From the NCBI GenBank assembly GCA_964504535.1, contig CAZDED010000007.1, forward strand, positions 12,353-76,352: DNA of 64,000 nucleotides, read 5' to 3'. Shown here piece after piece: positions 1 to 64,000 of the stretch. Every line of letters begins with the position of its first letter. Positions within the stretch are counted from its first letter, which is position 1. Below the pieces are notes generated by a model. It was not told the origin of the DNA, did not search any database, and saw only the letters and a program-made list of their open reading frames with translations. The translations under genes were made by a program, and so were the position numbers. The stretch comes from an uncultured Gammaproteobacteria bacterium (GTDB lineage: Bacteria > Patescibacteriota > Microgenomatia > Levybacterales > GWA1-39-11).

Positions 1-188
1 CCGGATACCAAAAAGATATCAGGTAAGCCATTCAAAATGACTGATTTTTATTACACACAAGTTATAAAAGTACGTTCCTTTCTCATAACAAAACGTGCTT
101 ATGTTTTGCCCTGATAAGAAACTAGAGGAAATTATATCACTAACTGAGGATAAATCAAATATTATGGGATGCATAAGATGAATTTTTA

Positions 189-391
189 AGCCAATGGTGG
201 GACTCGAACCCACGACTTGCTCTTTAAATTTTGTGAGCCGCTTCCGAGATTCGAACTCGGGACTTACTCTTTACGAAAGAGTTACTCTACCAACTGAGTT
301 AAAACGGCTCACAAAATTCAAGCTTTGCTTACGAAAGAGTACTCTACTTCATCCCGCCTCTTGCAGGCGGGACAAGCTGAGCCACATCGGC
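189..391 (-). other. tRNA-like 5' and 3' halves flanking the tRNA-Thr (split or disrupted tRNA-like locus)
   Basis: On the minus strand the 5' piece is GCCGATG-T-G-GCTC-AGCTTG (acceptor 5' strand plus start of a D arm). The 3' piece is GAGC-AAGTC-GTGGG-TTCGAGT-CCCAC-CATTGGC-T (T arm plus acceptor 3' strand). GCCGATG pairs with CATTGGC with one G-U. Between them lie a CCCGCC-TGCAAGA-GGCGGG hairpin, a degenerate copy of the Thr anticodon arm (GAGTACTCTTTCGTAAG), and the intact tRNA-Thr. Confidence 0.3.
236..308 (-). tRNA. tRNA-Thr (anticodon CGT)
   Basis: The minus-strand read GCCGTTT-TA-ACTC-AGTTGGTA-GAGT-A-ACTCT-TTCGTAA-AGAGT-AAGTC-CCGAG-TTCGAAT-CTCGG-AAGCGGC-T folds as a canonical 73-nt cloverleaf. 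It has a 7-bp acceptor stem with one G-U pair, a 4-bp D stem, a 5-bp anticodon stem, U33, anticodon CGT, and a TTCGAAT T-loop. No CCA is encoded. Confidence 0.8.
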
Positions 392-943
392 CTACTTTCA
401 TCTTCCATGCAATTTCGAACGTTTCACAAGTTCAAAAAAACTCAAAAGATCCCTTATTTTTCACGGATAAACACTCTAATTGGATTATTATATCGTAAAT
501 TTACCCATTCTGGGCTATATGTATCTGAGACGCTATCATAAGTAGATCAAAGAATATCATTTGAGCTTTACGAAAAGAAGGAAAAATGAATAAATTCTGC
601 TCCCAAGTGAATGGAAAATAGCGATTCCCCGAAACATTAAGCGGGTTAGACTCAGTTACAACCCGAGAGCTGCAACAATTCGCCCTGTTTGTTCCAAATA
701 AATGGAGCATACCCTGTTTCGAAACTTGTAGAGGAAAACATTACCATTTTCCAATCTACTCAAGAGCATATAAAGTATATCGCTCGATCTTTTCTTGTCA
801 ATATATGAGAATTAGATATTTAAAATATAGTATGTTGTATATAGTATTAAGTATATTGCATGGCTATTAAGTGTATATAAACAGTACTCAAACTAACAAT
901 TTTCCTGCTATATACTATATACGATATACCATATACTAAATTT

Positions 944-1735
944 ATGGAACTCTACCAGGTGATTATTCTCTCAATTGTCGAAGGACTAACCGAATTTCTC
1001 CCAATCTCTTCAACTGCACATCTGATACTTACATCCCACATGCTTTCAATACCAATGTCTGAATTTCTATCAACATTTGAAATTGCTATACAAATTGGAG
1101 CTATAGCCGCAGTTGCCGTCGTCTACTACAGAAAAATCCTTGAGAGCAAAGCTTTGTTTTATAAAGCGTGTATCGGATTTATACCTACTGGGATTTTAGG
1201 ACTCCTATTTTTTAAACACATCAAATTACTGCTTAATAGTTCATTCGTACCTGTTGCTGCTCTCTTTATTGGTGGAATTGTAATTATTGCAATTGAGATA
1301 TACTTTAAGTCAGTAGCCAAAAGTCACAAGACAGAAGACAATAGATTGAAAACATTGGATAAATTGAGCTATAAAGATGCGTTACTGGTAGGATTGATAC
1401 AGTCTATATCAATGATTCCTGGCGTCAGTCGCTCTGCTGCATCAATTTTTGGAGGTATGGCTTTGAAATTTGACCGCGAGGCTGCTGTTGAATTTTCATT
1501 CCTGCTTGCCATACCAACCATGGCAGCTGCAACTGGACTTGATATAGTCAAATCTGCTCAGGCTTTTACTTCAACTCAGGTCTTTGACCTTATTTTGGGG
1601 ATAGTTGTCTCTTTCTTTGTTGCACTACTTGTCATAAAGTGGTTACTTAAATACGTTCAAAAAAATAACTTTATTGGATTTGGAATTTATAGAATAGTAC
1701 TTTCAATAGCTTACTACCTCATTTTTGTAAAATAG
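944..1735 (+). CDS. uppP: undecaprenyl-diphosphate phosphatase (UppP/BacA)
   Basis: 263 aa polytopic membrane protein. The N-terminal motif VEGLTEFLPISSTAHL and overall layout match the BacA/UppP family. Confidence 0.9.
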   Translation: MELYQVIILSIVEGLTEFLPISSTAHLILTSHMLSIPMSEFLSTFEIAIQIGAIAAVAVVYYRKILESKALFYKACIGFIPTGILGLLFFKHIKLLLNSSFVPVAALFIGGIVIIAIEIYFKSVAKSHKTEDNRLKTLDKLSYKDALLVGLIQSISMIPGVSRSAASIFGGMALKFDREAAVEFSFLLAIPTMAAATGLDIVKSAQAFTSTQVFDLILGIVVSFFVALLVIKWLLKYVQKNNFIGFGIYRIVLSIAYYLIFVK

Positions 1736-1786
1736 AATGAGGGCCCGCCATAAAGACGGGCCCAAGGATCAGAACGTGCGATCTGA

Positions 1787-2161
1787 TTAGGAGGCCTCGG
1801 GGAGGCGTCCTCCCCATGCTCGCAGCTGCACGACACGCGCCTCGGATATCTCCAATTGGGAGGCCAACCTGACCTCCTGGATGACCTGGCGCGCCAATAG
1901 GTAAACTGCGTACTCGTCCCTGACTTCGTTGAGGCCAGAGCCGCCGAAGGGGACACCCTCGAGGTACACTCCCCCGTACCACGCGATCCGCCCCGCTCTG
2001 AGGCAAGAAGGCCTATTGGCCCACACCCTGGAAAGGGTTTCCTTGTGGTAGAGAGCTTCGAGCGCCTTCAGGCGCACGCTCTCGATGTACCGAGTGAGTT
2101 CATCGGACTCGCCGACGTAGTCCTCCCAGGGGAGGACTGATGACCATGTCGGATCATGCAT
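1787..2161 (-). CDS. hypothetical protein encoded in high-GC island 1
   Basis: 124-aa ORF with GC-rich codon usage, unlike the surrounding genes. No recognisable motif. Confidence 0.3.
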   Translation of the reverse strand: MHDPTWSSVLPWEDYVGESDELTRYIESVRLKALEALYHKETLSRVWANRPSCLRAGRIAWYGGVYLEGVPFGGSGLNEVRDEYAVYLLARQVIQEVRLASQLEISEARVVQLRAWGGRLPEAS

Positions 2162-2176
2162 GATGCCGGCCTCGAC

Positions 2177-2404
2177 TTACTCATAGGTGAGCGTCGGGTT
2201 GAGGACGGCAAACGCAAGCGCTTCCTTGTTGTCCTGCTTGAGAATAGCCTCGAAGGACTCCCTCAAGGTGTCAAAGACCCGATCGCAGAGCTCGCGGGTC
2301 AAGAAGAATAACTGGCTAGGCATGAACCTGCTCCTTTCTGGTGCCGCCTTAGATTGTGACGATTTTCGGTGCCAAACCGCGGCCTTGCTTTGAGATCCGA
2401 TCAT
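2177..2404 (-). CDS. hypothetical small protein in high-GC island 1 (start uncertain; internal Met gives 48 aa)
   Basis: The ORF lies 16 nt upstream of the 124-aa ORF in a different frame. It could be a separate small gene or a frameshifted N-terminus of the same gene. Confidence 0.2.
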   Translation of the reverse strand: MIGSQSKAAVWHRKSSQSKAAPERSRFMPSQLFFLTRELCDRVFDTLRESFEAILKQDNKEALAFAVLNPTLTYE

Positions 2405-2663
2405 CGGGTCCCGAATGAAACACTCGCTACCCGAATTAAGGTCTCTGAGACCAAGCGCTGCTTCTTTTTTATACGGAAAAATGAACTTGTGAGTTTTGAA
2501 GTAAAGAAAGATACTAAACGAAGTGAAACTAATTTACATTCCTTTTTTGCTGAATTCCCAGCAAATATACTTGCTTCGCGCGTTCCTACGGATAATACGG
2601 CTTCTTTCTTAGTGTGCATCGCACACAAAAAGGATTCAAATTAAAATTCTGAGGTATAAAAAA

Positions 2664-2873
2664 CTACATTCCCTTTTGTTGTATACCGAGGAGATATAGA
2701 ACAGCTTCCTTTTTATAACGGCGGTCTCCTCGTGAATTTATTCTAATTGCGGGTAATTTGCCTCTCTTACCCCATCTTTTGATGGTAAGTGGACTAACAC
2801 GAAGGAGTTCTGCTACTTCTCTTACTGTAAGTAGATCTGGAAGATTCTCAATTGATATATTTTGATTAGCCAT
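2664..2873 (-). CDS. helix-turn-helix DNA-binding protein (MerR/excisionase-like HTH_17)
   Basis: From the internal Met (MANQNISIENLPDLLTVREVAELLRVSPLTIKRWGKRGKLPAIRINSRGDRRY) this is a classic excisionase/MerR-type HTH. The six-frame ORF extends to 2993, but that extra N-terminus overlaps the conserved repeat element and looks non-coding. Confidence 0.55.
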   Translation of the reverse strand: MANQNISIENLPDLLTVREVAELLRVSPLTIKRWGKRGKLPAIRINSRGDRRYKKEAVLYLLGIQQKGM

Positions 2874-2983
2874 TTTCTGCCCTATATTGATGCTTTCACT
2901 ATCAAATCTATATTCAGAGTACCAAAGCCTATCACACCTTGTCAATAGGGTAATTGGAGGAAAAAATATATTGAGGTAAAATT

Positions 2984-3148
2984 TGCATTTCAAGGAATGC
3001 GCGTATAAATTTTGCGGATGAAGTGAAGACGGGGGATTCCTCGCAAACTTGTCGAGGGGGGGGTGGAATCACGCACTTCACGAAGTAGCAAAATTAGCGA
3101 CCCTTGACATGCAAAGAGTCTTTGGTTCTTTCGTCGGCACGAAAGAAC
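2984..3148. repeat. conserved structured intergenic element, copy 1 (candidate ncRNA or 3'UTR element)
   Basis: About 165 nt, near-identical to 44867-45030. It has a long imperfect hairpin (AATTTTGC-GGATGAAGTG...CACTTCAC...GCAAAATT) and a second 9-bp hairpin (GGTTCTTTCG-TCGGCA-CGAAAGAAC). Compensatory changes between the two copies support a structured RNA. Confidence 0.5.
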
Positions 3149-3859
3149 TTAAAAAAACTTTTCTTTCAAAACCTTCCCGACAAAAATAGGAAGTGCCATT
3201 TGGCGCCTTGCCCTCCACGGTTGACGGATAAGTCTAAATGCCCATTCCATTCCCATGTCTCGAACTACTTTAGGAGCCCTTGGAACTTTTCCGGAAATAT
3301 AATCAAATGCCCCTCCTACTCCCATGGCTACAGTTACTTTTATATTGGGCAGGTTTTTTGCGATCCATCTTTCTTGTTTTGGAAATCCATATGCCACAAA
3401 AAGTATATCGATATGTGGCACAAAACCAATAGGAAAGTCTTCTGCAGCCAGTACAATTCTAAGACCAGGATACCTTTTTATTAAGCACTCGGCTGTTCTT
3501 TCTGCTACCATATCCCTACCACCTAATAATCCTATGGATAAGCCCTGCTTTGATGCTTCACTACAGAGTTCAAGCATCAAATCTACCCCTGTTATGCGTG
3601 CCTTTACGTCCTTTTTTAAGAATTTGCCAGCCATAAGCACACCTATTCCATCGGGGATACTTACCTCTGCCTTGTTGAGAATGTATTGATACTCTTTTGA
3701 GGCTGAAGCAAAAGTGATTATTTCGGGGTTTGGTGTTACAATATAGAACTTTTTATCCCTATTTTCGAGGGATTTTAGTATATACTCTAAGATCTGACTT
3801 TTAGATGCTGTTGTAACTGACGTTCCTAATATTTTTATGGAAGGCAATTCTATATTCAT
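3149..3859 (-). CDS. WecB/TagA/CpsF-family glycosyltransferase (N-acetylmannosaminyltransferase-like)
   Basis: 236 aa. Family-typical motifs are FYIVTPNPEII, SIPDGIGV and the C-terminal GFPKQERWI...GVGGAFDY. Confidence 0.75.
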   Translation of the reverse strand: MNIELPSIKILGTSVTTASKSQILEYILKSLENRDKKFYIVTPNPEIITFASASKEYQYILNKAEVSIPDGIGVLMAGKFLKKDVKARITGVDLMLELCSEASKQGLSIGLLGGRDMVAERTAECLIKRYPGLRIVLAAEDFPIGFVPHIDILFVAYGFPKQERWIAKNLPNIKVTVAMGVGGAFDYISGKVPRAPKVVRDMGMEWAFRLIRQPWRARRQMALPIFVGKVLKEKFF

Positions 3860-4290
3860 ACTATATATAAATATTGTTAACGTGTTAACGTGTTAAAAAG
3901 TTATCTTTGTTCATATTTTATACCCTAGTTTTTTCTCTATTTTTAAGTTCAATAGTTATTAATTATGCGAAATAATTTTCATTTTTAAAACTTGCTGCCG
4001 TACTCTACTATATGATAGTCATGTGTATCATCAGAACTAATTTTTGTGAAAACATTTCCACTCATTGGTATGTTTCACAATACTATAGTATTAATTTGTA
4101 AAAAAGTTAACGTGTTAAAAAGTTTCTGATTCTTTAACCCGTTAACTCGGAACTAATCTAGTATTCATTTCTGTTTATAGATTTTTTAGCGCAGCCAAGA
4201 AAAGTATCTCATATCAGTATTCATTGCGGTTGATGCTTTTCTTAGCGGAAGCAAAGATTGTCTTTGCGAGAGCCAAGATGTCTTCCTTTC

Positions 4291-5310
4291 TTAATATTCA
4301 TTCCTATTAATAGACTTCTTGTATAGTTCCAAATTCTCTAAAGCAACTCCGGTTCCCCTTACTACACAGTATAAAGGATCCTCGGCAATGTATGCAGGAA
4401 CTCCTGTTTCACGAGTAATATATTTATCAAGATTTCGAAGAAGTGTTGTTCCCCCCGAAAGGACTATTCCTTTGTCGATGATGTCAGATGCCAATTCCGG
4501 TGGTGTCATTTCAAAAGTTTCGCGGATCGCACCAACCATTGCTTTTATGACCGGTTGGATAGCTTCGTTTACTTCGAATTCCGTTACCTCGGTAGAACGA
4601 GGTAACCCTGTGACACTATCTCTACCCTTGACTTCCATCTTTTTTGTCGAAGTTGAAGCTGGGATAGCGTTTGCCATAGTAACCTTTATTTCTTCAGCAG
4701 TCTGCTCTCCTACCATCAGATTGAATTTGCGTTTTATGTATGCTCCAATCGACTCTTCAAGCTTATCTCCAGCAACTCGAATTGATTTATGAACCACAAT
4801 TCCTCCCAAAGAAATGACTGCAACATCTGTTGTTCCTCCACCGGCATCAAGGATCATGTGTCCATTTGGCTGTGCTATTGGAATTTTGGCTCCAATTGCG
4901 GCGGCCAATGGCTCTTCTATGAGGTAGACTGAACGTGCTCCAGCGGCCATTGTTGCATCAAGCACTGCTCTTTTTTCGACCTGGGTGATGCCTGATGGGA
5001 TACACACCATAACCTCAGGCTTTATAAATCTACTTTTTCCCGTAACTTTCTCTATAAAGTATGCAAGCATAGCCTCAGTTATGACGTAATCTGCTATGAC
5101 TCCGTCTTTCAGTGGCCTCGTTGCAACAATATTACCGGGAGTTCTACCCAACATCTCTTTTGCTTCACTACCTACTGCAACGACTTTATTATCATCTGCT
5201 CTGACAGCAACGACTGTTGGTTCATTGAGCACTATTCCCCGACCCGCAACATACACGAGAGTATTTGCGGTACCAAGATCTATTCCAATACGTTTGTTAA
5301 ATATGTTCAT
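4291..5310 (-). CDS. mreB: rod shape-determining actin homologue MreB
   Basis: 339 aa. N-terminus GIDLGTANTLVYV, nucleotide-binding DAGGGTTD, and C-terminal RGTG are the MreB actin-fold signatures. Confidence 0.9.
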   Translation of the reverse strand: MNIFNKRIGIDLGTANTLVYVAGRGIVLNEPTVVAVRADDNKVVAVGSEAKEMLGRTPGNIVATRPLKDGVIADYVITEAMLAYFIEKVTGKSRFIKPEVMVCIPSGITQVEKRAVLDATMAAGARSVYLIEEPLAAAIGAKIPIAQPNGHMILDAGGGTTDVAVISLGGIVVHKSIRVAGDKLEESIGAYIKRKFNLMVGEQTAEEIKVTMANAIPASTSTKKMEVKGRDSVTGLPRSTEVTEFEVNEAIQPVIKAMVGAIRETFEMTPPELASDIIDKGIVLSGGTTLLRNLDKYITRETGVPAYIAEDPLYCVVRGTGVALENLELYKKSINRNEY

Positions 5311-5343
5311 AATCTAGTTTTTAGTTATTAGGAAAAGGAATAG

Positions 5344-5700
5344 TTACTGTTTATTTGAGCTCATTCGATTTAACATTTTACAAATCTCAGTTAATATTTT
5401 CTCAATACCAATATAGTCTACTTCTTCACCATAATTCAATCTTTTTGCTAACAACAATTGTGTTTCTAATTCAAGTGCTGACCCATAAGCTATCTTGTAA
5501 AAATGCTTATAGTCTTTTTCTGACTGTCTTCCAAACCCTTCTGCTATATTTGAAGGAATACTTATAGCAGCTCTTTTTAATTGAGATATGAGTCCAAATT
5601 GCTCATCTTTTGGGAATTGTTTTGTAAGGATATATACAAGTTCTACCAACTCAATTCCTTTCTGCCAAACAATTAATTCTTTATACGAAGTTATCTTCAT
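5344..5700 (-). CDS. four-helix-bundle protein (23S rRNA intervening-sequence protein family)
   Basis: 118 aa. The pattern EQFGLISQLKRAAISIPSNIAEGFGRQS...Y..FYKIAYGSALELETQL matches the TIGR02436/PF05635 family. This family is common in CPR genomes. Confidence 0.7.
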   Translation of the reverse strand: MKITSYKELIVWQKGIELVELVYILTKQFPKDEQFGLISQLKRAAISIPSNIAEGFGRQSEKDYKHFYKIAYGSALELETQLLLAKRLNYGEEVDYIGIEKILTEICKMLNRMSSNKQ

Positions 5701-5875
5701 ATCTAACTTGTCCTACTTCAAACAACTATTCCTATTCCTGACAACTGATAACTATATCGCAAGATATTACTACTGCATCATTTCTGGCTGCTATATTTAC
5801 TATATCATCTTAACTAAATTAAATCGATAGGTGCATGTTGCGCTCAAGCTAAAAAGTGTATACTATTGGTAATAC

Positions 5876-7078
5876 ATGCCTAAAAAAACCCTTTTAACAA
5901 CTGTCGTGGTTCTTCTTCTTGTAAGCGTCATTGCGTACGCCTTTATACTCTATGGAAAGGGATACCGTCTCAATTTTTCAGGCAAGGGAAATAAGATTTT
6001 GGCAGGAACCGGTCTTCTTGTTCTGACAAGTACCCCGAATGGTGCACGCGCATACATTAATGACAATTTAACAACGGCAACAGATGACACCATCAACCTT
6101 CCTCCCGGAGAATACGATGTAAAAATTGAGAAAGACGGATACTACCCATGGAAAAAACATATTGTTCTTAAAAATGAAGCTGTAACTAAAACAGATGCGG
6201 TTCTTTTCCCCGTAGCACCAAAGCTTGAAGGAGCAACCGTTCTTGGAGCTGAAAATCCAGTCGTTGATCCGACCGGAGGCCTGATAGCATATGAGGTTTC
6301 CTCCTCCTCTGCTGAGAATAATGGGCTATATATTCTAAATTTAGGCAAAGGGTCGATTCTCCCGTTTGGAAGTTCTCCCCGCCTTATCGCTTCAGATAAA
6401 TTCGATAACTTCTCAAAAGCGAGAATTGAATTCTCACCCGATGGACAACAGCTGTTAGCATCAATCTCTACTCCCTCACAGGACAGGATTTATCTTCTTA
6501 AAACCGATACGTTAAATGTAGAGCCTCAAAATGTTACGTTTACCGTTGAGCAGGTCAGAAAACAGTGGTCTGCCCTCAAAATTCAGCTGGATCAAAAATT
6601 TGCCCTTGCTCTTCCATCTGCCTCTCGCAAATTTATACTGGAAAACTTTGAAAAGGTTCAACTTTCAGCTGAGGGGGACAAACTGCTCTACATTGCTTCT
6701 CAGAGTGCAACGATGCCTCATTTCATAAAACCATCACTCCCATCAACCAACTCAACTCCCGAAACCAGAAATATAGTAAAAGGAGCGGCTTATGTATACC
6801 AGATAAAAGAAGACAAGAATTACCTTCTCTACCAACCTACTGATGGGGAAGTATTACCTAATTTTATCTGGCATCCATCCTCTTCACACGTAGTATTCAT
6901 ACAGAACAAAAGAATATTTGCGATGGAATATGATGGGGGAAATAAGACTACTTTATACGCTGGACCATTTGATCCTACTTTTCTATATGCATGGCCTGAT
7001 GGATCAGGACTTATTATTCTTACTAATTTCAATGATGAAACAGTCCCAGCTAACCTCTACCGCATTGGCCTGAGGTAA
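5876..7078 (+). CDS. PEGA-domain protein with C-terminal beta-propeller-like region
   Basis: N-terminal TM/signal, then a PEGA motif (GARAYINDNL...LPPGEYDVKIEKDGYYPWKKHI). The C-terminal part has TolB-like repeats (WHPSSSHVVF, AWPDGSGLII). Confidence 0.55.
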   Translation: MPKKTLLTTVVVLLLVSVIAYAFILYGKGYRLNFSGKGNKILAGTGLLVLTSTPNGARAYINDNLTTATDDTINLPPGEYDVKIEKDGYYPWKKHIVLKNEAVTKTDAVLFPVAPKLEGATVLGAENPVVDPTGGLIAYEVSSSSAENNGLYILNLGKGSILPFGSSPRLIASDKFDNFSKARIEFSPDGQQLLASISTPSQDRIYLLKTDTLNVEPQNVTFTVEQVRKQWSALKIQLDQKFALALPSASRKFILENFEKVQLSAEGDKLLYIASQSATMPHFIKPSLPSTNSTPETRNIVKGAAYVYQIKEDKNYLLYQPTDGEVLPNFIWHPSSSHVVFIQNKRIFAMEYDGGNKTTLYAGPFDPTFLYAWPDGSGLIILTNFNDETVPANLYRIGLR

Positions 7079-7120
7079 GTGGACTAAGGGGCGCAAAGCA
7101 AGCTTCACGCCCCGGTCAGG

Positions 7121-7579
7121 TCAGTTCTCTCGGGATTCCTCCGTTGGATGTTTCCATCGCCCATTTACCCATTCGCTGGGATCGACTCTCACCTTGGGGT
7201 GATAATCCTCATCCAGAAAACGTTGGCGTGCGATTTGAAACTGCCGCCTTTCGTCGTTCTGCCTTTCGGCATACAGACGGCAGATACGGTGGGTAACTCC
7301 CATGCATATCAGCGAAGCTGTGAAGCTTGCGATAAATATCACGGAATACCACCCGGACTCCTGGCTGGTGATCAACCCGCCCACTATGGCTGCGGCCGTG
7401 GGCCCGCCAAAGAAGACGCATACCTGAAGGATTTGGTATTTCCACTGCATCCTTCTGCCAGGTGTACGGTAGCCCATTGCCCCCGACAGCATGCAAAGCA
7501 AGCCGATCAGGATTATGGTGCTAGCCGCCAACTGGAATTCCGGCGTGCTGTAGAAGAGCGCGCTTTGATCCTCAGTCAC
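7121..7579 (-). CDS. hypothetical membrane protein in high-GC island 2
   Basis: 152 aa with 3-4 predicted TM segments. GC-rich codons. It follows the 180-aa ORF with a 3-nt gap, suggesting an operon. Confidence 0.4.
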   Translation of the reverse strand: MTEDQSALFYSTPEFQLAASTIILIGLLCMLSGAMGYRTPGRRMQWKYQILQVCVFFGGPTAAAIVGGLITSQESGWYSVIFIASFTASLICMGVTHRICRLYAERQNDERRQFQIARQRFLDEDYHPKVRVDPSEWVNGRWKHPTEESREN

Positions 7580-7582
7580 GTA

Positions 7583-8125
7583 CTAATCCGTTCCTTTTGT
7601 TGTGAGGAAACCCTCACTTGTATGCGGAAGTGTGCCGACGTAGATGACAATCCGCCCCCGGTAGTCGACGTACTGATCTATCTGTTTCTTGGCAGCTTCC
7701 GCTGCCACGAATTTGACGCTGTACGTCGTCTTGAGTTGGTTCTCATCCGAGGATGCTTGCGCATCCTTATTGTGGGCTTGGTAGACAACCTCCTTGGCTA
7801 CCTCGAACATCGTGTCGAGGAGCTGAGGATCCGGGCTGAAGCCCGGTGCTACGCAGGTCTCAAAGACCAAGCCACGGATAGTAACAACGGTACCATCCTC
7901 TCCCTGAACCGTGATGGTCTCAGAGAGTGGTTTTGTGACGGCTTTTGCGTTGACGCAATCGGCAGGAGCTGCTCCTACCGCAATTGCGGTGTTGGTGTTC
8001 TCCTCTTGGTTGGCCAGAGCCATTAGGGCGATGCCCGTTGTGGCAAGCACTGCCAAGAAAAGGACTGTGATGAAGGTGCGGGGTCCAAATGACATGATGG
8101 TTCCTCCCATAGAACCGCTAGGCAA
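7583..8125 (-). CDS. hypothetical secreted protein in high-GC island 2 (likely start at internal MSFGPRTF...)
   Basis: A signal-peptide-like N-terminus (FITVLFLAVLATTGIALMALA) is followed by a soluble domain. GC-rich codon usage. Confidence 0.4.
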   Translation of the reverse strand: MPSGSMGGTIMSFGPRTFITVLFLAVLATTGIALMALANQEENTNTAIAVGAAPADCVNAKAVTKPLSETITVQGEDGTVVTIRGLVFETCVAPGFSPDPQLLDTMFEVAKEVVYQAHNKDAQASSDENQLKTTYSVKFVAAEAAKKQIDQYVDYRGRIVIYVGTLPHTSEGFLTTKGTD

Positions 8126-8390
8126 AGCTTTGGGCTCTGCGATTTGTTAACTGACCTGTTGTTAATGTACAGACGCAGGACGCGTCTCTGATATGCAATA
8201 ACAATCAGGCCGCGCAATGCGCCAAGACATATATTATACCAAAAAAAACAACCAACATCAAAAACTATGGGACTAAATTCTTTACATTTAAGTCACAGAA
8301 TAATTTTTTGAAGCAAAATTTTCACAGGATATTATTAGCTTCAAATTAGTCTCACTTGATACTTATTTCCAAATACTTGATACTAAAGGT

Positions 8391-9281
8391 ATGCGGCTTC
8401 ACAAACTTGCGTCAAAAAAGTTAAAAAGCTTTCCAGTAATTGTGGTTTTTGGATTGTTTTTTATTCTTCTTATTGGTCAGGTATTTAGTGCTACTCTTTT
8501 TCCTCAGTTCTCCCAATCCAAATCATCGGTAGTCACTGCTACTGTCGGAACGTATCATCTATCAGTAACTGGATACCAATCTCCCTATGCGTCTATCATT
8601 TTAAAAACGCAAAACGGAATATTTTTAGCATCTACAACTGCTGATGCAAATGGGTATTTTTCTATATCAAACATATTGATTAATAGTTCAGTTTTGACAT
8701 ATTGTTTCCAAGCAGTCGATTTCAAAAGAATCGGAGAATCAGAAGCCTGCATTACTCTTGATGGCCCTATCAACTCTGATATCACCAGAACTGATATTTT
8801 TCTTCCGCCAACCATCGGCCTTTCCAAAAAACAGATAAACGCAGGACAAGACGCTATTATTTATGGGTACTCCATGCCGGGCGCAACCGTATACCTATAT
8901 ATAGAAGGAGAAGTGGTTACCCTAACCGCCGATATTACAGGATTTTATACTTACACCTATAAAAATGTCCCCGAGGGAGTATTTCGAATAACCACATCAG
9001 CGGAACTCAATGATAAAAAATCATTGGATCCTACCAATGAGGTTGTTCTTGAGTCCTTGTCTGTCGGCCAACAAATAACAAATACGGGTAAAAAAACCAT
9101 TGAGAAAGTCAAAAAAGCTGTGCCTTTTAATCTCCTCCCGTTCCTACTGATTGCATTAGGGTTTCTCGTAGCAATAGGCTTCTTACTCTATAAGCTGAAA
9201 CTGAGAATTTGGGTAATTTTTATAGACTTTTTGAGGCATCGAAAAAAGATGCACCACGACTGGTTCTTAGATAGATGGTAA
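8391..9281 (+). CDS. surface protein with two carboxypeptidase-regulatory-like domains and a C-terminal TM anchor
   Basis: Signal/TM N-terminus, two TADANGYFSI / TADITGFYTY motifs typical of the CarboxypepD_reg fold, then a C-terminal hydrophobic segment (LLPFLLIALGFLVAIGFLLY) followed by basic residues. Confidence 0.5.
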   Translation: MRLHKLASKKLKSFPVIVVFGLFFILLIGQVFSATLFPQFSQSKSSVVTATVGTYHLSVTGYQSPYASIILKTQNGIFLASTTADANGYFSISNILINSSVLTYCFQAVDFKRIGESEACITLDGPINSDITRTDIFLPPTIGLSKKQINAGQDAIIYGYSMPGATVYLYIEGEVVTLTADITGFYTYTYKNVPEGVFRITTSAELNDKKSLDPTNEVVLESLSVGQQITNTGKKTIEKVKKAVPFNLLPFLLIALGFLVAIGFLLYKLKLRIWVIFIDFLRHRKKMHHDWFLDRW

Positions 9282-9343
9282 ACCTGCTTGTTGACATAGT
9301 CAAACTATTCTGTTTTTAATAGTAATGTACGTATTATATCAAT

Positions 9344-10807
9344 ATGGACTTATTGTATTCGTTTAGCTTCAAAAGAGGGCTTCTTGTTCTTTGTGTTTTG
9401 CTGTTTTTCTTCACGATAACCACCAAACAAACTCATGCACTCTCATTCTCTTCAGCAAGTGCTACTCTCACAACCTCACGTCCATCAGCTGCAAGCCCAT
9501 TCAGCTCTGTTGGAGCTGTTAATGATAGCGTTCTAAATATTTTCAACAATGGCTCTCGATTTTTGGCTTCAGATTCAGCCAAAGTCGTACGGGCAACCGG
9601 TACTTCTAATACTGGTCTCAATGTTGCCTCACAGTCAGCCGATCTTCTCAAAGTATTTCTGACAAATGGACTTTCAACGCTTGCCGGTGCGGGAGCTGAT
9701 ATACTTGTTGTTCCTGTTACAGCTATGCATCAAGTTGGTTTTACCCCAAATTCGCCAATACCAAGTGGAGGAAAAATAATAATTTCGTATCCTGGAACAT
9801 TCCAAAATACTGCATCCCCTTCAGCAACAACATTTTCATTCAACAATCTTGTATCTGGCAATGTTAAATGTTTTCCGACAACTGCTTGTAGCGGCTCCAT
9901 CACTATCTCATCCAGTGGTATTCCAACTATTACCTTAGTCACGGGCGCTATACAACCTGCAGGTACTGTTATAACAGTATTTATCGGTTGCTCTGCAATT
10001 ACTGGATCAGCATGTACTACGCAGGTTCCAACTCTTATAAATCCTACAAAGACAAATTCCACTGCCGCTGGCGCTGATATTTGGAGAATAGGAGTGGCTT
10101 CAACAGATGCAAGCAACAATCCAATTGATAATTCAACTATCGCTATCGGTACGATAGAATCAGTAACCGTCCGTGCCACTATTGACCCAAGTCTCACATT
10201 TATCATTAGTGGTGTTACAGATGGACAAGCAGTCAACACTGGAAACACCACTGGATGCCTACAAGTTGAAACAACAAATACTGGTATAACTTCAACTGCC
10301 ACTGATGTTGGACTTGGAAGTCTTGCAAGCGTACCATCAGCAGGTACAAAACTTAACAATATTGCAGCACAACTTTTGGATGTCAGGACTAATGGAGCAA
10401 ATGGATACTCTATTACTGCAACTTCATCAGGGCCTCTTTCAAACCCTTCAACTGGTTTTTCAGTCAATAGTAGCACCACACCGTTGGTTTTCCCTTCAAC
10501 AGGCCATTTCTTTGGAATGCATCCCTGTGGCGCAGATGTAGATAGAATAAATTGGATTCAGGGTTCTACTTCACAACTTTGCAACACATATGTTCCAGGT
10601 GCAAATCCTGTCTGTAAATACGCATGGCCTAATACTGCCCCTATGCTCGTTGCTCAAAGATCAGCTGGTCCAATTGGTACTGGTGCATCATGTGCATCGG
10701 GTGGCTGCGGACTCACTTCAGTATCCTATGCTGCTACACAAGATGTCTCTCTTCCCCCTGGAATCTATCAATCAGTTATCACGTACGTAGCAACGCCGTC
10801 TTTTTAG
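9344..10807 (+). CDS. secreted WxL-like domain protein (Tyr variant), paralogue A
   Basis: 487 aa with an N-terminal signal peptide. A mid-domain GANGYSITATSSG motif and the C-terminal PPGIYQSVITYVATPSF are positionally equivalent to the two WxL motifs of Firmicutes WxL domains, with Y in place of W. Paralogous to 12001-13458 and 27319-28122. Confidence 0.55.
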   Translation: MDLLYSFSFKRGLLVLCVLLFFFTITTKQTHALSFSSASATLTTSRPSAASPFSSVGAVNDSVLNIFNNGSRFLASDSAKVVRATGTSNTGLNVASQSADLLKVFLTNGLSTLAGAGADILVVPVTAMHQVGFTPNSPIPSGGKIIISYPGTFQNTASPSATTFSFNNLVSGNVKCFPTTACSGSITISSSGIPTITLVTGAIQPAGTVITVFIGCSAITGSACTTQVPTLINPTKTNSTAAGADIWRIGVASTDASNNPIDNSTIAIGTIESVTVRATIDPSLTFIISGVTDGQAVNTGNTTGCLQVETTNTGITSTATDVGLGSLASVPSAGTKLNNIAAQLLDVRTNGANGYSITATSSGPLSNPSTGFSVNSSTTPLVFPSTGHFFGMHPCGADVDRINWIQGSTSQLCNTYVPGANPVCKYAWPNTAPMLVAQRSAGPIGTGASCASGGCGLTSVSYAATQDVSLPPGIYQSVITYVATPSF

Positions 10808-10907
10808 TTATTAGTTATTAGGAATAGGACTAGTTACTAAAAAGGGCTGGACAAGAAGAATTAAATACGTATAAACTAAGAACTATTCCTGATAACTAAT
10901 AACTAAC

Positions 10908-11906
10908 ATGTCTACTGCTCGAAAGTGTAAAACAAAATATTTAGCAAAGTCTGCAATTATTTATACTGCGATAAGTGCGGGGCTTATTTTGAGCGTAAAA
11001 ATGATTTTTGCGCAAGAAGCAGTCAGGACCATCACTATCGTCCCACCAGCGAATGAATTTAAAGTAGATCCCGGAGACAAAACAGAAGGAACTCTTAAAG
11101 TTGTTAATGGTGGTACTACTCCACTCACATTTAAAGCCCAGGTAAAAGATTTTGTCGTTGAAGACTCAGTTGGAACCCCACATATTCTTGCAGATGACGT
11201 GCTTTCTCAGAAATATTCAGCTGCCAACTGGGTGGCAATTTCTCCAGATACCTTTACTATTCCTGCGGGACAGACACAAAAAATCAATTTTTACCTACAA
11301 GTACCACAAAATGCACGACCGGGAGGTCACTATGCTGCAATAGTTTATGAACCTCAAGAAGTTTTGGGAGTACAAGGAACAGGAACAGGTGTTGAAACTC
11401 ACGTTGGAACTCTTTTTTATGTCAGGGTCAATGGGGATATAGTCGAAAATGCAACCGTTAAGAAATTTCAACCAGCTCAAAAGATTACTGAATATGGGCC
11501 TGTTACCATCGATACGCAAATTGTTAACTACAGTGATTCCCATATCAGACCTCTTGGTACCGTCTCAATAAAAAATCTTTTTGGACAAGTAGTTGCTACA
11601 CAGACACTTGAAGAACACAATATCTTCCCTGAAGCAACCCGTGACTTTACCAATACTATCGGTAAAAAGTTGATGTTTGGTCCATATACCGCAGAGTTTA
11701 AGGCAACATATGGTACGGCAAACAACCTCACTCTTTTTGCAAGTGCCTCATTTTTTGTTTTCCCATGGAAAATCGTAGCTGTAGTCGTACTTGCCATCGT
11801 AGTCGCGGTTCTTCTTTTCATCTATTTCAGAAAGAAGAAAAAGCAAAACAAGGTAAATCCTATCCAACCTAACGCTCCACAAATGCCTCCAACACCACAG
11901 GTTTAG
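10908..11906 (+). CDS. DUF916/DUF3324-like cell-surface protein with C-terminal membrane anchor
   Basis: 332 aa. Signal peptide, beta-rich ectodomain (PGGHYAAIVYEPQE, SIKNLFGQVVA), then a C-terminal TM (WKIVAVVVLAIVVAVLLFIYF) and a basic tail RKKKKQNK. Homologous to 28592-29584. Confidence 0.55.
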   Translation: MSTARKCKTKYLAKSAIIYTAISAGLILSVKMIFAQEAVRTITIVPPANEFKVDPGDKTEGTLKVVNGGTTPLTFKAQVKDFVVEDSVGTPHILADDVLSQKYSAANWVAISPDTFTIPAGQTQKINFYLQVPQNARPGGHYAAIVYEPQEVLGVQGTGTGVETHVGTLFYVRVNGDIVENATVKKFQPAQKITEYGPVTIDTQIVNYSDSHIRPLGTVSIKNLFGQVVATQTLEEHNIFPEATRDFTNTIGKKLMFGPYTAEFKATYGTANNLTLFASASFFVFPWKIVAVVVLAIVVAVLLFIYFRKKKKQNKVNPIQPNAPQMPPTPQV

Positions 11907-12000
11907 TATTGCTTGATCAATCTCAAATTACTCCTAATCCTGACAACTAGTAACTAATTTCATTGACAAATAGAACCGATATTGTCTTAAATGGTATAGG

Positions 12001-13458
12001 ATGAAATTTTCGGCAAAAATTATTTTTGTCTTTATTTTATGTGGTTTTTATCTTGCCACAGGAACCGCTTATGCCGATGACTTATCAAATGCAAGCGTAA
12101 CCCTCTCAACCTCACGACCCTCGGCTTCAAGTCCATTATCCGCAGCCGCCACTTCCTCAGACGGAATAATTTCGGTATTCAATAATGGATCCCGATATTT
12201 AGCTTCTGATTCAGCACGGATTATTCAAGGATCAAGTGGTCTTCAAATAGTTGGGGGGCTTCCGGTAGCTTCCCAGTCAGCGTCGCTAACAAGCGTCTAT
12301 CTAGGTTCAAGTGTGGGAGTCGCAGCAGGTGCTGGATCTGACATATTGCAAGTACCAATAACAGCAATGCACACGGTTACCTTTACAACGATAAGTTCGG
12401 TACCCAATGGAGGGAAAATAATAATTACCTACCCAGGCTCGGGCAATAATTCCGCTTCTCCTTCTGCTACAACATTTGCTTTTAACGGTCTTCCAAATTC
12501 AACTGCAGCGGTTAAAGCAGCCAACGCTACCGATTGTAACGCTGTGACCGTGAGTGCACCAACAATTACCTGCACGACAAGCGCAATCATCCCAGCGGCG
12601 ACTCAGGTGACAATTTTTATCGGATGCACAGCTGTTAGTGGATCATGTACTACTCAAGCTCCTTATTTGATAAATCCAACAAAAAGCAATCAATCAGCCG
12701 GAACAGCTGATTCTTGGAGAATTCAAGTAAGCACTGCAGATGGCTCCAATAATGTTATTGATTCGCGTACTCTTGCTGTTGGCACAATTGAATCGGTTAC
12801 TGTCCGTGCAAACGTCGACCCATCCCTCACTTTTACCATTGCGGGTATTAATAATGGTGTTGCGGTCAATACGAATAATACGACGGGGTGCCTGCAGACA
12901 GAGCTAACAAGTACTGGTATAAATGCAACTGCAACAGATGTTAATATGGGCACGCTAGCTAACTCACCAAGTGCTACCAATACAACTGTAAGTAATATTT
13001 CTGCCCAATTACTAACAGTGACTACAAATGGAGCTACAGGATATGTGGTGACAGCGACATCGTCTGGACACCTGAGAAATCCTTCTACGGGATTTTTCCT
13101 GACGGATGCAGCTACCCCACAAGCTTTCCCAGCCTCAGGAGCAAATTTCTATGGATTTCATGCCTGTGGCCTTGATACGTATAGCGCTGGAATAGGTACT
13201 ACCTTCTGGAATTCAAGTGCCTCAGATACTAATTGCAATACTTATATAACAGGTTCCTCGGGAAATATTTGTAAATATGGATGGCCTACAACTTCTACGC
13301 CAATTAATATTGCTTCTGACACAACGGGACCAATAGGAAATGCTGTTGTTGCGGGAAGCGGCTTAACCTCAGTGAGCTATGCAGCTGGTGCTGATCCAGC
13401 AGTACCTCCGGGACAATACACGACTGTTGTGACTTACGTAGCAACTCCTTCATTCTAG
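12001..13458 (+). CDS. secreted WxL-like domain protein (Tyr variant), paralogue B
   Basis: 485 aa with a signal peptide. GATGYVVTATSSG and the C-terminal PPGQYTTVVTYVATPSF match paralogue A. The N-terminal motif LSTSRPSASSPLS...VFNNGSRYLASDSA is also shared with A. Confidence 0.55.
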   Translation: MKFSAKIIFVFILCGFYLATGTAYADDLSNASVTLSTSRPSASSPLSAAATSSDGIISVFNNGSRYLASDSARIIQGSSGLQIVGGLPVASQSASLTSVYLGSSVGVAAGAGSDILQVPITAMHTVTFTTISSVPNGGKIIITYPGSGNNSASPSATTFAFNGLPNSTAAVKAANATDCNAVTVSAPTITCTTSAIIPAATQVTIFIGCTAVSGSCTTQAPYLINPTKSNQSAGTADSWRIQVSTADGSNNVIDSRTLAVGTIESVTVRANVDPSLTFTIAGINNGVAVNTNNTTGCLQTELTSTGINATATDVNMGTLANSPSATNTTVSNISAQLLTVTTNGATGYVVTATSSGHLRNPSTGFFLTDAATPQAFPASGANFYGFHACGLDTYSAGIGTTFWNSSASDTNCNTYITGSSGNICKYGWPTTSTPINIASDTTGPIGNAVVAGSGLTSVSYAAGADPAVPPGQYTTVVTYVATPSF

Positions 13459-13499
13459 TTGTCAGTTGTCAGGAACACGAATAGTTAATGAGATTGTAA

Positions 13500-15203
13500 C
13501 TAGTTTGCCAGAGATGGTTGTTCTAACTCTTCCTTCTTATGAATAGGAATCGTAAAAAACACAGATGTGCCTTTCCCTATTTCTGAATGCAACCATATCT
13601 TACCCTCATGCTCGGAAAGAATAGCACGGGAGATGTACAACCCAAGCCCTGTCCCTTTTTCGCGTCTGGCGAAAGTAACCTGTGAGAATGGCTTAAAAAG
13701 ACTATCTATTTTATCGCGCTCAATACCTGCTCCTCTATCTTTGACCTCAACCTCAACGTACCCACTCCGTAACCGTGAAAAAACTTCAATGAGCGTGTGT
13801 GGCTCACTATATTTTATGGAATTTGACAATAAATTTGCCATTACCTGGCCTATTCTAATGGGGTCGAAATAGAAATTAGGTATGTTATCGTCTAAATGAT
13901 TTTCTATCAAAATAGACCTATCCTCGATTGCGTAGGACAATTCTTCAGTTGATTTACGGATCACGTCATTAATGTTTGATGGAATCATTGTAACCAGGGG
14001 TTTTCCAGCGTCAATCTTGGCGCTATCAAGCATGTCATCGATATCGATTAGTAGTCGTTCTGATGCATTTTTGATGATGAGCTTCATTTTTGTACGATCC
14101 TCTTCTTGAGTCTCAGCGCTCAATAATAATTCAGCAGCTCCTTTAATAGCAGTAAGGGGTGCTCTGAGCTCATGTATCATCATGTTCGTAAATCCTTCAC
14201 GTATCTTTTGCGTCTCATGCTCACGGGTTATATCCTGCATAGTAAGTGCCACACCGATGATCTTATCGCTTTCATACGAAAATACCGGAGTAACATAAAT
14301 ATTAAATTTGAGGTCAGTAACGGCAACATTTCTATAGATTGTACTCTTCTTTAAAATAATAACCTCTTTCATTTCAGAAATTATATTTGGCTTTAGGCTA
14401 AAACTTGAAAGAACTTTCAAAAGATCAGGATTGTCTTCCTTTATCCTGAGGAATCTAAGTGCAGCATGATTAATAGTAAACAAGTGTAATGACCCATTCT
14501 CAAGGGTAAAAAATATCTCTCCCGTTGACAAACTTTTTACCAAAGACTCTACTTTCCCTTTCTCTGTCTCAATAACATCCTCGAGACGACCAATAGCAAG
14601 CTGTGCTTTATTTACAATTTTATATAACATACTCATATCTTCTTCCTGGTAAGCATGAGGGATTTTTGAGGTTATTGTTATGATTCCTGTAAAGCGGTTA
14701 TTAAGAACAAGCGGAATATTAAAATAACTTGCTGGCATTGCATCGATTTGTACTGATGCATCAACTAACAGTTCTGCTTGAGGATTGATGTGGGATCCGG
14801 TTGATTTCTCAATAACGGGAAGCTCCTTAAACTCTGAGTCAATATTATAAAGTCCTTGAAGTATTATTTCTTTCACTCCATGGATGTATGAAGGACCAAT
14901 ATTTTCGTGTGTAACAGTCGTCAAGTCTAAATGGTCAGGTTCAATTATGGCATACGACACAGAACTTACTTGAAATATTTTCTCGGCTGTTGCGGCAATA
15001 GTTGAAGCAATATCTTTTGAACTTAGTGAGTATCCTATTTTTTCCGATAATTCTGCAAGAATAGTTAATTCAAAAAGTTTTCTTGCACTTTCTTTATGCT
15101 CTTTTTTATATGTTTCCTTGGTATTTTTTAGCTCAAAATAGAGATAAATGGTTGTTAAAAACAAAATCAAAAAACCAAACATGAAAAATGACTGTAGCAG
15201 CAT
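13500..15203 (-). CDS. sensor histidine kinase (TM, GAF/PAS-like sensor, HisKA, HATPase_c)
   Basis: 567 aa. N-terminal TM, H-box MIHELRAPLTAIKGAAELL, and ATPase motifs (NLLSNSIKYS, DRGAGI, GTGLGLYISR). Confidence 0.85.
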   Translation of the reverse strand: MLLQSFFMFGFLILFLTTIYLYFELKNTKETYKKEHKESARKLFELTILAELSEKIGYSLSSKDIASTIAATAEKIFQVSSVSYAIIEPDHLDLTTVTHENIGPSYIHGVKEIILQGLYNIDSEFKELPVIEKSTGSHINPQAELLVDASVQIDAMPASYFNIPLVLNNRFTGIITITSKIPHAYQEEDMSMLYKIVNKAQLAIGRLEDVIETEKGKVESLVKSLSTGEIFFTLENGSLHLFTINHAALRFLRIKEDNPDLLKVLSSFSLKPNIISEMKEVIILKKSTIYRNVAVTDLKFNIYVTPVFSYESDKIIGVALTMQDITREHETQKIREGFTNMMIHELRAPLTAIKGAAELLLSAETQEEDRTKMKLIIKNASERLLIDIDDMLDSAKIDAGKPLVTMIPSNINDVIRKSTEELSYAIEDRSILIENHLDDNIPNFYFDPIRIGQVMANLLSNSIKYSEPHTLIEVFSRLRSGYVEVEVKDRGAGIERDKIDSLFKPFSQVTFARREKGTGLGLYISRAILSEHEGKIWLHSEIGKGTSVFFTIPIHKKEELEQPSLAN

Positions 15204-15365
15204 ACCTTAAGTATAATAATCCAATAACCCAATAATCAAATGTCAAATTATTTAATTTATCTTGATATTGGATTATTTTTAATTTGTATATTAGATTATT
15301 TGTATATTGAATCCCCGGGCTTTCGCCCGGGGACGGTGGTGCTCTTTCGAGCATGTTCTCGCAGG

Positions 15366-15668
15366 TCATGCGTGGCCGGTACTAAGATGCTGCCAGCTCA
15401 GATCTTGAGGTGGATCCGATACGATCTCTGTTCCCTCTTCCAAGAGGTTATCAGCTACTCTTGCAAGCAGCTGAAGGGTTCGGCGCCTAGAACTAGGAGC
15501 CGCCTTGATGAGCACTTTGGCATACTCACAAACGGCGTCTGCGAGGGCGTCACCCGCGGAGATCTCCTCCCACTCATTTCCACTTGCAATGGCGGCAGCT
15601 ACCGCTGCCTTATCCAGCGCAAGCAATTCTTTGGTGTAATTTGACCGCCAGTCATGAGGCATGATCAT
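15366..15668 (-). CDS. hypothetical protein in high-GC island 3
   Basis: 100-aa ORF with GC-rich codons and an Ala/Leu-rich, helical-looking sequence. No motif recognised. Confidence 0.3.
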   Translation of the reverse strand: MIMPHDWRSNYTKELLALDKAAVAAAIASGNEWEEISAGDALADAVCEYAKVLIKAAPSSRRRTLQLLARVADNLLEEGTEIVSDPPQDLSWQHLSTGHA

Positions 15669-15703
15669 CTCCCTTGCTGGTTTACCAGCTTGTTTGTACC
15701 CGC

Positions 15704-16144
15704 CTACGCGGTTGGGCTTTGCTCATCCGGCCGGAGGGCGCTGAGGCATTCCTGGACGGTGACCTCTCGAAGTCTCTTTCCGCACTTCTTGAGAAGTTCG
15801 ACCTGGAACTGCTGGATCCAAAGGCACGGGATCTGCTCTAGGTCCCTCGTGATTACTTCTCCCAGTCCGACCTGGAGCACATGAAAGCCTTGTGCCCGCA
15901 GAAAGCGGAGTTCCGGGCAATTGTTTGCCAGGCGGGGATCTCCTACCTTTTTGTCGGCAGGAAGGCTCCTGAGCCAGGTCACGAATTCCTCGTCAGTTTC
16001 CATGACCCTGGTGATCTCTTCAACTTCAGACATTACTACTCTCCTTGAGTTGTGTACTCGTGATGTGCGTGCCCCACCGCTTGTAAACGGTGTGGCTTGA
16101 CCTGCGTTGTTAATGTGCTGTTGGAACAGCACCTTCATACGCAT
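15704..16144 (-). CDS. hypothetical protein in high-GC island 3 (start uncertain; internal MSEVEEITRV... gives about 109 aa)
   Basis: ORF in GC-rich DNA between two perfect GC palindromes (15311-15330 and 16147-16164). Confidence 0.3.
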   Translation of the reverse strand: MRMKVLFQQHINNAGQATPFTSGGARTSRVHNSRRVVMSEVEEITRVMETDEEFVTWLRSLPADKKVGDPRLANNCPELRFLRAQGFHVLQVGLGEVITRDLEQIPCLWIQQFQVELLKKCGKRLREVTVQECLSALRPDEQSPTA

Positions 16145-16307
16145 GCTGCCGCCAGCTGGCGGCGCGGATTGGAACTGTTCTAACGTTGGGATAATTATAT
16201 ACCTTAGGAAGACTCAAATCAAATTACTCTAGGATACGCTTAATGGAGAATGGCTGATGGTTAAGGACTAATATCTAAACTATTGTCTATTGTCTAGTGT
16301 CTTTTGT

Positions 16308-16649
16308 CTACTTAGTCAAGTTCTCTAATTTGTCAATTGTTCTTTTACTTCCAATTACAATGATATACATACCAATAACAAAGCACGACCCTTTTATCAG
16401 AAAAATAACGACAGAATAGACATTGCTATAGCTGATCTGAAAATATGAATTGACTGCATCAATTATGATGCCAAGTGCAAGAAAAAGAACCCCGGTACCA
16501 ATAGTCTTAAATCCATGAGCAAGAATACCTGATCCGAATTTCTTTGTGACCTGATACATGATTACTGCAGCAGCAATAGCAGCAAAGGCAGCAATGAATG
16601 AAATGCCATTAACTATAATGGTCAAAAATTGTACGCTATTAAATTCCAT
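16308..16649 (-). CDS. small integral membrane protein (3 TM)
   Basis: 113 aa, hydrophobic, AT-rich codon usage like the host genome. Confidence 0.4.
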   Translation of the reverse strand: MEFNSVQFLTIIVNGISFIAAFAAIAAAVIMYQVTKKFGSGILAHGFKTIGTGVLFLALGIIIDAVNSYFQISYSNVYSVVIFLIKGSCFVIGMYIIVIGSKRTIDKLENLTK

Positions 16650-16754
16650 ACATATTCATTTTAGACATAAAAAGTTCGGAATGTAAATGATAAAAAGTAT
16701 GTAGTATGTTGTATGTTGTATATAGCCTCAAATATAGCACAATACAAACCACTA

Positions 16755-17384
16755 TTAAGCCCCTGCTTGCGGTGATCCTGGGGTTTCTGTGCTCAAAGGT
16801 GCTTTGGAAAGCTCCTCAAGTGCTTTGTTGAGATCCTGCATCTCTTCTGCAGAGAAATTTGTGGAAGCTTCAGGTGCCTTATCACTCTTTTTTGGATCTA
16901 TAGCAAGGCTATCAAGGTTCATATCCGCCATAGACGGAGGTTCTGATGGAGCAGCTGAGGCGCCACTCAAAGGGCTCTCTTCAGAGGAATTTACTGTTAT
17001 ATCTGTAGTAATTGGGCTATCAGGAGAAGGTGGATTGACCGGTGTACTCGTCTGGGTAGTCTCAACAGGAGTTGTTGCTGTTGATGCTTGAACCCCAGCA
17101 CTCATTGATGAGGCCATAGCCATCATTCCAGGATATGAAGTTAGAATAGATTCCATAGTCTTTTTGACGATCATGCCTGAAAGCTCGACAAACTGGTTTA
17201 TAAGTCCCTGCAATAATTTCTGTGGGTCCCCCTCAATTTTTTGCACGTCACCATTTATATCTACCGTAATGCCGATGACATTTTTTACTTTAGCAAGGGT
17301 AATGTCAGGACCCAAAACAAGCATTTGCTTTTTAATTAATTGGGAGAAAAGGGTTTTATAATCAGTATCTGAGGCAGGTTGCAT
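16755..17384 (-). CDS. hypothetical protein with a disordered Ser/Thr/Pro-rich C-terminal half
   Basis: 209 aa, immediately downstream of the response regulator on the same strand (likely co-transcribed). Confidence 0.45.
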   Translation of the reverse strand: MQPASDTDYKTLFSQLIKKQMLVLGPDITLAKVKNVIGITVDINGDVQKIEGDPQKLLQGLINQFVELSGMIVKKTMESILTSYPGMMAMASSMSAGVQASTATTPVETTQTSTPVNPPSPDSPITTDITVNSSEESPLSGASAAPSEPPSMADMNLDSLAIDPKKSDKAPEASTNFSAEEMQDLNKALEELSKAPLSTETPGSPQAGA

Positions 17385-17413
17385 AATAGTTATTAGTTAA
17401 TAGTCATTAGTTA

Positions 17414-17791
17414 TTAGTTTCTATGTACATTCTCTAAGATGCTTTTTACTTTCTTAAGTAAATCTTCATGTGATATCTGATACTTCAAAATATAATCAAT
17501 TGCTCCTCTATTGAGCGCTTCCTTTACTAATTCGTCATGAGAAAAATTAGTAAGCATGGCAACTGGTATACCTTTTATAGCCTCGTCTTCCTTTAAAGCC
17601 CTCAGAACATCATTTCCACTCATATCAGGCATCATTTGATCCAAAAGTATAAGATCAAATTTTTCCGACTTTGCAGAGGCCAACGCTCCTTGACCGTTAT
17701 TGGCTATAGTTACCTCATACCCTCCCTGCTTCAAAACAGTCTCAAATACTGTAGCAGTATCAAGCTCGTCATCAACAAGAAGAATTTTCAT
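17414..17791 (-). CDS. single-domain response regulator (REC only, CheY-like)
   Basis: 125 aa. ILLVDDE, the phospho-acceptor LILLDQMMPDMSG, and the conserved Lys region; no output domain. Confidence 0.85.
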   Translation of the reverse strand: MKILLVDDELDTATVFETVLKQGGYEVTIANNGQGALASAKSEKFDLILLDQMMPDMSGNDVLRALKEDEAIKGIPVAMLTNFSHDELVKEALNRGAIDYILKYQISHEDLLKKVKSILENVHRN

Positions 17792-17967
17792 ATTCTAGTT
17801 TTTAGTTGTCAGGAATAGGAATAGTTAAATTTTGATAACTGCTCCTCATTCTAATAACTAGTACCTATTTTAGGTTACCCGCTATCCACAAAAAATGCAA
17901 GAGGCTTGAATTAATAATTACCCTATAATATTGATCTTTGAGGTAAAATGATGTAAAATAGGGCCCT

Positions 17968-19218
17968 ATGTCAGAACACTTGTCAAATTTTCCCAATCCT
18001 GAAAAATTGAAGAAAGTTTTTCCTCCAGAAAAAGCATCAGATGCTTTTATTTTAGGAATTATTGCTATCCACGGAAATGAACCACAGATCATGACTGCTG
18101 CTATTGGAGCTGATGTCAACGCTATACTTGGGGAAAATGAGCTTCCTGGAGCTGCTATCGTTCTTCCTAGTATTTATGGGGAGCGTACAAGAGACATTTT
18201 ACGGGAGGATTTCCCGGATCAAGAAGGAAACATATATCTTTCTGATGGAATGGGTGAAATTTTAAAAAGAACTGAATTCAGCCGAGCCGGATATCAAGCA
18301 CACATGCGCGAGGTAGCAGCTCATCAGCCTAAAGTGCGTGACGCTCTTTTAGAATATTTAAGTCGCCCATTTCTTGCTACATCTCTTGATGGAAAAACGA
18401 GAGAATTTCAACCAGATGGTAAAAGACTTGAAATAAATGCTGGTGCCAATGTAACAGCATCTTTACCTGGTGAAAAAACAACCCATTTTATATTCCCGGT
18501 TCTTCTTTCTGAAATGATCGATGCCACCCTAGCCGACCCGCAAATTAGCAATTACTTTGACCATAAAACACTTGAAGAAGCAAGAAAAATAGCTGCAGAT
18601 TTCGAATCAACATATAAGACTACTCAAATTCCGTATGTTCATACCCTCTACGGACAGGAAGGGTATGATACAACCGGAAAAATTCTTACACCTCCTCTTA
18701 AAAAGGGGCGTCCTGTCCCACAGCTGGATCTTCCTGATGATAATGGGATCTATATCATGGCCTCAGGTAGTGAAATCGGGAAAGAAATAGTTGAAGACCA
18801 AGCCTTACAGCTGCAAAAACAGGGCCATGAGATATTATTCCCTCCATGGCTGAAATTACCCTTCGGTAAGGCAGCCTTACCCGATTCTGTCTTTCACCCA
18901 GGAGTTAAATTTGTAATGGGAAGAATGGGTTGGGGAATTGGCTGGCAAAGCCAAGTAGCAGGAAAACCATTTGTTGCTATGCCTCATCTATGGTTTGATA
19001 ATCCTGAAATTCACTTCAATCTGACAGCTTTAAAAGAAAGTGGTCTTGGCATGGTATTTCAGGCTGGAGATGATCTTGCAGAAAAAGCACAAACCTTAAC
19101 TCCAAGAATAAGGGAAATGAATACTAAAATAGCGTACGAACTTGGAATTCCTCAGAATATGGATGGAATACGCTTCGCAGCTGAGCAAATTCTAAAATCT
19201 GAGACTTCTATTATTTAG
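17968..19218 (+). CDS. hypothetical protein whose C-terminal region resembles a GT-B glycosyltransferase C-domain (GT1/GT28-like)
   Basis: 416 aa. The C-terminal GRMGWGIGWQSQVAGKPFVAMPHLWFDNPEIHFN resembles the nucleotide-sugar-binding half of MurG/UGT-type enzymes. Weak call. Confidence 0.3.
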   Translation: MSEHLSNFPNPEKLKKVFPPEKASDAFILGIIAIHGNEPQIMTAAIGADVNAILGENELPGAAIVLPSIYGERTRDILREDFPDQEGNIYLSDGMGEILKRTEFSRAGYQAHMREVAAHQPKVRDALLEYLSRPFLATSLDGKTREFQPDGKRLEINAGANVTASLPGEKTTHFIFPVLLSEMIDATLADPQISNYFDHKTLEEARKIAADFESTYKTTQIPYVHTLYGQEGYDTTGKILTPPLKKGRPVPQLDLPDDNGIYIMASGSEIGKEIVEDQALQLQKQGHEILFPPWLKLPFGKAALPDSVFHPGVKFVMGRMGWGIGWQSQVAGKPFVAMPHLWFDNPEIHFNLTALKESGLGMVFQAGDDLAEKAQTLTPRIREMNTKIAYELGIPQNMDGIRFAAEQILKSETSII

Positions 19219-19399
19219 GTTACTCTTCCCTTTTAGGAGGTTCTGTTACAAGAAATGTTGAACCTTCGTGTTCTATTACTTCCATGTCATCAAACCGCCG
19301 AGGTATAAAAGAAGGGTTAGGAGGAAATGATGGGGTTAGGGGGTCTGCTCCCATTATCATGTCATCTTCACGCAGTATAGGGTCTACAATTCTAACGTC

Positions 19400-19912
19400 T
19401 TAGTTTAGATATTTTGCCAATAACTGAGCAGATGTGATCGGATCACCACCCTGAAAGCTTCCTCTCCAAAAATAGCGCATATCATTAAATAATGTATCTG
19501 CTTTATCTTTCTGGGTGCCTAAATAGAAGATGAGTGAAGTAAAATCAACAAGCTGAAGAGGTTTTGTGCCACGGTCTTTCCTGAACTGATCAAATGACTC
19601 TGGAAATATATAGCACTTTGATCCCTTAAACATCGCATCTAATTGAAAAGCGTCTGCATATTTTCCAAGATATTCTTCCAAAGAAGACTCAAAGCTATCC
19701 TGAATTTTCTGTGCGTCTTTAAAGGCCTGACTCTGTGAATTTATAGTTGGACTTTCCAAACTGTAAGGAACATTTAACTGATGCTCCATAAAATTTAGTT
19801 TTACTTGATCATTGCCTACAGCAAATGCCAGTCGATTTAACTTATCCACCCTACTTCGTTGTTCCCAAGGAATATTTCCTTGTGGTACAGGCTCTTTTTC
19901 TTGAGGATCCAT
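19400..19912 (-). CDS. hypothetical protein
   Basis: 170-aa ORF with host-like codon usage. No motif recognised. Confidence 0.4.
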   Translation of the reverse strand: MDPQEKEPVPQGNIPWEQRSRVDKLNRLAFAVGNDQVKLNFMEHQLNVPYSLESPTINSQSQAFKDAQKIQDSFESSLEEYLGKYADAFQLDAMFKGSKCYIFPESFDQFRKDRGTKPLQLVDFTSLIFYLGTQKDKADTLFNDMRYFWRGSFQGGDPITSAQLLAKYLN

Positions 19913-19949
19913 ACTGTATTATTGCGTTAAACCACCAACTTATCAAGGA

Positions 19950-20801
19950 TTACCGGTCAGTTTTTACCCACCACTTTGTTCCTTCTGCTATTACTTCAAC
20001 GTCACCCTTCAAAGTATCTTTATACGGGATGTCGTATTGCTTCAAAATATCAATTACTTGAGGTGAAGGATGATGATATCGGTTGTGATATCCATATGAA
20101 AAAAAAGCATATTTAGGCACGATATGTTGGAATGTGAACTCATCAACTCCTGTTTTTGAACCATGGTGCGGAGGCTTGAATACATCAATATAGTCCAGTT
20201 GGGGCATAATTGAATTGAGATAGGTGGATGGAATATCTCCGGTAAGGAGTGCATGAAACTTCCCATACTTAACCATCTGTACCAATGAGTAGTCATTGGT
20301 CTCCTCACTTTTAAGATCCAAAAATCCACTGGTAGGCCAGTATGTGGAAATGACTACGCCATCTTTTGTTTTTAATCCATCTCCCAAAAGTACTAAATGT
20401 TTTGGGATTTTTTTCTCTTCCAAAAGACTCATCAATTCTTTATAAACGTCCGTTCCTTTTGGTGCATTAGGTATTCCAAAATACCCTACATTATAGGACT
20501 TCACTACTCCGATGAGTCCCGCAAGGTGATCAGCATCCGGATGAGTCAGATATATTACTTCTATTGTCCTATCCCAAAAAGGCAAATGACGTGAAAGGCA
20601 ATCTGTCATGGAATTTTCATGCGGTCCACCATCAATTATTATGTCAAGACCACGAGGAGTTCGTATCAAAATCCCGTCACCCTGCCCGACATTACAAAAA
20701 ATAATATGAAATTTATTGTCAGAGAACTGCGTTAAGTGATAGGCCCCCAAAATGCACAGAAAAGACATTGATAACAACCCAAACAGCAAAATTCGCCTCA
20801 T
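19950..20801 (-). CDS. ComEC C-terminal metallo-beta-lactamase-fold domain protein (separate ORF)
   Basis: 283 aa. An N-terminal TM is followed by the MBL motifs GQGDGILI, IIDGGP and LTHPDADHLAGL. It overlaps the upstream competence-domain ORF by 4 nt (ATGA). Confidence 0.8.
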   Translation of the reverse strand: MRRILLFGLLSMSFLCILGAYHLTQFSDNKFHIIFCNVGQGDGILIRTPRGLDIIIDGGPHENSMTDCLSRHLPFWDRTIEVIYLTHPDADHLAGLIGVVKSYNVGYFGIPNAPKGTDVYKELMSLLEEKKIPKHLVLLGDGLKTKDGVVISTYWPTSGFLDLKSEETNDYSLVQMVKYGKFHALLTGDIPSTYLNSIMPQLDYIDVFKPPHHGSKTGVDEFTFQHIVPKYAFFSYGYHNRYHHPSPQVIDILKQYDIPYKDTLKGDVEVIAEGTKWWVKTDR

Positions 20802-22015
20802 TTTATGAAATTTTTCCTTTCTTTTAGTCTAATAACTACTACTAAAAGTATCAAATAGTACCCAAAAATGCATGCAATTGGTACTGTATCTATACTTATC
20901 TGTAAGTTTATTTTGGAGAATAACTCTACTATAGTCGTAAAATAAGACAGAAAATGATAGCAAAGAAGTATTAAAGGATGTGCTAGAAATGGCAGAAATA
21001 AGGAAAGCAATCCAGCAAGCCCTCCAAAAATCATTATGATTGGAATAGTCCAAAGGACTAATATATTTACCGGAAAGGAAAGTAATGAATAAGCTCCAAA
21101 GACTGTTATCATGAGAGGAAATGTAGCTATTTGAGCTGAAAGCGTCGTCGTTATATCATCTTTTATAAAACTCAAGAGTTTAAAACGTAATAAAGAATCT
21201 AGGATGGGTTTGACCGTTAATATTCCAAAAGTCGACAAAAAAGACAGTTGAAATGAAACGTCAACTATCTCTTCCGGCTGCACAAAAAGCATCGCCCACC
21301 CAGTCAGAAAAAGTACATAAATGCTACTTATTTGTCTACCGGTAAATAGTGCAGTAAATGCCAAAATCGCCATAATACTTGCCCTGACAATTGGCGGGTC
21401 AAATCCTGCTAGAACTGCATAGACCAACACTCCAAGCGCCGTGAAAAGTAATGCAAGTCTTCTTTTCACGAAGGTGCTAAAGATTACCAAAAGAAGCATT
21501 GCAGCTATGCTGACGTTCTGTCCTGAGGCTGCGATAACATGCAGTACTCCTGCATTTTTCAGCTGTTGATAATACTGACTATCTATCTTGTCTCTGACTC
21601 CTAAAATTATGCCAAGAAGGAGCCCGCCCTCTCTTGATGGTAAAGTTGTCATGACAGCATCCTCCACTTTTTGTCTTACTGATTTTGAAAAAGACAACAG
21701 AAAGTTGTGACTTTTTATCTTTGTGATCTTTGGATTTTCAACAACCAATAATTGCCCTTTTTTAGAATCTTTCTTTAGGATCTTTCCTTCTATCATTACT
21801 CTGTCTCCATAGTGAAAGGACGGATATAGTGGTAGTGTGACAAGCAACCCGTCTGTAAAAAAGTATTGAGAAAGCGAATTTTTCTTTGGCTCATGAACAA
21901 AGCTATAGGATTTTTTGTATGTTTCGTTTTCTTGATAAATATGACGCTCCTCTATCCAAAAAAACTCTCTTGTTAGTAGCGCTAAAAGTAGTATGCCGAT
22001 AAATAAGTGTTTCAT
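20798..22015 (-). CDS. comEC: ComEC/Rec2 competence-domain membrane protein (DNA internalisation channel)
   Basis: 405 aa polytopic membrane protein. The conserved core (VLHVIAASGQNVSI, GFDPPIVRAS) is typical of the ComEC competence domain. Confidence 0.8.
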   Translation of the reverse strand: MKHLFIGILLLALLTREFFWIEERHIYQENETYKKSYSFVHEPKKNSLSQYFFTDGLLVTLPLYPSFHYGDRVMIEGKILKKDSKKGQLLVVENPKITKIKSHNFLLSFSKSVRQKVEDAVMTTLPSREGGLLLGIILGVRDKIDSQYYQQLKNAGVLHVIAASGQNVSIAAMLLLVIFSTFVKRRLALLFTALGVLVYAVLAGFDPPIVRASIMAILAFTALFTGRQISSIYVLFLTGWAMLFVQPEEIVDVSFQLSFLSTFGILTVKPILDSLLRFKLLSFIKDDITTTLSAQIATFPLMITVFGAYSLLSFPVNILVLWTIPIIMIFGGLAGLLSLFLPFLAHPLILLCYHFLSYFTTIVELFSKINLQISIDTVPIACIFGYYLILLVVVIRLKERKNFIK

Positions 22016-22021
22016 TGGTAC

Positions 22022-22684
22022 CTACTCTGCCACTATCTCGTCCTTTATCCCTTCGAATGTCTTTTGTCCTAAGATTTTCTTGCTGACTAGCTCGTTTGTA
22101 TTAGAATATGGACGACCAGCAATAATCTTTCTTGCAGTTACTGGTCCAACTTTCTGAAGAGTATCTAATTCTGATTCACTCGCTGAATTTATATTGATCA
22201 TTCCATTACTTTCTACTGTTGAGGCTGAGAAGTTACTTATTGTAGTATCATGTGCCTCTACTGGTATATTTGCAGTTTGAGTCTCACCGATAGCTGGAAT
22301 ATAGATTTTGCCTCCATCTACTACTTTTTGAGCCTGGTTAAGATGCTTGCTAACATATACTCTGTCAGCAGATGATGACAAACCACCGGCTGCTATAAGG
22401 GCATCTTGAATCCTTGATCCATCTGCAAGTACATATACACCTGGATGCAGCACTTTTCCTTCAACATCAACAGAAATCTTGTTGGTAGTAGATGCCCCTT
22501 TTATATCAGTGGTTTGATTTTCACTTGATGTAAATTCAATATCTGAAGTGTCACTTATTGTGGCTAAATATTGGAACACTCCAAGAACCATAAGTAAGAC
22601 TCCAAGCACAATAAGTCCTACGAAAAGGAGATTTTTCTTGATAAATTCTAAAAGACGTTCTTGGCGGGATTGTGTTTCCTCCAC
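22022..22684 (-). CDS. comEA: ComEA DNA receptor (SLBB + helix-hairpin-helix)
   Basis: 220 aa. N-terminal TM, an SLBB-like region (KVLHPGVYVLADGSRIQDALIAAGG), and the C-terminal HhH pair INSASESELDTLQKVGPVTARKII. Confidence 0.85.
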   Translation of the reverse strand: MEETQSRQERLLEFIKKNLLFVGLIVLGVLLMVLGVFQYLATISDTSDIEFTSSENQTTDIKGASTTNKISVDVEGKVLHPGVYVLADGSRIQDALIAAGGLSSSADRVYVSKHLNQAQKVVDGGKIYIPAIGETQTANIPVEAHDTTISNFSASTVESNGMININSASESELDTLQKVGPVTARKIIAGRPYSNTNELVSKKILGQKTFEGIKDEIVAE

Positions 22685-22722
22685 TCCTTATCTTATGGCT
22701 GGTTTGAACATAAATACAAGTA

Positions 22723-23181
22723 TTAATTTTGAATGGTTGATTGTACCGCTAAAAATTCCCGTGGTTTAATTTTTTTTGCCTCACTTTTAGTATAATTACA
22801 AATGAATACAAGAACTACCCCATCAGGATCTTTCACTACCATTTCAAGCGTACCCCAATAATAATGTATCGGCTGTTTGGAAATTTTTATGTTATTTTTT
22901 TTACAAACCTTAATTAATGATGAAAGACTATCAACGCCTATCATCAAGGAGATTTTTGCAGATTCTACTTTATCTTTAAATACCTGAGGCGCTACTGCTC
23001 TATGTCCATCTGCTATTTCAAGTCTAGTACCATTAAGCTCAAATACCGTTCCGCTGTAATCTTCTCTTACTGACTTGTTTGGACCATACTCAAACACTTT
23101 CTTGAATCCAAGGTGTTGATAAAAGCTTACAGATTTTTTGAAGTCAGCAACTTTAATATGAATTCCGATTGAATTAATCAT
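22723..23181 (-). CDS. VOC-family (glyoxalase/bleomycin-resistance fold) protein
   Basis: 152 aa. GIHIKVADFKKSVSFYQHLGF and the TVFELNGTRLEI pattern match the VOC fold. Confidence 0.55.
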   Translation of the reverse strand: MINSIGIHIKVADFKKSVSFYQHLGFKKVFEYGPNKSVREDYSGTVFELNGTRLEIADGHRAVAPQVFKDKVESAKISLMIGVDSLSSLIKVCKKNNIKISKQPIHYYWGTLEMVVKDPDGVVLVFICNYTKSEAKKIKPREFLAVQSTIQN

Positions 23182-23370
23182 ACATATATCCTAAATACTA
23201 TATATTATTTTGCTTCAATTACAAGATTATGGGATACATATATATGTATACGATTATTTTATACAGCCTCTTTTTATGGAAAAGCAAAATATCAGGGTTA
23301 TTATGATCTTGTTCTAAAAGCAATTAAATCTACCGGTGTTGAGCTTATATCTCCTGAGTTTGGAAATTAC

Positions 23371-23796
23371 TTGAGCCTTCTCAAGCTTGAAGACTATTCC
23401 AAGGTCAAATCTAAGAAAAAGCTCCATTATGAGGCCATAAGACGCGGAATTATTTGGGCGGATATTGTTATTATGGAGATAAGTCACGAGGACTTTCAGT
23501 TAGGACATGAGGCATCACTTGCTATCCAGTACAAAAAACCGGTCCTCTGTGTCTCGATACATGAAGACTTCTCTCAAAAAATAAAGAGCCCCTATTTTTT
23601 TGGAGCCAAATACAACGAGTACAACATAGAGGAGCTTATAGAAAATTTTATTGCCAGACATCAAAAAGAAGCACTAAAAGAGAGATTTAATCTTTTTTTA
23701 AGTACAAGCCAACTTCACAAACTTGAAACTTCAGCCAAAAGAATGGGATTTAACAACTCGGAATATGTAAGAATGCTGTTAGACAAAAATAGTTAG
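23371..23796 (+). CDS. hypothetical protein with nucleoside 2-deoxyribosyltransferase-like core and RHH-like C-terminus (TTG start; possibly N-terminally truncated)
   Basis: GIIWADIVIMEISHEDFQLGHEASLAIQYKKPVLCV resembles PF05014. The C-terminal FNLFLSTSQLHKLETSAKRMGFNNSEYVRMLL looks like a ribbon-helix-helix. The frame stays open upstream to 23173 with no ATG, and the 3' end overlaps leuS by 4 nt. Confidence 0.35.
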   Translation: MSLLKLEDYSKVKSKKKLHYEAIRRGIIWADIVIMEISHEDFQLGHEASLAIQYKKPVLCVSIHEDFSQKIKSPYFFGAKYNEYNIEELIENFIARHQKEALKERFNLFLSTSQLHKLETSAKRMGFNNSEYVRMLLDKNS

Positions 23797-26378
23797 ACAA
23801 CAAAATTCACGATCTTCCCTGGGATATAGATAACTTTTTTGACCTCAATACCTTCAAGATTTTTGCTGACCGCCTCCCTTGCCAATTTTTCAATCTGTGC
23901 ACTGTCCCCTGTACCCTGTCCGCTGACTGTTATCTCTCCCCTTCTTTTTCCGTTGATCTGAACCGGAATAATAAGATTAGAACTAATTAAATGGTACTCA
24001 TCAAACTTCGGCCATTTTTGCATATGGATAGAACTGAACCCTGCGCCCTGTTTTCTGTACCCTAAAGATTGCCATAATTCCTCAGTCATATGAGGAGCAA
24101 AAGGAGCAAGAAGCCTTAAATAAACCCCAACCTCTTCCTTACTTAATTCCTGGTTGTTTACTCTTACCTCCTGGTTGAGGGAGTTATACCATTCCATGAG
24201 TTTTGCTATTGCAGTGTTGTAGCCAAATTCGGAAATATCTTTAGTGACCCCCTGGATGGTTTTATGCATCATCATCGTCCTTTCATTACTCAATTGTGCT
24301 TCATCCTTTGATGATTGGGAAAGAAGTTTCCAGACTTTTCGTAAAAATCTATTCATTCCCTCTATTCCACTGTCCCTAAAGTCTCCACCGTCAGAGTATG
24401 GGCCTATGAACATGAGGTAAGTGCGCAACGTATCAGCCCCATATTTACCGATATACTCGTCTGGAACGACCACATTACCCTTGCTTTTACTCATCTTTGC
24501 TCCGTCTTTGATAATGAGGCCATGAGCAAAGAATGTTGAGAATGGCTCCTCGAAGTTCAAATACCCCAGATCTTTCAATACCATCGTGACAAAACGTGAA
24601 TACAAAAGGTGTAGCACACTGTGTTCTGCTCCGCCAATGTACATGTTAACCGGTAGCCACTTTCTAGTTGTTTGTATATCAAAAGGTGCTGTAGATACAT
24701 CAGTTGAGGGGTATCTAAGGAAATACCAGCTACTGTCAAGGAACGTATCTGATACATCGGTCTCTCGGGTTGCTTCTCCACCACAAGATGGACAGGTAGT
24801 CTTGTAAAATTCAGGATGATTGGCAAGTGGAGCTTTTCCTGTCCCCATTGGTTTCCAATCCTCAACATCTGGCAAAAGTATAGGAAGTTGAGCTTCGGGT
24901 ACGCAAAACCATCCCTCCATACCTTCTACCTCAGCTTTACCATTTTTTTGACAAGAGTCGCAGAAGATCATGGGTATTGGCGGCCCCCAATATCTTTGGC
25001 GGGAGATCAACCAATCACGAAGATGATAGGTTGAATGTGTCGTTGCAAAACCCTTGTCCTTGGCAAATGTAATTATTTCTTCTCTAACTTCCCCGGCTCT
25101 CCTGCCTTTAAATTCTGAGGGTTCAGCTAGAACTCCATTCACCATATCCGTATAGCAAACTTCAAGGTTTTTTACTTTTTCAGCTTCAACACTATCTTCT
25201 GGAAATAAGACCGGCTTTAACCGAATTCCATACTTCTTTGCAAAAGCAAAATCTCTTGTATCGTGAGCAGAACACTTTACTATTCCGGTTCCATAGTCTT
25301 TTAAGGCAAAATTTGCCACCCAAATAGGTAAGTCTCCATTCCCAATCGGATCTATGATGTATCTTCCTGTAAAAATTCCTTCAGGCTCTTTTTCTTCCCC
25401 TTCTCTCTCAATTGCCCTCTTATTAAGAGTCTCCTTACAAAACGCCTTAATTTCTTCCCTGTTCTCAACCCCCTCAAGTATACTTTCTAAAAATGGGTGA
25501 TCTGGTGCTATTACTACAAAGGTATCTGCATAAAATGCCTCAAAATGAGCTGAAAAAGTCTTTAGTGTTAGCTTGGTATCCTTTACTGGTGCTTCAAATA
25601 CTAATCCTTCGCTTTTTCCTATCCAATTCGTTTGGGCAATTTTAACTTTATTTGACCAGTCAAGCCCTTCAATATTTTTAAGTAGTCTGTCTGCATATTT
25701 AGTAATTCTAAAAAACCACTGCTCTAGATTTTTCTTCTCGACTTTTTCTCCACAACGCTCACAGCACCCATCTATCACCTGCTCATCAGACAAAACCGTC
25801 ATGTCTTTTGGACACCAATTTACAAGCGCAGTATCTCTGTAGGCAAGTCCCGCTTTGAAAAGTGTCACAAAAAGCCACTGAGTCCATTTATAGTAATTTG
25901 GGTTATAGGTCTCAACAGTTCTTTGCCAGTCAAATGAGTTGCCAATACTTCTCATTTGCCTATAAAAGTTCTTTTCAGCGATTTCTGCCTGTTCTTTGGG
26001 GTGTCGACCGACTTTGAGGGCGTAGTTCTCACTATGAATACCAAATCCGTCGAGTCCAATAGGCTCAAGGACATCGTTCCCTTGCATCCGTTGGAACTTT
26101 GCGTATACATCAGCACCAGTAAATGCGTACATATTACCCACATGAAGCCCCTCTGCTGATGGATATGGAAACATCATGAGGTTGAAGTATGGATCTTTTG
26201 CTGCTTTTATATCAGGGCTAAAAGTCCTGTTACTCTCCCATTTATCCTGCCATTTAGCCTCAATATCTGCTGGGGTATATTTGTTTTCTATTGACTTTTG
26301 CTGGTTCATATAGATATCTTCTATTCTATCAAATCCAACCCTAGACTTCACTATTTTTGAAGTGAGCGAATATATCAC
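23793..26378 (-). CDS. leuS: leucine--tRNA ligase
   Basis: 861 aa class I aminoacyl-tRNA synthetase. Has the HIGH-region variant (LHVGNMYAF), KMSKSKGN, and the CP1 editing insert and zinc-knuckle Cys clusters. Confidence 0.95.
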   Translation of the reverse strand: MIYSLTSKIVKSRVGFDRIEDIYMNQQKSIENKYTPADIEAKWQDKWESNRTFSPDIKAAKDPYFNLMMFPYPSAEGLHVGNMYAFTGADVYAKFQRMQGNDVLEPIGLDGFGIHSENYALKVGRHPKEQAEIAEKNFYRQMRSIGNSFDWQRTVETYNPNYYKWTQWLFVTLFKAGLAYRDTALVNWCPKDMTVLSDEQVIDGCCERCGEKVEKKNLEQWFFRITKYADRLLKNIEGLDWSNKVKIAQTNWIGKSEGLVFEAPVKDTKLTLKTFSAHFEAFYADTFVVIAPDHPFLESILEGVENREEIKAFCKETLNKRAIEREGEEKEPEGIFTGRYIIDPIGNGDLPIWVANFALKDYGTGIVKCSAHDTRDFAFAKKYGIRLKPVLFPEDSVEAEKVKNLEVCYTDMVNGVLAEPSEFKGRRAGEVREEIITFAKDKGFATTHSTYHLRDWLISRQRYWGPPIPMIFCDSCQKNGKAEVEGMEGWFCVPEAQLPILLPDVEDWKPMGTGKAPLANHPEFYKTTCPSCGGEATRETDVSDTFLDSSWYFLRYPSTDVSTAPFDIQTTRKWLPVNMYIGGAEHSVLHLLYSRFVTMVLKDLGYLNFEEPFSTFFAHGLIIKDGAKMSKSKGNVVVPDEYIGKYGADTLRTYLMFIGPYSDGGDFRDSGIEGMNRFLRKVWKLLSQSSKDEAQLSNERTMMMHKTIQGVTKDISEFGYNTAIAKLMEWYNSLNQEVRVNNQELSKEEVGVYLRLLAPFAPHMTEELWQSLGYRKQGAGFSSIHMQKWPKFDEYHLISSNLIIPVQINGKRRGEITVSGQGTGDSAQIEKLAREAVSKNLEGIEVKKVIYIPGKIVNFVV

Positions 26379-26563
26379 GAGCAGATAATGCTAGACACAA
26401 CTTACAGCCAGTCAAGATAGATCACCTCTTAATTGTTATCATAAAAAATAATTAATCCAATACGACTTTACTTCTATTTCTAATGGTAAACCTCCCCTTA
26501 CCCTTTCCTATGTGCCTTACCTTTCTTTGACTCTTTTTCAAATTTGAGATACCATTAACTTAT

Positions 26564-27184
26564 ATGAAAAGTAAACAAATTTTGGAAGGCTCCTCGATCG
26601 TTTTGGCAGTATTTACGGTCTTTATTGTGATGTCAACAGCACTTAGCGCTTATTCCACATATTTGCTAGCCATACTAATTATCTTTTCTGCAATATATAT
26701 AAGTATAAAAAAAAGATCGAAATCAGCTTCAAATTTATTCTCAGGAGGATCTGTTGAGCTGTATGGCCTGATTGCTATTATCACTCTTATGATTAGTTTG
26801 ACAAATGGCCTCAACTCCCCCCTTTTCTTCTTTACGTATTTTATATTGTTCTTACTCGCATTCTTATGCGAACCAATTACAATACTTGTGTACCTAATAT
26901 CGGCATTACTTTTCTTTATGCCTCAGGCTACGGCCAACCCCAACACAGACATGTTGATAAAAATGGGCTCATTAATTTTAATCGCACCAATAGCTTATTT
27001 TATAGGTCAAGAATTTGAGCGTAGAAAAATATTAGATGAAAAAATAGAAAGCAAAACTGATGAGATCATTCAGGAAGCGCGACTGCTAAAAGAGGATGGA
27101 AACCCTAAAGCGCAAGACGAATCTGAGGCTATTGATGAAATAATCGAAGAAGCAAGTTCTCTAAAAAAAGATTCAGAAGAATAA
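26564..27184 (+). CDS. hypothetical membrane protein with acidic coiled C-terminus
   Basis: 206 aa with 5-6 TM segments followed by an E/D/K-rich tail. Confidence 0.45.
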   Translation: MKSKQILEGSSIVLAVFTVFIVMSTALSAYSTYLLAILIIFSAIYISIKKRSKSASNLFSGGSVELYGLIAIITLMISLTNGLNSPLFFFTYFILFLLAFLCEPITILVYLISALLFFMPQATANPNTDMLIKMGSLILIAPIAYFIGQEFERRKILDEKIESKTDEIIQEARLLKEDGNPKAQDESEAIDEIIEEASSLKKDSEE

Positions 27185-27318
27185 GTACCAATACTGAAAT
27201 GAATTCTTATTTCGTTAAAAGTGATTTGAAGGCTAAATCACGCAAGTGATTGAACTAAGAAAACATATACAGGAAGACTTCACATAGCGAAGCTCCACAC
27301 CGAGCGTCACTTTTAAAG

Positions 27319-28122
27319 ATGAGAAGAAGCGACCAGAAAAGGAAATCAACTATGAAAAATTGGCCAATTTTACTACTTTTCTCACCAAAAGGAACTGCAA
27401 TATTCCTTACGCTTAACTTTGCCCTTTTTTGCTTATTCATAGGTAAGAGTATTTATGCAGAAACGATGTCTAATTCATCGTATAAAATCAGGTTTGGCAA
27501 CCTCAATTCATTTGCTGGTAAGCCTTCAAATGCCTCATACAGCCTTGGGATAACCGGAGGACAAATAGCCCCAGGTCTATATTCGGGCACAAATTTCAAG
27601 GTGAGAGCTGGGTTCCAATACATAAAGTCCATCATTCCATTCACCTTTAGCATTAGCAGCATCTTCATAGACTTTGGGCCCATAACTCCTGGCACGCCTA
27701 TCACACGCACAAATATACTTACAATTTCAAATGGTTCTGCATATGGCTACACGGTTCTTGCAAGCGAAAATCACCCTCTTTTGATCAACAGTACGGGCAT
27801 ATCAATTCCTGATACTACCTGCGACACGGGAACGTGTAGTGAGTCTGTGCCTGCAGCGTGGGCAAATCCTACAACATTTGGCTTTGGCTATCGTTGTGAC
27901 AATATTGTCGGCACTGATTGTCAATCTGGTTTTAGTACAGCTACAAATTACCGACAGTTCTCCGCAAGTAATTCAGGAGAGCTGGCCTACCCGGTAATGC
28001 GTGGGGTAAATGTAGGACGGAATATTCAAGGACAGATCACCTATAAAGTCAATGTCAGTGCTGCTCAAGCGACAGGCGAATATCAGAATGTCATCTCATT
28101 TGTTGCGGTTCCTTCAATATAA
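27319..28122 (+). CDS. secreted WxL-like domain protein (Tyr variant), short paralogue C
   Basis: 267 aa (likely start MKNWPILLL at 27352). GSAYGYTVLASENHPL and the C-terminal TGEYQNVISFVAVPSI match paralogues A and B. Confidence 0.5.
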   Translation: MRRSDQKRKSTMKNWPILLLFSPKGTAIFLTLNFALFCLFIGKSIYAETMSNSSYKIRFGNLNSFAGKPSNASYSLGITGGQIAPGLYSGTNFKVRAGFQYIKSIIPFTFSISSIFIDFGPITPGTPITRTNILTISNGSAYGYTVLASENHPLLINSTGISIPDTTCDTGTCSESVPAAWANPTTFGFGYRCDNIVGTDCQSGFSTATNYRQFSASNSGELAYPVMRGVNVGRNIQGQITYKVNVSAAQATGEYQNVISFVAVPSI

Positions 28123-28591
28123 ATCTAACAGCAAACCTGACAGTAGGTGCATCTTCTCTAAATCATGGTTATCCGAGATAGCTATTTTTCACGGTCATTT
28201 TTTTACCTTTGCACATCAATATCTTAATTCGGTGCCTCATAGGTAATTTTAATTATATGTGGATTTATATCATTTGAGTACCGATAGATTCTCTAAAATC
28301 CAAACTTTCACCAATTTGTCGATTATACTATGCCCATAGGCTAAAACCCTCTTTTTTAAGCCTATCACTCAGGACTATCAAATGCTGAGATGCAAGTCAT
28401 TCGCACATAATTTTACCTGATATACTTTGATATACTCTATAGTTTTAACGGCAAAAAATACTATTTCCAAATATATCAAACGTTGCCTATTACCGCGTAT
28501 TAGAAATATTCTAGAAATTTGAGGTTAAATTTTTTTACCGCAGAAGATGATTCACCGTGAAATAAAGAGTATTCTTTCCTTTTAAAATGAT

Positions 28592-29584
28592 TTGGGATAC
28601 TATAAATGTATGAAAAGAAAAGCTATTTTTCGCATACTTATCCTTCTTGTATTTCTCTCTATAGCAAAAAGTAACATCTTTGCCCAAGAACAATCCTTAA
28701 GTATTTTTCCTCCGGTAATAGAGGTCCAAACCACTCCTCCATCTTCACCTTTAACCCCAATCACTATCCAAAATAATGCAGAAAATGACCTTAAGTTAAA
28801 AATTGAACTTATACCGTTCAAAACAAACAACATTACTGGTGAAATAAGACTAGTTCCAAATGATATTTCTAAAGGTTTTTATCCATACTACCGTGACCGT
28901 ATTCAGTTTTTAGTTGATGGTAAAAAGACAGATACGGTTATTCTAGCACCCCTTGAATCCAAGCAAGTTGAACTCAATATAAATCTAGCAAAAGGCGATC
29001 CTCCCGGTGATTACTATTACTCTATTGTTTTTATCAACCAACAAGAGGCTTCTTCAGGCTCAAGTGTGTCTCAAATGCCGGCAGGAATTGCTACAAATCT
29101 TCTCCTTTCTATCGGACCAAAAGATCAGTCATCAGGATCAATTTCCCAGTTCAAAACATCATCATTTAAAACAAATGGTCCTGTTGATTTTGAGCTTAAA
29201 ATTCACAATTCTAGTAAACATCTTATCAACCCTACGGGATCTATTCAGATTAAAAATCTTTTTGGCCAAACGGTAGGCGCTGTTAAAATCTTGCCTCAGT
29301 ACATACTTGCTGGTTCAGATAGGTTTATGCTTGATGATAAACAAAGCTCGCCTGAGGCTCAACTAGCCTCTCAGCAACTCAACTCTACCCCTAAAGTCAT
29401 ATGGCCGGAAAAATTCTTACTTGGCTGGTACGAGGCAAAGGCTACGATATTACTTGAGGAGGATGGCAGAAAATACACACAATCACTCTACTTCTTTGCC
29501 TTTCCACTTTACCTTTTCTTCCCACTGGTTACAGCAATATTTATTGCACTCAGCGTTTACCTCAGAGTGAAAAAGAAAATATAG
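28592..29584 (+). CDS. DUF916/DUF3324-like cell-surface protein with C-terminal membrane anchor (paralogue of 10908-11906)
   Basis: 330 aa. Signal peptide, PPGDYYYSIVFINQQEA and SIQIKNLFGQTVGA motifs shared with 10908-11906, then a C-terminal TM (LYLFFPLVTAIFIALSVYL) and basic tail RVKKKI. Confidence 0.55.
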   Translation: MGYYKCMKRKAIFRILILLVFLSIAKSNIFAQEQSLSIFPPVIEVQTTPPSSPLTPITIQNNAENDLKLKIELIPFKTNNITGEIRLVPNDISKGFYPYYRDRIQFLVDGKKTDTVILAPLESKQVELNINLAKGDPPGDYYYSIVFINQQEASSGSSVSQMPAGIATNLLLSIGPKDQSSGSISQFKTSSFKTNGPVDFELKIHNSSKHLINPTGSIQIKNLFGQTVGAVKILPQYILAGSDRFMLDDKQSSPEAQLASQQLNSTPKVIWPEKFLLGWYEAKATILLEEDGRKYTQSLYFFAFPLYLFFPLVTAIFIALSVYLRVKKKI

Positions 29585-30274
29585 ATCAGCTTAGAGTGCG
29601 AAAGAATGCCTAAATAACCCCCATAAATACCTTCAAACCAAAGAAGCCTATTTATATTCCTATAGCGACAGCCCATATGTATAACCGGAGTATAAAAAAA
29701 TCAATTTAGATTATGAATAATGGATAATTTAAATTTACAATCCTTATCACTCTATGCTTATAAATGATTTTTACTGTCCGATAATTCTCAAGTTAAGATT
29801 AAGATTGTTCTCTTTTCTCTGATTAATGTATATCCCAATAGTATATTATTTTCACATGACTATTACTTCTTATCTTTCACGAAAAGCTTCCAAAGGAGGC
29901 AATTTTTTTTGTTTGTAACTATCCTAAAGTAATTTTTGAGGCTAATACATCACTTTGATCTACTCTTTTTACCAGATTTTTGTGATTTCAAAAAAAACTT
30001 TTTTGTCCTAAAAATGCCTCAAGCAATTGTTGGTATTTAATGTATCCAAATATAACATAATGCATCACAGCCTCAGAACTACTCTTGACAGCGTGGTATA
30101 AGATTCTTTACTCTGTTTATACCCATGAAAAATATGGCGTGTAAACTATATAATCGGTATAATTTTGAGGCTAAATACACTACTTGCGGTAATAAATTTT
30201 TTTGGTTTTTTGCGTTATTAAATGATAATGAAAATATATCCTCTAGCTTTTCACGATAAATACCCATTCTGCCT

Positions 30275-33200
30275 ATGGAATTACTAGAACTATTCAAAAG
30301 ACAATTAGCATCTACACCTAACACTTCTTCCAAGAATACGATCAAGAATTATGTCTCCGACGTGCGTCATTTTATCTCCTGGTTTGAGGCTGTTACAGCT
30401 TCAAAATTTGAAGCTAGTTCTATCACTCCTGATGTGATTCTTCTCTACCAAAACAGCATGGGAGGCCTCCTTTTGGATGGTCAATTACAAATCAACAGCC
30501 AACTTTCAGCGGCGTCCATGAAAAGACACTTATCCTCAATTCGTAAGTTTTTCACAGTGCTTGAGGGAGAAAATATACTCCGTGAAAACCCTTTTAAAAA
30601 AATTGTCACGGAAGAGACAGTAGAACCGACCGACTATTGGCACCTAAAGTCATTCAGGGATTATCTGATGATGGGAAAGGCATCAAAGATCACTGTCAAG
30701 AATTATCTATCAGACATTTCGGGCTTTGCACGTTGGTATGAAGAAGCGGTTCTTCCAACTGTAGAAAATCCGGTAAGTTCAAATCAGGGATTTTATCTTA
30801 TTACTCAAGCAATTGTTGAGGATTATAGAAAAAGACTTGTTGAAATCCAAAATGCTGCTCCTAGAACTATCAACAGAAAACTCTCAGCTCTAAGACGTTA
30901 TTTGGAATTTGCTACAAAAAAAGGTTTTATCACAAATCGGGAGATAAATATAAGCTCGGTTGAAGCTGAAATCGCTCAAGAGGTTCAGGATCTACCGAAA
31001 GTTCCCCTATCTGAAATATCCACACAACTAACTCCACAGAAGCGAATGTATTCAAAAATACCACCGGTTCGATTAGTTCAAAAACTATTTGTTAACCCCT
31101 ATCTTCTCCTCGAAGAAGGTGCTGCCAATGCAATAACTACCTTTCTCATCGGTAAAAAAGTGACAGGCATTGCAAATCTTCCTCAGAAATTATCTGCTCA
31201 AATTGTCGCTAAAAATGCTCTTAGGGTTCAAAATCAAGGATTAAGCACTCTTCTTAGCGTAAGAAATATAGAGAAAGAATTCTATGCCCCAGAAAAAATT
31301 TCTCTCTCAGGTCTTCCCATACACCAAAAACTGTTCCATCATGTCAGATTTAATAGACCTAATTGGTATAAAAGATATCATAACTATGCATTTGTTCATT
31401 ACATCCACTTCGCTCTCCTTGTTATTTTTGCATCAGGTGTAGGAGTTGCTTTATATCAAAATTTAGTTGTCCAAAAACAAACACCAACCTTTGCCGCCGC
31501 TACTGCTCCACCGAGAATTTTGTCTTTTCAGGGAAGACTTACCGATGCACTCGACAATCCAATTACCTCACCTCAACCAGTGAGGTTCATGATTTATAAC
31601 AGCCTTGCTGCAACTGGAGCTGCAGAGCTTTGGGAAGAGACAAGGACAATTTCTCCCGACCAGGATGGTATATTTTCTGTACTTTTGGGTAGCGACTCAA
31701 CTGGTGCTAACGCGTCATCCTGCGGATCATTCCCGCCAGGAAGTCCATATAATACTGCTTGTCTTATCCCTTCAACGGTATTTTCAGACAATAGCCAAAT
31801 TTGGCTTGGAGTTACTATTGCCAATAGCACTGAGCTTGCACCTCGTCAAAAAATAGCTACCGTCGGATACGCTAGCAATTCAGAATTCCTTCAAGGGTTA
31901 CCACCAACTTCAGCAGTCAGTAGCTTTGTAAATGCAGTTCTTGCACTTGACAGTACTGGAAGTTTTAACCTAAATGATGGAATTGAACATACATTTCAGG
32001 TAAGTAACGGCACCCTCACCCTAAAAGCTCAAACCCTAAATTTAACTACTAGTCTTGGTACAAATGGTAATATAATCTTGAATCCTGAGGGATCAGGTAA
32101 GGTCGACATTCAAAAACCTATTATCAACAATTCAAATACCGGCAATCTTGTGCCTGGTGGGGTTGAGATTAATGATAAGTTTGGAGTCCTTGCTACCGAA
32201 TCAGCAGTAGCTGCTTTTATAGTAAATAACAATACCACAGGTGGTGATATTTTTGCAGCCTCATCTTCAGGTACAACGAGATTCAAAATTGCAAATGATG
32301 GATCAATCACCTCAGGCTTTTATACCGGTCAAAATGCAGTGCTCTATGGCACTCAAACAACAGGAGTGATAGGTCAAGTAACTACCGCTTCAACGGGACT
32401 TTGCCTTCAATCCGGAGCTTCCCTCCCTACCTGGGGAACATGCGGAACCAGCTACTGGAATCTCACTACTGACAATGGTGCACTAACCCCATTCAGTAGC
32501 ACACTTGACTTGCTTATTGGCGGTCAATCAACAGCTTCTGCTAAATTTGCTTTCATCAATAATGCTTCAGGGTCACCTACCGCTTCGATATCTGGCAATT
32601 TATCAATTGCAGTGCCAACTGGAGCCAATGGGGCAAATCTTTTCAATATCTTTAACGGGGGAAGCCTTAACTTTCAAACCTCAGGAGGTGGTAACGCTGG
32701 CCTTACTTCCCGTCTCTTTATAGCAAATGACGGCAGAATCGGCATCGGAACTACGAGCCCATTTAGTAGAAATGCTTTAGATATCAGGGGATTAAGTGGA
32801 ACATCTTCAACAGCTTCTATCTCTGCTACTTCTTCATATGCAACTCTCGTTGTTGATAATGCAGGCAGTGGGGATCTTATAGCAGCGAGCGCCTCTGGAG
32901 TTCCCAACTTTGTAGTCAAAAATAATGGAGACATAATTGTTGGACCTGGTGGTGGAGGAAAAATTACGGCAGCTATCATTGACCCATATCTTATTCAAAA
33001 TCAAAAAACAACAGGAATCCAAAGCCTCACTTTCCAAACCCTAGGTGCTTCAAATGCTGATTTTGTCTTTCAGAATACAAGCACAACCCTCTCAACACTG
33101 ACAATGGCAGGTCAATTCCAATTGCCAATAACCGGATCTACTGGTGGAATTGTACTAGGTGGTGATACTCAATTATTTAGGGGGGCTGCTGACAGAATTG

Positions 33201-36200
33201 ACATTGCGGCAAATGACTCTCTTAACTTTCTTTCTGGATCTGGAGGATTACTAACTAATGGAACAACAAGGATAGATGCATCGGGTAATGGGACATTTGC
33301 AAATATTAATATTACTGGTACATGCACAGGATGTATAACTACTGGAAATTCTCCTTTCTATGTGTCAGAGGGTACGATTGTCCCAGGTAATACAACTGAA
33401 GACTTTATATTGGGAGGAACAGCATCAAGTAGTGCCCGATTTATTGTAAATGGCCTTGCAACAGGAATTGCACCAACTGCATCGATATCTGCTACTAATG
33501 GTAACGGAATATATCTTTCAGCACAAAATAGTACAGTCCAAACACTCAGGAATAACACACTGTCAATTGGAGGAAATACAACCGGTGCCGTAGCTATCAA
33601 TCCACTAGCCACAAATTTTACTGGTGTTGGCACCTCTAACCCGATGGCCTCGCTGGATATCAGAGGTTCGCTCGGCATTATTGGTGGAGGGACACTTGCA
33701 GTTGCTTCAATTTCTGGTAGAACATCATATGCAGCACTAGCTATAGACAACTTAAATACCGCAGGTGACCTGTTCACCGCTTCGTCTTCCTCGAATATGC
33801 AATTCGTGATCAAAAACAACGGATTTGTTGGCTTTGCAACAGCCGCCCCTACTGCCCGACTTGACGTCAATGGTTCGGCCTCAATTTCTAGTGCGCTAAC
33901 ATTTAGAACTGGCTCCGGAACTATTCAAACTTCAGCTAGCAATTCTCTTACTATAGGGGGCAATACAACTGGTTTTATAACAATCGATTCAGGCTCAGGA
34001 CTTGTGAATATTTTAGACAATACTAATATATCGGGTGCACTCACCGGCCTTACAGGGCTGACTCTAGCCAGTGGGGGCATAACATTAGGGGGAACAGTTG
34101 GTACAGGTACTCAATGTCTCCTTGGTGGTGCAACAGCCTCATGGGGCTCTTGTGGTAGCGGCGGAACCTCTCCCTTCCAATATACTACCTCGCCTACTGG
34201 TGCCATAATACCTATTAATTCTACCGTAGATTTTCTCATTGGTGGACAAGCAACCGAAAGTGCAAAATTTTCCATTCTCAATATAGCTGGAGGAACACCT
34301 ACGGCCTCAATTTCAGCTAATTCAGGTAATAATGCTGTCTATCTAACAGGAGATGGTACACTTGCAACAACAAATAGGCGTACGTTGACTATAGGCAATT
34401 CCTCAACATATGACACAACAGGAAATGTCCTGATCAACCCTAACGGAACAGGAAATGTTGGCATAGGCACAAATACATCAACTGTAAAACTAGAAATAGT
34501 TGATAATAATGGTACGGGAGGAATATTATTAAACGGACCCGTTAACGATACAGCCAACATTAGGTTTAGAAATACTAATCAGACTCCAAGCGATTTTAAT
34601 ATTGATTATGCAGGAGCAACTCTCAGATTTTTTACTGAAACAGGACTTGGCACTGGTGGAGTTTATAGAGGCGGGATTACGAATAATGGGCTCTTTGGAC
34701 TTGGAGTATCAGTACCGAGCTCCGAACTTCATGTATCGCGTCTTCTTACCCAACAAACCGCAACTGGTAAGGCCTTAGTACTATTTGATCAAAATGAAAA
34801 TCAAGATATTTTCACCGCTTCAGCATCAGGCACAACACGCTTTGTAATCCAGAACGATGGAGACGTTGGCATTGGAACCGATAGCCCACTAGCACCCCTT
34901 CATTTATCCGGATCTTCCCGTTCTATTTACCTGTCGGATGCTGGTCAATCCATAAGCTCCCAATGGTTCCTTTCTCCTGGTGCCAATAACTACCTTAATG
35001 GTACTGCTGCTGGCGATGGAGGAATAAAATTTCATTCAACTACTGGCTCCTTCGTAATAGGCCGAGATACAGGCAGTGTTGAATTTAAAATAACAAACAC
35101 TGGGAATCTAGGACTCGGAACGTACTATTCCCCCACAGGTGTTAATCCAACAGCAAAATTACAAGTATATTCTCTTGGCACCACCCCAGTAGCCTCAATT
35201 TCCGGTAAGACTTCTGGTCCTACTCTACTTCTATCAAATGATGGAACTGGTGATATTCTAGCTGCTTCAGTATCAGGAGTTCAAAAGTTCAGGATCAATG
35301 CTGCAGGAGATCTTATTGTTGGAGACGGATCAGGCAAGATATATGGTGGAGGATTTGATCCACTATTCACAATCGATGGCAAGAAATTCTCTACATACGC
35401 TTCTGGTATTAACGGTATGAAGGAAGAATATATCGGTAGTGCAAATCTTGCTTATGATGCAGCTGCTGGTGGGTACGCATATACTCTGGACTTCAACAAT
35501 TTTGAGTACGGCAGTGAATTGTGGACCTTCTCCCGTGTAATTGACCCTGATCTGACGAAAGTCAATGTCCTTCTCACCCCCACCTCACAGGCAAGGACAT
35601 GGTTCCGCCGTGACCCAGTCAACAGAAAACTCATACTTTATTCCGACCGCCCAACCAGTGTTACATTTAGGTTCACTGCTCCCCGCTTTGACTATGCTCT
35701 GTATCCATCTTCAAATCATTCCCATGATATTGCTGGTTTACAAGCACCAGTAGCACCAAACACTATCGGAACTGGCGAGGCTGATCCAATGGATTCTTTC
35801 CTTGCTTCCCTCTCAATTCAGTTCAATAATGGTCTATTTGTAGTATTGGATGGATTTGGCAACATGGTTCACCGGGTCGATGGATTCTCAAATCTCATCG
35901 CAGCAAATCTTGAAGCTGGTTTTATTCATACAAGAAATCTAGCAGCAGACACTTTGTCAGCTGGAAGTGCTTCACTTGGCAACGCAACCGCAAATACTTT
36001 TGCCGTTGCTGCAAATACAATCACAATTGGTGGAAAAGACATCAGACAATTTATCATAGATACTGTCACAGCAGCAGGATTTGGCCAAAATACAATCATT
36101 TCACCGTTAGCAGAAGTTGAAACGATAAAAACAAACACCATTCGTCCTCTAGCCGACGGTGGGGATATAACTGTAAAAGGAAAACTCATTACTGAGTCAG

Positions 36201-37177
36201 ATAAATCAGCTACTGATAGTGCTAGTATCTCACTTGACGTGAGAGGATCAGCTTCCATATCAGGCAATCTCACTGTAAACAATATACAAACCAATAATGC
36301 AACTCTTGCAGGATCTCTTACAACAACAAATGCCTCAATAAGTGGCACCCTTGCCGCAAGGGATATCAACGTTAATCAGCTTCAAATCCGTGATAATCTT
36401 AAGGTAGGCACTGTACGGGCAGATTTTGGAATATTTGAACAAGGAATAACCTCAATGGGGCCTGTAACTGCAAATATCTTAACCGCAACAGACCAATTAG
36501 CGGTAGGCAGCAACTTCACCATCTCAAATAATGCGATAAATACCGTAGGAACAGATCTTGCTATCCAGTCTTTGAGGCAAGGAGATATCGCATTTCAAGG
36601 TGGGCTTATCCGAATGGACACGGATGGCAATATGACAGTTAATGGTAATTTCAATCTTCTCGGGGAAATTGATGCAGTTCATGGAGTATTTAGCGGTACA
36701 CTCACTACCCCTGCCTTGGCAACCGACCTTATCTCACCGGTTGCGGATTCAAATATCTCCCTTTCATTCAAAGATTCTAAATTCAATATTCAGAATTCCA
36801 AAACTGCTACTGGAAGCGCTGTTCTTTCTATAGACAATAAAGGGAACATCCAGTCATCAGGATCTGCAACATTTGCAAAACTCAACTTCAATCTGGTTGG
36901 GAAGGCTGAGGCTACTAGCCTTACCGAAGCTGTTGCAACGGGAAGCGCTGGATTTGCTACGTTAAGAGCGGGACAACCAGAACTAACTATAAAGAACAGG
37001 ATCATCACACCAAAATCATTGATCTATATCACACCATTTGGAAATACTGACAACAAAGTCCTTTACCTGCTCCGTCAAATACCTGACTCTGACACCGAAG
37101 ATGGGTCATTTACAATAGGGATTTCTGGCCAAGTTCCAAATCATGATATACAATTTAACTGGTTGGTTGTGAATTAA
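30275..37177 (+). CDS. giant (2300 aa) membrane-anchored surface protein: two tandem integrase SAM-like N-terminal domains, one TM, tail-fibre-like repeat ectodomain
   Basis: Residues ~1-120 and ~135-235 each look like the XerC/D-type core-binding domain (KNYVSDVRHFISWF...SMKRHLSSIRKFF; VKNYLSDISGFARWY...INRKLSALRRYLEF). A TM helix follows (FVHYIHFALLVIFASGVGVALY). About 1900 aa of Gly/Thr/Ser-rich repeats carry recurring GIGTTSP..L.V-type motifs known from tail-fibre-like beta-helical proteins. Confidence 0.8.
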   Translation: MELLELFKRQLASTPNTSSKNTIKNYVSDVRHFISWFEAVTASKFEASSITPDVILLYQNSMGGLLLDGQLQINSQLSAASMKRHLSSIRKFFTVLEGENILRENPFKKIVTEETVEPTDYWHLKSFRDYLMMGKASKITVKNYLSDISGFARWYEEAVLPTVENPVSSNQGFYLITQAIVEDYRKRLVEIQNAAPRTINRKLSALRRYLEFATKKGFITNREINISSVEAEIAQEVQDLPKVPLSEISTQLTPQKRMYSKIPPVRLVQKLFVNPYLLLEEGAANAITTFLIGKKVTGIANLPQKLSAQIVAKNALRVQNQGLSTLLSVRNIEKEFYAPEKISLSGLPIHQKLFHHVRFNRPNWYKRYHNYAFVHYIHFALLVIFASGVGVALYQNLVVQKQTPTFAAATAPPRILSFQGRLTDALDNPITSPQPVRFMIYNSLAATGAAELWEETRTISPDQDGIFSVLLGSDSTGANASSCGSFPPGSPYNTACLIPSTVFSDNSQIWLGVTIANSTELAPRQKIATVGYASNSEFLQGLPPTSAVSSFVNAVLALDSTGSFNLNDGIEHTFQVSNGTLTLKAQTLNLTTSLGTNGNIILNPEGSGKVDIQKPIINNSNTGNLVPGGVEINDKFGVLATESAVAAFIVNNNTTGGDIFAASSSGTTRFKIANDGSITSGFYTGQNAVLYGTQTTGVIGQVTTASTGLCLQSGASLPTWGTCGTSYWNLTTDNGALTPFSSTLDLLIGGQSTASAKFAFINNASGSPTASISGNLSIAVPTGANGANLFNIFNGGSLNFQTSGGGNAGLTSRLFIANDGRIGIGTTSPFSRNALDIRGLSGTSSTASISATSSYATLVVDNAGSGDLIAASASGVPNFVVKNNGDIIVGPGGGGKITAAIIDPYLIQNQKTTGIQSLTFQTLGASNADFVFQNTSTTLSTLTMAGQFQLPITGSTGGIVLGGDTQLFRGAADRIDIAANDSLNFLSGSGGLLTNGTTRIDASGNGTFANINITGTCTGCITTGNSPFYVSEGTIVPGNTTEDFILGGTASSSARFIVNGLATGIAPTASISATNGNGIYLSAQNSTVQTLRNNTLSIGGNTTGAVAINPLATNFTGVGTSNPMASLDIRGSLGIIGGGTLAVASISGRTSYAALAIDNLNTAGDLFTASSSSNMQFVIKNNGFVGFATAAPTARLDVNGSASISSALTFRTGSGTIQTSASNSLTIGGNTTGFITIDSGSGLVNILDNTNISGALTGLTGLTLASGGITLGGTVGTGTQCLLGGATASWGSCGSGGTSPFQYTTSPTGAIIPINSTVDFLIGGQATESAKFSILNIAGGTPTASISANSGNNAVYLTGDGTLATTNRRTLTIGNSSTYDTTGNVLINPNGTGNVGIGTNTSTVKLEIVDNNGTGGILLNGPVNDTANIRFRNTNQTPSDFNIDYAGATLRFFTETGLGTGGVYRGGITNNGLFGLGVSVPSSELHVSRLLTQQTATGKALVLFDQNENQDIFTASASGTTRFVIQNDGDVGIGTDSPLAPLHLSGSSRSIYLSDAGQSISSQWFLSPGANNYLNGTAAGDGGIKFHSTTGSFVIGRDTGSVEFKITNTGNLGLGTYYSPTGVNPTAKLQVYSLGTTPVASISGKTSGPTLLLSNDGTGDILAASVSGVQKFRINAAGDLIVGDGSGKIYGGGFDPLFTIDGKKFSTYASGINGMKEEYIGSANLAYDAAAGGYAYTLDFNNFEYGSELWTFSRVIDPDLTKVNVLLTPTSQARTWFRRDPVNRKLILYSDRPTSVTFRFTAPRFDYALYPSSNHSHDIAGLQAPVAPNTIGTGEADPMDSFLASLSIQFNNGLFVVLDGFGNMVHRVDGFSNLIAANLEAGFIHTRNLAADTLSAGSASLGNATANTFAVAANTITIGGKDIRQFIIDTVTAAGFGQNTIISPLAEVETIKTNTIRPLADGGDITVKGKLITESDKSATDSASISLDVRGSASISGNLTVNNIQTNNATLAGSLTTTNASISGTLAARDINVNQLQIRDNLKVGTVRADFGIFEQGITSMGPVTANILTATDQLAVGSNFTISNNAINTVGTDLAIQSLRQGDIAFQGGLIRMDTDGNMTVNGNFNLLGEIDAVHGVFSGTLTTPALATDLISPVADSNISLSFKDSKFNIQNSKTATGSAVLSIDNKGNIQSSGSATFAKLNFNLVGKAEATSLTEAVATGSAGFATLRAGQPELTIKNRIITPKSLIYITPFGNTDNKVLYLLRQIPDSDTEDGSFTIGISGQVPNHDIQFNWLVVN

Positions 37178-37224
37178 GAGAAAAGAGCTTGACAAGCACA
37201 AAAAAATGGGCGTAATATTAAGAT

Positions 37225-37887
37225 ATGGACCCTAATCAATCTGCCAATTCTGTTCCTCCAAGGAAAGTACCACATCTACCCATATCAGAAGCTGAAAGTC
37301 ACCCGGAGATATATCAAGACGATCTTTCAAGTTCAAAGAATGCCCTTCTCACACTGGCTTCTTTACTAATTCTTGTCGGGATTATCGGAATTACTCTTTG
37401 GCTCTATATTCAGAATAAAACTGGAATTCAAGTTACATACCAATCAAAAAAAGAAGATACTAATAAAAGCTCTTCCAATATTCAAAAAAACCAAGCAACT
37501 TCTATTAACACCATGAGAAGTAAAGAGCTTATAAATAAGTATGGAACTGTTTGCAAAAGGTTTACAATACTTGAGGATGCCCTTAAAACTCCAGAAATCG
37601 TCTGTACGCTAGACTTATCAAATCAGGGTCTCAAAAGCCTAACAAAAGAGATTGGACAGTTCAAACAATTACATACCATAATATTGTCAAACAATAACTT
37701 GGAAATCTTTCCAAAAGAACTATACAGTTTATCTTCTTTAATAAGTATAGACTTCAGAAATAATCAACTAACAGAAAATCCGGATTTCAACAAATTTCCA
37801 AATCTTCAGTCTATAGAGCTTTCGGGAAATAAAATTTCTGAGAAAATTACAATTAAACGATTCCCTCCTCTAGTCATACAGTATTAA
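37225..37887 (+). CDS. leucine-rich-repeat protein with N-terminal TM
   Basis: 220 aa. One TM, then LRRs (LDLSNQGLKSL, LSNNNLEIFPKEL, DFRNNQLTENPD, LSGNKISEK). Confidence 0.55.
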   Translation: MDPNQSANSVPPRKVPHLPISEAESHPEIYQDDLSSSKNALLTLASLLILVGIIGITLWLYIQNKTGIQVTYQSKKEDTNKSSSNIQKNQATSINTMRSKELINKYGTVCKRFTILEDALKTPEIVCTLDLSNQGLKSLTKEIGQFKQLHTIILSNNNLEIFPKELYSLSSLISIDFRNNQLTENPDFNKFPNLQSIELSGNKISEKITIKRFPPLVIQY

Positions 37888-37926
37888 GAAAAAACAGTAT
37901 CGCTACGCTTTTGACTCTTAAATCTC

Positions 37927-40728
37927 TTATCTACAAGATTGAGTCCAGAGGCCTTTGTACCCTGGAGTACACTGGTTACCTGTGCTATATACATCACCAC
38001 TTGAGCCATAAGTACCCCAATTACCACAGCATACTACATTTGCGTTATTTTGATCCCTACATGTATCGTCTGCTGCAACCCCAGCAGAGCTACATGCATC
38101 GATAGTTCCAGGATTACTAATACAAGGAACTTGTCCTCCTATTAACATGTAGCTATAGGAAAAGTTCACAAATGAAGAGTTACATACTAAATTACCTCCA
38201 CTTGCTGCTGGCATACCGTAAGTTAGCCCACCACTACAATCATAATCATAACTTCCATCTCCTCTATCTGTAGAAAAATATAAAGTTTGTCCTGGCTTTG
38301 CACTCGAATTAGAATCATAACAGTCATTTGTGCCAGTAACACTAGCTTTGTAATTTAAGGGGAGTACAAGACCAGAACAAACCTGCTGCGAACCAGATGG
38401 AGAATAGTTGTCATTATCAACATCTAAATATCCAGTGAGATTTTGCCATAAACTTCCACTATTACTATCACAATCTGTACCTGATGATCCGCTTACACCA
38501 GGTCGCAATGAAGCCCCAGAGCAAGCACCTGCTAGTGATGATGGATTAACCCCATCACCATCGTTATCTGGATACCCGGTTGAAAGATTCTGATAATATC
38601 CGCTTAGCGTATCATCACAGTCAGTATTATCTGCTGACCAGGCACCTGTGACCGGAGGAGTACACTGAGTTGTAGTTGATGGAGCAAGTCTCTTTATTTC
38701 AACCATTATTGATGCGTAGGTAGCAGATGAACTGAAGGTTGATGTCCTAGAGCTTGTTGCACCTGATCCAGTTCTCCACTCGGTAAATCCGGCAACACTA
38801 TCAATAGAAGTCACTCCTTTTCCATAAAGACTGCTCATGCCAGACGGAATAGTGTATATACCTCCATCTGTTGCAGTACCAACAGCCATTACTAGCATAT
38901 AATTTCCTGCTGTTGGGGTAATAGTAGAGCCAGTTTGGTTACTACTATTCCCCGTATTTGTGGCTACTGTACCGATAGGGCTTGCTGTTGCGACATTTCC
39001 AAAGGAAGTTAGAAACGCATGAGCATCAGATGAAGAACCAGTTACATTCACAGTATATGAGGCAGGTTCAGATCCATTCGCATATTTCCAGAACATTTGT
39101 ACTCCAACATTTGTACTGTTATTAGCTGTGCCAACAGAATTCCATGCAGCCCCCGCAGCAGTTATAGATACTGTTCTCCCAGTACCTCCTGTGTACTCTA
39201 TTGTCATGAGCATAAATGATCCACTCACAACATCTGCTGGCTTGGAAACTGTAAAGCTTGTACCGGCATTTACGGAACCGGATGTTGTCACACCTCTTGT
39301 AATTGTGCCAGAATTACCATGACCGTCGCCATCATTATCAGAATAGACTGTTGTATTGGAACAGGCTGCAGCTGTAGTTGCATATTGATTTGGTGTTGAA
39401 TAGGTCCCTGTTCCAGCTGCATTCTTTGCAGCCACTGCATACCCATAAACCGTACTTGGGTTTGCAGAAAAGGTGTGGCTATAAACTGATGTTACATTTG
39501 TAAGGGTAGCAGATGGACTACAGCTTCCACCTGTACACCACTTGAGATCAAAACCAGTACCAGCAGGTACTGCTCCACCAGTCTGTGTGCCGCTCCAGGT
39601 TATATCGTTTTGGGTTTGGGAAGAAGGATTGTTTACACTTACACTTGAGGGTGCACAGGGAGTCCCATTTGGATCATCCTGACAATCTGTCGCTCCTCCA
39701 CCTAACGCAGCACCTACCCCCATCCAGATATTAGTATTTGAAATTCCTTTAAAATAATTTCTACCACTAATAACGGATGGAGCACCTACACACTGGGTGG
39801 AAGCAGCTGATGAAGTTTTGTATCCATCGTTATCCACGTCAGTGACCATACCAAATAAATTCTGAAAGGTATATGCATTGTTTGGATTGCAGTCGAAGGT
39901 TGCAGACCCAGAAGACATTTTCCATGCGTAATTATAGTTTGAGTTGATAAGATTCCTTCTGACAAATTCGTTTGAGGCTGATGCAGTAGATAGCACATAC
40001 TGAGTTAAATCATCAATAAATCCATCAGCATCTTTATCATGAACAAAAACCCCACCTTTCTTTACTGAACCTCCGCGGGCAATAATAAGTGAAGAATTGG
40101 GTTTTTGTAAAATAAAACTCCCGAATGCCACCTGCTGAGAAGGTCCGACCGTCATTTGTGAACCTGGACTAAGGGTAAGCCCTGCAGTATTTGTTGTGCC
40201 TGATCCACTGTCTACTCCATTAAAATTTCCATTTAAATTACATGCTGCACCAACTGGAATTGTAAGCGCTCCAGTCGTTGGAGGGTCACAGGGACTTGCT
40301 GGACCATCTGACGTTGTGAATGTCACTGCTGAGGCTGCACCCGTTGTACCGCTCGCATTTATTGCGTATGCACAATACCAATACGGAGTATAGGGGTTAA
40401 GAAAGGTAGTAGAACTAGCTGGAATTGTAAATGTGAAATTGTGAGAGGTACTATCTGAACCCACAACTAAATCACTCCCCTGTGTCTGAGGATATCTGAT
40501 ACCACCGGTGTCGCTATTACAGTTTCCTGGGTTTGTTGAATAAACCCTGAAATGTCCGGTTGTGGCAAGAGCATTTGGATTGGCCGCTCCGTTAAGTGTT
40601 ACATAGTAAGAATTAACATTAGTCTGAGCACTAGTTGTGACCCCTGTAGGAGGAGCAGCATCAACTTTTGTACTAATAATCAAACCTAAAAATAGTATAA
40701 AAATTAAGCCTACGACTTTTTTGTTCAT
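37927..40728 (-). CDS. large secreted Gly/Thr/Ser-rich surface protein with Cys-rich DxDxDG metal-binding-like repeats (putative adhesin, downstream of pilin)
   Basis: 933 aa. Signal peptide MNKKVVGLIFILFLGLIISTKVDA. Repeated DNDGDG / DVDNDGY / DVDNDNY motifs are flanked by Cys. It is the last gene of the pilin operon. Confidence 0.65.
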   Translation of the reverse strand: MNKKVVGLIFILFLGLIISTKVDAAPPTGVTTSAQTNVNSYYVTLNGAANPNALATTGHFRVYSTNPGNCNSDTGGIRYPQTQGSDLVVGSDSTSHNFTFTIPASSTTFLNPYTPYWYCAYAINASGTTGAASAVTFTTSDGPASPCDPPTTGALTIPVGAACNLNGNFNGVDSGSGTTNTAGLTLSPGSQMTVGPSQQVAFGSFILQKPNSSLIIARGGSVKKGGVFVHDKDADGFIDDLTQYVLSTASASNEFVRRNLINSNYNYAWKMSSGSATFDCNPNNAYTFQNLFGMVTDVDNDGYKTSSAASTQCVGAPSVISGRNYFKGISNTNIWMGVGAALGGGATDCQDDPNGTPCAPSSVSVNNPSSQTQNDITWSGTQTGGAVPAGTGFDLKWCTGGSCSPSATLTNVTSVYSHTFSANPSTVYGYAVAAKNAAGTGTYSTPNQYATTAAACSNTTVYSDNDGDGHGNSGTITRGVTTSGSVNAGTSFTVSKPADVVSGSFMLMTIEYTGGTGRTVSITAAGAAWNSVGTANNSTNVGVQMFWKYANGSEPASYTVNVTGSSSDAHAFLTSFGNVATASPIGTVATNTGNSSNQTGSTITPTAGNYMLVMAVGTATDGGIYTIPSGMSSLYGKGVTSIDSVAGFTEWRTGSGATSSRTSTFSSSATYASIMVEIKRLAPSTTTQCTPPVTGAWSADNTDCDDTLSGYYQNLSTGYPDNDGDGVNPSSLAGACSGASLRPGVSGSSGTDCDSNSGSLWQNLTGYLDVDNDNYSPSGSQQVCSGLVLPLNYKASVTGTNDCYDSNSSAKPGQTLYFSTDRGDGSYDYDCSGGLTYGMPAASGGNLVCNSSFVNFSYSYMLIGGQVPCISNPGTIDACSSAGVAADDTCRDQNNANVVCCGNWGTYGSSGDVYSTGNQCTPGYKGLWTQSCR

Positions 40729-40737
40729 ATGTTTTAC

Positions 40738-41751
40738 CTATTGATTTGCACGAATTGAGCCTGTTTGCGTATTTCCCTGATCATCTGTTCCGACAATATC
40801 ATACCCATAATGGGTGTATGTATCGGTCACTTGCCATGTTCCGGTCCATGTTCCACTCTGGGCAGTTCCGCCAGTTCTTGAGAGTGTAAATTCACGGGCA
40901 TCTCCATCAGAATAAAGGATAGCCTTCATAGACGTTATGTTGCCTACAGTGTCATCAGCCAGTACCTGAATTGACTGTGCTAGCCCAATAGTCTGATATA
41001 ACGGCATGACTGTTACTTGATAGATGTCAGGATTTACGCCTGCATGGTTACCCAAATTATAAGTGACTGATCCTACTGGAGGAGTTGGTGTTGGAGTTGG
41101 CGTAGCAGATGGCAATGGCGTAGGTGTAGGCGTTGGACTTATAGACTCCACGCCTCCAGCGATAGAAGAAGCTGAAGCAAGAGCACTACAATTTACAGCA
41201 CCTGACAGGGTGCATGCCCATACCCCACTGGTATATCCGCTTGGAGTACAATCTGACAATGATGACAGAGGACATACATTGGTCAATGCAGAAGATTTAC
41301 TGACTTGAGAAAAAATTACATTCCATTGAGGACAAGAGGCAGTGGATTCTGTTCTATACTTATAGCATTCTCCAGTCCCACCATTACATTTTGGATCCTG
41401 AGGAACCTTCTTCATATATGTAGTGTCATTCACTTTCCACTCCTGGCCAAATGGGAGCTGAGCCGGATAACATTTTGTATCACTGTAGTAAAGATCAACT
41501 GCAGTTTTTATAGCCTGAAGGTCTGCTAGTCTTTGTGTATCTTGCCCTTTATTGATCTGAGCAATTGGATTTAAGGTCAGAAGCACTCCACCGATAAGAG
41601 TTGAGAGTATTGTTGCAGCTACCAATACCTCGACGAGAGTAAAACCAAATTTAGGAGATATGAGATGGGAGATGGAAGATGGGAATTCATTTTTTCCCAA
41701 ACTCCTAACTCCTAACTTCTTTTTGGTAATTAATTTTTGGGCAGTATTCAT
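40738..41751 (-). CDS. type IV pilin-like protein (prepilin N-terminal cleavage/methylation domain)
   Basis: The class III signal KFG|FTLVEVLVAATILSTLIGGVLL has the conserved Glu at +5. A Pro/Thr linker (TPTPTPLPSATPTPTPTPP) and a C-terminal globular domain follow. Confidence 0.7.
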   Translation of the reverse strand: MNTAQKLITKKKLGVRSLGKNEFPSSISHLISPKFGFTLVEVLVAATILSTLIGGVLLTLNPIAQINKGQDTQRLADLQAIKTAVDLYYSDTKCYPAQLPFGQEWKVNDTTYMKKVPQDPKCNGGTGECYKYRTESTASCPQWNVIFSQVSKSSALTNVCPLSSLSDCTPSGYTSGVWACTLSGAVNCSALASASSIAGGVESISPTPTPTPLPSATPTPTPTPPVGSVTYNLGNHAGVNPDIYQVTVMPLYQTIGLAQSIQVLADDTVGNITSMKAILYSDGDAREFTLSRTGGTAQSGTWTGTWQVTDTYTHYGYDIVGTDDQGNTQTGSIRANQ

Positions 41752-41753
41752 AT

Positions 41754-42278
41754 TTACTTTATTATTATGATTCCAGTCATTTCAGGTTTTGCTTTGTTCC
41801 TATATGTATAGGTACCCGGTGTATTAAATCTAACCTCTTTCATGTCAGAAGGTTCTATCGTACCGATATTTAAGATTTTACTATTTTCATCATTTCCCTC
41901 AATTGTTATCGCCTCTCCATCAATATTCAAAAACTCTATAAAACCTTTTTTTGGAATCGTTGCAATAGATGGATTAAATCTTCTTGAATTCACCATAACA
42001 GTCGTATTGACTATTGGTGGAATGGTTGGATAGGGAGTATGGGTTGTCATGTTGGTTGGTATTGTTGGTAAATTATTAGTACCTGTTTTTCCGGAATTCC
42101 CTTTCCCAAACAATACTATTATGGAAAGGATGAGAAAAACAATTATCCCAGCGACCAATATACCCATGATTACTTTCTCATTTTTATTCATAGTCCTTTT
42201 TATTTCATCAGAAAGAAATCCCTCTTGTGATTGGTTTGATTGAGGATGTGCTTTATGTTCATGTCTTCTCTTCAACAT
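41754..42278 (-). CDS. membrane-anchored cupredoxin-like domain protein (no obvious Cu ligands)
   Basis: 174 aa. One TM, then a beta-sandwich resembling plastocyanin/amicyanin topology (GFIEFLNIDGEAITIEG...NTPGTYTYRNKAKPEMTGIIII) but lacking the His/Cys/Met ligands. Confidence 0.45.
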   Translation of the reverse strand: MLKRRHEHKAHPQSNQSQEGFLSDEIKRTMNKNEKVIMGILVAGIIVFLILSIIVLFGKGNSGKTGTNNLPTIPTNMTTHTPYPTIPPIVNTTVMVNSRRFNPSIATIPKKGFIEFLNIDGEAITIEGNDENSKILNIGTIEPSDMKEVRFNTPGTYTYRNKAKPEMTGIIIIK

Positions 42279-42659
42279 ATATAAATTCTATACAGAAAAA
42301 ATCCTTTTCAGGCTTGTATGCCTATTTAGTATAGGTACGTTTTTTTTCCCTTGTCAAGCCCCTCAAATTGGGGCGCAGTGCAGGCATCTTTTGATGCGGG
42401 GTGCAAGCACATATTTTGTTCAAAATGTTAGTATTTAACCACTTACAAACTGTGTACATATACTCATATTTACATATAACTATATCTTTTAGTACTTCTT
42501 CCTAACAGAATTGTTGTGCATAATCACCTACCTATATATGGGATGCAAAACTGTAGTAGTTTGAATTCTTGACATCCAAATCACTACTTTGCTAATGTGG
42601 AGTATACCCTAATTTCTTTTTTCAGCTTTTTTTCAGAAAAAGCATAGTACGCTAAATAT

Positions 42660-44828
42660 ATGAGTAAATCTGTCTTATCACTTTTATCATCAGTTGCCAC
42701 GATTATTACAGCAACAATATTTCTCTTGTTCCCTCTATTCTTTCTTACCATAACTACTGACTTCTTTACATTCCCAAAGCAAATACTAATAGTCATCGGC
42801 TCACTTTTGCTCTTGGTTCTTTGGGGGATTAAAGTAGTTGTTGAAAAAAGAATTACTTTTCTTCTCAACCCACTCAATTTACCAATCCTTCTTTTTGGGC
42901 TGGTTCTTATTCTTTCGAACTTCTTTTCGCTTTCATCTCAAGATGCAGTCATTCAATCAGTTCCAGTTATTCTTCTTTGCGTACTTTTCGTCACGACAGT
43001 CAATTTTATTAGCGAAAAGTCATCTTTTACAATAGTTGTCACATCTCTTATTATAGGAAGTGCTCTTTCTACCCTACTTAGCATCTTTGCTTACTTTAAT
43101 ATTTATCTTCTCCCCTTTGAGGCTATCAAAAATCCTAGTTTTAATACACATGGTTCACCTATCCAGTATGCAGCCTATTTGATCCCACTTCTTATATTAT
43201 GTGCTGCTTCTCTCCTGGATATCGTTAAAAAAGGAAAGATGAAGTCAATTACAAAAGACTACTCATATATCTTGCAGTTAGTTTCTGCTGTTATTTTTGC
43301 GATTGGTCTTGGAATAGTAATCTTCCAAATAGCTACAGCACCTCAAAAACCAATTCTTTTACCCTTCAATCACGGGTTTCAGGTAGCATTTGCAACTATC
43401 AGTCAAGATGTTCCCCAAAGACTAGCCCAGTCGTTACTTCTTGGAAGCGGATATGGAACGTTCTCTACCGACTTCACAAGGTATGTATCCCCAGCTTTCA
43501 ATACTCTTCCCTTCTGGAATCTGACTTTTGCTTTCTCTTCCTCTTATGTTCTGGAACTATTGGCAACTACTGGTATATTAGGACTTTTCACCTTCGCCTT
43601 CATATTCCTGAATTTCTTAAGAAGCAAAGCTGCACCATCAAATCCGCTATTCCTTGCGACACTTGCGGTCTTTATCATGACACTGCTTGTACCATTTTCG
43701 TATTCATTAGTCTTTCTTCTTTTTGCTCTTTTAAGCTTATTCGTCTGCTATAGAGCAATTGCAAAAGCGAAAGGTTTTGATAGTATAGTTATCAATTTAG
43801 TGGCTTTGCGCCAAGGGCTTATCTCTGTCACTGAAGAAGGAACAAAAAAGAATAAAGAGAATCTGGTTTTGCCTACTGTTGTTTTAGCTATTTCAATACT
43901 TATTTCTGTTTTTGTGCTTTTCTACCTGACTGGAACGGGGTCAACACCAAGAAAAGGATATCTGTCACTTATTAGCTCTGATATTAAATTTGCAAAATCA
44001 TTCTCACAAGAAGCTTTAAGGTCTGGTACTCAAACATACAACCTGGAGACACAAGCCATTTCAGAATATCCTTACCGGAGTGACTACTATAGACTTTTCT
44101 CACAAATCAATCTTGCTCTTGCAGCTAACATAGTGACTGCCCAACAAGGCAGAAAACCATCAGAAGAAGTACAAAACAACATAATTGCCCTTCTTCAACA
44201 AAGCATAAATAGCGCCCGTCAAGCTGTTACCCTCTCACCTCTTTCATCGGTCAATTGGCAAAATCTAGGCCAAATTTACAGAAATCTCATCGGGGTTGGT
44301 CAAAATGCAGAACAATTCGCTGTGGCCTCATACAATCAAGCATCAACCCTAAATCCATCAAACCCTGGTCTTAGAATCGAACTTGGAGGTATTTACTATC
44401 AATTGAAGCAATGGGATTTGGCCCAAAATCAGTTCAATATTGCGCAGCAATTAAAGAACGACTATCCAAATGCATACTACAATCTAGGTCATGTGTATGA
44501 GGAGAAAGGTGATCTCCAAAATGCTCTAGCTCAATACAAGATGGTTGCTCAACTCGTTGCCAATGATAAGCCTAATTTGGATAAAATAAATACCGAAATA
44601 AAAGCACTTGAGGACAAAATTGGAGCTGCAGAGGCTCAAAACACAGAGGCAAAACAACCCACAACAGATACTACCCCACTTGGAGTAGACAAACCTCAAA
44701 CGGAATTTCCTCCAAAAGATCCTAAAGAAACAATTCCGGCTCCTCCAAAAGGTGTTGTGACTCCAAAACCAACAGCTACTGTGTCACCAACCCCTACGGT
44801 TGAGGCATCTCCAACCCCAGTTAACTAA
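42660..44828 (+). CDS. O-antigen-ligase-like (Wzy_C/PglL-type) polytopic membrane protein with C-terminal TPR repeats and Pro/Thr tail
   Basis: 722 aa. About 12 TM segments N-terminally, then TPR units (AYYNLGHVYEEKGDLQNALAQY) and a TPKPTATVSPTPTVEASPTP tail. The architecture is common in O-antigen-ligase-family proteins of CPR and Firmicutes. Confidence 0.5.
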   Translation: MSKSVLSLLSSVATIITATIFLLFPLFFLTITTDFFTFPKQILIVIGSLLLLVLWGIKVVVEKRITFLLNPLNLPILLFGLVLILSNFFSLSSQDAVIQSVPVILLCVLFVTTVNFISEKSSFTIVVTSLIIGSALSTLLSIFAYFNIYLLPFEAIKNPSFNTHGSPIQYAAYLIPLLILCAASLLDIVKKGKMKSITKDYSYILQLVSAVIFAIGLGIVIFQIATAPQKPILLPFNHGFQVAFATISQDVPQRLAQSLLLGSGYGTFSTDFTRYVSPAFNTLPFWNLTFAFSSSYVLELLATTGILGLFTFAFIFLNFLRSKAAPSNPLFLATLAVFIMTLLVPFSYSLVFLLFALLSLFVCYRAIAKAKGFDSIVINLVALRQGLISVTEEGTKKNKENLVLPTVVLAISILISVFVLFYLTGTGSTPRKGYLSLISSDIKFAKSFSQEALRSGTQTYNLETQAISEYPYRSDYYRLFSQINLALAANIVTAQQGRKPSEEVQNNIIALLQQSINSARQAVTLSPLSSVNWQNLGQIYRNLIGVGQNAEQFAVASYNQASTLNPSNPGLRIELGGIYYQLKQWDLAQNQFNIAQQLKNDYPNAYYNLGHVYEEKGDLQNALAQYKMVAQLVANDKPNLDKINTEIKALEDKIGAAEAQNTEAKQPTTDTTPLGVDKPQTEFPPKDPKETIPAPPKGVVTPKPTATVSPTPTVEASPTPVN

Positions 44829-44866
44829 TAGCTAATATTACTATCACCGATTTTTGGTTATATTGT

Positions 44867-45030
44867 TTGCATTTCAAGGAAGCGCGCCCGAATTTTTCGA
44901 ACGAAGTGAAGACGGGGGATTCCTCGCAAATTTGTCGAGGAGGGGGTGAAATCACACACTTCACGAGTGAGAAAAATTAGCGACCCTTGATATGCAAGAG
45001 GCTTTGGTACTTTCTCCGGCCAGAAAGTGC
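44867..45030. repeat. conserved structured intergenic element, copy 2
   Basis: Aligns to 2984-3148 at about 85% identity. Substitutions in both hairpin stems are compensatory (AATTTTGC/GCAAAATT becomes AATTTTTC/GAAAAATT; GTTCTTTCG/CGAAAGAAC becomes GTACTTTCT/AGAAAGTGC). Confidence 0.5.
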
Positions 45031-45093
45031 AATAAATAAATAGACTAGTTAAGAAACCCAGAGGGTCGTCACTCAATCTACTGAGTCATATAT

Positions 45094-46269
45094 TTAATGA
45101 AGGAAGCTTAATGGGTCGTAGAAAGTTCCACCACTTCTCACCTCAAAATGAAGATGTGCACCTGTTGTTCTACCTGTTAGACCTACCCATCCTACTACGG
45201 TTGAACCAGCAACAACGCTTTGACCGGAACTAACATTCAACCCACTCATGTGCGCATATAAGGTTTGGTAACCGTTATTACCTGTCACAATAACATGTGT
45301 TCCATAACCATAATTCCAACCGCCAGCAACTGCATAACTGACAGTACCACTTGAAGCCGCAACAATCGGTGTTCCAATTGGAGCACCGATATCAATTCCT
45401 TGATGATACCAACTATAGTATTGATTCATCGTTCCTTGTATTGGCCATGTAAATCCAGCTCCCGATACGGAAACCGATCCTGAAGGTATAAAAGTACGCC
45501 GCGCTATATAAGTTGGAGCAGACTTTGGTGGGACCCCTTCGGGTACGATTAGGGTTTGACCTATGACAAGTGAAAAGGTCTGTGGGTCTGCAAAGTCGTT
45601 GAATGGGAAGTCGACTATAGCCTGAGCATTTGAACTATACTTCTTGGCTATAGTGTAAATAGTGTCTCCTGAAGTAACTTTATGCGCTACTCCACTCACA
45701 GGCAATATCTGCAATGTATCTCCTACTGTTATATCATCATCAGTTAGATCATTCTGCCAACGTACTGTATCCTCAGATACTGAAAATTTCTTTGCTATAC
45801 CAGACAATGTGTCACCCTTTTGAACAGTATAAGTAATAATTTCTGAGCGTGGTTTATCAGAAAGCTGAGTATGAAAGACGTCTTGAGGGGCAAGACTCTG
45901 CTTTTGCTCAGAGATGTCTTGCGCAAATGAAAGAAGGTTCTTGTCTTTAGAGAAAGGATTTTGGTCTGTTATAAATGGTGAGATAAGAACTCCGAAAGAA
46001 AGTACTGCCATAGCTGCTACATGGAGAAAAAATCTATTGCGCTTTCCACGCTTTATCAAAATTGACTTGACGACTGTATTCTTGTTCTTCTCAAAAATAT
46101 TTGAGAAGAACATCACTTTGTCTTTGGTATAAGTCGAAAGGAATAAAAGAAAACTTCCAAACTCGCTTTTGAGGCCAGAAAGTGCTTTTACAGCATTTTT
46201 GAAGAACGAGGGTTTTTTTGCTCCTGTATGAACTTTGCCCAATGAGGGGGCCATCTTGTGACGATTCAT
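45094..46269 (-). CDS. LysM-domain M23 family metallopeptidase
   Basis: 391 aa. Two LysM repeats (YTVQKGDTLSGIAKKF; HKVTSGDTIYTIAKKY) and M23 motifs HQGIDIGAP and GTHVIV...YAHMS. Confidence 0.8.
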   Translation of the reverse strand: MNRHKMAPSLGKVHTGAKKPSFFKNAVKALSGLKSEFGSFLLFLSTYTKDKVMFFSNIFEKNKNTVVKSILIKRGKRNRFFLHVAAMAVLSFGVLISPFITDQNPFSKDKNLLSFAQDISEQKQSLAPQDVFHTQLSDKPRSEIITYTVQKGDTLSGIAKKFSVSEDTVRWQNDLTDDDITVGDTLQILPVSGVAHKVTSGDTIYTIAKKYSSNAQAIVDFPFNDFADPQTFSLVIGQTLIVPEGVPPKSAPTYIARRTFIPSGSVSVSGAGFTWPIQGTMNQYYSWYHQGIDIGAPIGTPIVAASSGTVSYAVAGGWNYGYGTHVIVTGNNGYQTLYAHMSGLNVSSGQSVVAGSTVVGWVGLTGRTTGAHLHFEVRSGGTFYDPLSFLH

Positions 46270-46314
46270 GGAAGTCTAAGTGTACCAGAATTGATGATTT
46301 GAAGCAAATAGGCT

Positions 46315-47532
46315 CTATTCCTTGCCTAATCCGCTGAGGAATTCTTCATTGTTTTCAGTTTGTTGTAGCCTCTCGATAAGAATTTGAGTACGCTCATCAG
46401 GTCCTAATACATCCATCATACGTCTCATTGTCGCAATCTTCTTGTAATCCTTCTCAGATAACAATAGTTCTTCTTTTCTAGTACCTGATCTTTCAATATT
46501 AATTGAAGGGAAGATGCGACGTTCTGCAAGTCTACGGTCAAGATGAAGTTCCATATTTCCGGTTCCCTTGAACTCTTCATAGATAAGATCATCCATTCTG
46601 CTTCCGGTATCAACAAGTGCAGTTCCGATAACAGTTAGTGACCCACCCTCTTCGCATTTTCTGGCTGCTCCAAAAAATCTCTTTGCTGGCCATAATGCTG
46701 CTGGGTCAAATCCTCCCGTAAGAGTTCTTCCTGAAGGCTCAATTGAAAGATTATATGCTCTTGCAAGACGAGTAATAGAATCAAGTAAAATAACGACATC
46801 CGCTCCACCCTCAACGAGTCTTTTGGCGCGATCAAGTGCAATTTCTGCTGCATTGGTTTGAGCCTCAGGTGGTTCGTCGAAATTTGAGGCTACAACCTCA
46901 CCCTTAACTGATCGCGAAATGTCAGTTACTTCCTCAGGTCTTTCTCCAATAAGACATGCCATAAGATGAACTTTGGGGAAATTTTCAGCAATTCCTGCTG
47001 CTAGATCCTTTAGAATAGTAGTTTTTCCTGCTTTAGGTGGGGATACTATCATTCCTCTTTGACCAAACCCAATAGGACTTACGATGTCGATAATGCGAGA
47101 TGACAATGGCGTTTTGCCGGTAGAAAGAACAAGCTGCTTGATAGGATATATAGGAGTCAGGTCTTCAAAATAAACTCTTTTGACGCCCTCTGCAGCTATT
47201 TTTCCGTTAATTTTCTCTATCTTCAAAAGTCCATAATATCTCTCGTTGTCTTTTGGAGGACGCCCAAGACCTTCTACAGCATCTCCATTACGAAGCCAAA
47301 AACGTCTGATTTGGGAAGAAGATATATAAATGTCTTTTTCGGATGGTCTGAATTTTGGACGTAAAAATCCGTGTCCTTCAGGCTTTATATCCAAAATTCC
47401 AGCTACTACTTCAGTGGCCTGGTCTCCGCGGGGTCTTCCATACTCTCCTCTGTCTTCAACCACGGAAGATGCCTCCACAGGTTGATTTGCAGATTCATCA
47501 ATGTCTTCTTGAGATTTCTTTACTGGGCTCAT
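46315..47532 (-). CDS. rho: transcription termination factor Rho
   Basis: 405 aa. Cold-shock-like RNA-binding domain, Walker A GQRGMIVSPPKAGKTT, and Q/R loops. Confidence 0.9.
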   Translation of the reverse strand: MSPVKKSQEDIDESANQPVEASSVVEDRGEYGRPRGDQATEVVAGILDIKPEGHGFLRPKFRPSEKDIYISSSQIRRFWLRNGDAVEGLGRPPKDNERYYGLLKIEKINGKIAAEGVKRVYFEDLTPIYPIKQLVLSTGKTPLSSRIIDIVSPIGFGQRGMIVSPPKAGKTTILKDLAAGIAENFPKVHLMACLIGERPEEVTDISRSVKGEVVASNFDEPPEAQTNAAEIALDRAKRLVEGGADVVILLDSITRLARAYNLSIEPSGRTLTGGFDPAALWPAKRFFGAARKCEEGGSLTVIGTALVDTGSRMDDLIYEEFKGTGNMELHLDRRLAERRIFPSINIERSGTRKEELLLSEKDYKKIATMRRMMDVLGPDERTQILIERLQQTENNEEFLSGLGKE

Positions 47533-47814
47533 ACGTAATTTCGAGGCTTAATTTGTCTGGAAAAATTAACGAAGCGAGAAAATTAAAATCTTCTCGAACG
47601 TTATAATTATTAAACCACGCACCCTCAGGAATGTCAACAGACAACATAGGGAACAGAAAACAGCGCACAGAATCCTGTTAATAACTTATAGTAATTGTAT
47701 ACTATCATAACTACAGGATAAACTGAATCCTATTCCCTGTACCCTGCACCCTTTAATTTACATCCCATAGCACTTGACAAACAACTCTTTCTCTGTTACA
47801 ATCCCAAAATCAAT

Positions 47815-48513
47815 ATGAATTTTAAAAGATTTGTCGCAACTTCTTTTGTAACAGCAGCTTTTCTTGCAACAGCAGGAAGTGCTATTGCTTCTGGTACCGG
47901 ATACGGTACAAGTAACTGCCAAGTAATCTACGGTGGAGGACAAGTATGTCCAACTACTCTACAATTCTCTATAGATAAAAAAGTTCTTGCACCAACAAAA
48001 GGTGGAACATTCGTTGACAACCTGGGATTTAATGACGCAAAATTCCAACCAGGTGATCAGGTTTCATTTAAAATAAGCCTTAAAAATACTGGGGACAAGA
48101 CAATTGATCAAATTACTATTGTTGATACTCTTCCAGCTTATCTTACATTTACATCTGGGCCTGGAACATATGATGCAACTTCAAGAACAGTTACCTATAT
48201 TATAAAAAATATTGCTGCCAACCAATCAAATGATCAGACAATAGTTGCAACTATTGCAAATGTTGATGCCCTTCCAAAAGATCAAGGAGTTATGTGTCTT
48301 ACAAACAATGTAAAAGGTAATGACAATCAAAGTGATGTAGCAAATGACAGCTCTGCTTTTTGTATCCAAAAAGAAGCTATGACTCCAAAAGTATTCACAA
48401 CAGTTCCACCTAAATCTATTCCAAATACTGGACCTGAAATGCTTCCTTTGCTCGGACTTATTCCAGCTGGAATCGCAGGATTTACACTTCGAAAAAAATC
48501 AAAACTCGGCTAA
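47815..48513 (+). CDS. DUF11-repeat surface protein with LPXTG-like sorting signal (IPNTG)
   Basis: 232 aa. Signal peptide, a DUF11-like segment (ISLKNTGDKTIDQITIVDTLPAYLTFTSG), then IPNTG + hydrophobic stretch + RKKSKLG at the C-terminus. Confidence 0.6.
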   Translation: MNFKRFVATSFVTAAFLATAGSAIASGTGYGTSNCQVIYGGGQVCPTTLQFSIDKKVLAPTKGGTFVDNLGFNDAKFQPGDQVSFKISLKNTGDKTIDQITIVDTLPAYLTFTSGPGTYDATSRTVTYIIKNIAANQSNDQTIVATIANVDALPKDQGVMCLTNNVKGNDNQSDVANDSSAFCIQKEAMTPKVFTTVPPKSIPNTGPEMLPLLGLIPAGIAGFTLRKKSKLG

Positions 48514-48938
48514 GCGTATACTCGTTAGGCTTGAGGTTAGAGAAGGCAGCTTTCATAAATTCTCCCCCAAATTTCCAAAAGCTCTCTTCCCTGATCTTGA
48601 AGATTAGGAAAGTAGTATGAAGCAGACTATCCAATAGCTGGATAACTTTGCTTATAAGTACCACTTTGTTCTTTGACAATTGGTATACAGAAAAATTATT
48701 TCGGTTGACACTTTGGTGTCGGATTGAGCGTTCCGTTGGCATGAAAGCTGCACAACGGGCCGCTCAACCCGGCACTGTAAGTTACAACCGGAAAAACAAC
48801 ACTAAGGAGAAGAACATATTGGAGGCTCGATCTCCGCCCACCATTCCCCAACCGCAAGGCTGGGTCAAAAGAATGTAAGCGGTATCGTCCGCCTACATTC
48901 TTCCACTAAGTCAGAGTTCAGTTCCGGAGGAAAACACC

Positions 48939-49949
48939 TTGTCCAAGACTTGGATCGCTATCACCTCCATCGTTCTGACGATGGCCGTGATGATCGGTGG
49001 AGGCTGGGTTATCGCCCACCTTCCTAGCACGTCCGCCAACGCGGACGGCCCCGACGGAAGCCCCACGGCTTCCGCCACCGCGACCGTCACTGCGACGGCC
49101 ACCCAGACGCCCACTCCGGGCACCGACAAGAAGGACCAGCCGCCGGTGCCAAGCGCCGTCTGCCGGCTCGACAAGGTGGGCACATTCGCCGAGGTATCCT
49201 CGGCTGGCCCACAACGCATCGAAGTTGGCGGGGGGGGAACCCAGCACGTTGACTTCTATCCTGACCGCGGTGTCCCATCCGTTTCCTACATCGTAGGACC
49301 CGGTAAGGTCATAGTGGCACATGGATTTGGGAGCATCTGGGAGGGCAACCTTCCGGACTGTGCTCAGTTCAAATGGGTCGCCGATGCGACCGAATACGCT
49401 CTCGGCAACGTGGGCAACAATCGGCCGGACCGGCTTACGAAAGGTCACAGCGGCATCGTCATCGACATGAGGAGCAATCCTCCTGAAATCGTTGCGAACG
49501 CTCTCGGCCTCAACACGGCGCAGATCGTAAATCTGCTCGCAAAGCACGTGAAGGGAATGGAACTCACCGATAGCCAGAAGCAAATGCTGATGACTATCCG
49601 GATGGCCGCCGGCGTCACAACGCCTGCCGCCGGATCCAATACTGCTACGTGCAGCGAAGGTACCCGCGCCGACCACAAGCCGGCCAAGGATACCGCGTGG
49701 GACATTACGCCTACAGACTCCTTCCGCGTGGTCAACGTCTGGTCCAACCAGCGTGACCCCAACCTGGGAGACCACAAGCTCCTTCTCAAGCCTGGTGAGA
49801 GCGCAAGCCTCATGGGCGGCGGCGGTGCCGCCTGGTCCTTCCCGGCAAGCTGTGGCGACGCTGCCCAGGCCGCCTATGAGGCCAATACGAACCCGGCCAT
49901 AAGCCTGGCTCAGTACAAGGCCTACGTCGAAAAGGGCACCATGCCCTAG
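48939..49949 (+). CDS. hypothetical membrane-anchored protein in high-GC island 4 (N-terminal TM, Thr/Pro/Ala linker, C-terminal domain)
   Basis: 336 aa with strongly GC-rich codons (about 65% GC region). The strand was chosen because it gives TM, linker and globular domain; the antisense ORF looks like noise. Confidence 0.4.
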   Translation: MSKTWIAITSIVLTMAVMIGGGWVIAHLPSTSANADGPDGSPTASATATVTATATQTPTPGTDKKDQPPVPSAVCRLDKVGTFAEVSSAGPQRIEVGGGGTQHVDFYPDRGVPSVSYIVGPGKVIVAHGFGSIWEGNLPDCAQFKWVADATEYALGNVGNNRPDRLTKGHSGIVIDMRSNPPEIVANALGLNTAQIVNLLAKHVKGMELTDSQKQMLMTIRMAAGVTTPAAGSNTATCSEGTRADHKPAKDTAWDITPTDSFRVVNVWSNQRDPNLGDHKLLLKPGESASLMGGGGAAWSFPASCGDAAQAAYEANTNPAISLAQYKAYVEKGTMP

Positions 49950-50112
49950 ACATGAGTACCTCTGTATACCAAGCTCGGGATGCCCCCTACTGGGGGGCAT
50001 CCCGGCACAAGAGGGGAGGCGCTAACACCGCCTTCGAAGAACAAACCGGGCTTGCCCGGCAGAATGCTTCGGAGTCGATTGCCTCCCCCCTTTCCCCCTG
50101 TACATAAATATT

Positions 50113-50343
50113 TTGTGTATAGAGCCGAAAGGTATGAAAATTTTACAAATTACAGTAATTGCACTTATAGGAATAGGCCTCATTGGGGTCATATATTTCC
50201 TTGGTTCAAAGCATATCCGCAATGAAGCGATTGACAAATGTTTGGCTTCCGGAAAGACGCAATTTGTGAGAGATGGACAAACGCTTACTGGTCCTGATGG
50301 ATACTGGTACCAGTTCTGCATGAAAGAAAAAAACATTAAATAA
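50113..50343 (+). CDS. small single-TM protein (likely start MKILQITVIALIG at 50134)
   Basis: 69-76 aa with one hydrophobic helix, directly upstream of the GT2 gene. Confidence 0.3.
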   Translation: MCIEPKGMKILQITVIALIGIGLIGVIYFLGSKHIRNEAIDKCLASGKTQFVRDGQTLTGPDGYWYQFCMKEKNIK

Positions 50344-50348
50344 GCCGT

Positions 50349-51236
50349 ATGAAAAAACCTTTAATATCAGTCATCATGCCCGTCTACAATGCAGGAAAAT
50401 ACCTAAAACCTGCGATTGATAGTATTTTGGCACAAACATTTCAAGATTTTGAACTGATTCTTATCGATGATGCATCCTCAGATGGTTCACGTGAAATATT
50501 GGAACAATATAAAAGACGGTTCCCATTTAGAGTTAAAGTCATAGAATTACGCAAAAACCTGAATTGCGGGGGAGATAGATGTGCCAATGAAGGACTGAAG
50601 ATTGCAAAAGGAACATTTATCGCCAGAATGGATGCTGACGATGTAGCTCATAAAAGCAGACTTCAAAAACAAGTTGAGTTTCTCAAGAAGAATAAAGATG
50701 TTTTCTTGGTGGGTTCAAATGCGTATGTGATTGATAAAAAAGGAAAAATAATTGGTGAAAAAAATGAACCATCAACCCACAAAGAAATATATAATTCCTA
50801 TTTCTCTTTTCACCCACTTATCCATCCCACGTGCATGATGAGAAGAAATTTCAAGAATAAAAAATTTAGCTACAAACTTTCATACAATGCAAATAACGAC
50901 TACCTGACTTTCTTTACTCTTATCTGTAGTGGTGCAAAATTTGCCAACCTCAAAGATAAGCTCTTGTACTATAGAATTCATGGAAAGAACGATACATTTG
51001 TCCACATGAAGCAAAAATTCGTAAATACCATGAAAATCAGAATAAAAATGATATCAAAACATGGATACAGACCAAGCAAACGAGCTGTTGCTTTGAGTAT
51101 TCTCCAAACAACCGCATTTTTGTTACTTCCCGAAAAAGTGCTTTTCAATATGTACCTTACGAGCCGCGGGATCATAAAAAGACCGGTATTTAATTTTTCA
51201 TATAAAAATTTTGTATCAGTGAGACTTAGTGCCTAA
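50349..51236 (+). CDS. family 2 glycosyltransferase
   Basis: 295 aa. SVIMPVYNAGKYL, the DxD motif LILIDDASSDGS and RMDADD are classic GT-A/GT2 signatures. Confidence 0.8.
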   Translation: MKKPLISVIMPVYNAGKYLKPAIDSILAQTFQDFELILIDDASSDGSREILEQYKRRFPFRVKVIELRKNLNCGGDRCANEGLKIAKGTFIARMDADDVAHKSRLQKQVEFLKKNKDVFLVGSNAYVIDKKGKIIGEKNEPSTHKEIYNSYFSFHPLIHPTCMMRRNFKNKKFSYKLSYNANNDYLTFFTLICSGAKFANLKDKLLYYRIHGKNDTFVHMKQKFVNTMKIRIKMISKHGYRPSKRAVALSILQTTAFLLLPEKVLFNMYLTSRGIIKRPVFNFSYKNFVSVRLSA

Positions 51237-54200
51237 TATGAATTTAGTTAAGAAAATATGGAAAAACTTCTCATACCCCCTGCTTCTCATAGTCATTGAA
51301 GCAGTACTTTTTGCGGCAAACTACACTCCAAAAACATTCCTCATCGGCTGGGACAATGTAATGCCTGAGTTCAATCTGAGGTTAAATTACCTCAGAGCTT
51401 TAAGTGCAGTATGGCAAGACTATAGAGGGCTTGGAACATTGGACGGGATGGCACATGCTGCCAATCTCTTCCACGTTATATACATTAACATTCTTAGTTT
51501 CTTCCTGCCTCAAAACTTGCTTCGCTACTCATTTATTGACCTTACCCATCTTATTGGTGGAATCGCTTTTTACTTTTTAGCTGTAAAGTTATTTAAAAAC
51601 AAACATGGAGCATTTTTAGGAGCTCTCTTTTACCTTTTCAATCTTGGGGTTATCCAAATGTACTTTGCACCCCTTGAGGTGTTTACAATGCACTTTGCCG
51701 CACTTCCCGTGATGGGTCTTGCGATACTCAACGCATTAAAGAAAAAGTCTAAAACCTCCTTATTTGTTCTTGGAGCGGCAAGCCTACTTACAACTCCGCA
51801 GGCTTTTGTTCCAACAGTATTTATCTCCTACTCACTTTTTGTTGCCCTACTTGTGGTTTTTTCATTCAAAAAAACCTTGATCAATAGATTTATTCTAATT
51901 TTAGGAATTCTCTTTATTACCAATGCTTTTTGGTTGCTTCCTTTTTCATATACTGCCGTTTTTAAATCGAAAGTCATCCAAAACACAAGGATCAATGAAT
52001 TCTCATCTGAAGAGATCTATTACCGCAACAAAGCAAAGGGTACTCTAACTGACGTGATGACTCTTAAGGGATTTATGATAGATACTATCGAATATGATTC
52101 ATTTAAGAAAGGAAATTTTAACTTCATGCAGAAGTGGCTTGACCAAACAAAAACTGTCCCATTTACAGTAATTTCAACAATTATCGCAGGGCTTATGATA
52201 CTTGGGTCATTTCTTGTCATCCGCTTCAGACTTAGGTCTCTCTACCCTTTTTTGGCTACAAACCTAATCTCACTCGTTCTTCTTGCCAATAATACTCCTG
52301 GCTTGACAGTAATTAATGACGGGCTAAGGACAATTTTCCCACTTTTTGGTGAGGCCTTCCGCTTCCCATTTACTAAGTTCATTACAGTTTTTGCATTTAC
52401 ATACGCTATGCTTTTTGGACTTGGTGTGAGTTTTGCCATCAAATTTTTTCTCAACGGCTTTTCTTCAGTCCTTAAACAGGTAGAATTTTTAAAACATAAG
52501 GCAATACTTCTATCTTTAATATTCTACATTCTGATTATCGCAATCATCTCTGCCTCAATTGTGTGGTATGCGAAACCAGCATTTACCGGCAACTTCACCT
52601 CACCATTCTTAAGGCTTTCAGTGCCTACAGACTATCAAGCCACAATGACATACTTTAATGGCCAAAATCCAGATGGAAGAATTCTAACATTCCCACTCAC
52701 TAGTTTTTGGAATTGGGAATATCGAAATTGGGGTCACAGAGGTTCAGGCTTTTTGTGGTATGGAATTTCCCAGCCCCTTCTTACTAGAGCATTTGATCCA
52801 TGGAGTAACTTTAACGAACAACTCTTCAATGAGTTTGCAACGTCTTATTCAAATAAGAATATTGCTTCATTTGATACATTACTTAAGAAATATGATATCT
52901 CATACATATTAATCGATAAGACTCTTCTGAACACTATCTCTCCAAAACCAGTTGATTATGGCGAGATTGAGGAATTTTTAGGTAAAAGCTTATTGCTCAA
53001 AAAAGATGCTTTATTCGGTTCTCAACTGATATATAAGTCAAAAGTATTACCTTCGAAGGTGTCACAATTGCCACTACGTAGTACGGTCAGTTCGTATCCT
53101 GCTGTAACACAACAGTCAATAGATGGTTTAATTTCATCATTAGGTAACTATTATGAATCAACAAACAATCCAGACATCACAACTCCCCTGCCTTCACTAT
53201 CTACATTGAAACTTCAAAAAGATAACCAATTCAATTGGATATACAAGAACAATGTCTTAACATTTAACTCAAAAAATATTCCCTTCGATTCTAAGGGTAA
53301 AAAAATCCTGCTCCCTTCTCTATTTAAGGAAGAATTTTTAATACCTGTTAACGTTTCGGCTGGGGAAAATACAGTTACCATAACACCCATATATCCAAAT
53401 GTTGTCATAAATGGTAAAAGCTTGACGGTGCCTGTAAAACCCATTGTTATCCATACAGAAAATGTCATCTATCCAACCAAAATAAGTTTTGTAGATACCA
53501 ACAATACTGTCGAAATTGGTGAAAATATCAATAGTTTTCTTCTGAATAACTTTACCAACACCATAAAAATTAGTGATGGGATCAATGAAGAATATGCGAC
53601 TATAGATACAACTATTATTGATAAGTCGCCTGTAATCTTTGACCTTCCTACTGACAAAATAACTACATTTGAAATTTCAGTGCCAACTTTTGATACTGAG
53701 CTTGGTAAGGCAAATTATGTGAAGAACAAGCAGTACATCATCACAAAAGCATCTGATCAGTCAAAGATCAAAAACAACGCATCAAACTCAAAAACTACGG
53801 TTACCAAAAATGGTGTAAGCCTTGAGGCCATAAATGACACGACATCACTTGATATATATCTTGATACTCTATACCACGCGGCATCATATGCTGTGGTTGG
53901 CTCCATTAACCACAAAAAGGGTCTCCCTGTAAATTTTTATGTTGATAATCCTAAAGAATCAAAACCAATTCTAGAGACAAAAATGGGATCTGGTCAAAAT
54001 ATTGCGATAGTTGCCGGCACCGATACGTATTCAACAGGATACGGATTTCATTTCGGGGTAAAATCAGTAGGAAGTGAGGAGGCTAACTCACAAATAAATG
54101 AGGTAAACATCTTTCCTATACCTCAAAAGACAATTGAATCCGTACGTATTTTTAACCCAGACTCTTATATATTATCCGGTCAAACCTCAGAAAAGGATAG

Positions 54201-54654
54201 TCTTTCCTATACAAAAACAAGTGATTTCGTATTTGAGACTGTGGCCAGGAATGACTCTATCCTTGTACTATCCGAGTCCTTTGACAGAGGATGGAAAGCT
54301 TACGACACAGGAGACAGTGGACAGGAGACAGGAGTTAAAAAAACACTCGCTTCAATATTTCCGTTCATTTTTGGGAAAGAAGTAAAGTCACATGTCTTAG
54401 TCAACAACTGGGCAAATGGGTGGATACTGGATAACAAACAACAAACCTCAAACAATAAACTAAATTTAGTCTATTTGCCTCAATATCTTGAGATTTTGGG
54501 ACTTTTATTTCTTGGGATTCCGTTACTTTTTATTCTCATTTCTTTATATGAAAGATTCATACTACCTATTACTACCAATGTGGATGCATTCTTTGATCTA
54601 AAAGCCAACGCGCTTCGCAAGAAAATAAACAAAAGTCTCCATCCTAATTCCTAA
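51229..54654 (+). CDS. large polytopic membrane protein with big extracytoplasmic domain (possible YfhO-like glycan-modifying protein), translationally coupled to the GT2
   Basis: 1141 aa. About 12 N-terminal TMs, a roughly 600-aa soluble region, and a C-terminal TM. It overlaps the GT2 stop by 8 nt. Function inferred only from architecture and neighbour. Confidence 0.55.
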   Translation: MPNMNLVKKIWKNFSYPLLLIVIEAVLFAANYTPKTFLIGWDNVMPEFNLRLNYLRALSAVWQDYRGLGTLDGMAHAANLFHVIYINILSFFLPQNLLRYSFIDLTHLIGGIAFYFLAVKLFKNKHGAFLGALFYLFNLGVIQMYFAPLEVFTMHFAALPVMGLAILNALKKKSKTSLFVLGAASLLTTPQAFVPTVFISYSLFVALLVVFSFKKTLINRFILILGILFITNAFWLLPFSYTAVFKSKVIQNTRINEFSSEEIYYRNKAKGTLTDVMTLKGFMIDTIEYDSFKKGNFNFMQKWLDQTKTVPFTVISTIIAGLMILGSFLVIRFRLRSLYPFLATNLISLVLLANNTPGLTVINDGLRTIFPLFGEAFRFPFTKFITVFAFTYAMLFGLGVSFAIKFFLNGFSSVLKQVEFLKHKAILLSLIFYILIIAIISASIVWYAKPAFTGNFTSPFLRLSVPTDYQATMTYFNGQNPDGRILTFPLTSFWNWEYRNWGHRGSGFLWYGISQPLLTRAFDPWSNFNEQLFNEFATSYSNKNIASFDTLLKKYDISYILIDKTLLNTISPKPVDYGEIEEFLGKSLLLKKDALFGSQLIYKSKVLPSKVSQLPLRSTVSSYPAVTQQSIDGLISSLGNYYESTNNPDITTPLPSLSTLKLQKDNQFNWIYKNNVLTFNSKNIPFDSKGKKILLPSLFKEEFLIPVNVSAGENTVTITPIYPNVVINGKSLTVPVKPIVIHTENVIYPTKISFVDTNNTVEIGENINSFLLNNFTNTIKISDGINEEYATIDTTIIDKSPVIFDLPTDKITTFEISVPTFDTELGKANYVKNKQYIITKASDQSKIKNNASNSKTTVTKNGVSLEAINDTTSLDIYLDTLYHAASYAVVGSINHKKGLPVNFYVDNPKESKPILETKMGSGQNIAIVAGTDTYSTGYGFHFGVKSVGSEEANSQINEVNIFPIPQKTIESVRIFNPDSYILSGQTSEKDSLSYTKTSDFVFETVARNDSILVLSESFDRGWKAYDTGDSGQETGVKKTLASIFPFIFGKEVKSHVLVNNWANGWILDNKQQTSNNKLNLVYLPQYLEILGLLFLGIPLLFILISLYERFILPITTNVDAFFDLKANALRKKINKSLHPNS

Positions 54655-55345
54655 TTGCTAATTTCTAAATTCGGACTTATTCCCAAGTTATCCACATTAA
54701 ATCATCTGTGTCAATTTAGCCTATTATATCAGCGTAAATCATATTTCTCACAACTCTAGGTCTACATCATAATATATCACTTTTGTTATAGGTTGAAGAG
54801 GTTGACAAGATGTGTTATACTTTTGATAATTATGAAACTTTTTTCATTCACCACCAAAAAACGCTCCAAAAACAATAGAAGTAAAAGGATTTTTGCGGAC
54901 TATCAACAGGAGTCTATAAACAACTACGGGAAACAACAATTAAAATCACTCATCAGCAAGGGCATTAGTGTCCAGTGGTAAGTAAACTTGAGACCTTCGG
55001 TCTTAAGCAAGCATTGCCAAGATTGGTGAGGCAGGATCTTTAAAATCAAGCGCAGTTTGATTTCAAGCTTCGCTTAAAATAACGGGTTTTTGGTTAACAG
55101 TTGTCTTTCTTTCTTTGACGAGGAGAAAGAAAAAGAGCATCGCTTTCGCTACTCATAAATAAATTCAAGTACGAAAAGCAATGCTCTTTTAACTGTTAGC
55201 TATTAGTCTTTAGGCAGGGTAAGACTATGCTAAGAATCAAATTAGCAAATTCTACTCTGCGTTGTCAAGAAAAAACGATGAAGCGGATTGTGATCATTTA
55301 GATTGTTAAATGGACACTTTTCACGAGTCGTGAAAATTTCTTATT

Positions 55346-55416
55346 AAGGGTATTTGATCGGGAGTGAGTGAGTTGGGCAGGCTTTCTCACTTCCGATTAA
55401 GTACCCTTTTATTTTG
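55346..55416 (+). terminator. strong hairpin followed by T-run (intrinsic-terminator-like) closing a gene-free region
   Basis: AAGGGTA-TTTG-ATCGGGAGTGAG-(17-nt loop)-CTCACTTCCGAT-TAAG-TACCCTT is followed by TTTATTTTGGG on the plus strand. Confidence 0.35.
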
Positions 55417-55452
55417 GGAAACAACAAACTGAGGGCTTCTAGCTTCTAGCTA

Positions 55453-56949
55453 TTATTTTGAGGGGGTAATTACCTTAATTGTGCTGACTCTACCTTCAAC
55501 CATCCAGTTATCTCCGTATAGAAGAATATAATATTTACTGTCATCAAAAACCTCTATCTTTTTAAGGTAACTTATTGCATTTTTCATATCATCCAGCTTC
55601 ACAGGTTGGCCTTTTTTAAATATTTTCGGCTGTACAAAAGGGAAAACTCCATAATTTACAGTCAAACTGTCACGAACTTTCTCATTTGGTGCAAAAACAA
55701 AAATCGGAGCTTCTGCTCTATATCTTGAAAGCTTCCGGGCTGTCCTACCACCTTCTGTAAAGACCACAAAGCCACCAAAATTGAAGTTTTTCTTACGGAA
55801 CTGTAGGTATAGGTTGTATGCGGTGTCACAAAGCATTTCTTCAGCATCTACGGTTATGAAATCAAATGTGTTTCGTGTATCTTTAACGAGAACGTTCTTT
55901 TCGTTAAAAACGATAGTCTTTTTCATCATAGATACAGCCTCTAAAGGATATTGACCTGCAGCTGATTCTTCTGAAAGCATGACCATGTCGGTCAAATCAA
56001 AAGCTGCGTTTGCTATATCTGAGATCTCAGCACGTGTTGGGTATGGCTTTTCTATCATTGAGTGGATCATTTGAGTAGCTGTTATAACTGGAAAACCACG
56101 CTCCATACATTTCTTGATCATAATTTTCTGATAGTAAGGCACTTGCTCAATTGGTAGCTCTACTCCCAAATCACCTCGGGCAACCATAATTCCCTCAGAT
56201 GCATCAATAACCTCATCTAGCGCATCAATTGCTAATTTTGTCTCAATTTTTGAAATGACACGACCGGCAAATCCATTCTTTGCCATAAATTTCTTGAGAT
56301 CAAAAACATCTTGTGCAGTTCTGACAAATGACAGTGCCACAAAATCAACAGGAGAATCGGCAAATCCCTTTATTGCCTCTTTATCCCGGTCAGTAATTGC
56401 AGCTAATGGAAAATATACACCGGGAACGCTCAACGTTTTTCTTGTCTTGAGCGATCCATTAGAATGAGCCACAAGTGTGACAGCGTCTTTCCCTGCCTTT
56501 ATGACTTCGAATTGGAATTTTCCGTCATCTACAACTACCTTCTGGCCTTTCTCAAGATACGAAAGTACTACATCGTCAGTCAAAGAAAAACTGTCGTTGT
56601 CTTTTTGCTGCTTTGTTATGGTTATTTCACTACCCTTAACAATAGCAATCTCAGAACTCTGAGGAGTAACGAGTCTGATTTCTGGTCCTTGAAGGTCAAT
56701 AAGAACTCCAATTGCCCTATCCATTTTCTTTGCGATTGATTTAACAAGACTGATTTTTTCTTTATGCCATGATAGTTCGTTGTGCTTGAGGTTAAACCGA
56801 AAAACGTCAACTCCTTCTTCGATGAGTTTTTTGATCATTTCTTCACTCTCAGAAGCTGGACCAATGGTTGCAATTATTTTTGTATATTCGTGTACGTTCA
56901 TTTTCTTCATGTTTAAGACCAAAAAAGCGGCATCCATTTGATACCGCAA
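55453..56949 (-). CDS. pyk: pyruvate kinase
   Basis: About 480 aa (true start probably MKKMNVHEY). IIATIGPAS, MVARGDLGVE and the C-terminal regulatory domain match pyruvate kinase. Confidence 0.9.
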   Translation of the reverse strand: MRYQMDAAFLVLNMKKMNVHEYTKIIATIGPASESEEMIKKLIEEGVDVFRFNLKHNELSWHKEKISLVKSIAKKMDRAIGVLIDLQGPEIRLVTPQSSEIAIVKGSEITITKQQKDNDSFSLTDDVVLSYLEKGQKVVVDDGKFQFEVIKAGKDAVTLVAHSNGSLKTRKTLSVPGVYFPLAAITDRDKEAIKGFADSPVDFVALSFVRTAQDVFDLKKFMAKNGFAGRVISKIETKLAIDALDEVIDASEGIMVARGDLGVELPIEQVPYYQKIMIKKCMERGFPVITATQMIHSMIEKPYPTRAEISDIANAAFDLTDMVMLSEESAAGQYPLEAVSMMKKTIVFNEKNVLVKDTRNTFDFITVDAEEMLCDTAYNLYLQFRKKNFNFGGFVVFTEGGRTARKLSRYRAEAPIFVFAPNEKVRDSLTVNYGVFPFVQPKIFKKGQPVKLDDMKNAISYLKKIEVFDDSKYYILLYGDNWMVEGRVSTIKVITPSK

Positions 56950-57118
56950 GAACTCATTTTAATACGGATGAACTCATTTGTAAAGAGATTAGTTGAATAA
57001 CTACTAATTAATGCTATACTACGAGTCGTTTATTGGTTCTACCTGAAGTTATAAGCTTAACTTCAATAGAAGAGCCAGTAAATAGTCGATTCGGCAATTA
57101 AGAAAGGACAAAAAGGCA

Positions 57119-57394
57119 ATGGCTGTTCTTCTCATCCTGACCGCAGGTACAATCCTCGGGGTTGTAGCTGGCGTTCACCTAGTAGAGGCATTCCTTGGAA
57201 AGAGGGACCTGCTCATAACCATCATCTGGGCTGCTGTTGCTTCTGCGCTGGTAAGCTTAGGGGTTAGCCTCGAAGCTCAGCAATTGGATGCAGCATTCCA
57301 TGCAGTCATTGTGATGACTGCACTCCTGGCATCGATTGCGTTGAGTATTGGAATGCTATTTAGAGGAGTGTACTATCTCATTTGCCTCAGGTAA
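57119..57394 (+). CDS. small hydrophobic protein in high-GC island 5
   Basis: 91 aa with 3 TM segments. About 50% GC locally. Followed by a GC hairpin GCCCCACC...GGTGGGGC. Confidence 0.3.
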   Translation: MAVLLILTAGTILGVVAGVHLVEAFLGKRDLLITIIWAAVASALVSLGVSLEAQQLDAAFHAVIVMTALLASIALSIGMLFRGVYYLICLR

Positions 57395-57419
57395 TGAATC
57401 GCCGAACAACAAGCCCCAC

Positions 57420-58250
57420 CTATTTTTTGGAAGAAGGTGGGGCACCTACCCCCCCAACTATCTTTCCGAAAAATATCCTTCCAACGTCTGTCTGGATCAC
57501 TCTTGAGATTATTACCTTCACGGTTTCATCAATGAGATCCTCCCCCTCTTCAACAACAACCATAGTTCCATCAGGCAAATACCCTACTCCTTGCCTATCA
57601 CCTTTTCCTTTTTGAATAACTTTTATAAAAAAGGCTTCTCCCGGAAGGGCTGTCGTTTTTAGGACGTTTGCCATCTCGTACATGTCAATTGCGGTGACTC
57701 CCGAGATTTGTCCTTTTTTTGAAAGGTTGAAATCACAGGTGATAATTTTGCCCTTTGTCTTTTTAGCAGCTTCGATGATACGCTCATCTACAGGTTTTTT
57801 TATACTAGAATCGTCATACGTCTCAAAAAGAATTCCTTTGCTTTTTCTGAGAATTTCAAGCAGGGTCAACCCTTTTCTCCCCCGCTCTTTTTTCAATTCA
57901 TCTTTTGAATCGGCAATATGCTTTAACTCATCCAAAACTCCGTCTAAAACAACAAAGGTTCCGGTAAAAACTCCTAAACGAATTAGCTCAAAAACTCGTG
58001 CGTCAATAATTGCTGACGTATCTAAAAATAATGGGTTATCGAGTTTTTTTTGTGAATCAGGGGCTGAAGGTGCTCTTTTGAGCCTATTTGAAACCCTCAT
58101 TGCTACCTCTTCTGCAATTTGACTAACAACGCGCTGTGGAAGTAGGATTCCCTCAAGGATTCTGTTCGCTTCATGTACATGAGGGACTACTGTCCCTTTT
58201 GTAGATTTTTTAACAACTTTCTTAGTTGATTTATTATTTTCCTTAGCCAT
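57420..58250 (-). CDS. PIN + TRAM domain protein (YacL-like)
   Basis: 276 aa. PIN motif LFLDTSAIIDARVFELI, and a C-terminal TRAM-like barrel (GEAFFIKVIQKGKGDRQGVGYLPDGTMVVVEEG). It sits immediately downstream of radA, as in Firmicutes. The last ~20 codons run into GC island 5. Confidence 0.7.
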   Translation of the reverse strand: MAKENNKSTKKVVKKSTKGTVVPHVHEANRILEGILLPQRVVSQIAEEVAMRVSNRLKRAPSAPDSQKKLDNPLFLDTSAIIDARVFELIRLGVFTGTFVVLDGVLDELKHIADSKDELKKERGRKGLTLLEILRKSKGILFETYDDSSIKKPVDERIIEAAKKTKGKIITCDFNLSKKGQISGVTAIDMYEMANVLKTTALPGEAFFIKVIQKGKGDRQGVGYLPDGTMVVVEEGEDLIDETVKVIISRVIQTDVGRIFFGKIVGGVGAPPSSKK

Positions 58251-58339
58251 ATTTTCTATTAACTGATATTTATATTTATTAATTGTTAGAATTTTACGTA
58301 TAATAAGCTTAAATTTAACTGAATCCTTACTCCTGTATT

Positions 58340-59689
58340 CTATTTGTTAGCTGCTAGATTGAGTGCTTTTTTCAAGAATGGAGCTGTTTTAAAAGTAATG
58401 ACATTTTTATACCCAAACTTAACAGCTTCTTTTTCCCGTTTCTCCAAGTTTATCACGCCTTTCGTTTCACCTAATAGCCCAACTTCTGCAATCGCAACCG
58501 TTGAATTTAAAGTAAACCCTTTGATGCTTGAAGCTATCGCTAGACTAATTGCGAGGTCTGATGCGGTCTCGGAAATTTTAAGTCCTCCAACAACATTTAC
58601 AAAAACATCGTATTTATCAGTACTTATTGTACCATGCCTTTGTAAAACAGCGAGTAAAAGTTCCAATCTTCTATCAGCAATTCCCTGAGCAACCCGTCTC
58701 GGAAATGCCAATTGCGAGGGAACGGCAAGCGCCTGGACTTCAACGAGTAAAGGACGGGATCCTTCCATGACTACTGTTATACAAGAACCTGGAACAGTTT
58801 TTTCATTCGTACCCAAGAAAAAGTCTTTTACATTTGCGATTTCGGATAATCCTTTCTCCTCCATAATAAAAATTCCTACTTCACTTGTATCCCCAAATCT
58901 ATTTTTGAGTGCACGTAAAATTCTTGTCCCGGTCAAAGATTCACCTTCAAGATACAAAACGCAGTCAACCATATGAGCAAGAAGTTGAGGACCAGCGATC
59001 GTTCCTTCTTTGGTCACATGTCCGATGAAAAAAACAGGTATTTGACTGCTCTTTGCAAAATTAACCAACTTCATTGTTGAATATCGTAGCTGTGGCAATG
59101 AGCCTGGAAATCCGGTAGCATCATCTGATGAAACAGTCTGGATAGAATCTATGATCAGAAGGTCTACTTTTTTGTCAGTAGCCGCGGCTACTGCCTGATC
59201 AATATCTGTACTTGAAAGTATGAAAAGGTCTTGATTTGATAGTACTTTTTCACTCACTATTCTTTCTGCTCTAATGCGGATTTGCGATTCACTCTCTTCT
59301 CCACTAACATATAATACTTTCTTTCCACTACCGGCAATATTTAACGCAATCTGAAGCATTATGGTAGATTTTCCAATCCCAGGATCTCCAGATAGAAGAA
59401 TTACCTCTCCTGGAACTATCCCCTGGAATTTCTCTTTGCCTCCCAAAACGCGATCAAATTCTGAGATTGTTGTTGTAATACGGGATAATTGTGTACTCTT
59501 GATTTGTCCAATTTTCTGTACATTTTGAGGCATAATTGGACTTTTTCGGCTCGCAACTCCTCCCTTTGGTTTTTCTGGAAGGATCATTTCTTGGAATGTA
59601 TTCCAGCTCTGACAATTAGGACAAAGACCTAACCATTTAGAGGATTCATTGCCGCAGTTGTTGCATACGAATATTCTTTTAGCAGCCAT
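58340..59689 (-). CDS. radA: DNA repair protein RadA/Sms
   Basis: 449 aa. N-terminal C4 zinc finger CNNCGNESSKWLGLCPNCQSWNT, Walker A GDPGIGKST, KNRFG motif, and a Lon-like C-domain. Confidence 0.9.
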   Translation of the reverse strand: MAAKRIFVCNNCGNESSKWLGLCPNCQSWNTFQEMILPEKPKGGVASRKSPIMPQNVQKIGQIKSTQLSRITTTISEFDRVLGGKEKFQGIVPGEVILLSGDPGIGKSTIMLQIALNIAGSGKKVLYVSGEESESQIRIRAERIVSEKVLSNQDLFILSSTDIDQAVAAATDKKVDLLIIDSIQTVSSDDATGFPGSLPQLRYSTMKLVNFAKSSQIPVFFIGHVTKEGTIAGPQLLAHMVDCVLYLEGESLTGTRILRALKNRFGDTSEVGIFIMEEKGLSEIANVKDFFLGTNEKTVPGSCITVVMEGSRPLLVEVQALAVPSQLAFPRRVAQGIADRRLELLLAVLQRHGTISTDKYDVFVNVVGGLKISETASDLAISLAIASSIKGFTLNSTVAIAEVGLLGETKGVINLEKREKEAVKFGYKNVITFKTAPFLKKALNLAANK

Positions 59690-59776
59690 AATGGAAGCGT
59701 TTAGTTAATAGCGTTTAGCGTTTAGTTAATTTAAATTTTGAAACTAAACCCTATACCCTAACACCTAAACCCTACG

Positions 59777-60901
59777 TTAGCGGTATCCAATGACTTTTGT
59801 CTTGAGAACTGGGGAAACAAGTATGAGTCTCTTTTTGTCGTCAAAATCAGTTATTTCAACCTCAACCTTGTCATCTTTCTTATATTCTTTGTCCGTAGGG
59901 ATCTTTGAAGACGAAATAAATGCGGTGACGTTCTCCTCAACTTGAAGTGTAATTCCTTTTGATTTAACATCAACTACTGTTGCTGTTAATGTGTCTTCTT
60001 TCTTATATTTCTTCTTAACGTCCTCAAAATTATCTTTCTCAAGCCTCTTTAGCGAAAGATTTACTCTCTTGTTCTCTACATCTACTCCTATTATTTGTGT
60101 TTCAAGAGTCTGTCCAATCTTGAATTTACCCTCAAGTCCTTCTACTCTTTGGTGACTGACCTCTGAAATATGGATAAATCCTTCGATCAAAACGCCTTCC
60201 CGTGGAGAGACCTCAAGGTAAATCCCGTATGGTGTAACGAGCGTAACTAGTGCTTTTACAACAGTATCTCTCTTTACTTCTTTCTCAATCTCAGAAATAT
60301 TCATGAGGTAGTGCGTTGCCTTTTGACTAACAATTACTCTCTTTTTCTCGCGGTCAAATTCGATCACCTTTACGTCAACTAAATCCCCTTGCATAAGTCG
60401 CGCGTCCAAAAGCTGGGAGTTAGGAAGAAATCCCTTAATTCCCTCTTTAGTTTCGATGAAATATCCGCCACGAGTTACCTCAAGTACATAAGCTTTGAGC
60501 GTCGTATCAGCTTTAAATACTCCTTCAAGAGCTCCATATACTTTCTCTTCAAGCATCCTTCTTAATGAAAGAACGGGAAACCCTTCTTCAGATTCAGGCG
60601 AAATAACGCTTGCAGTAACAGTATCTCCAACTTTTAGAAGACCTAATAGATTCTCCATGTTTTGTTTGTCGTATTCGATAACTAAAGCGTCAGACTTATA
60701 ACCGATATCAAGAAGTATCTCTTTTGGAGTTAATTTTTTAACTGTACCTTTAACATTATCCCCTCTCTTTAGAGAATGGAATTGTGGAGATTGACGAGCC
60801 ATAAGCTCCGCCATAGAAGACGCATTGCCTTTTGTGTTTGAGGTTTGAGCTTTGCTTTGCATAGGCTCTGCCTTGCTAATTGTTTTTGAAGTTGTTGGCA
60901 T
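59777..60901 (-). CDS. rpsA: 30S ribosomal protein S1 (four S1 domains)
   Basis: 374 aa with repeated S1 OB-fold units (GDLVDVKVIEFDREKKRVIVS, GQTLETQIIGVDVENKRVNLS, etc.). Confidence 0.85.
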   Translation of the reverse strand: MPTTSKTISKAEPMQSKAQTSNTKGNASSMAELMARQSPQFHSLKRGDNVKGTVKKLTPKEILLDIGYKSDALVIEYDKQNMENLLGLLKVGDTVTASVISPESEEGFPVLSLRRMLEEKVYGALEGVFKADTTLKAYVLEVTRGGYFIETKEGIKGFLPNSQLLDARLMQGDLVDVKVIEFDREKKRVIVSQKATHYLMNISEIEKEVKRDTVVKALVTLVTPYGIYLEVSPREGVLIEGFIHISEVSHQRVEGLEGKFKIGQTLETQIIGVDVENKRVNLSLKRLEKDNFEDVKKKYKKEDTLTATVVDVKSKGITLQVEENVTAFISSSKIPTDKEYKKDDKVEVEITDFDDKKRLILVSPVLKTKVIGYR

Positions 60902-60971
60902 CTGTATATGTTCCTTTCATGTTAGATGAATGAATTTTACCATAATATAAGCCTAAATGTAAAGAAATAAT

Positions 60972-62234
60972 GTGTTGAATACCAATAAACCTATTGCTAT
61001 ACTCAAAAAAATAATCATGAACAAAGAAGCTGAAACTAGAGCGTCTACTCGAGCATCATTTAAAGGAGGACAAACAACTGTTCTTCATGGTGATGAACAG
61101 GAACATACTCATGATGATATTGTTGCATTCGGACAGCTCCTACGAGAATCTTATACACCAACCAATGGATTCATCCCACTCATTCTTGACTCGTTCGCAA
61201 CCCCCCAAAATCCATTAAGTAAAATTGAATTGGCGAATGCATTACATGAAATCTTCCCATCCTTGGAATTCCCGTCGACCAATACCTCCAACCTTTTGAG
61301 AATTTCTAGAACATTAGGCCATAATATTGCCATAACTAAAGCTGGCAGAAATTCTAGTTACTATTTGGACAGTATGTCCGAAAATACTGAAATAGCCCCT
61401 ACTTATAAATCTAGAGCAACCAAAACTGAAACTCTAAGACAACTCATTGAAGAAGGCACACATAGTAACAGTCAAATCATCGATACTTTATTTCCAAATA
61501 TGAGAACGGAGAGACAATCTAAAAATTTCTCAGTTCACCTCACCGAACTCAGAAACAGATTGAAAGAAGAAGGTGCATATATACCTGATAGGAGATTGTC
61601 TCCCGAAGCTAATTTGAGAATACTCCACAATCCCCCAACCCTATTGAAAGAAGGAGCAGAAACGGCTCTAGCATCAGACATACCATCAAATCCCACATCA
61701 GATAGAGGTCAAGAAAGAACAGAAAGGACAACAATACCCTCAGATCCCAGAAATGTTAAACAAATCCCTGACGTAATCGAAAAACGCTCTGTCCTAAGAA
61801 ATGAGAACAACATACCAAGACTTATTAGATATAAAGACCCTGATACACAACTTTTATATGTACAGATAGAGACTCCAGATGGCAAACATACAAAGCCATT
61901 ACATTTTACTTCTGACGAAATCAACCTCTTCCGCACGATTTTTGAAAATTCTGATATATACTCCCGAGTTAGATTAGAGATCGCTATGGTTGATATTTCA
62001 AGAAGTACGACGTATGAAGGAAGTGGAGGTTTTGAGCTTACATTTAATACACTGAATCAGAAATTGCTCAAAGAGTGGAACATTTGCATGACCTTCAATG
62101 AAGAAGGACGTGCGGTCTTAGGTAATCCCGATCAACATCAGAACCTGACGATAGATACTAAGCGTAGCATAATAAACCAAAACTCAGAGAGACAGCCTGG
62201 ACAGGTCCGAAAAAGAATGGCTCCACGCGGTTAA
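60972..62234 (+). CDS. hypothetical protein
   Basis: 420-aa ORF with host-like composition. No motif recognised. Confidence 0.4.
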   Translation: MLNTNKPIAILKKIIMNKEAETRASTRASFKGGQTTVLHGDEQEHTHDDIVAFGQLLRESYTPTNGFIPLILDSFATPQNPLSKIELANALHEIFPSLEFPSTNTSNLLRISRTLGHNIAITKAGRNSSYYLDSMSENTEIAPTYKSRATKTETLRQLIEEGTHSNSQIIDTLFPNMRTERQSKNFSVHLTELRNRLKEEGAYIPDRRLSPEANLRILHNPPTLLKEGAETALASDIPSNPTSDRGQERTERTTIPSDPRNVKQIPDVIEKRSVLRNENNIPRLIRYKDPDTQLLYVQIETPDGKHTKPLHFTSDEINLFRTIFENSDIYSRVRLEIAMVDISRSTTYEGSGGFELTFNTLNQKLLKEWNICMTFNEEGRAVLGNPDQHQNLTIDTKRSIINQNSERQPGQVRKRMAPRG

Positions 62235-62288
62235 GCCCTCTTTGATGTATACTACAATACTAGAAAAACAATTTGGTATTATATATAA

Positions 62289-62909
62289 ATGGAAGGAATA
62301 ATAATTGGAATTATAGTGCTGGTTTTTTCAGCAATTCTGCATGAAGTTGCTCATGGGTTTGTGGCTGATAGACTTGGTGATCCAACAGCCCGCCTGGCAG
62401 GACGCCTGACTTTAAACCCCCTACCCCATATTGATCCAGTCATGAGTATTGCTGTCCCCCTTCTTCTTATTGTCTCTGGGTCTCCTCTTATTTTTGGCGC
62501 AGCTCGACCAGTGCCTATAAATCCTCTTATGCTTCGTGAGGGAAGAAAGGATGTTGCACTCGTAGCCCTAGCTGGGCCTCTTACAAATCTTTTTCTTGCT
62601 CTAACGGGAGCGTTATTACTAAAACTTCTTGGAGGATTTGCACCTCAAATCATTCCCTTTCTTAAAATTGTTGTTTTTTATAACCTAGCATTGGGTTTCT
62701 TAAATCTCATTCCTATTCCACCGCTTGACGGCTCTAAATTTTTCTCAATAATTCTGCCAGAAAGGGCAGCGCAACAATATTTTGCTCTTGCTCCTTTTGG
62801 AATATTTCTTCTATTTCTCCTTCTTCTTGCAACTCCACTTGGCGATATTCTAAACGTCCTTATATTCAATTCCCTTCACGCCCTAGGTATAAGTTCTATC
62901 ATCAATTAA
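62289..62909 (+). CDS. site-2 protease family (M50) zinc metalloprotease
   Basis: 206 aa polytopic. HExxH in a TM (ILHEVAHGFVADRLGD) and a downstream LDGS-type motif (PPLDGSKFF). Confidence 0.65.
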   Translation: MEGIIIGIIVLVFSAILHEVAHGFVADRLGDPTARLAGRLTLNPLPHIDPVMSIAVPLLLIVSGSPLIFGAARPVPINPLMLREGRKDVALVALAGPLTNLFLALTGALLLKLLGGFAPQIIPFLKIVVFYNLALGFLNLIPIPPLDGSKFFSIILPERAAQQYFALAPFGIFLLFLLLLATPLGDILNVLIFNSLHALGISSIIN

Positions 62910-62961
62910 GTATTGTGTCCTAGAGATTTTCCTGCTATATTCATCGCAACCGAATTTATAT

Positions 62962-64000
62962 ATGGTAGAACATCCCTTATCGGCTCGTGATCTTGGAATT
63001 GAAGTCTCCCACCATGCTGTTCCCATACCAGTAATAACCGAATTACTTGTATCCACCGGAAAAGTTTTCCCTACAGCAAAAACCCTTGGTCTTGCAGAAG
63101 GAAGCATATTCTCTAGAATTTATGATACTTCCAGGATCGCTGAACTAGAAGACAAAGGGTTAGATACTGACGAAATAGCAGCAATTGCGTTTGAGGAAGA
63201 AATACGCCTGGGAAAAATAGAATTACCAGTAATATCAAAAAGGGTTAGAACAAATATCACAGTTCAGGGAGTGTTACTACGTGACAAAACAGGTATTGGG
63301 TATAAAAATATCCCCACAGAAGGAAGACGCAAGGGCAAATACAGACTTTTTTATGATGTCGAGGGTGAGTTCACTCCACTGCTTAGACGAGGGAGTAAAT
63401 CAACTGATGAAAACCAACATGATATCACTGGGGTGATTCTTAGCGATCAAGAAGGAGAAGTCCGTAATAGAGAATTATTCTCTCATCCAGAAAATATTGG
63501 AGAGGAAGGAAGTCAAGTAAGAATTGTAGCAGATTTACTATTCTCACGCGCACTCACCCACAGAAGCTCGAGCAGAGAACTTTTGCTTGAGGATTTTACT
63601 TCACGCTACTTACATTTTCATCCTGGAACCGATACAGTTATGATTCGAAGCGCTTTTGACTATGGACTTGTGTTGCTAGAAAAAAAACTTATCAAAATTG
63701 ACAGCGCTTTCCAGATACCAAATTCAAAAAGACATCATAAAGATGCAATCGTAAAAATCGGATATAATCCACCTGCACCGATAGAAAAACAAGAGAACAA
63801 GATCCAACAAACCCCTGATATAAAGACTCCAGATCCTTCAGAAAAAGAAGGAGAAGAAATAGAGAATCCTATCGATTTATCGGTATTTGGTCAGTCAAAA
63901 ACTACTCTGCTTCGATATCTATTAAATTCAGGAAAGCCCAGAAGTCTAGAACATATAGCAATGATTCGCAGAAAAGAAGGCAAAACTGGTCCTCTTCAGG
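62962..64000 (+). CDS. hypothetical protein (3' partial, runs off the window)
   Basis: ATG at 62962; open frame to the window end (at least 346 aa). No motif recognised. Confidence 0.4.
   Translation, partial: MVEHPLSARDLGIEVSHHAVPIPVITELLVSTGKVFPTAKTLGLAEGSIFSRIYDTSRIAELEDKGLDTDEIAAIAFEEEIRLGKIELPVISKRVRTNITVQGVLLRDKTGIGYKNIPTEGRRKGKYRLFYDVEGEFTPLLRRGSKSTDENQHDITGVILSDQEGEVRNRELFSHPENIGEEGSQVRIVADLLFSRALTHRSSSRELLLEDFTSRYLHFHPGTDTVMIRSAFDYGLVLLEKKLIKIDSAFQIPNSKRHHKDAIVKIGYNPPAPIEKQENKIQQTPDIKTPDPSEKEGEEIENPIDLSVFGQSKTTLLRYLLNSGKPRSLEHIAMIRRKEGKTGPLQ

Follow-up and report, generated by a model that had tools for sequence, protein, structure and literature searches.

A tRNA-Thr gene nested within the halves of another tRNA-Thr gene and a recurring family of small hairpin-tagged insertions at tRNA genes of CPR bacteria

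Why does a complete tRNA gene lie between the two ends of another one? The question is raised by positions 189-391 (minus strand) of the 64,000-nt stretch of DNA analyzed here (the window), where an intact tRNA-Thr(CGT) at 236-308 is enclosed by the halves of a second tRNA-Thr(CGT) gene. The original prediction had recognized the flanking acceptor strands, the T arm, a CCCGCC...GGCGGG hairpin, and the complete tRNA-Thr(CGT), all of which are present as claimed, and had offered three readings, i.e., an interrupted tRNA gene with a tRNA-containing insert, an att-site-like duplication, or a processed split tRNA. The features of the locus, with one further copy of its junction motif elsewhere in the window, are as follows.

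385-391, minus strand: outer acceptor 5' strand GCCGATG, pairing 7/7 (one G-T) with CATTGGC at 190-196
373-384, minus strand: outer positions 8-9 (TG), D-stem 5' strand GCTC, and initial D-loop AGCTTG
348-372, minus strand: 25-nt GC-rich hairpin, TCCCGCC-TGCAA-GAGGCGGGA plus TGAA (inverted repeat I8)
330-347, minus strand: end of the outer D-loop (GTA), D-stem 3' strand GAGT (344-341), anticodon-stem 5' strand, and loop TTCGTA to A37
319-329, minus strand: constant junction sequence AGCAAAGCTTG
319-331, minus strand: junction motif TAAGCAAAGCTTG, i.e., the preceding TA plus AGCAAAGCTTG, a 5-bp hairpin with an AAA loop
309-318, minus strand: spacer AATTTTGTGA, the 5' arm of a 10-bp helix lengthening the inner acceptor stem (inverted repeat I1)
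236-308, minus strand: inner, intact tRNA-Thr(CGT), found by ARAGORN and Rfam, with 92% identity to the inner tRNA of locus L081
225-235, minus strand: insert tail CACAAAATTTA, with bases 227-236 as the 3' arm of the extension helix
189-224, minus strand: outer 3' part, comprising A38, AGAGC, variable loop AAGTC, T arm, CATTGGC, and discriminator T
55064-55076, minus strand: second window copy of the motif, TAAGCGAAGCTTG, intergenic

The inner tRNA-Thr(CGT) is the sole ARAGORN call (235/236-308, minus strand), and the Rfam tRNA model (RF00005), at 66.2 bits, matches this gene only. On either side of it the outer gene can be read in order, since its 5' stretch, GCCGATG-TG-GCTC-AGCTTG, spans 391-373 and AAGTC-GTGGG-TTCGAGT-CCCAC-CATTGGC-T occupies 218-189, with a perfect T arm (GTGGG-TTCGAGT-CCCAC) at 213-197. 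Two inserts break this sequence. The 25-nt hairpin is placed in the outer D-loop and separates its two G residues; its CCCGCC...GGCGGG element (353-371) occurs once in the window vs. 0 occurrences expected. The large insert of 105 nt (329-225) consists of AGCAAAGCTTG, AATTTTGTGA, the inner tRNA, and CACAAAATTTA, and it interrupts the outer anticodon loop immediately after G35-T36-A37. The inner tRNA begins 10 nt past the junction motif, and the outer halves lie within 10-21 nt of it (21 nt and 11 nt). AATTTTGTGA (309-318) is the exact inverse of 227-236, and 9 of the 10 positions are kept in L081. Two assignments in the earlier anatomy had to be changed. GAGC at 222-219, taken there for the D-stem 3' strand, belongs instead to AGAGC, which forms the 3' side of the outer anticodon stem. 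The proposed "degenerate Thr anticodon arm copy" does reflect a repeat, with a 12-mer and an 8-mer of the Thr D/anticodon region recurring within the nest (families D3 and D7), but the sequence so described is the outer gene's own anticodon-stem 5' strand and loop. The outer 3' half and the inner tRNA share 70% identity across 44 nt (family D1).

Since ARAGORN in intron mode (-i0,400) called no outer tRNA in the window or in 33 loci, splicing in silico was needed. Deletion of the anticodon-loop insert alone gave no call, and deletion of both inserts led ARAGORN to call a 75-nt tRNA-Thr(CGT). The gene restored by double deletion has a 4-bp anticodon stem with an A-C mismatch and no position 26; indeed, the outer gene is 1 nt short at position 26/27, where a base is present in 6/6 intact tRNAs (alignment A1). 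Rfam searches at the gathering cut-off and at E up to 10 returned tRNA only, with no intron, ribozyme, tmRNA, or 6S match, and window positions 1-800 matched no family besides tRNA at E up to 10. Folded as RNA, the 211-nt region has a predicted energy of -90 kcal/mol (z = -7.6), and the predicted fold has a closed outer acceptor, a CUCUUU/AAAGAG helix, a small AAGC-AAA-GCUU hairpin, and an inner acceptor stem longer by 10 bp. The minimum free energy and centroid folds both contain a three-way junction, with the 3' junction inside a continuous helix. Three more independent assemblies (L001, L002, and L078) show an identical structure, which is therefore not an assembly artifact.

UppP homologues were used to reach the same uppP-tRNA locus in eight other lineages. 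Each of these eight loci retains a single intact tRNA-Thr(CGT), which belongs to one of three sequence types, and they show at least six different states, with the nest common to L081 only.

L039: intact type A (GCCGATG...CATCGGC), no remnants
L079: intact third type, no remnants
L037: intact type A, with a type B 3' remnant downstream
L034: intact type A, with a broken B-like 5' part upstream that bears the motif and two more hairpins
L041 and L083: intact type B, with a type A 3' remnant downstream
L081: intact type B in a nest as in the window (A 5' part, motif, spacer, B, tail, A 3' part), with an older B-like remnant upstream

Alignment with these loci bore out the tRNA nature of the flanks: a single base separates the outer 3' half from its counterpart in the intact L034 tRNA, and nucleotides 1-15 of the outer gene are identical in the intact tRNAs of L037 and L039. 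The 25-nt D-loop hairpin is missing from every intact orthologue and from the L081 nest. In a neighbor-joining tree of UppP, the state of the locus differs within every sister pair; since the nested state is patchy on this tree, it needs either repeated insertion or recombination between lineages. A single vertically inherited nest as the sole explanation was rejected because the states are scattered.

Between the window and L081, the inner tRNAs are 92% identical and include a compensated acceptor pair (T6-A67 to C6-G67), with about 90% identity for motif, spacer, and tail. Identity is 76-79% in the outer halves, which also contain indels; the L081 outer T-loop is TTAAATC, and ARAGORN gave no call for the L081 outer gene when it was spliced in silico. 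The near identity of motif, spacer, and tail in two loci that are not sisters and carry different A alleles suggests a mobile tRNA cassette or recombination of the locus. The outer T stem itself shows a compensated change, GTGGG/CCCAC in the window vs. GTGAG/CTCAC in L081, which fits independent insertions into different functional alleles and is also compatible with some selection acting on the outer T arm.

These comparisons show that the outer gene is the older resident tRNA-Thr(CGT), here called type A, and that it was split by a 105-bp insert carrying a type B tRNA-Thr(CGT), as one of the readings in the original prediction held; the anatomy, the splicing in silico, and the relatives all support it. 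Of the two genes, the inner one works and the outer one, in its two halves, is a pseudogene in decay, as follows from the states of the orthologous loci, the decayed outer halves of L081, and the base missing at 26/27. In all, the outer gene has three lesions, i.e., the 25-nt hairpin in the D-loop, the missing nucleotide at 26/27, and a G4-U69 pair, and the pattern of substitutions is apparently one of purifying selection on the inner gene only. Since the insert supplies an intact tRNA whose anticodon is the same, the cell keeps its decoding capacity and the old gene decays. A transcript running across the outer 5' half would form a precursor in which the inner acceptor stem is 10 bp longer; RNase P and 3'-end processing would free the inner tRNA from it, and the outer halves would end up as processing by-products. 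Taken together with the insertion family and its origin as proposed below, this account of a split type A gene is the best explanation of the locus and, in our judgment, probably correct.

The junction motif, TA|AGCRAAGCTTG in general form, recurs at other tRNA genes. The first further case is in the upstream part of contig L001, where GCCTCCTTAGCTCAGTGGTA is followed by AGCAAAGCTTG, 23 nt, and a tRNA-Thr(TGT) that opens with the same 20 nt as its upstream partial copy. We scanned public genome and metagenome collections with the pattern GTAAGCRAAGCTTG-N(15-40)-TARCTCAG which yielded 26 loci from species-representative genomes, with 35 more from metagenomes; by our own arithmetic, which assumes uniform base composition, ~7 of the species-representative loci would be expected by chance. 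Named records among them belong to Woesebacteria, Levyibacteriota, and Saccharibacteria. One coding-like sequence present in both collections (L012 and L064) is a clear chance match, and L047 is doubtful.

From 5' to 3', family members have a -10 box, a partial 5' tRNA copy ending in TA, the motif (a hairpin with a 5-bp stem and an AAA or GAA loop), an inverse of that partial copy, a short spacer, and a full tRNA, and some loci hold tandem arrays of two or three units. Twelve isotypes are affected. In a set of 61 non-redundant junctions, the TA has its A at tRNA position 20/21 in 37, at position 9 in 20, and at position 37 in 2, the last being the window Thr and an Ile-TAT. The direct repeat begins exactly at tRNA +1 in 16 of the 61 and 1-6 nt upstream of it in 17. 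The inverted copy beat nearly all shuffles in most of the 23 D-loop cases tested and, as judged by eye, often extends to the complement of +1. Other genes are nested as well: in L016 a tRNA-Thr(GGT) surrounds a tRNA-Thr(CGT), and the outer gene is perfect once the insert is removed, with further cases in L011/L043 (Thr-TGT), L028, and L046 (both Met).

The window junction shows part of this family pattern. Its motif (319-331) comes directly after A37 of the outer gene as that of other members follows TA, and the intact tRNA in the same orientation, which family members have about 10-80 nt downstream, begins here 10 nt past the motif. What outer and inner gene share by way of a direct repeat is only an 11-nt perfect run within 20 repeated nt, from the D-stem 3' strand to A37, and the first 19 nt of the outer gene belong to another allele than the inner tRNA. 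After the motif at the window tRNA junction there is, unlike in most of the family, no inverted copy of the upstream flank (stem score 1); the 10 nt that follow are instead the inverse of the inner tRNA's 3' trailer.

The motif is also found away from tRNA genes, on either strand, at 55064-55076 of the window, at L034 3598, at L039 3624, and at L034 6015 / L037 6590. Counting the tRNA junction, it occurs twice in the 64-kb window, where 0.2 copies would be expected with one mismatch allowed, and five times in about 26 kb of L034, L037, and L039. At 55064-55076, the upstream flank recurs after the motif both inverted (AAATCAA) and in direct orientation (TTGATTTTA). For the HTH_17 stop codon (position 2664), the window has the empty allele, GGAATGTAG, and L034 and L037 have a filled one, GGAATGTA followed by AGCAAAGCTTG, CATTCC, 18 nt, and GGAATGTAG, i.e., an insertion with an 8-bp target duplication (GGAATGTA) and an inverted flank copy. 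A second such site, at the 3' end of a conserved non-coding region (about position 599 of the window), has the insertion in L034 and L039, where the motif is on the other strand, and lacks it in the window, L037, and L041. Duplications at the remaining non-tRNA sites are 7-9 bp. Since filled and empty alleles both exist, the motif unit is a DNA insertion. These results show that the junction motif marks small DNA insertions, placed after TA, in CPR (Microgenomates-type) genomes, and that the insertions of this family carry an inverted copy of the upstream flank and, at tRNA genes, a direct repeat reaching back to +1. The nest in the window is therefore one case of a recurring and apparently undescribed form of tRNA-gene remodeling in CPR bacteria.

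Could the motif hairpin and partial 5' copy be a selected RNA leader, with the outer halves in the window serving as a maturation scaffold for the inner tRNA? In its favor, the partial copy usually matches the tRNA's 5' part exactly, with a degenerate inverted copy; the element lies upstream of the same tRNA species in several genomes (e.g., Gly-GCC and Thr-TGT); its apex is constant in sequence, with a T-G closing pair; and promoter -10 boxes stand just 5' of the partial copy. However, the motif also occurs on either strand at sites without a tRNA, as presence/absence alleles with target duplications, and the orthologous tRNAs of L039 and L079 work without it. Tandem arrays of 2-3 units resemble products of slippage, and gene conversion between repeats 30-60 nt apart can keep the partial copies identical. 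We therefore think a selected leader or scaffold unlikely, with some probability left for a leader in the common form with a 5' copy but no account in it of the copies at non-tRNA sites.

A functional intron-containing or split tRNA, from which RNase P and RNase Z would excise the inner tRNA and whose outer halves would be joined by an RtcB-like ligase or after a BHB-endonuclease-like cut, deserves still less credence. The predicted fold is suggestive, since it closes the outer acceptor and an anticodon-stem-like helix (CUCUUU/AAAGAG) and carries the inner tRNA on a long helix at the energy and z score given above; an insert after position 37 is also at the canonical intron site, and L016 minus its insert is a perfect tRNA-Thr(GGT). 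Yet the outer gene in the window would need a second excision, in the D-loop, and even then would lack nucleotide 26/27, and its anticodon, the same as that of the inner gene, makes it redundant. The relatives keep one intact gene with variable remnants rather than this architecture, and the outer halves of L081 are decayed and uncallable. In archaea and eukaryotes, tRNA genes may be split or may carry one or several introns of the BHB type (reviewed in PMC4090602). The nest resembles such genes in being interrupted 1 nt 3' of the anticodon and in the D-loop and in having exon halves that can pair. It differs in that a bulge-helix-bulge, with 3-nt bulges around a 4-bp helix, has no counterpart at the junctions of the predicted fold, in its bacterial host, in exons that are damaged, in an arrangement that relatives do not conserve, and in an "intron" that is itself a complete tRNA with the same anticodon. 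Group I introns have a catalytic core and at least 200 nt, whereas the insert is 105 nt and matched no group I intron or other non-tRNA Rfam family at E up to 10. In a tmRNA, the acceptor and T arm surround a tag frame and pseudoknots; ARAGORN and Rfam found none here, and the interval is a bona fide tRNA.

Partial tRNA genes left by integrative elements have been surveyed by van der Gulik et al. (10.1101/2022.07.05.498093), and tRNA genes are classic integration sites with partial copies as the classic footprint, so the fragments might be attL/attR-type duplications from an integrase-mediated element or prophage. The nest does share with such footprints the defective tRNA fragments beside an intact tRNA, the DNA inserted in a tRNA gene, and the regenerated intact copy. 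In the surveyed cases, however, the fragment is a direct repeat of tens of bp, usually of the 3' part, and an integrase-encoding element of 9-120 kb separates it from the intact gene (10.1101/2022.07.05.498093). The fragments in the window are only 70% identical to the intact tRNA and hence no repeats; they are both halves of a different allele and flank the intact gene at 10-21 nt. The insert is ~105 bp, begins with a constant 11-nt hairpin, and encodes no integrase, and the wider junction family repeats the 5' part of the tRNA, counted from +1. Moreover, the presence of 5' and 3' fragments of one gene indicates insertion into that gene and not duplication of a gene end.

The surroundings do not favor an integrated element either. 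The window has a GC content of 35-45% and housekeeping genes including those for UppP (closest named match a Candidatus Levybacteria MAG, 72% identity), MreB, LeuRS, Rho, ComEC, and pyruvate kinase. The host is accordingly most likely a CPR bacterium belonging to the Microgenomates group. Precomputed Pfam tables for the neighborhood of the locus show no integrase, transposase, or reverse transcriptase, nor does one appear in the 25 listed families, out of 76 found, from a Pfam scan of 40 window ORFs. An "excisionase-like" HTH_17 gene 2.3 kb away had been offered in support of an integrative element, but this gene, followed by WecG and MreB, is a syntenic core in the four relatives covering that side (L034/L036, L037, and L039), whatever the state of the tRNA, and is therefore uninformative on the point. 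A high-GC island, cited to the same end, loses its force as well, being a 124-aa GC-rich ORF adjoining uppP that is also present in strain L001 and has an equally long gene in its place in L034. An att-type origin is accordingly very improbable. Chance resemblance or mis-assembly at a repeated tRNA sequence has practically no likelihood, for although two contigs from other samples end at window position 276, within the inner tRNA, the structure is the same to the base in four independent assemblies, intact orthologous tRNAs match the outer halves, and L081 has a homologous nest.

The junction units can also be compared with other small elements. IS200/IS605-type elements go in on the 3' side of a fixed tetra- or pentanucleotide and leave the target unduplicated, MITEs end in inverted repeats and make a target duplication of fixed length, and the tRNA-linked repeats of E. 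coli (e.g., at tyrT) are tandem fragments of the 3' end downstream of tRNA operons. Like REP/PATE elements (IS200/IS605-RAYT) and TA-targeting MITEs, the junction units are short, hairpin-forming, non-coding, and intergenic, and lie beside a fixed short target; unlike them, they have a duplication of 7-9 bp at non-tRNA sites and of 9, 20-21, or 37 bp at tRNA genes, and an inverted arm that is copied from the target itself. With the tyrT-type repeats the nest shares tRNA gene fragments beside a gene, but those repeats have neither a hairpin motif nor nesting and the nest has both. The scars of snap-back synthesis by Pol theta or G2L4 also have a small hairpin, an inverted flank copy, and a direct re-copy, as do the junctions, but they have no constant sequence, whereas the junctions share AGCRAAGCTTG, a TA target, and a repeat ending at +1, and no polymerase of the Pol theta or G2L4 type is tied to these genomes. 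The closest described phenomenon is the partial tRNA genes from integrative elements, from which the junctions differ in scale, polarity, hairpin tag, TA target, and +1 boundary.

How might such units arise? The constant piece includes GCAAAGC or GCGAAGC, a type of very stable DNA mini-hairpin. We suggest that a 3' end arising after TA would gain a GC(R)AAGC mini-hairpin, and that this end would fold back and prime copying of the flank, i.e., snap-back synthesis, with copying and re-copying halting at the 5' end of the tRNA or of the transcript. Snap-back synthesis with inverted templated insertions has been described in vitro for a group-II-intron-like reverse transcriptase (G2L4; 10.1101/2022.03.14.484287), and Pol theta performs snap-back (stem-loop) synthesis during end joining in vitro (PMC11292364). 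Since the repeat is 9, 20-21, or 37 nt according to the place of the TA, and 7-9 bp elsewhere, and reaches back to about +1, its boundary is probably set by the 5' end of the tRNA or transcript. Inverted and direct copies that end there would imply a step dependent on an RNA end, which could be reverse transcription of the tRNA or pre-tRNA or copying bounded by an R-loop; the +1 boundary would then perhaps stem from reverse transcriptase run-off or from the edge of an R-loop.

Three simpler origins were considered and rejected: a fixed staggered cut, as the length of the repeat follows the distance to +1 (9, 20-21, or 37 nt); a simple hairpin-opening (P-nucleotide) footprint, as the apex is constant and not derived from the target; and an IS200/IS605 or REP-type insertion, as target duplications are present. 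The spacers between inverted and direct copies had no convincing 9-mer source in nearby DNA.

Where genes are nested, an inverse copy of the inner tRNA's 3' trailer stands directly 5' of that tRNA and reaches exactly to +1, the inverse/trailer pairs being AATTTTGTGA / TCACAAAATT in the window and CTTTT / AAAAG in L016. A tRNA copy flanked on its 5' side by its own inverted trailer could have been captured here, in the form of a cDNA-like intermediate or of a small mobile cassette; the inverse trailer is what would result if an antisense copy of a 5'-matured precursor snapped back through its acceptor stem. The target would be the GTA of Thr anticodon loops, the agent might be the process itself or a small mobile tRNA cassette built by it, and the outcome would be "Russian-doll" tRNA genes, in which sister lineages have A inside B or B inside A at one and the same locus. 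As a tentative proposal, which we hold to be possible but less than probable, an undescribed TA insertion-duplication process in Microgenomates-type CPR bacteria, with an added mini-hairpin and snap-back copying bounded by an RNA end, may have repeatedly replaced tRNA-Thr genes from inside.

Fragments of tRNA genes are usually read as footprints of large elements; here they come from events of 40-110 bp marked by a constant hairpin tag, by TA as the target, and by repeats bounded at tRNA +1. Turnover of this essential, single-copy tRNA gene is so fast that all sister lineages examined differ. If the +1 boundary reflects an RNA intermediate, the family would be a natural bacterial case of tRNA-derived retro-duplication or of a self-replacing tRNA cassette. 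Fragments and leader hairpins of this kind can mislead tRNA annotation and contig assembly in CPR genomes. The nest is thus an insertion-disrupted tRNA gene whose function was regenerated, and the process behind it may be new. In open-access papers and bioRxiv we found no description of the motif, of nested bacterial tRNA genes, of interrupted CPR tRNAs, or of the hairpin and partial duplications. Matches to the motif in the literature were primer sequences in unrelated papers.

The junction motif, a constant hairpin sequence that recurs beside tRNA genes in CPR genomes and metagenomes, was also located away from the nested tRNA-Thr genes, including in relatives that carry the orthologous uppP-linked locus (L034 and L037) and in L001, another assembly with an identical nest:

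Window 55064-55076, minus strand: second junction-motif copy, TAAGCGAAGCTTG, within a 0.8-kb intergenic region.
L034 6015 and L037 6590, both minus strand: conserved HTH_17 gene with the motif inserted at its stop codon; the empty counterpart lies at window 2664.
L001 1-125, minus strand: tRNA-Thr(TGT), of the same organism as the window, 5.4 kb past the window's left end.

At the intergenic copy, the upstream flank of the motif is present again both as an inverted copy (AAATCAA) and as a direct copy (TTGATTTTA). At the HTH_17 gene, the stop codon is changed from TAG to TAA in both relatives, with the TAA supplied by the motif, and the protein sequence is unaltered. Upstream of the tRNA-Thr(TGT) of L001, we found a 20-nt copy of the gene's own 5' end together with the motif and an inverted copy that is degenerate, and it is within this 5'-copy/motif structure that L001 and L002, a further assembly with the identical nest, both terminate. 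Contigs L003 and L005, which come from other samples and are elsewhere >99% identical, start at window 276, a position precisely within the inner tRNA's anticodon loop. This is a hint that strains differ at the nest or that the assembly graph branches there.

Decayed tRNA halves (window 348-372, L034, and L016, a tRNA-Thr(GGT) around a tRNA-Thr(CGT)) were observed to collect other small palindromes with a GC-NNN-GC core, suggesting a wider class of hairpin insertions. Among them, CAATTTGCAAAGCAAATTG follows T8-A9 in L034, upstream of its tRNA, and CAATTTGCATCGCAAATTG occupies a D-loop remnant in L016. Additional tRNA-Thr fragments flank the L016 nest on either side (about 1500-1900). Of other loci, L046 holds a nested tRNA-Met whose inner junction is without the motif, and L075 a tRNA-Gly with its T-loop split by a large insert.

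Further features of the window were as follows:

599-767, minus strand: conserved non-coding region, ~169 nt long, lying between the tRNA and uppP.
774-801, minus strand: its near-consensus promoter, TTGACA-16-TATACT.
1700-2650, 7100-8130, and 48900-50000: three islands of high GC content, reaching 62% versus ~38% for the genome.

The non-coding region, which matched no Rfam family, folds as a long rod; of its 55 consensus pairs, 9 carry compensatory changes among four lineages. It may represent a small RNA, either 6S-like or of another, novel kind. ORFs in each of the three islands were without a listed Pfam match. The window's 124-aa ORF at 1787-2161 (minus strand) is also present in strain L001, and L034 has a same-length gene at that position. 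In L039, another relative with the orthologous locus, a GC-rich stretch lies immediately upstream of tRNA-Thr.

Follow-up and report, generated by a model that had tools for sequence, protein, structure and literature searches.

A GC-rich island beside uppP in Candidatus Levybacteria: probable remnant of a decaying two-gene operon

The 64,000-nt stretch of DNA analysed here (the window) comes from a member of the Candidatus Levybacteria (Patescibacteria/CPR) clade. A GC-rich island (island 1) is found in it between uppP and a small HTH_17 gene. This island is probably what remains of a self-contained operon of two GC-rich genes, now in decay, which has long resided in one clade of Candidatus Levybacteria. 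In the window strain the operon has three lesions. In the first, about 480 nt, from the promoter through the leader to two-thirds of the first gene (g102/g124), have been swapped for about 190 nt of AT-rich filler, assembled from duplicated scraps of the 3' end of the HTH gene. The second, a 1-nt deletion, puts the remnant of g102/g124 out of frame, and the third is the change of codon 49 of the second gene, g178, from CAA to TAA. Given these three lesions, island 1 is most likely silent and non-functional in the window strain, an absence of expression that we infer from the sequence.

Features of the locus

Positions are those of the window.

235-308: tRNA-Thr, 1.4 kb from the island, with uppP in between
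944-1735, plus strand: uppP/BacA, a convergent low-GC host gene (Pfam BacA, E = 5.6e-71; GC3 0.30)
1741-1763, minus strand: terminator-like GC hairpin GGGCCCG-TCTTTATGG-CGGGCCC with the tail TCATTCTATT, between the convergent g178 and uppP
1787-2323, minus strand: g178, an interrupted 178-codon gene (stop codon 1787-1789), most likely a pseudogene in the window strain
1787-2161 (124 aa) and 2177-2404 (75 aa), minus strand: ORF fragments; the homology of the second begins at the ATG at 2323
1787-2161, minus strand: the first of these as the residual 124-aa ORF 3' of the nonsense codon, with the internal Met55; it would miss helix 1 and strand 1
1799-1815, minus strand: inner perfect hairpin GGGGAGG-CGT-CCTCCCC within the WGGRLPE codons
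2177-2179, minus strand: premature in-frame TAA at the Gln49 codon (CAA) of g178, from DNA and protein alignments
2349-2461, minus strand: 3' remnant, the last ~38 codons of g102/g124, from tblastn and alignments
2462-2663, minus strand: AT-rich filler, aligned with the conspecific intact allele L063
2664-2870, minus strand: gene of a small HTH_17/MerR-type DNA-binding protein with a conserved 68-aa core, a low-GC core gene that adjoins the cassette in every case
7041-8223, 15313-16167 and 48715-50100: further GC-rich islands of the window, from the breakpoint fit and the HMM

Composition and borders of the island

The initial annotation had reported an abrupt rise in GC content, and the computed values agree with this: positions 1739-2461 contain 58.8% GC, the flanks 37.5%. 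These borders were obtained by a maximum-likelihood two-breakpoint fit, and a two-state HMM placed them identically (island GC 0.59). In 200-nt windows the GC content of the island peaks at 0.645. The GC3 amounts to 0.77, compared to 0.23-0.35 for the adjacent genes, and the GARP amino acids are enriched (0.30 vs 0.22). Four more islands had also been announced for the window. Three clear ones could be delimited, but the remainder consists of a few short and weak segments of about 50% GC. The islands of the window display no DNA or protein similarity to each other, and Pfam, PADLOC and PHROGs searches with the ORFs of all islands yielded zero matches.

An abrupt GC change would also be displayed by an assembly chimera or a contaminant joined to the Levybacteria contig. 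However, the island-uppP junction recurs in SRR12487035 and SRR12487046, while the island itself recurs in ERZ724528, ERZ28655916, ERZ27309396, SRR6747781 and in diverged relatives, where the junctions are orthologous. Identical junctions are shared by at least seven independent assemblies from different assemblers. A chimera is thereby excluded even without read mapping, and the probability left to that explanation is vanishingly small.

One interrupted gene

The two small minus-strand ORFs described earlier do exist, but they are parts of a single 178-codon gene. Both are in one frame, with only one TAA and five codons between them, and they are therefore fragments of one gene. The window reads TYE*VEAGI where P0002, P0003 and P0005 read TYEQVEAGI, and in the DNA alignments CAA (Gln) occupies the position of 2177-2179 in all relatives, conspecific strains included. 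The stop codon is the sole difference between g178 of the window and the intact P0005 of 178 aa (100% identity otherwise); the identity of the orthologues ranges from 83 to 36%. The nonsense allele was met only in the window, L001 and L002, while the intact P0005 allele occurs in four other samples.

Two neighboring small ORFs on the same strand, together with a nonsense allele that is found in three assemblies, could also be read as a functional pair (toxin-antitoxin-like or a split gene) or as a case of TAA readthrough. Such a reading is highly improbable. Both ORFs are collinear with the single 178-aa protein in all relatives, and the PADLOC, Pfam and PHROGs searches with them were empty. 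TAA is moreover the main stop codon of the host (24 of 40 ORFs), and the operon also misses its promoter, leader and first gene.

According to the predicted fold, the residual 124-aa ORF would lose the model elements H10-30, E35-40 and H47-51. A GAGG is found 8 nt ahead of Met55, and a cryptic promoter could still drive this fragment. Gene callers list the fragments as two hypothetical proteins, and the 124-aa product is present in public protein sets. The locus of island 1 should best be annotated as a pseudogene. In the relatives, the dN/dS of g178 is 0.15-0.26 and that of the intact cassette genes together 0.15-0.28. These values of about 0.2 show purifying selection on the intact cassette there.

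Remnant of the first gene and the AT-rich filler

The remnant upstream of g178 matches g102 at 72% over residues 62-86 (tblastn). Alignments to L003, L004, L012 and the conspecific L063 show that it is out of frame owing to a 1-nt deletion near 2398/2399. In comparison to L063, the filler takes the place of the promoter and leader, together with two-thirds of g102/g124 at its 5' end. Local alignments and a BLAST against L012 detected degenerate duplicates of the 3' end of the HTH gene in the filler, at about 2534-2611. A third partial copy of this 3' end lies across the junction (2460-2473), and the direct repeats D1, D2 and D4 agree with its duplication in the filler. No promoter-like site was found on the minus strand from 2324 to 2660.

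Hairpins

Both hairpins claimed for the island are present where they had been placed. The left-edge hairpin was returned by a terminator scan with nine pairs (including one G-U) followed by its tail, and its fold reaches -26.6 kcal/mol (z = -5.6 vs shuffles). Its stem is kept in L003, L004, L008 and L012 while the loop varies, and in L004 the hairpin remains with the cassette though another gene intervenes before BacA. By these sequence features it is the conserved terminator of the operon, of the intrinsic type.

The inner hairpin was considered as an independent element and rejected. Its stability is within compositional expectation (z = -1.2; 27 of 200 shuffles fold equally well), and it encodes the WGGRLPE motif (W170-E176), which is invariant at the C-terminal end of the g178 family.

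The intact operon in relatives

The intact form of the operon is known from relatives and one conspecific strain. It consists of an extended -10 promoter (TGnTATAAT), a structured 5' leader of ~135 nt, a GGAGG Shine-Dalgarno sequence, g102, g178 and the GC-hairpin terminator that faces uppP. The leader is missing from the window; in L012 it occupies 12676-12810. It has two covarying hairpins and an invariant 24-nt block (TTGCTCTTTAACAGAACGTGCAA), the end of which lies just ahead of the Shine-Dalgarno sequence. It comprises 34 pairs that are 94% paired, 18 of them with compensatory changes, and none of 500 shuffles was as good; the unpaired columns are AT-rich. The conserved leader, like the AT-rich promoter, accompanies the cassette. 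Rfam returned only the tRNA-Thr for the whole window, nothing relevant for the related loci at E <= 1 and zero matches for the leaders of L003, L004 and L005. A metagenome scan with the leader motif added just two loci.

A hairpin abutting the conserved ATG was considered as a riboswitch expression platform as well. This candidate was rejected, since the stretch is coding: it encodes a conserved peptide, its third codon positions vary synonymously, and the TTG, GTG and ATG starts align downstream of a GGAGG.

The first gene of the operon, g102, probably encodes a small all-beta orphan protein of 124 aa. Its structure model has a pLDDT of 40, and for this reason no fold is proposed for g102/g124.

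For g178, a structure model of pLDDT 71 suggests, as a weak assignment, a remote protein of the HbpS-like/GlcG (DUF336) fold. The best Foldseek matches of this model are EfgA (6bws), 4nkp, Ybr137w and 2a2l, with E-values of 0.016-0.1 and TM-scores of 0.37-0.54. Neither g178 nor its close homologues match PF03928 or any other Pfam model at E <= 10. Five of 20 distant relatives match PF03928 only, with sub-threshold scores of 17-19 bits (cut-off 25). In a PDB profile search with a 23-sequence family alignment, ZUFSP was the only match, and a chance one (E = 0.8). If g178 has the predicted HbpS-like/GlcG/DUF336 fold, small-ligand binding would be probable.

Flanking genes and mobility

The genes neighboring the cassette are BacA, HTH_17, WecG and MreB. 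The HTH_17 domain that had been assigned to the adjacent gene is indeed present (Pfam HTH_17, PF12728, E = 1e-10); MerR_1 (E = 2e-9) and MerR match as well. The gene has a GC3 of 0.23, and its 68-aa product is 93-100% identical clade-wide (98.5-100% in all relatives except one). It is kept at the cassette-free sites of L015, L018, L019, L021, L022, L023 and L031. No integrase, transposase or recombinase family was called by Pfam near the HTH_17 gene or the island in the related contigs. The proposed link to mobile elements thus has to be abandoned: the HTH_17 gene belongs to the core genome, hardly varies, occurs at empty sites too and has no integrase beside it, so that it does not qualify as an excisionase marker. 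Its product is possibly the regulator of the operon.

A recent mobile element or genomic island carrying an excisionase-like HTH_17 gene would account for the atypical composition, the adjacent HTH_17 domain and the tRNA-Thr 1.4 kb off. It is nevertheless a very improbable explanation. No integrase or transposase lies close by in any relative, and neither target duplications nor terminal inverted repeats nor direct repeats bracket positions 1739-2461. The HTH gene is a core gene regardless of the cassette, the cassette is syntenic despite saturated synonymous divergence, and uppP separates the tRNA from the island. What stands of the earlier reading as a whole is the foreign composition and the patchy presence among relatives; the two genes and the HTH mobile marker do not.

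Distribution and the search for a donor

The cassette is situated between HTH_17 and BacA in L012, L003, L014, L016, L064 and L065, and the HTH-uppP site is empty in L022 (about 145 nt) and L023. Lineages whose synonymous divergence is saturated have the cassette at the identical site, and its arrival is therefore not recent. In terms of 4-fold identity, L003 and L004 are the closest pair for BacA, not for g178, and L064 combines a window-like g102 with a distant g178. This partial incongruence between gene trees and flanks indicates that lateral exchange occurs among Levybacteria.

The search for a donor lineage, as suggested in the initial annotation, gave none that can be named, and the relatives sit in AT-backbone mosaic genomes. 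This holds for all g178 relatives down to an E-value of about 1e-10 whose contigs were read; a uniformly GC-rich context was met only at about 2e-6, with a 21%-identical protein. A viral-contig scan, a plasmid blastn and a phage tblastn for g178 or the island DNA returned nothing, and neither did a viral-contig scan with the island-4 protein. The GC-rich NDK of the clade was followed as well and has no close outside relative, the next best (57%) being from Archaeoglobus or Dehalococcoidia. The GTDB pattern scan with the g178 alignment was empty, which is a false negative, as the cassette-bearing L012 falls outside the degenerate patterns used. In the literature, nothing relevant was found on GC-rich islands in CPR, Patescibacteria or Levybacteria.

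Instead of a long-term resident, the cassette could be the product of recurrent import. The HTH-uppP site would then be a hotspot for allelic cassettes from an unsampled GC-rich reservoir (a Levybacteria plasmid or phage, a GC-rich CPR sister lineage or the host organism), and the GC-richness would be that of the reservoir. The presence/absence polymorphism, the incongruence and the mosaic cassette of L064 speak for such an import. The same is true for the dS of g178 and g102, which is lower (0.26-0.47) than that of the compared flanking genes (0.46-1.3), and for the alleles of island 2, which are only 31-39% identical across genomes sharing 98% identical flanks. The duplicated HTH 3' ends, furthermore, resemble recombination scars. 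However, relatives of the cassette are absent from viral contigs and from phage and plasmid collections, and those of g178 whose contigs were read all reside in the AT-backbone mosaics. In addition, the cassette is accompanied by its AT-rich promoter and conserved leader, and the spacers between the GC-rich units have 33-40% GC. Recurrent import is therefore rather unlikely, and long-term residence is preferred.

Persistence of GC-richness

The GC3 is 0.63-0.78 in nine orthologues, compared to 0.27-0.40 for BacA, and 4-fold sites between deep lineages are at the identity expected at random. The GC3 values of the ORFs fall into two modes without intermediates. In g178, the polarised changes at third positions comprise 32 S>W and 16 W>S, an excess of S>W that fits slow erosion too. 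The inference of a maintained GC content draws on a small number of genes, and its methods (parsimony and NG86) perform poorly under skewed composition. An A-specific (DGR-like) mutagenesis was considered as the cause of the GC-richness and rejected, since A3 ~ T3 and C3 > G3, as in ordinary GC-rich genes.

If the operon is a long-term resident, an ancestor of the sub-clade would have received the cassette from a lineage richer in GC. A force bound to the coding sequence of the cassette, for instance selection at the codon level, would have kept this sequence GC-rich ever since, while the intergenic DNA around it would have equilibrated toward the AT-rich background. GC-biased gene conversion, in which the islands would be recombination hot spots where biased repair lifts the GC3, could likewise raise the GC content. 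The signs of recombination at the islands are in line with this, as is the implied W>S per site, which is higher in g178 (16/38) than in BacA (45/189). Conversion tracts would, however, ignore the limits that are seen here: the borders are abrupt, the GC content rising from 37% to 59% over about 100 nt, and they track the coding sequence, and the non-coding positions inside the units are AT-rich, as are the spacers. The probability of this explanation is accordingly low.

A more tentative extension of the resident operon, which we regard as possible though doubtful, is that the clade holds two stable compositional classes of genes. Clade-specific, mostly orphan transcription units, among them the island 1 operon and even NDK, would then be held at a GC3 of about 0.6-0.78 by a force on their coding sequence. 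Selection among codons is one candidate, be it for a special regime of translation or expression or for mRNA properties. The force would last beyond the saturation of synonymous sites, with the surrounding genes and intergenic DNA staying at a GC3 of about 0.3. If true, the islands would be a regulated class of genes and not fading foreign DNA, and the intact island 1 would carry a new riboswitch-like leader that controls an HbpS-like ligand-binding protein.

Significance

As island 1 would be a dead remnant in the window, its direct functional weight is small. Its significance resides in the unusual architecture that it exposes in an uncultivated CPR lineage, namely sharply bounded GC-rich coding units in an AT-rich backbone. 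The position of these units is conserved, their composition is kept past synonymous saturation and a donor was not found. According to standard amelioration theory, such compositional contrasts fade. A stable bimodal GC3 would require codon-level selection or an unseen gene reservoir. Furthermore, the intact relatives expose a structured leader that is well supported and unannotated, as well as a new pair of orphan proteins, one of which may be remotely HbpS-like.

Comparison with known systems

The protein g178 can be compared to members of the HbpS-like/GlcG/DUF336 family, such as the formaldehyde sensor EfgA (6bws), Ybr137w (4clc) and ORFY (2a2l). It is similar in size (~150-180 aa) and in the predicted order of alpha and beta elements, and several proteins of the family are among its top Foldseek matches. 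Its C-terminal motif, A..KA...(x)..P..L..GD..W.GGV...GI..G.SG....DE, recalls what we take to be the DUF336 core. In contrast to that family, g178 has an extra conserved C-terminal WGGRLPE tail and is always coupled to an orphan beta-rich partner.

The leader resembles riboswitch-type and other structured leaders in being a conserved 5' UTR of ~135 nt with covarying hairpins in the intact relatives. It differs from catalogued leaders in that it matches no Rfam family, and the element is deleted in the window. The neighboring HTH gene is small and has an HTH_17 domain, as do excisionase/MerR-like proteins. Unlike excisionases, it has no partner integrase, is 93-100% conserved, has a low GC content and is present without the cassette.

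As a whole, island 1 is most similar to the ORFan-bearing islets that are acquired horizontally. It shares with them the sharp contrast to the backbone in GC, GC3 and amino acids, the presence or absence among relatives, the orphan proteins and the placement between convergent genes. While foreign DNA tends to be richer in AT than its host, island 1 is GC-rich within an AT-rich genome. It also lacks the mobility genes and repeats of such islets. Finally, its contrast to the backbone lasts across lineages with saturated synonymous sites and does not ameliorate, and its GC-richness is confined to the coding sequence.

Island 1 and its lesions

The GC content of the window rises to 58.8% within 1739-2461, against 37.5% outside (two-breakpoint likelihood fit). 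A two-state HMM places the bounds at the same positions, and 200-nt windows over island 1 reach a maximum of 0.645. The abrupt shift described in the initial annotation is thus borne out as a sharp step by all three approaches. An assembly chimera can be ruled out: the exact 124-aa product and its uppP junction were found again in SRR12487035 and SRR12487046, a near-identical island 1 is also present in ERZ724528, ERZ28655916, ERZ27309396 and SRR6747781, and diverged relatives show orthologous island junctions.

The two minus-strand ORFs lie where they had been placed (1787-2161, 124 aa, and 2177-2404), but they do not represent two small genes. A protein search with the island ORF yielded three homologues of 177-178 aa, with which both ORFs are collinear when 1787-2404 is translated in one frame. 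They are a single gene of 178 codons (g178), cut by a nonsense codon: TYE*VEAGIMHDPTW in the window corresponds to TYEQVEAGIMHDPTW in the homologues. The intact 178-aa protein P0005, encoded in four other samples, equals the window gene product except for a Gln at the stop position, and the lesion is therefore a CAA-to-TAA mutation at 2177-2179. This TAA occurs only in the window and in the contigs L001 and L002. Stop recoding is not a sensible reading, since the ORFs of the host end in TAA more often than in any other stop (24/40).

In relatives, the island-homologous DNA extends further upstream, where it covers a second gene and a leader. The conspecific locus L063 retains the intact upstream gene, leader and promoter; its HTH gene segment is identical to that of the window, as is its g178 5' end apart from the CAA. 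Compared to L063, ~480 nt are missing from the window, namely promoter, leader and the 5' two-thirds of the upstream gene, and ~190 nt of AT-rich filler stands in their place (2462 to ~2640). The remaining 3' third of the upstream gene, at 2349-2461, carries a 1-nt deletion near 2398/2399. No promoter-like site was found on the minus strand of 2324-2660. The deletion allele is common to L001, L002 and L008-L011, and the nonsense mutation is later than the deletion. Judged from these lesions, island 1 in the window strain is a pseudogenised and presumably silent relic.

Degenerate copies of the HTH gene's final ~50 nt, of the L012 allele type and with a 22-nt insert, lie in the filler (2534-2611), while a third partial copy of this 3' end sits exactly at the filler-island junction (2460-2473). 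The copies were rejected as terminal repeats of an element and would instead be scars of illegitimate or unequal recombination. A similar-looking stretch was seen by eye after the HTH gene in L023 (~12780-12860).

The intact cassette and its leader

Island 1 is what remains, in degraded form, of a two-gene operon that is specific to the clade and controlled by a leader. The intact cassette of relatives contains, in order:

Extended -10 promoter, TGnTATAAT
5' UTR of ~135 nt: hairpin P1, invariant 24-nt block TTGCTCTTTAACAGAACGTGCAA, long hairpin P2
GGAGG Shine-Dalgarno, after the 5' UTR and before the first gene
First gene, then g178, downstream of the Shine-Dalgarno
Short hairpin, then terminator hairpin GGGCCCG...CGGGCCC, after g178

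The leader, deleted in the window, is located at:

L012:12676-12810
L003:2208-2340
L004:69-205
L063:600-737 minus strand
L064:47-180
L016:13257-13390
L005:2074-2200

P1 and P2 comprise 34 pairs that are 94% paired, 18 of them with compensatory changes. None of 500 shuffles reached this pairing, and slid controls were 41-55% paired. The leader matches no Rfam family, and neither the window nor any fetched locus holds a second copy. It is a candidate for a new cis-regulatory RNA or operator. A hairpin by a conserved ATG was dropped as expression platform, since this stretch encodes a peptide, xSALKPWGEVVICPDLPGM, that is kept across lineages with synonymous third-position changes; a few bases past the GGAGG, a single alignment column holds TTG, GTG or ATG in every lineage. 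The first gene is thus probably 124 aa long rather than 102. With dN/dS values of 0.15-0.28 in relatives, both cassette genes are under purifying selection.

Both perfect hairpins reported initially are present. The one at the left edge (1741-1763) is the cassette terminator, and in L004 it remains with the cassette though another gene parts the latter from BacA. The inner one (1799-1815) is part of the sequence encoding WGGRLPE, an invariant C-terminal motif, and its fold is no better than that of shuffles.

The HTH gene and the host

In L012, L003, L014, L016 and L064, the cassette occupies the interval from the HTH gene to uppP/BacA. In L065 it is found beside BacA, in L005/L007 it adjoins the HTH gene amid other surroundings, and in L022 and L023 the HTH-BacA site is empty. 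The HTH gene (2664-2870, minus strand) indeed encodes an HTH_17 domain (E = 1e-10; MerR_1 and MerR match too), but it does not mark an excisionase or a mobile element. Throughout the clade its 68-aa protein shows 93-100% identity (98.5-100% if one relative is set aside), the gene also occurs at sites that lack the cassette, its third-position GC (GC3) is 0.23, and no integrase was found near it. It is a core gene, and from its constant adjacency its product is possibly the operon's regulator. The initial reading as a compositional island stands for the island itself, though not for its two small genes or its mobility. Such identity of the HTH protein, in genomes where MreB is only 89-94% and WecG 41-62% identical, is exceptional for a small regulator.

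The window's MreB shares 100% identity with that of CAZAJO010000004.1 and 78-94% with those of MAGs named Candidatus Levybacteria / Levyibacteriota. L012, L013, L015, L016 and others are titled 'uncultured Gammaproteobacteria bacterium', with MreB 89-100% identical to that of the window. These MAGs are clearly Levybacteria/Patescibacteria, their labels probably being placeholders or wrong.

Other GC-rich units

Four more islands had been counted; three others are clear, and the rest are a few weak, short segments. The clear islands and the GC-rich units of the same clade are:

7041-8223, minus strand: island 2, ORFs 7121-7579 and 7583-8125, a membrane protein and secreted protein pair
15313-16167, minus strand: island 3, orphan ORFs of 100 aa and 146 aa; strong 3' GC hairpin at 15312-15333
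48715-50100, plus strand: island 4, 336-aa secreted-looking orphan; strong 3' GC hairpin at 49976-50004 (12-bp stem)
L001:4877-5326 and L012:19818-20267: GC-rich NDK, same genome, shortly beyond the left end of the window
L012:16700-21017, L065:6000-9750, L016:17962-21017 and L022:15225-18082: clusters of several GC-rich units

Island 2 is a hypervariable, replaceable cassette, with homology breaking at ~7122 and ~8074. Its position is syntenic in many relatives. Islands 3 and 4 showed no matches in Pfam, PADLOC or PHROGs and no similarity to island 1. The nucleoside diphosphate kinase (NDK) of the clade is a GC-rich island gene (GC3 0.64), of which the closest outside relatives (Archaeoglobus, Dehalococcoidia) are only 57% identical; among the fetched loci, NDKs of other Patescibacteria are host-like in GC and 32-42% identical.

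The clusters hold paralogous small proteins (L012 has two occurrences of the motif QYPLD[SC]GWW) as well as a membrane protein of ~75 aa that recurs. In some relatives, their spacers measure 170-520 nt. A perfect 8-bp GC hairpin, TCCCGCCT-CTTGC-AGGCGGGA, was also observed at 352-372 of the window, ~45 nt from tRNA-Thr(CGT) (235-308), where local GC is elevated (0.47).

Two classes of codon composition

Island genes resemble those of an ordinary ~60% GC organism (GC3 0.53-0.77, C3 > G3, A3 ~ T3) and are enriched in GARP amino acids. Among window ORFs of at least 150 aa, GC3 is bimodal, the gap of 0.40-0.55 being empty. The close clade has the same architecture: islands make up to 25-38% of some fetched loci, and one always adjoins the 400-aa gene that flanks island 2.

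Three results speak against island 1 being foreign DNA of recent arrival that is undergoing amelioration. Between g178 genes from five deep lineages, 4-fold sites are at or near chance-expected identity, and each orthologue has a GC3 of 0.63-0.78 (adjacent BacA: 0.27-0.40). All g178 relatives down to E ~1e-10 with a contig that was read reside in AT-backbone mosaics, and the surroundings are uniformly GC-rich only for a 21%-identical protein (58% GC, next to the ATP synthase operon). Moreover, the GC excess tracks coding sequence: GC is 33-40% in the spacers that separate GC-rich units, and those leader columns that vary and are unpaired are rich in AT. Neither a regional bias in mutation nor gene conversion matches this pattern.

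Lateral exchange among Levybacteria is frequent, as gene trees and flanks disagree in part, the cassette of L064 is a mosaic, and island 2 alleles are only 31-39% identical, even versus L012, despite a 98%-identical 400-aa gene. The same three observations speak against a simply 'maintained' GC and for an unsampled GC-rich reservoir behind the island composition, which is a live rival. It is further favored by the dS of island genes (0.26-0.47), below that of the flanking genes compared (0.46-1.3). Polarised third-position singletons in g178 also argue against a simply 'maintained' GC, with 32 strong-to-weak versus 16 weak-to-strong changes and an implied equilibrium of ~0.65, parsimony being biased under skewed composition. 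Such a reservoir is nevertheless at odds with the mosaic context of the relatives and with the lack of any relatives in viral, phage and plasmid collections. For the same contextual reason, no donor lineage, as sought initially, can be named. The ultimate origin of island 1 is most economically explained by an old horizontal transfer, with a GC-richer lineage as source.

Being a pseudogene, island 1 carries modest weight within the window. What merits follow-up is its hint of a stable codon composition of two classes in Levybacteria, together with the new structured leader. Within the limits of the literature collection searched, no paper describing such a pattern in CPR genomes was found.

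The cassette proteins

The island proteins have no matches in Pfam, PADLOC or PHROGs. The first gene is an orphan confined to the Levybacteria clade, and its structure model is unusable (pLDDT 40). For g178, searching 1.84 billion representatives with a profile retrieved 46 relatives, only nine at E <= 1e-10. PF03928 (HbpS-like) was the sole Pfam match in 5 of the 20 distant relatives scanned, at a sub-threshold 17-19 bits. The AlphaFold model of g178 (pLDDT 71, pTM 0.69) best matched EfgA (6bws), the DUF336 protein 4nkp, Ybr137w (4clc) and ORFY (2a2l) in Foldseek, with weak scores (E = 0.016-0.12, TM 0.37-0.54). The conserved core of the family, A..KA...P..L..GD..W.GGV...GI..G.SG....DE, appears to resemble the DUF336 core, which offers a lead. 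We therefore call g178 a remote HbpS-like/GlcG-fold protein, and probably a small-ligand binder, rather than a demonstrated family member.

Follow-up and report, generated by a model that had tools for sequence, protein, structure and literature searches.

Two copies of a structured intergenic element lie in the window, the 64-kb stretch of DNA that was analysed as a whole. Copy A occupies positions 2982-3148 and copy B positions 44866-45030, both on the plus strand. A divergent HTH gene precedes copy A, and a convergent WecG/TagA gene on the minus strand follows it (3149-3859; Pfam PF03808, E 3e-48). Copy B is located between a TPR gene of 722 aa on the plus strand (42660-44828), the stop of which lies 38 nt before the element, and a convergent M23/LysM peptidase gene on the minus strand (45094-46269), the stop of which lies 64 nt past it. 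In a blastn comparison of copy A with the window, 2982-3145 aligned over 164 nt with 44866-45027, and the two stretches were 85.4% identical (E 2.3e-48). A sequence-only reading of the same DNA had described two copies of about 165 nt with about 85% identity; this description was accurate, with coordinates off by 1-2 nt. Covariance model R1 recognized copy A with 212.5 bits (E 4e-41) and copy B with 203.7 bits (E 3e-39). No third copy was detected in the 64-kb window by blastn, by a repeat search or by a covariance-model search.

A PF05635/Avd-like gene (5344-5700) stands alone upstream of mreB. This gene prompted the idea that the two copies might be the TR/VR pair of a DGR. The idea was rejected because the mismatches between the copies (T/C, G/A, G/T) run in both directions and are not adenine-specific, and because both copies are intergenic. 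Likewise, the copies are not the att sites of a 42-kb island, since core genes such as mreB, leuS, S1 and comEC lie between them and since relatives without the repeats keep the same gene order.

The predicted fold of copy A has an energy of -61 kcal/mol. Compared with dinucleotide shuffles, z values of -5.1 and -6.3 were obtained for the two strands of copy A and of -3.1 and -3.2 for those of copy B. The helices described here are those on which RNAalifold (six sequences) and covariance model R1 realigned on eight sequences agreed. From 5' to 3' the RNA comprises a rod (P1-P4), an apical three-way junction, a linker, the P6 hairpin and an A-rich tail. The rod of approximately 135 nt (2982-3115 in copy A) is a long irregular helix. 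In copy A it consists of P1 (7 bp, 2982-2988/3109-3115), P1b (6 bp, 2990-2995/3102-3107), P2 (3 bp, 3000-3002/3097-3099), P3 (8 bp, 3008-3015/3088-3095) and P4 (6 bp, 3023-3028/3076-3081).

The apical domain (3029-3075 in copy A, 44912-44958 in copy B) is almost invariant in all eight copies that entered the comparison. Its three-way junction is formed by the strands ACGGGGGA and (G)AGGGGG, two G5 strands, and carries the hairpin P5 (7 bp, loop CAAACUUGU) together with a small GUG-AAAU-CAC hairpin. In copy A the strand ACGGGGGA constitutes J4/5 (3029-3036). It is followed by the P5 hairpin (3037-3059, loop CAAACTTGT), a G-run, the small hairpin GTGGAATCAC (3063-3072) and GCA. The corresponding order in copy B is ACGGGGGA, P5 hairpin, GGGGG, GTGAAATCAC and ACA. 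The linker GAGTCTTTG and P6 together occupy 3116-3148 in copy A. The stem of P6 (9-10 bp) covaries freely, and its loop has the form NCGGNN with an invariant CGG. This loop reads TCGGCA in copy A (stem 3125-3133/3140-3148) and CCGGCC in copy B (stem 45007-45015/45022-45030). All copies are A-rich after P6. The tail of copy A (3149-3158) overlaps the stop and the last codons of the convergent WecG/TagA gene, and linker, P6 and tail of copy B extend over 44999-45042.

Further copies were retrieved from sequence collections. The invariant 20-mer GACGGGGGATTCCTCGCAAA was searched for as an exact string in 185,579 species-representative genomes, which gave four real loci and one chance match; only 3 of these representatives contain this 20-mer. 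One of the copies (L004, MAG CAZAJO01) is 98% identical to copy A and shows the same HTH/TagA synteny, two (L005 and L008) belong to a single MAG (CAZKYX01), and another (L006) was contributed by a Candidatus Levyibacteriota MAG. L009 and L010 came from JGI metagenomes, which were searched with a two-block pattern. Altogether, six full copies are known beyond the window, in three MAGs and two metagenome contigs, which gives eight copies from six sources. Since the collection scans used exact patterns, this distribution describes close relatives of the element; the spread of diverged ones is not visible to such scans. The 20-mer scan found one or two copies per MAG, a lower bound as MAGs are incomplete. 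The window organism recurs with identical copies in three Logan assemblies, and it is present in SRR12487035, SRR12487045 and SRR12487046. No match to the element was obtained in IMG/VR, which was pattern-scanned twice, or in phage and plasmid collections searched by blastn. The labels of the MAGs are inconsistent: CAZAJO01 and CAZKYX01 are called 'Gammaproteobacteria' and JAUSNA01 Levyibacteriota.

Pairwise identities among the eight distinct copies range over 80-98% in the structured core. Copies from the same genome form the most diverged pairs (80-85%), and pairs from different genomes reach 94-98%. L005 and L006 are 94% identical despite their different contexts. Between the window and CAZKYX01 the RNA is 82-86% identical, with values of 69% for RadA and 52% for TagA.

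Base pairing was evaluated on this set of eight related sequences, 80-98% alike and in an alignment fitted to the model. Standard pairs accounted for 97.5% of the pair cells, compared with 44-54% in slid controls in which the 3' partners had been moved by 1-3 columns. Ten pairs change on both sides (slid controls: 0-1), as do 19 cells (slid controls: 0-2), and none of 500 shuffles reached the observed values for pairing and covariation. The ten double-change pairs are distributed over P1b, P2, P3, P5 and P6, so that compensatory changes occur in several helices and exceed the level of the controls. Helices 1-4 are paired to 97-100%, with double changes in P1b, P2 and P3 and none in the invariant P4. 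In P1b, U-A/C-G is swapped to C-G/U-A in L005; in P2, G-C is replaced by A-U; and a single position of P3 displays four pair types. The only compensatory change in P5, from G-C to A-U, occurs in L009. In the P6 stem, five of the ten pairs of the helix change on both sides. Irregularities comprise two broken pairs at the top of P3 in L010 and two non-pairs in the small 3-bp hairpin P5'. L008 contains an extra insertion of 32 nt which forms hairpins in the junction region and is typical of a tolerated variable arm.

The compensatory changes that the sequence-only reading had proposed from the two window copies were found as described. In the outer stem AATTTTGC/GCAAAATT is replaced by AATTTTTC/GAAAAATT (G-C to U-A). 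In the 3' hairpin GGTTCTTTCG/CGAAAGAAC is replaced by GGTACTTTCT/AGAAAGTGC, which comprises a U-A to A-U flip, a change from G-C to U-A and one from U-A to U-G. These changes had been taken to argue for selection on RNA structure and against a recent duplication. The larger set leads to the same conclusion, for the stems are kept through many double changes. Stem-breaking substitutions in further copies had been named as an observation that would speak against the proposal, and the six added copies retain the stems. The apex is the best conserved part of the sequences, and the stems and internal loops are the least conserved, which is the pattern of a functional RNA core. The element is structured and under base-pairing selection.

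The element matches no known RNA family. An Rfam 15 scan of the window at gathering thresholds reported only tRNA-Thr, and a scan of ten related loci only one tRNA. Scans of a 451-nt and a 173-nt stretch at E<=10 returned nothing except snoRNA and miRNA noise far below threshold. None of the 4227 models of Rfam 15, including those for 6S RNA, SRP RNA, ydaO and ribozymes, matched the element, and the literature searched on CPR 6S RNA and CPR structured RNAs held nothing relevant. The element therefore represents an RNA family that is new with respect to both Rfam 15 and the literature consulted. The earlier proposal of a candidate novel ncRNA outside the known families thus stands, in the form of a structured family without an Rfam match.

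The strand of the RNA was deduced from the pairs that are not of the Watson-Crick type. In the accepted helices the ratio of G-U to A-C cells on the plus strand of the window is 18:1, and still 7:1 if one invariant and one doubtful pair are left out. Folding of the minus strand results in C-A mismatches at five pairs. Because G-U cells far outnumber A-C cells, the plus strand of the window has to be that of the RNA, or at least the single strand on which selection acts. The sequence-only reading had placed the element on the minus strand, an assignment which this asymmetry contradicts. The asymmetry may also be compatible with a hairpin element at the DNA level, since G-T wobbles form in single-stranded DNA too.

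Read in plus orientation, the neighbouring genes differ between genomes. L006 is located between SpoU and rmuC, L005 between the genes for a membrane protein and a Zn protease, L008 between a small ORF and a convergent PIN-TRAM gene and L009 between a histidine phosphatase gene and rmuC; L010 is followed by an XRE-HTH gene. The exceptions are the synteny common to copy A and L004 and the rmuC gene downstream of both L006 and L009. In three contexts, those of copies A and B and of L008, the next gene is convergent, which leaves them without a co-directional downstream gene. To judge from these arrangements, the element is independent of any particular neighbour gene. A riboswitch or leader function was rejected, as there is neither a constant co-directional downstream gene nor a match to ydaO.

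Upstream sequence is available for six contexts, and in five of them a co-directional gene ends 16-117 nt before the RNA. Copy A would need a promoter of its own. A consensus scan detected a weak candidate for a sigma-70-like promoter on the plus strand (TTGTCA-17-AAAAAT, 2939-2967, 9/12 matches) which ends approximately 15 nt before P1. Copy A is the only one with such a 9/12 match, and no promoter shared upstream of all copies was found. A terminator scan flagged neither P6 nor the end of the rod, so that P6 is not followed by a canonical terminator. On both strands P6 is flanked by U-rich sequence before and A-rich sequence after the hairpin. An intrinsic terminator or 3'-UTR element was rejected, since no U-tract follows the hairpin. 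In approximately 500 kb, comprising the window and related loci, an HMM of P6 alone matched P6 only beside rods. Consequently, P6 belongs to the element family and is not a generic terminator of the lineage. Base-pairing targets for the G-rich strands were not found in the window.

Both insertion sites were compared with those of relatives. At site A, relatives with the order mreB-TagA-spacer-HTH-bacA and TagA proteins of 88, 86 and 76% identity contain no copy in the 95 kb searched. Unrelated DNA, including a decaying ORF of 58 codons, follows the common CACCTTGTCAA in these relatives. At site B, the spacer between the TPR and M23 genes contains a 91-aa GIY-YIG gene between inverted repeats in L028 and L029 (M23 97% identical) and in L018 (M23 88%). 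The same spacer contains a PF05635/Avd-like gene in L020 and L030 (M23 83-85%) and unrelated sequence of 218-308 nt in L021-L023 and L031-L033 (M23 77-80%). A search of these B spacers with the element model gave no copy. A resemblance between the rod and the ends of the GIY-YIG cassette (GAACGNAGTGAAGA; GACGGGGG) was dismissed, as it covers only 8-14 nt and is not significant; it is a coincidence without explanation.

The closest relative, CAZAJO01, provides the B spacer on the same contig as L004. In this spacer a different rod-like sequence of approximately 135 nt, which we call 'type X', precedes the linker and P6 (33 bits, E 2e-5). The family is thus modular, because a different rod carries the same P6, and 'type X' suggests that the family is broader than sampled. 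At site A, the nucleotide identity between the window and CAZAJO01 is 90.9% for the HTH gene, 99.1% for the spacer upstream of the RNA, 98.2% for the RNA, 89.2% for TagA and 87.0% for mreB. The cassette is thus 98-99% identical and its flanking genes are 87-91% identical. Even in its variable internal loops the RNA shows no difference, which points to a recent exchange of the cassette and not to constraint alone. On the basis of these comparisons, the element is accessory and recently exchanged or replaced at intergenic hot spots. The junctions showed neither a target-site duplication nor a clean empty site, because the spacers were replaced wholesale.

Taken as a whole, these observations are best explained if each copy is a gene, or a cassette of gene size, for a new structured ncRNA of Levybacteria-like CPR bacteria that is encoded on the plus strand, accessory, exchanged between genomes and trans-acting. 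We assign this reading a probability of roughly 0.5. For the part of it which states that a real, accessory, structured plus-strand RNA is present, the sequence comparisons justify moderate confidence. Confidence is low with regard to the partner of the RNA, as no complementary target in the window, no partner gene and no ligand can be named. Transcription would start at a promoter of the element itself or would run on into it from the upstream gene, as an extension of the 3' end. The RNA would act in trans; the long helix would serve as a handle, and binding or catalysis would take place at the conserved purine-rich junction. The binding partner would be a protein, a small ligand or a nucleic acid rich in C/U. 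P6 could be a common module for stability, recognition or mobilisation.

This type of element is placed between orphan structured sRNAs and palindromic intergenic elements. With the orphan 'motif' RNAs of Rfam it shares a conserved core defined by covariation, the lack of an assigned function, a narrow lineage and variable neighbours. It differs from them in being a swappable hot-spot cassette, in its modular build with another rod on the same 3' hairpin and in the absence of an Rfam match. It also resembles independent and 3'-UTR-derived trans-acting sRNAs in following a co-directional gene at the distances given above in most contexts. Unlike these sRNAs, it has no U-tailed terminator, no seed-target pairing was found for it in the window, and it is far more structured. 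The intervening sequences (IVS) of 23S rRNA are likewise extended hairpins with a patchy distribution between strains and are associated with the PF05635 'IVS protein'; PF05635/Avd-like genes occur in relatives in the very hot spots of the element. In contrast to an IVS, the element is located outside of an rRNA gene.

CPR bacteria have tiny genomes, and to our knowledge almost none of their regulatory RNAs are known experimentally. A covarying family without an Rfam match therefore offers a concrete target for metatranscriptomics and biochemistry. The alternation of an RNA-only cassette of approximately 200 bp with GIY-YIG or Avd-like mini-genes, or with another rod, at the same two sites and between genes whose proteins are 88-97% identical is unusual. 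This alternation with mini-genes and the common 3' module on different rods are the most interesting features of the system. The alternation opens the testable question of how small non-coding elements move between CPR organisms, and it also hints at what the conserved junction might bind. Should the element prove to be just another orphan sRNA, the family would still be useful for RNA family databases.

The main rival explanation is a selfish palindromic DNA element of the MITE, ERIC or RPE type, or a single-stranded DNA hairpin. A transposase or nuclease encoded elsewhere would recognise the long inverted repeat and P6 in their DNA form, and any transcription would be incidental. ERIC, the Rickettsia RPE, the Neisseria Correia elements, RUP/BOX and MITEs are, like the element, long imperfect hairpins of 100-200 bp in intergenic regions, often at convergent gene ends, and patchy between strains. 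Both window copies adjoin convergent gene ends, and the distribution is patchy at hot spots which also hold GIY-YIG and Avd-like mini-genes. P1 and P1b amount to a terminal inverted repeat of 14 nt, several contigs end at or near the element, and the same P6 is found on different rods. Moreover, the cassette is much closer to that of the relative than the flanks are. However, only 1-2 copies per genome were found, and the two copies in 64 kb are 83-85% identical. Copies within one genome are the most diverged ones, contrary to what a burst of transposition produces. The best conserved part is the apex and not the termini. The inverted repeat ends at position 3115, but in all copies conservation continues through the linker and P6 to 3148. 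The conserved unit reaches 45 nt past the repeat, and an obligatory hairpin lies outside of it. The strand-specific G-U pattern speaks for RNA or a single strand. The junctions offer neither a target-site duplication nor a clean empty site, and no transposase or reverse transcriptase is among the 25 of 55 Pfam families listed for 49 ORFs of the window. The phage, plasmid and viral collections gave no matches. Overall, we regard a selfish DNA element as unlikely.

A second alternative is a new self-cleaving ribozyme or orphan aptamer, with the purine-rich junction as catalytic or binding core on a variable scaffold. An invariant junction beside helices that covary or expand, as in L008 where the 32-nt hairpin insertion is tolerated, would fit this idea. 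Bacterial self-cleaving ribozymes typically have a patchy occurrence in variable regions, and the element too is patchy and found in such regions. Strings such as GGGGGA...GGGGUGAAUC bear a likeness to conserved strands of the ydaO c-di-AMP riboswitch. On the other hand, no ribozyme or riboswitch model of Rfam, including ydaO, was hit at E<=10, and the G-runs have no C-rich partner strands inside the element. A classical riboswitch is impossible because there is no consistent downstream gene. On the sequence features known so far, a ribozyme or aptamer appears quite improbable.

There is also a bolder speculation. The elements would be modular RNA-only mobile cassettes, built from a variable rod, a common CGG-loop hairpin and an A-rich tail, which spread among CPR bacteria via a structured single-stranded intermediate. 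Such a bacterial analogue of a SINE would be mobilised in trans by machinery of the reverse transcriptase/Avd or nuclease type encoded elsewhere; or a new ribozyme or RNP would be built around the invariant G-rich junction. We consider this a long shot.

The element might also be a housekeeping RNA of CPR bacteria that has escaped Rfam, such as a 6S-like RNA polymerase binder which would be present in every genome at shifting positions and in two paralogues as in Bacillus. 6S RNA (SsrS) has a similar length (approximately 170-190 nt), a rod-like shape and an unpaired bubble, and two paralogues are possible; the element is approximately 170 nt long with a single-stranded bubble near its tip and two paralogues per genome. 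The identity of the RNA in CAZKYX01, well above that of RadA and TagA, is at the level of a core RNA. Yet neither RF00013 nor related 6S models appear in the lists at E<=10. 6S RNAs bind the sigma-70 RNA polymerase holoenzyme, template pRNA and possess a large central bubble between a long closing and a long terminal helix. In the element the closing side is long (P1-P4), but past the G-rich bubble there are only the 7-bp P5 and a 3-bp hairpin. Nearly identical strains lack the element at orthologous sites, where those with M23 97% identical carry a GIY-YIG gene or another rod, and the scarcity of the 20-mer among the species representatives is hard to reconcile with an RNA of every genome. 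A missed housekeeping RNA is therefore very improbable.

The sequence-only reading had located both copies immediately past minus-strand gene stops and had considered them candidates for a novel ncRNA or a 3'-UTR element, in the latter case the 3'-UTR or terminator of the wecB-like (WecG/TagA) and M23 genes. The positions are correct (0-2 nt for TagA, 64 nt for M23), and the minus strand folds well too. Still, the strand asymmetry favours the plus strand, and neither hairpin has a U-tract on the minus strand. The other copies follow unrelated genes, and a minus-strand reading of L005 and L006 is antisense to both neighbours. In addition, orthologous TagA and M23 genes of relatives lack the element. 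A minus-strand 3'-UTR is thus highly improbable.

A small protein has a negligible chance of being the product: although ORFs of 46-49 aa overlap both copies (an antisense ORF of 47-49 aa, MKCVI(P/S)PPPRQ(V/I)CEESPVFT..., and a plus-strand ORF of 46 aa), the longest frame varies by copy and frames are broken by 1-nt indels and the 32-nt insertion of L008. By these sequence criteria the element is non-coding, the variable columns counted on the antisense ORF falling 9, 7 and 11 times on codon positions 1, 2 and 3, which is no excess at the third position.

In CAZAJO01, the closest relative, the linker and P6 hairpin of the window RNA were found attached to another rod, here termed type X. This element of ~135 nt lies on the minus strand in the TPR|M23 spacer (L024:10100-10240) and is also present at two further loci, L025 and L026. 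It is rod-like, unlike the rod of the window RNA, and was folded as a long hairpin (z -2.1). A faint likeness between the type X 3' strand and the window RNA was observed (GAAUGAGAAAUCGAACG versus GAGUGAGAAAAAUUAGCGAC).

At the site that holds RNA copy B in the window, relatives carry a gene for a 91-aa GIY-YIG protein (L018:11176-11624; L028:5020-5440). The gene lies between inverted repeats, GTCATTCTGAACGTAGTGAAGAATC ... GATTCTTC-N-CAGAATGAC, with a G-run after them. The short strings GAACGNAGTGAAGA and GACGGGGG are common to this cassette and the RNA; these matches are not significant. Solitary genes for PF05635 / Avd-like four-helix-bundle proteins were found in the window (5344-5700, minus strand) and in four relatives (L018:9563-9928; L020:11328-11696; L028:3417-3779; L030:5172-5540). 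Their position varies by strain, being upstream of mreB, in the rho-M23 spacer or in the M23-TPR spacer, and no reverse transcriptase was seen near them. The PF05635 / Avd-like genes behave like hopping mini-genes. CAZAJO01 (L024:7257-8795) and several Logan contigs have, between rho and M23, a sigma-70 family gene of 512 aa. The window lacks this gene, and its rho (46315-47532) comes straight after M23.

Three GC-rich islands were located in the window, at 48900-50010 (62% GC), 7000-8130 (53%) and 1736-2660 (about 45-50%), compared with roughly 39% GC for the window. All three contain long ORFs on both strands, share no mutual similarity and gave no Pfam, PADLOC, PHROG or Rfam match. Relatives carry other unannotated genes at the 48.9-50 kb site, which is therefore another variable spot. 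Within 1787-2404 a GC-rich gene of 178 codons is interrupted by an in-frame TAA (2177-2179, minus strand); the corresponding codon in L004, the CAZAJO01 locus, encodes Q and the frame is continuous (YEQVEAGIMHDP). In the window organism, the TAA thus marks a nonsense mutation or else a pseudogene.

An intergenic motif, TAGTT(A/G)T(T/C)AGTT..AGGAA(T/C)AGGAATAGTTA, has six or more occurrences close to gene ends and starts, with both orientations represented (5303-5346, 5724-5754, 10793-10836, 11916-11956, 13444-13487 and 17784-17836). This motif may mark a promoter, an operator or a terminator.

Immediately 3' of the RNA, the short palindromic inserts GGATCCCGGGTCAAGCCCGGGATGAC and GATCCTGAGACGAGCTCAGGATGAC were observed at L004:1765-1795 and L008:5300-5330 (minus strand); the insert lengthens the TagA reading frame of L004 by five codons. 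A 13-nt string of the copy-B linker/P6 region (AGGCTTTGGTACT, 44999-45011) is the exact reverse complement of 2918-2930, which belongs to conserved sequence on the upstream side of the HTH gene adjoining copy A. This match may be due to chance (E-value about 0.4 in the window). At two loci from unrelated sources (L006:3866-3890; L009:185-207, minus strand), the RNA is followed on its 3' side by the extended -10-like sequence GTGTGATA(G/A)A and then by rmuC, the sole recurring downstream neighbour of the RNA.

Follow-up and report, generated by a model that had tools for sequence, protein, structure and literature searches.

A probable Pam-type pilus locus in a Microgenomatia genome, with membrane-anchored chaperones remotely homologous to Firmicutes WxLIP proteins

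The Pam pilus of Ca. [quoted passage not shown] The same preprint reports PamA homologues in Microgenomatia, with one Roizmanbacteria example, and stresses ATP synthase, CorB and MFS neighbours in the surroundings of pamA. NCBIfam holds Saccharimonadia-based Pam models (NF058579, NF058581). In Firmicutes, WxL/Csc clusters combine a small WxL protein, a large WxL protein and WxLIP, which consists of DUF916, DUF3324 and a TM segment (Siezen 2006; Hassan & Williamson 2022/2023; PDB 9i1y, 9i25).

We analysed a window of 64,000 nucleotides (contig CAZDED010000007.1), and consider it very probable that a CPR bacterium of the class Microgenomatia (Levybacteria-like) carries a Pam-type pilus locus here. 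Membership of the Pam system is proposed because no NCBIfam models other than CPR_pilus_PamT and CPR_Pam_pilin_C match the secreted proteins recurrently, and the architecture agrees with the preprint at every point. The Saccharimonadia-based models are matched weakly, with every Pam score under the NCBI cut-offs and far so (31.8 versus 240; 18.6 versus 55), so that the locus is, by sequence, a divergent copy or branch of the Pam pilus system. The system had been taken as apparently undescribed in the original prediction, which the 2026 preprint and the models already in NCBIfam show to be wrong. Unlike in Pam, the cluster is split into two halves, 8391-13458 and 26564-37177, with a gap of ~13 kb; the five open reading frames previously singled out are all present as placed. 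The features are:

8391..9281, + strand: 296-aa protein, candidate PamR-like terminator/membrane anchor (domain matches, architecture, adjacency)
9344..10807, + strand: long Pam-type pilin 1, 487 aa (NCBIfam CPR_Pam_pilin_C, AF2 model, conservation profile)
10136..10213, + strand: pilin 1 linker, putative donor strand, aa 265-290, TIAIGTIESVTVRATIDPSLTFIISG (conservation and low pLDDT)
10908..11906, + strand: membrane-anchored chaperone 1, 332 aa, PamC/PamD-like and WxLIP-like
12001..13458, + strand: long Pam-type pilin 2, 485 aa, paralogue of pilin 1
13500..15203, - strand: sensor histidine kinase (HisKA and HATPase_c)
17414-17791, - strand: receiver protein (homologue near the cluster in 10 loci)
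26564..27184, + strand: 206-aa polytopic membrane protein, conserved cluster member (recurrence)
27319..28122, + strand: PamT-like short subunit, 267 aa (NCBIfam CPR_pilus_PamT)
28592..29584, + strand: membrane-anchored chaperone 2, 330 aa, paired with the PamT-like subunit
30275..37177, + strand: giant 2300-aa membrane-anchored fibre-like protein, following the second pair
47815-48513: IPNTG-type protein, about 18 kb away

The three secreted proteins had been proposed to be paralogues with common mid-domain and C-terminal motifs, and both their sequences and their homology bear this out. The first motif reads GYSITAT, GYVVTAT and GYTVLAS in 9344-10807, 12001-13458 and 27319-28122, respectively, and the second, GIYQSVITYVATPSF, GQYTTVVTYVATPSF and GEYQNVISFVAVPSI in the same protein order, lies at the extreme C-terminus, 117-131 residues past the first. 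As in the Sec-exported Pam pilins, pilin 1 comprises, after a signal peptide (approximately aa 1-32), an N-terminal beta-sandwich domain (NTD, aa 33-264), a conserved linker (aa 265-290) and an incomplete Ig-like C-terminal domain (CTD, aa 291-487). The latter is homologous to the Pam CTD, with CPR_Pam_pilin_C matching aa 342-487 (E=1.5e-3, NCBIfam) and 17 of the 38 long-family members (best 2.3e-8). The AF2 model displays two beta domains (pLDDT 76), and the monomer has no significant PDB neighbour. Pilin 2, 56% identical to pilin 1, yields no Pam match in NCBIfam by itself and is recovered by the family HMMs at 6e-101 (NTD) and 1e-105 (CTD). Conservation along the pilins peaks in the linker and the CTD motifs, and over 48 pilins the linker is one of the best conserved stretches. 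Residues 271-281 of pilin 1 fall below pLDDT 50 in the monomer model, as expected for a donor strand, since it needs a partner groove. By analogy with PamA and PamB, where the linker between the two domains serves as donated strand (bioRxiv 10.64898/2026.03.03.709456), this segment is a putative donor strand. The pilins also share with Pam conserved Cys residues that are consistent with pairs.

The third secreted protein retains a signal peptide, a short N-terminal segment and the Pam C-terminal domain only, without the long NTD, and so resembles the CTD-only short subunit of Pam. CPR_pilus_PamT matches it at near full length (E=9.3e-8, model positions 6-239 of 241) and detects 20 of 21 short-family members (best 3.8e-15), and CPR_Pam_pilin_C matches 21/21 (best E=2.4e-10). 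The protein aligns with the C-terminal ~200 residues of the two long proteins at 22% identity, and hhalign shows its C-terminal domain to be homologous to that of the long proteins (97.6%, E=2.7e-12). We regard it as a putative tip/initiator subunit.

Each secreted protein adjoins, as had been noted, a protein of ~330 aa that combines a signal peptide with two beta domains, a TM helix and a Lys tail, and Pam likewise has two PapD/FimC-like chaperones with a C-terminal TM helix. Both ~330-aa proteins of the window carry an N-terminal signal-like segment ending IFA|QE. In chaperone 1 this is followed by Ig-like domain 1 (aa ~38-160, DUF916-like), Ig-like domain 2 (aa ~164-285), a TM helix (aa ~287-314) and a KKKK tail, and the AF2 model recovers two beta domains and the TM helix with pLDDT 85. 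Chaperone 2, only 25% identical to chaperone 1, has a DUF916-like domain 1, a second beta domain, a TM helix and a KKK tail.

The proposed resemblance of these partners to the DUF916+DUF3324 (CscA-like) type is upheld at the level of remote homology. WxLIP likewise has a signal peptide, two angled Ig-like domains, a TM helix and a basic tail, and is the best fold match in the PDB: the top three Foldseek matches of chaperone 1 are the WxLIP structures 9i25 (9i25_C)/9i1y (E~2e-11), with CfaA, FimC, CsuC, EcpB and Caf1M behind (E=1e-9 to 1e-7). In sequence, the partner-family profile matches EfmWxLIP1 in the PDB (E=8.5e-5), the sole significant match among 177,635 sequences. Aligned to Firmicutes WxLIP by hhalign, the partner families reach 95-98% probability; chaperone 1 scores 97.6% at full length, with 81% (E=1.2e-5) when the mature parts alone are compared and 90% (E=1.5e-6) when the comparison is confined to domain 1, and the subfamily of chaperone 2 (A9) scores 95.3% (E=2.4e-8), against E=0.06-0.7 for cross-domain and decoy controls. 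PF06030 is the most frequent Pfam match (23/38 partner-family members; 23/25 in A9, best 1.5e-7), and one CPR member exceeds its gathering cut-off (30.3 versus 27.3 bits), with the copies in the window at 21.7 bits, under the cut-off, for chaperone 1 and 14.9 bits for chaperone 2. Conversely, a WxLIP HMM retrieved 25 matches from 1252 CPR ORFs, all of the partner family (24 labelled as partner and one truncated partner). Significance is reached for the DUF916 domain, and sequence similarity in the DUF3324 domain is weak (E=0.024). The ~330-aa chaperones are true remote homologues of Firmicutes WxLIP/CscA (DUF916/DUF3324 and TM). Considering that the Pam preprint (bioRxiv 10.64898/2026.03.03.709456) makes no mention of WxL, DUF916 or DUF3324, this cross-phylum link appears to be unreported, and it suggests that the Firmicutes WxL clusters use a donor-strand-type mechanism too.

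Gene order is conserved across ~40 genomes: the short subunit is followed by chaperone 2, the long pilin, chaperone 1 and, optionally, a further pilin. A survey of related genomes had been suggested as a check on the pairing, and there the chaperone gene directly follows that of the pilin in 40 of 42 informative loci. One locus (L047) comes from a Roizmanbacteria genome, a lineage for which the preprint too gives an example of a PamA homologue. With homologues numbering hundreds for both the pilin and the ~330-aa partner family, and several independent assemblies carrying the exact same locus, the pairing is far beyond chance. Each chaperone consistently accompanies one and the same class of subunit, which differs from Pam, and this adjacency suggests which chaperone serves which subunit.

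Aggregated, a Sec-exported pilus built by chaperone-assisted donor-strand exchange is the most likely function. Every component would be exported through its Sec signal peptide, and the two chaperones, each tethered to the membrane by its C-terminal TM helix, would hold the exported subunits by donor-strand complementation, inserting a strand into the open CTD. The linker strand of an incoming pilin would then take the place of the chaperone strand in the preceding subunit's CTD, so that the fibre grows, with the PamT-like subunit at the tip, and the two-Ig TM protein (8391-9281) probably achieving termination and anchoring. Filament formation and strand exchange are proposed here by analogy to Ca. 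Mycosynbacter amalyticus, whose filaments have been seen by cryo-EM.

The reading closest to the original prediction is a static Csc/WxL complex, in which Trp-to-Tyr WxL variants bind the wall non-covalently, held by the DUF916/DUF3324-like TM protein, and display the giant protein together with their own N-terminal domains, but do not polymerise. Besides the genuine WxLIP homology, the layout of short single-domain protein, partner and long protein with the same domain C-terminally equals a minimal WxL cluster, and in Pam and WxL systems alike AF2 predicts a partner strand completing the beta-sandwich of the secreted protein. The best CTD-WxL alignment, non-significant, beats decoys and is collinear over all four motifs with similar pattern and spacing (117-131 versus 96-120 residues). 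The secreted proteins, however, have Tyr/Phe where WxL has Trp, and the WxL model does not match them: of the suggested Pfam checks, that of PF06030 gave recurrent matches in the partner families, but PF13731 is found in 0/38 long members and not in the short protein of the window, a WxL HMM retrieved nothing from the 1252 CPR ORFs, and hhalign returns E=0.011-0.03, about control level. The Trp-to-Tyr proposal accordingly lacks statistical support, and CTD-WxL homology is unproven at the sequence level. The WxL proteins examined have almost no Cys, and published descriptions of WxL proteins in general speak of complexes bound to peptidoglycan rather than of pili. Sortase/LPXTG genes often lie inside WxL clusters but not inside the CPR cluster; a sortase-type protein is indeed in the window, as predicted, though its motif is IPNTG and it is 18 kb off. 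Moreover, the secreted proteins match Pam pilin and PamT models, whose proteins form cryo-EM filaments, and the conserved linker fits strand exchange and has no role in a static complex. We therefore find the wall-bound complex unlikely and, the system being the Pam pilus of CPR bacteria, the donor-strand pilus the better functional reading.

That unrelated secreted beta-rich adhesins merely adjoin a generic Ig-like membrane protein, with likenesses due to the common Ig-like fold only, is highly improbable: many partner-family Pfam matches are generic fn3/Ig families and the curated-family scores of the window proteins are all under threshold, but the matches are specific and reciprocal, and the near-complete PamT match, the one member above the PF06030 cut-off, the conserved gene order and above all the specificity controls (WxLIP HMM, decoys, PDB search) largely refute it.

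The donor-strand pilus shares with the chaperone-usher pili (Pap/Fim, CFA/I, Csu, Caf1) a two-domain, boomerang-shaped chaperone fold, and in both a donated strand fills in Ig-like subunits that are incomplete by themselves. It differs in having no usher and no outer membrane, a membrane-anchored chaperone, a donor strand supplied by an internal linker instead of an N-terminal extension, subunits with a large extra N-terminal domain, and no detectable sequence similarity.

Adjacency also suggests roles for the neighbouring genes. The 296-aa protein begins with a signal-like segment, continues with two Ig-like domains in tandem and ends in a TM helix with basic tail, an architecture that fits PamR as the preprint describes it, and a homologue adjoins the cluster in 38/44 loci. 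Its family shows Big_6/CarboxypepD_reg matches in 19-20 of 21 members and a Bap-like match in the PDB (E=7.9e-6), with no direct sequence match to RbmA; it is a candidate PamR-like terminator/anchor. The 206-aa membrane protein, with no match in Pfam or NCBIfam, has homologues that immediately precede the PamT-like gene in 23 loci. Giant surface proteins had been expected nearby, and the 2300-aa protein follows the second pair; it has two N-terminal integrase-SAM-like domains, a hydrophobic segment (~aa 372-400) and then an S/T/G/N-rich region. Its homologues lie beside the cluster in 27 loci, and it is probably the counterpart of what the Pam neighbourhood network lists as a 'tail fibre-like protein'. 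The two-component system, also foreseen, consists of the histidine kinase and the receiver protein, both on the minus strand; the pair recurs near the cluster, unlike in Pam, and the kinase, with homologues there in 16 loci, is a possible regulator.

The three secreted proteins and the two partners of approximately 330 residues that had been predicted here were confirmed by ORF calls and alignments, with both sequence motifs in place and each secreted protein located beside a partner. The same locus, with the same gene calls, was found again in several independent metagenome assemblies, and a scan with a profile of the partner, using one genome per species, yielded 44 loci.

Genes of the locus in the window; fractions give the loci with a homologue near the cluster.
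8391-9281: two-Ig TM protein of 296 aa (38/44 loci)
9344-10807: secreted protein of 487 aa, pilin 1
10908-11906: partner, chaperone 1
12001-13458: secreted protein of 485 aa, pilin 2
13500-15203: histidine kinase (16/44 loci)
17414-17791: receiver protein (10/44 loci)
26564-27184 (+): membrane protein of 206 aa (23/44 loci)
27319-28122: short secreted protein of 267 aa, PamT-like
28592-29584: partner, chaperone 2
30275-37177 (+): giant protein of 2300 aa (27/44 loci)

[quoted passage not shown] The first motif reads GYSITAT, GYVVTAT or GYTVLAS in the three proteins, followed 117-131 residues later by the terminal G-x-Y-x-x-V-[IV]-[TS]-[YF]-V-A-[TV]-P-S-[FI]. In the AF2 model of the pilin (pLDDT 76), two beta domains are joined by a segment, residues 271-281, with pLDDT below 50, and the best-conserved stretches of 48 long pilins include this linker (271-290), QLLxVxTNxxxGYxITATSSG and the C-terminal PPGxYxxVITYVATPSF. 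A fold search of the PDB with the monomer model, which is without its donor strand, matched generic Ig-like folds only, and neither phmmer nor profile searches with the pilins found anything relevant, or a PamA or PamB entry, among PDB sequences. Both the pilin and partner families have hundreds of homologues, none of them annotated.

These proteins fit, part for part, the Pam pilus system of CPR bacteria. The preprint on this system (10.64898/2026.03.03.709456) presents two filaments of Ca. Mycosynbacter amalyticus, solved by cryo-EM, in which the CTD takes up the linker of the neighbouring subunit by donor-strand exchange, with the donated strand and its binding site having the same conservation pattern as the window-type pilins. 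The operon encodes the CTD-only PamT, proposed as the tip; PamC and PamD, chaperones of PapD/FimC type that bear a TM helix at the C-terminus; PamR, which combines two FnIII-like domains with a TM helix; and PamE. Homologues are known from Saccharimonadia and, through a language-model search, from Microgenomatia, including a Roizmanbacteria example; the preprint describes the system as one found in CPR alone and does not settle where it came from. In the window, the AF2 model and the conservation of the pilins agree with the Pam layout of an N-terminal beta-sandwich, a single linker (putative donor) strand and a CTD.

Database models support the same assignment at a distance. The 267-aa protein matched CPR_pilus_PamT (NF058579, an equivalog model) over positions 6-239 of 241 with E=9.3e-8 and 31.8 bits, below the NCBI cut-off of 240 bits, and is therefore called PamT-like rather than an equivalog. 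Pilin 1 matched the 'Pam pilus system pilin subunit' model with E=1.5e-3 and 18.6 bits (cut-off 55), the 267-aa protein matched the Pam pilin model with E=0.023, again below the 55 bits set for CPR_Pam_pilin_C, and pilin 2 had no match to the NCBIfam Pam pilin model.

Matches of the secreted protein families to NCBIfam Pam models.
Short family, CPR_Pam_pilin_C: 21/21 members, best E=2.4e-10
Short family, CPR_pilus_PamT: 20/21 members, best E=3.8e-15
Long family, CPR_Pam_pilin_C: 17/38 members, best E=2.3e-8

Pam models were the only recurrent NCBIfam matches at the family level, and every score lay under the NCBI cut-offs; we thus regard the locus as a divergent Pam branch, not an equivalog. 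Sequence comparison supports pilin-family homology to the Pam pilin model at the level of the family, below the curated threshold. The original prediction had considered the system undescribed, which was wrong, as systems of this kind were first described in 2026 and the locus is a divergent example.

The genomic context is congruent with this assignment. The long pilin is encoded directly upstream of a partner in 40 of 42 informative loci as mapped by HMMs (the 42 leave out two loci ending at contig ends; L052 and L053 are without a pilin), so that the expected cluster logic and the pairing in related genomes were both borne out. Most commonly, the order runs from the 206-aa membrane protein through the PamT-like protein, chaperone 2, the long pilin, chaperone 1 and optional further pilins to the two-Ig TM protein on the opposite strand and then the giant protein; in the window, as in its close relatives, the cluster lies in two pieces (8391-13458 and 26564-37177). 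The closest relative (L011) shows 92-98% identity over several genes, and the window is syntenic with a Levybacteria MAG from Rifle (L020), which indicates an organism of Levybacteria-like type. Titles of the 44 records include Levybacteria/Levyibacteriota, Roizmanbacteria, Microgenomates, Paceibacterota, Patescibacteria and one Saccharibacteria. Among L010-L051, many of the TPA MAGs with the CPR cluster are titled 'uncultured Gammaproteobacteria bacterium', clearly placeholder or wrong labels. The 296-aa family, with two tandem Ig-like domains and a TM helix, is PamR-like in architecture and gave no sequence match to RbmA. The conserved cluster members included no recognised usher-like gene, and promoter and terminator scans remained at the level of shuffled sequence and did not define operons.

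The best-supported reading of the locus is a usher-less pilus, exported by Sec and assembled through donor-strand exchange; homology to Pam models, folds, conserved pairing of genes and the conservation pattern were all observed here. Polymerisation and strand exchange as such would be carried over from the Ca. M. amalyticus filaments of the preprint. Adjacency, and only adjacency, suggests that each chaperone may be specific for its neighbouring client, that the 296-aa, 206-aa and giant proteins may have roles in the system, and that the kinase/receiver pair may regulate it. Classical chaperone-usher pili employ an outer-membrane usher and a soluble periplasmic chaperone, whereas the Pam-like locus is without a recognised usher and its chaperones are TM-anchored; the likeness is one of chaperone fold, as detected by Foldseek. 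A static wall-bound surface complex, the function first proposed for these proteins, is probably wrong, with the donor-strand pilus being favoured instead.

The partners nevertheless lead back to the Firmicutes proteins from which that proposal was drawn. In both, the signal-like N-terminus ends in IFA|QE and the C-terminal part comprises a hydrophobic helix with a KKKK or KKK tail, and the AF2 model (pLDDT 85) comprises two beta domains and a TM helix at 287-314. Together with the Foldseek matches and the pairing in 40 of the 42 loci, this agrees with the PapD/FimC-like, TM-anchored chaperones that adjoin the Pam pilins. It equally reproduces the architecture of the WxL-interacting proteins (WxLIP, or CscA), namely a signal peptide, two Ig-like domains and a C-terminal TM helix, encoded next to secreted clients. 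Indeed, EfmWxLIP1 of E. faecium (9i25_C / 9i1y_A) was the sole significant match of the partner-family profile among all PDB sequences (E=8.5e-5). With the AF2 model as Foldseek query, WxLIP structures occupied ranks 1-3 (E=1.7e-11 to 1.3e-10), the alignment to 9i25_C covering 266 columns and spanning both domains, followed by CfaA, RbmA, FimC, CsuC, EcpB and Caf1M, with the chaperone-usher chaperones at E=1e-9 to 1e-7. Profile-profile comparison employed reference alignments built from nine Firmicutes WxL clusters on plasmids.

Comparison (hhalign) of the partner families with WxLIP.
Partner full length, WxLIP: 97.6%, E=2.9e-12 (253 columns)
Partner mature part, WxLIP mature part: 81%, E=1.2e-5 (213 columns)
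Partner domain 1, DUF916: 90%, E=1.5e-6
Chaperone-2 subfamily, WxLIP: 95.3%, E=2.4e-8
Partner domain 2, DUF3324: 2%, E=0.024
Cross-domain and decoy controls: at most 1%, E=0.06-0.7

The DUF916 model PF06030 was the commonest Pfam match of the partners, hitting 23 of 38 chaperone-1 and 23 of 25 chaperone-2 family members; the window copies scored 21.7 and 14.9 bits, under the gathering cut-off of 27.3, and a CPR partner beside a pilin gene at L037 (7443-8462) exceeded it with 30.3 bits. Conversely, when the six-frame ORFs of the CPR loci (1252 in all) were searched with a WxLIP HMM, 25 were retrieved, of which 24 were labelled partners and one a truncated partner. Because of these PDB, Foldseek, hhalign, PF06030 and WxLIP-HMM results, the earlier suggestion of a DUF916/DUF3324-like partner holds for DUF916 as a remote homology: by sequence, domain 1 is established as a remote DUF916/WxLIP homologue, with the copies of the window itself lying below threshold. 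For DUF3324, PF11797 matched none of 63 partner members scanned, and that half of the likeness is supported by predicted fold and architecture only. In NCBIfam, the partner matched no Pam chaperone model, and its STEVOR/RIFIN matches look like noise, falling on the C-terminal TM/tail region.

The partner-like proteins of L052 and L053 gave no bridge through Pfam. L052, from a MAG titled Thermoleophilia bacterium, has a lone 483-aa protein with a long cytoplasmic tail (9725-11176), matched by the CPR family HMM with E=9e-52. Its neighbours are housekeeping ORFs resembling uvrA, sigma-70 and lgt, and a pilin is absent from the vicinity; either this family reaches beyond CPR or the bin is contaminated. 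The most divergent protein, from a Parcubacteria MAG (L053, 9839-10834), has a weak N-terminal match to Peptidase_M73 (E=0.009), the camelysin/TasA family, another donor-strand fibre family, which is probably noise.

The secreted proteins had been proposed as WxL-family members with Tyr in place of Trp, and this was not borne out. PF13731 (WxL) matched none of the 38 long members at thresholds of E<=1-10, nor the three window proteins even at E<=10, and a WxL HMM from 132 sequences found nothing in the 1252 CPR ORFs. In the motifs, the CPR proteins carry Tyr or Phe, not Trp. Small WxL proteins align as ...LxFG...VQVTDxRGxxxGWxLxVxQNxQF...VMSA...YxTTLTWxLxxTP and the PamT-like family as ...IDFG...LTVxNxSAxGYxVTAxENxxL...VMSG...GxYxNVITYIATPTF, with a similar motif spacing (96-120 residues in WxL, 117-131 in CPR); low-stringency hhalign paired the four motifs collinearly over 130-137 columns. 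With 21 short sequences, the CTD-WxL comparison gave E=0.03, against 0.021 for the reversed profile and 0.035 for the best of 30 column shuffles. All 69 CTDs gave E=0.011 and a score of 22.6, above the reversed control (9.7) and decoy domains (at most 17.7) and far from significant; probabilities ranged from 1.7% for the short family to 3.9% for all CTDs. Global mode produced meaningless end-overlaps. No WxL-domain chain was detectable among the PDB chains searched, and what 9i25 contains as 'long WxL' must be a fragment. Since WxL matches were absent and the CTD-WxL statistics lay near control level, membership in the WxL family is not supported, and the Trp-to-Tyr analogy is visually apt with weak statistics.

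In Enterococcus, Listeria and lactobacilli, WxL/Csc clusters are tied to virulence and to adhesion to the host, with function and mechanism unclear since 2006. From the homology of the Pam chaperones to WxLIP, and from Pap/Fim-type chaperones being the closest structural neighbours of WxLIP after itself, a testable mechanism for WxL clusters follows, donor-strand complementation and exchange, as does an evolutionary root for Pam pili. A serious but tentative possibility is a common origin in one ancient donor-strand system of single-membrane (monoderm) bacteria, assisted by chaperones and without an usher, of which Pam pili and WxL/Csc clusters would be the two branches. WxLIP/CscA would then be a membrane-anchored PapD-like chaperone and the WxL domain the counterpart of the Pam pilin CTD, with Trp and Tyr interchanged on two platform strands, and assembly of WxL proteins would proceed through complementation and exchange of strands by way of their mobile N-terminal strand, possibly giving short fibres. 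This proposal is well supported for the chaperone; for the subunits and for WxL polymerisation it is hypothetical. In the WxL structure literature, the two WxL strands form a buried hydrophobic platform, covered by an N-terminal strand that is mobile on its long, unstructured tether (Hassan & Williamson), features that read like donor-strand biology, although not so named there. Behind the signal peptide of small WxL proteins (in L001, L008 and others, e.g. L001 3504-5780), a short SNGxIxF strand and then a Pro-rich PVDPxDP linker precede the domain; this looks like an N-terminal donor-strand extension and matches that mobile strand.

The connection between Pam and WxLIP appears to be new. WxL, DUF916 and DUF3324 go unmentioned in the accessible part of the Pam preprint (10.64898/2026.03.03.709456), our searches found no literature on CPR mentioning DUF916, and for WxL with donor-strand or chaperone-usher mechanisms they returned only a review and a secretome-prediction study merely containing both terms. 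This cross-phylum bridge to Firmicutes is of more value than the locus itself, which as a divergent Pam locus widens the taxonomic range to Levybacteria-like Microgenomatia and clarifies which Pam genes are conserved: two chaperones, each accompanying a single subunit class, together with the two-Ig TM protein, the polytopic membrane protein and the giant fibre protein.

Several neighbouring features were also recorded. The 206-aa protein is polytopic, its C-terminal tail is acidic, and it matched no family; in 23 loci a homologue is encoded immediately upstream of the PamT-like protein, making it a candidate assembly factor, and it is absent from the discussion in the accessible part of the Pam preprint. 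The giant protein begins with two integrase-type SAM-like domains (residues 3-108 and 124-217), followed by a hydrophobic segment (~372-400) and a very long S/T/G/N-rich fibre-like region with a weak Bdello_MAT_N match, an odd combination of a cytoplasmic DNA-binding-type module and a surface fibre. Two patches (~7100-8130 and ~48900-50000) have higher G+C (0.48 and 0.52 vs ~0.40 background) and long overlapping ORFs on both strands; they matched no Rfam family, and the 360-aa ORF of the second patch was without a PDB relative. The Rfam search returned one tRNA only. The 232-aa protein at 47815-48513 (+) ends in IPNTG, a hydrophobic stretch and RKKSK, a sortase-type sorting signal. Finally, between 933-aa and 174-aa ORFs, a GspG-like ORF (40738-41751) carries a prepilin-type N-terminal methylation motif, and the surrounding genes (37927-42278, minus strand) may represent a type IV pilus-related set apart from the Pam-like locus.
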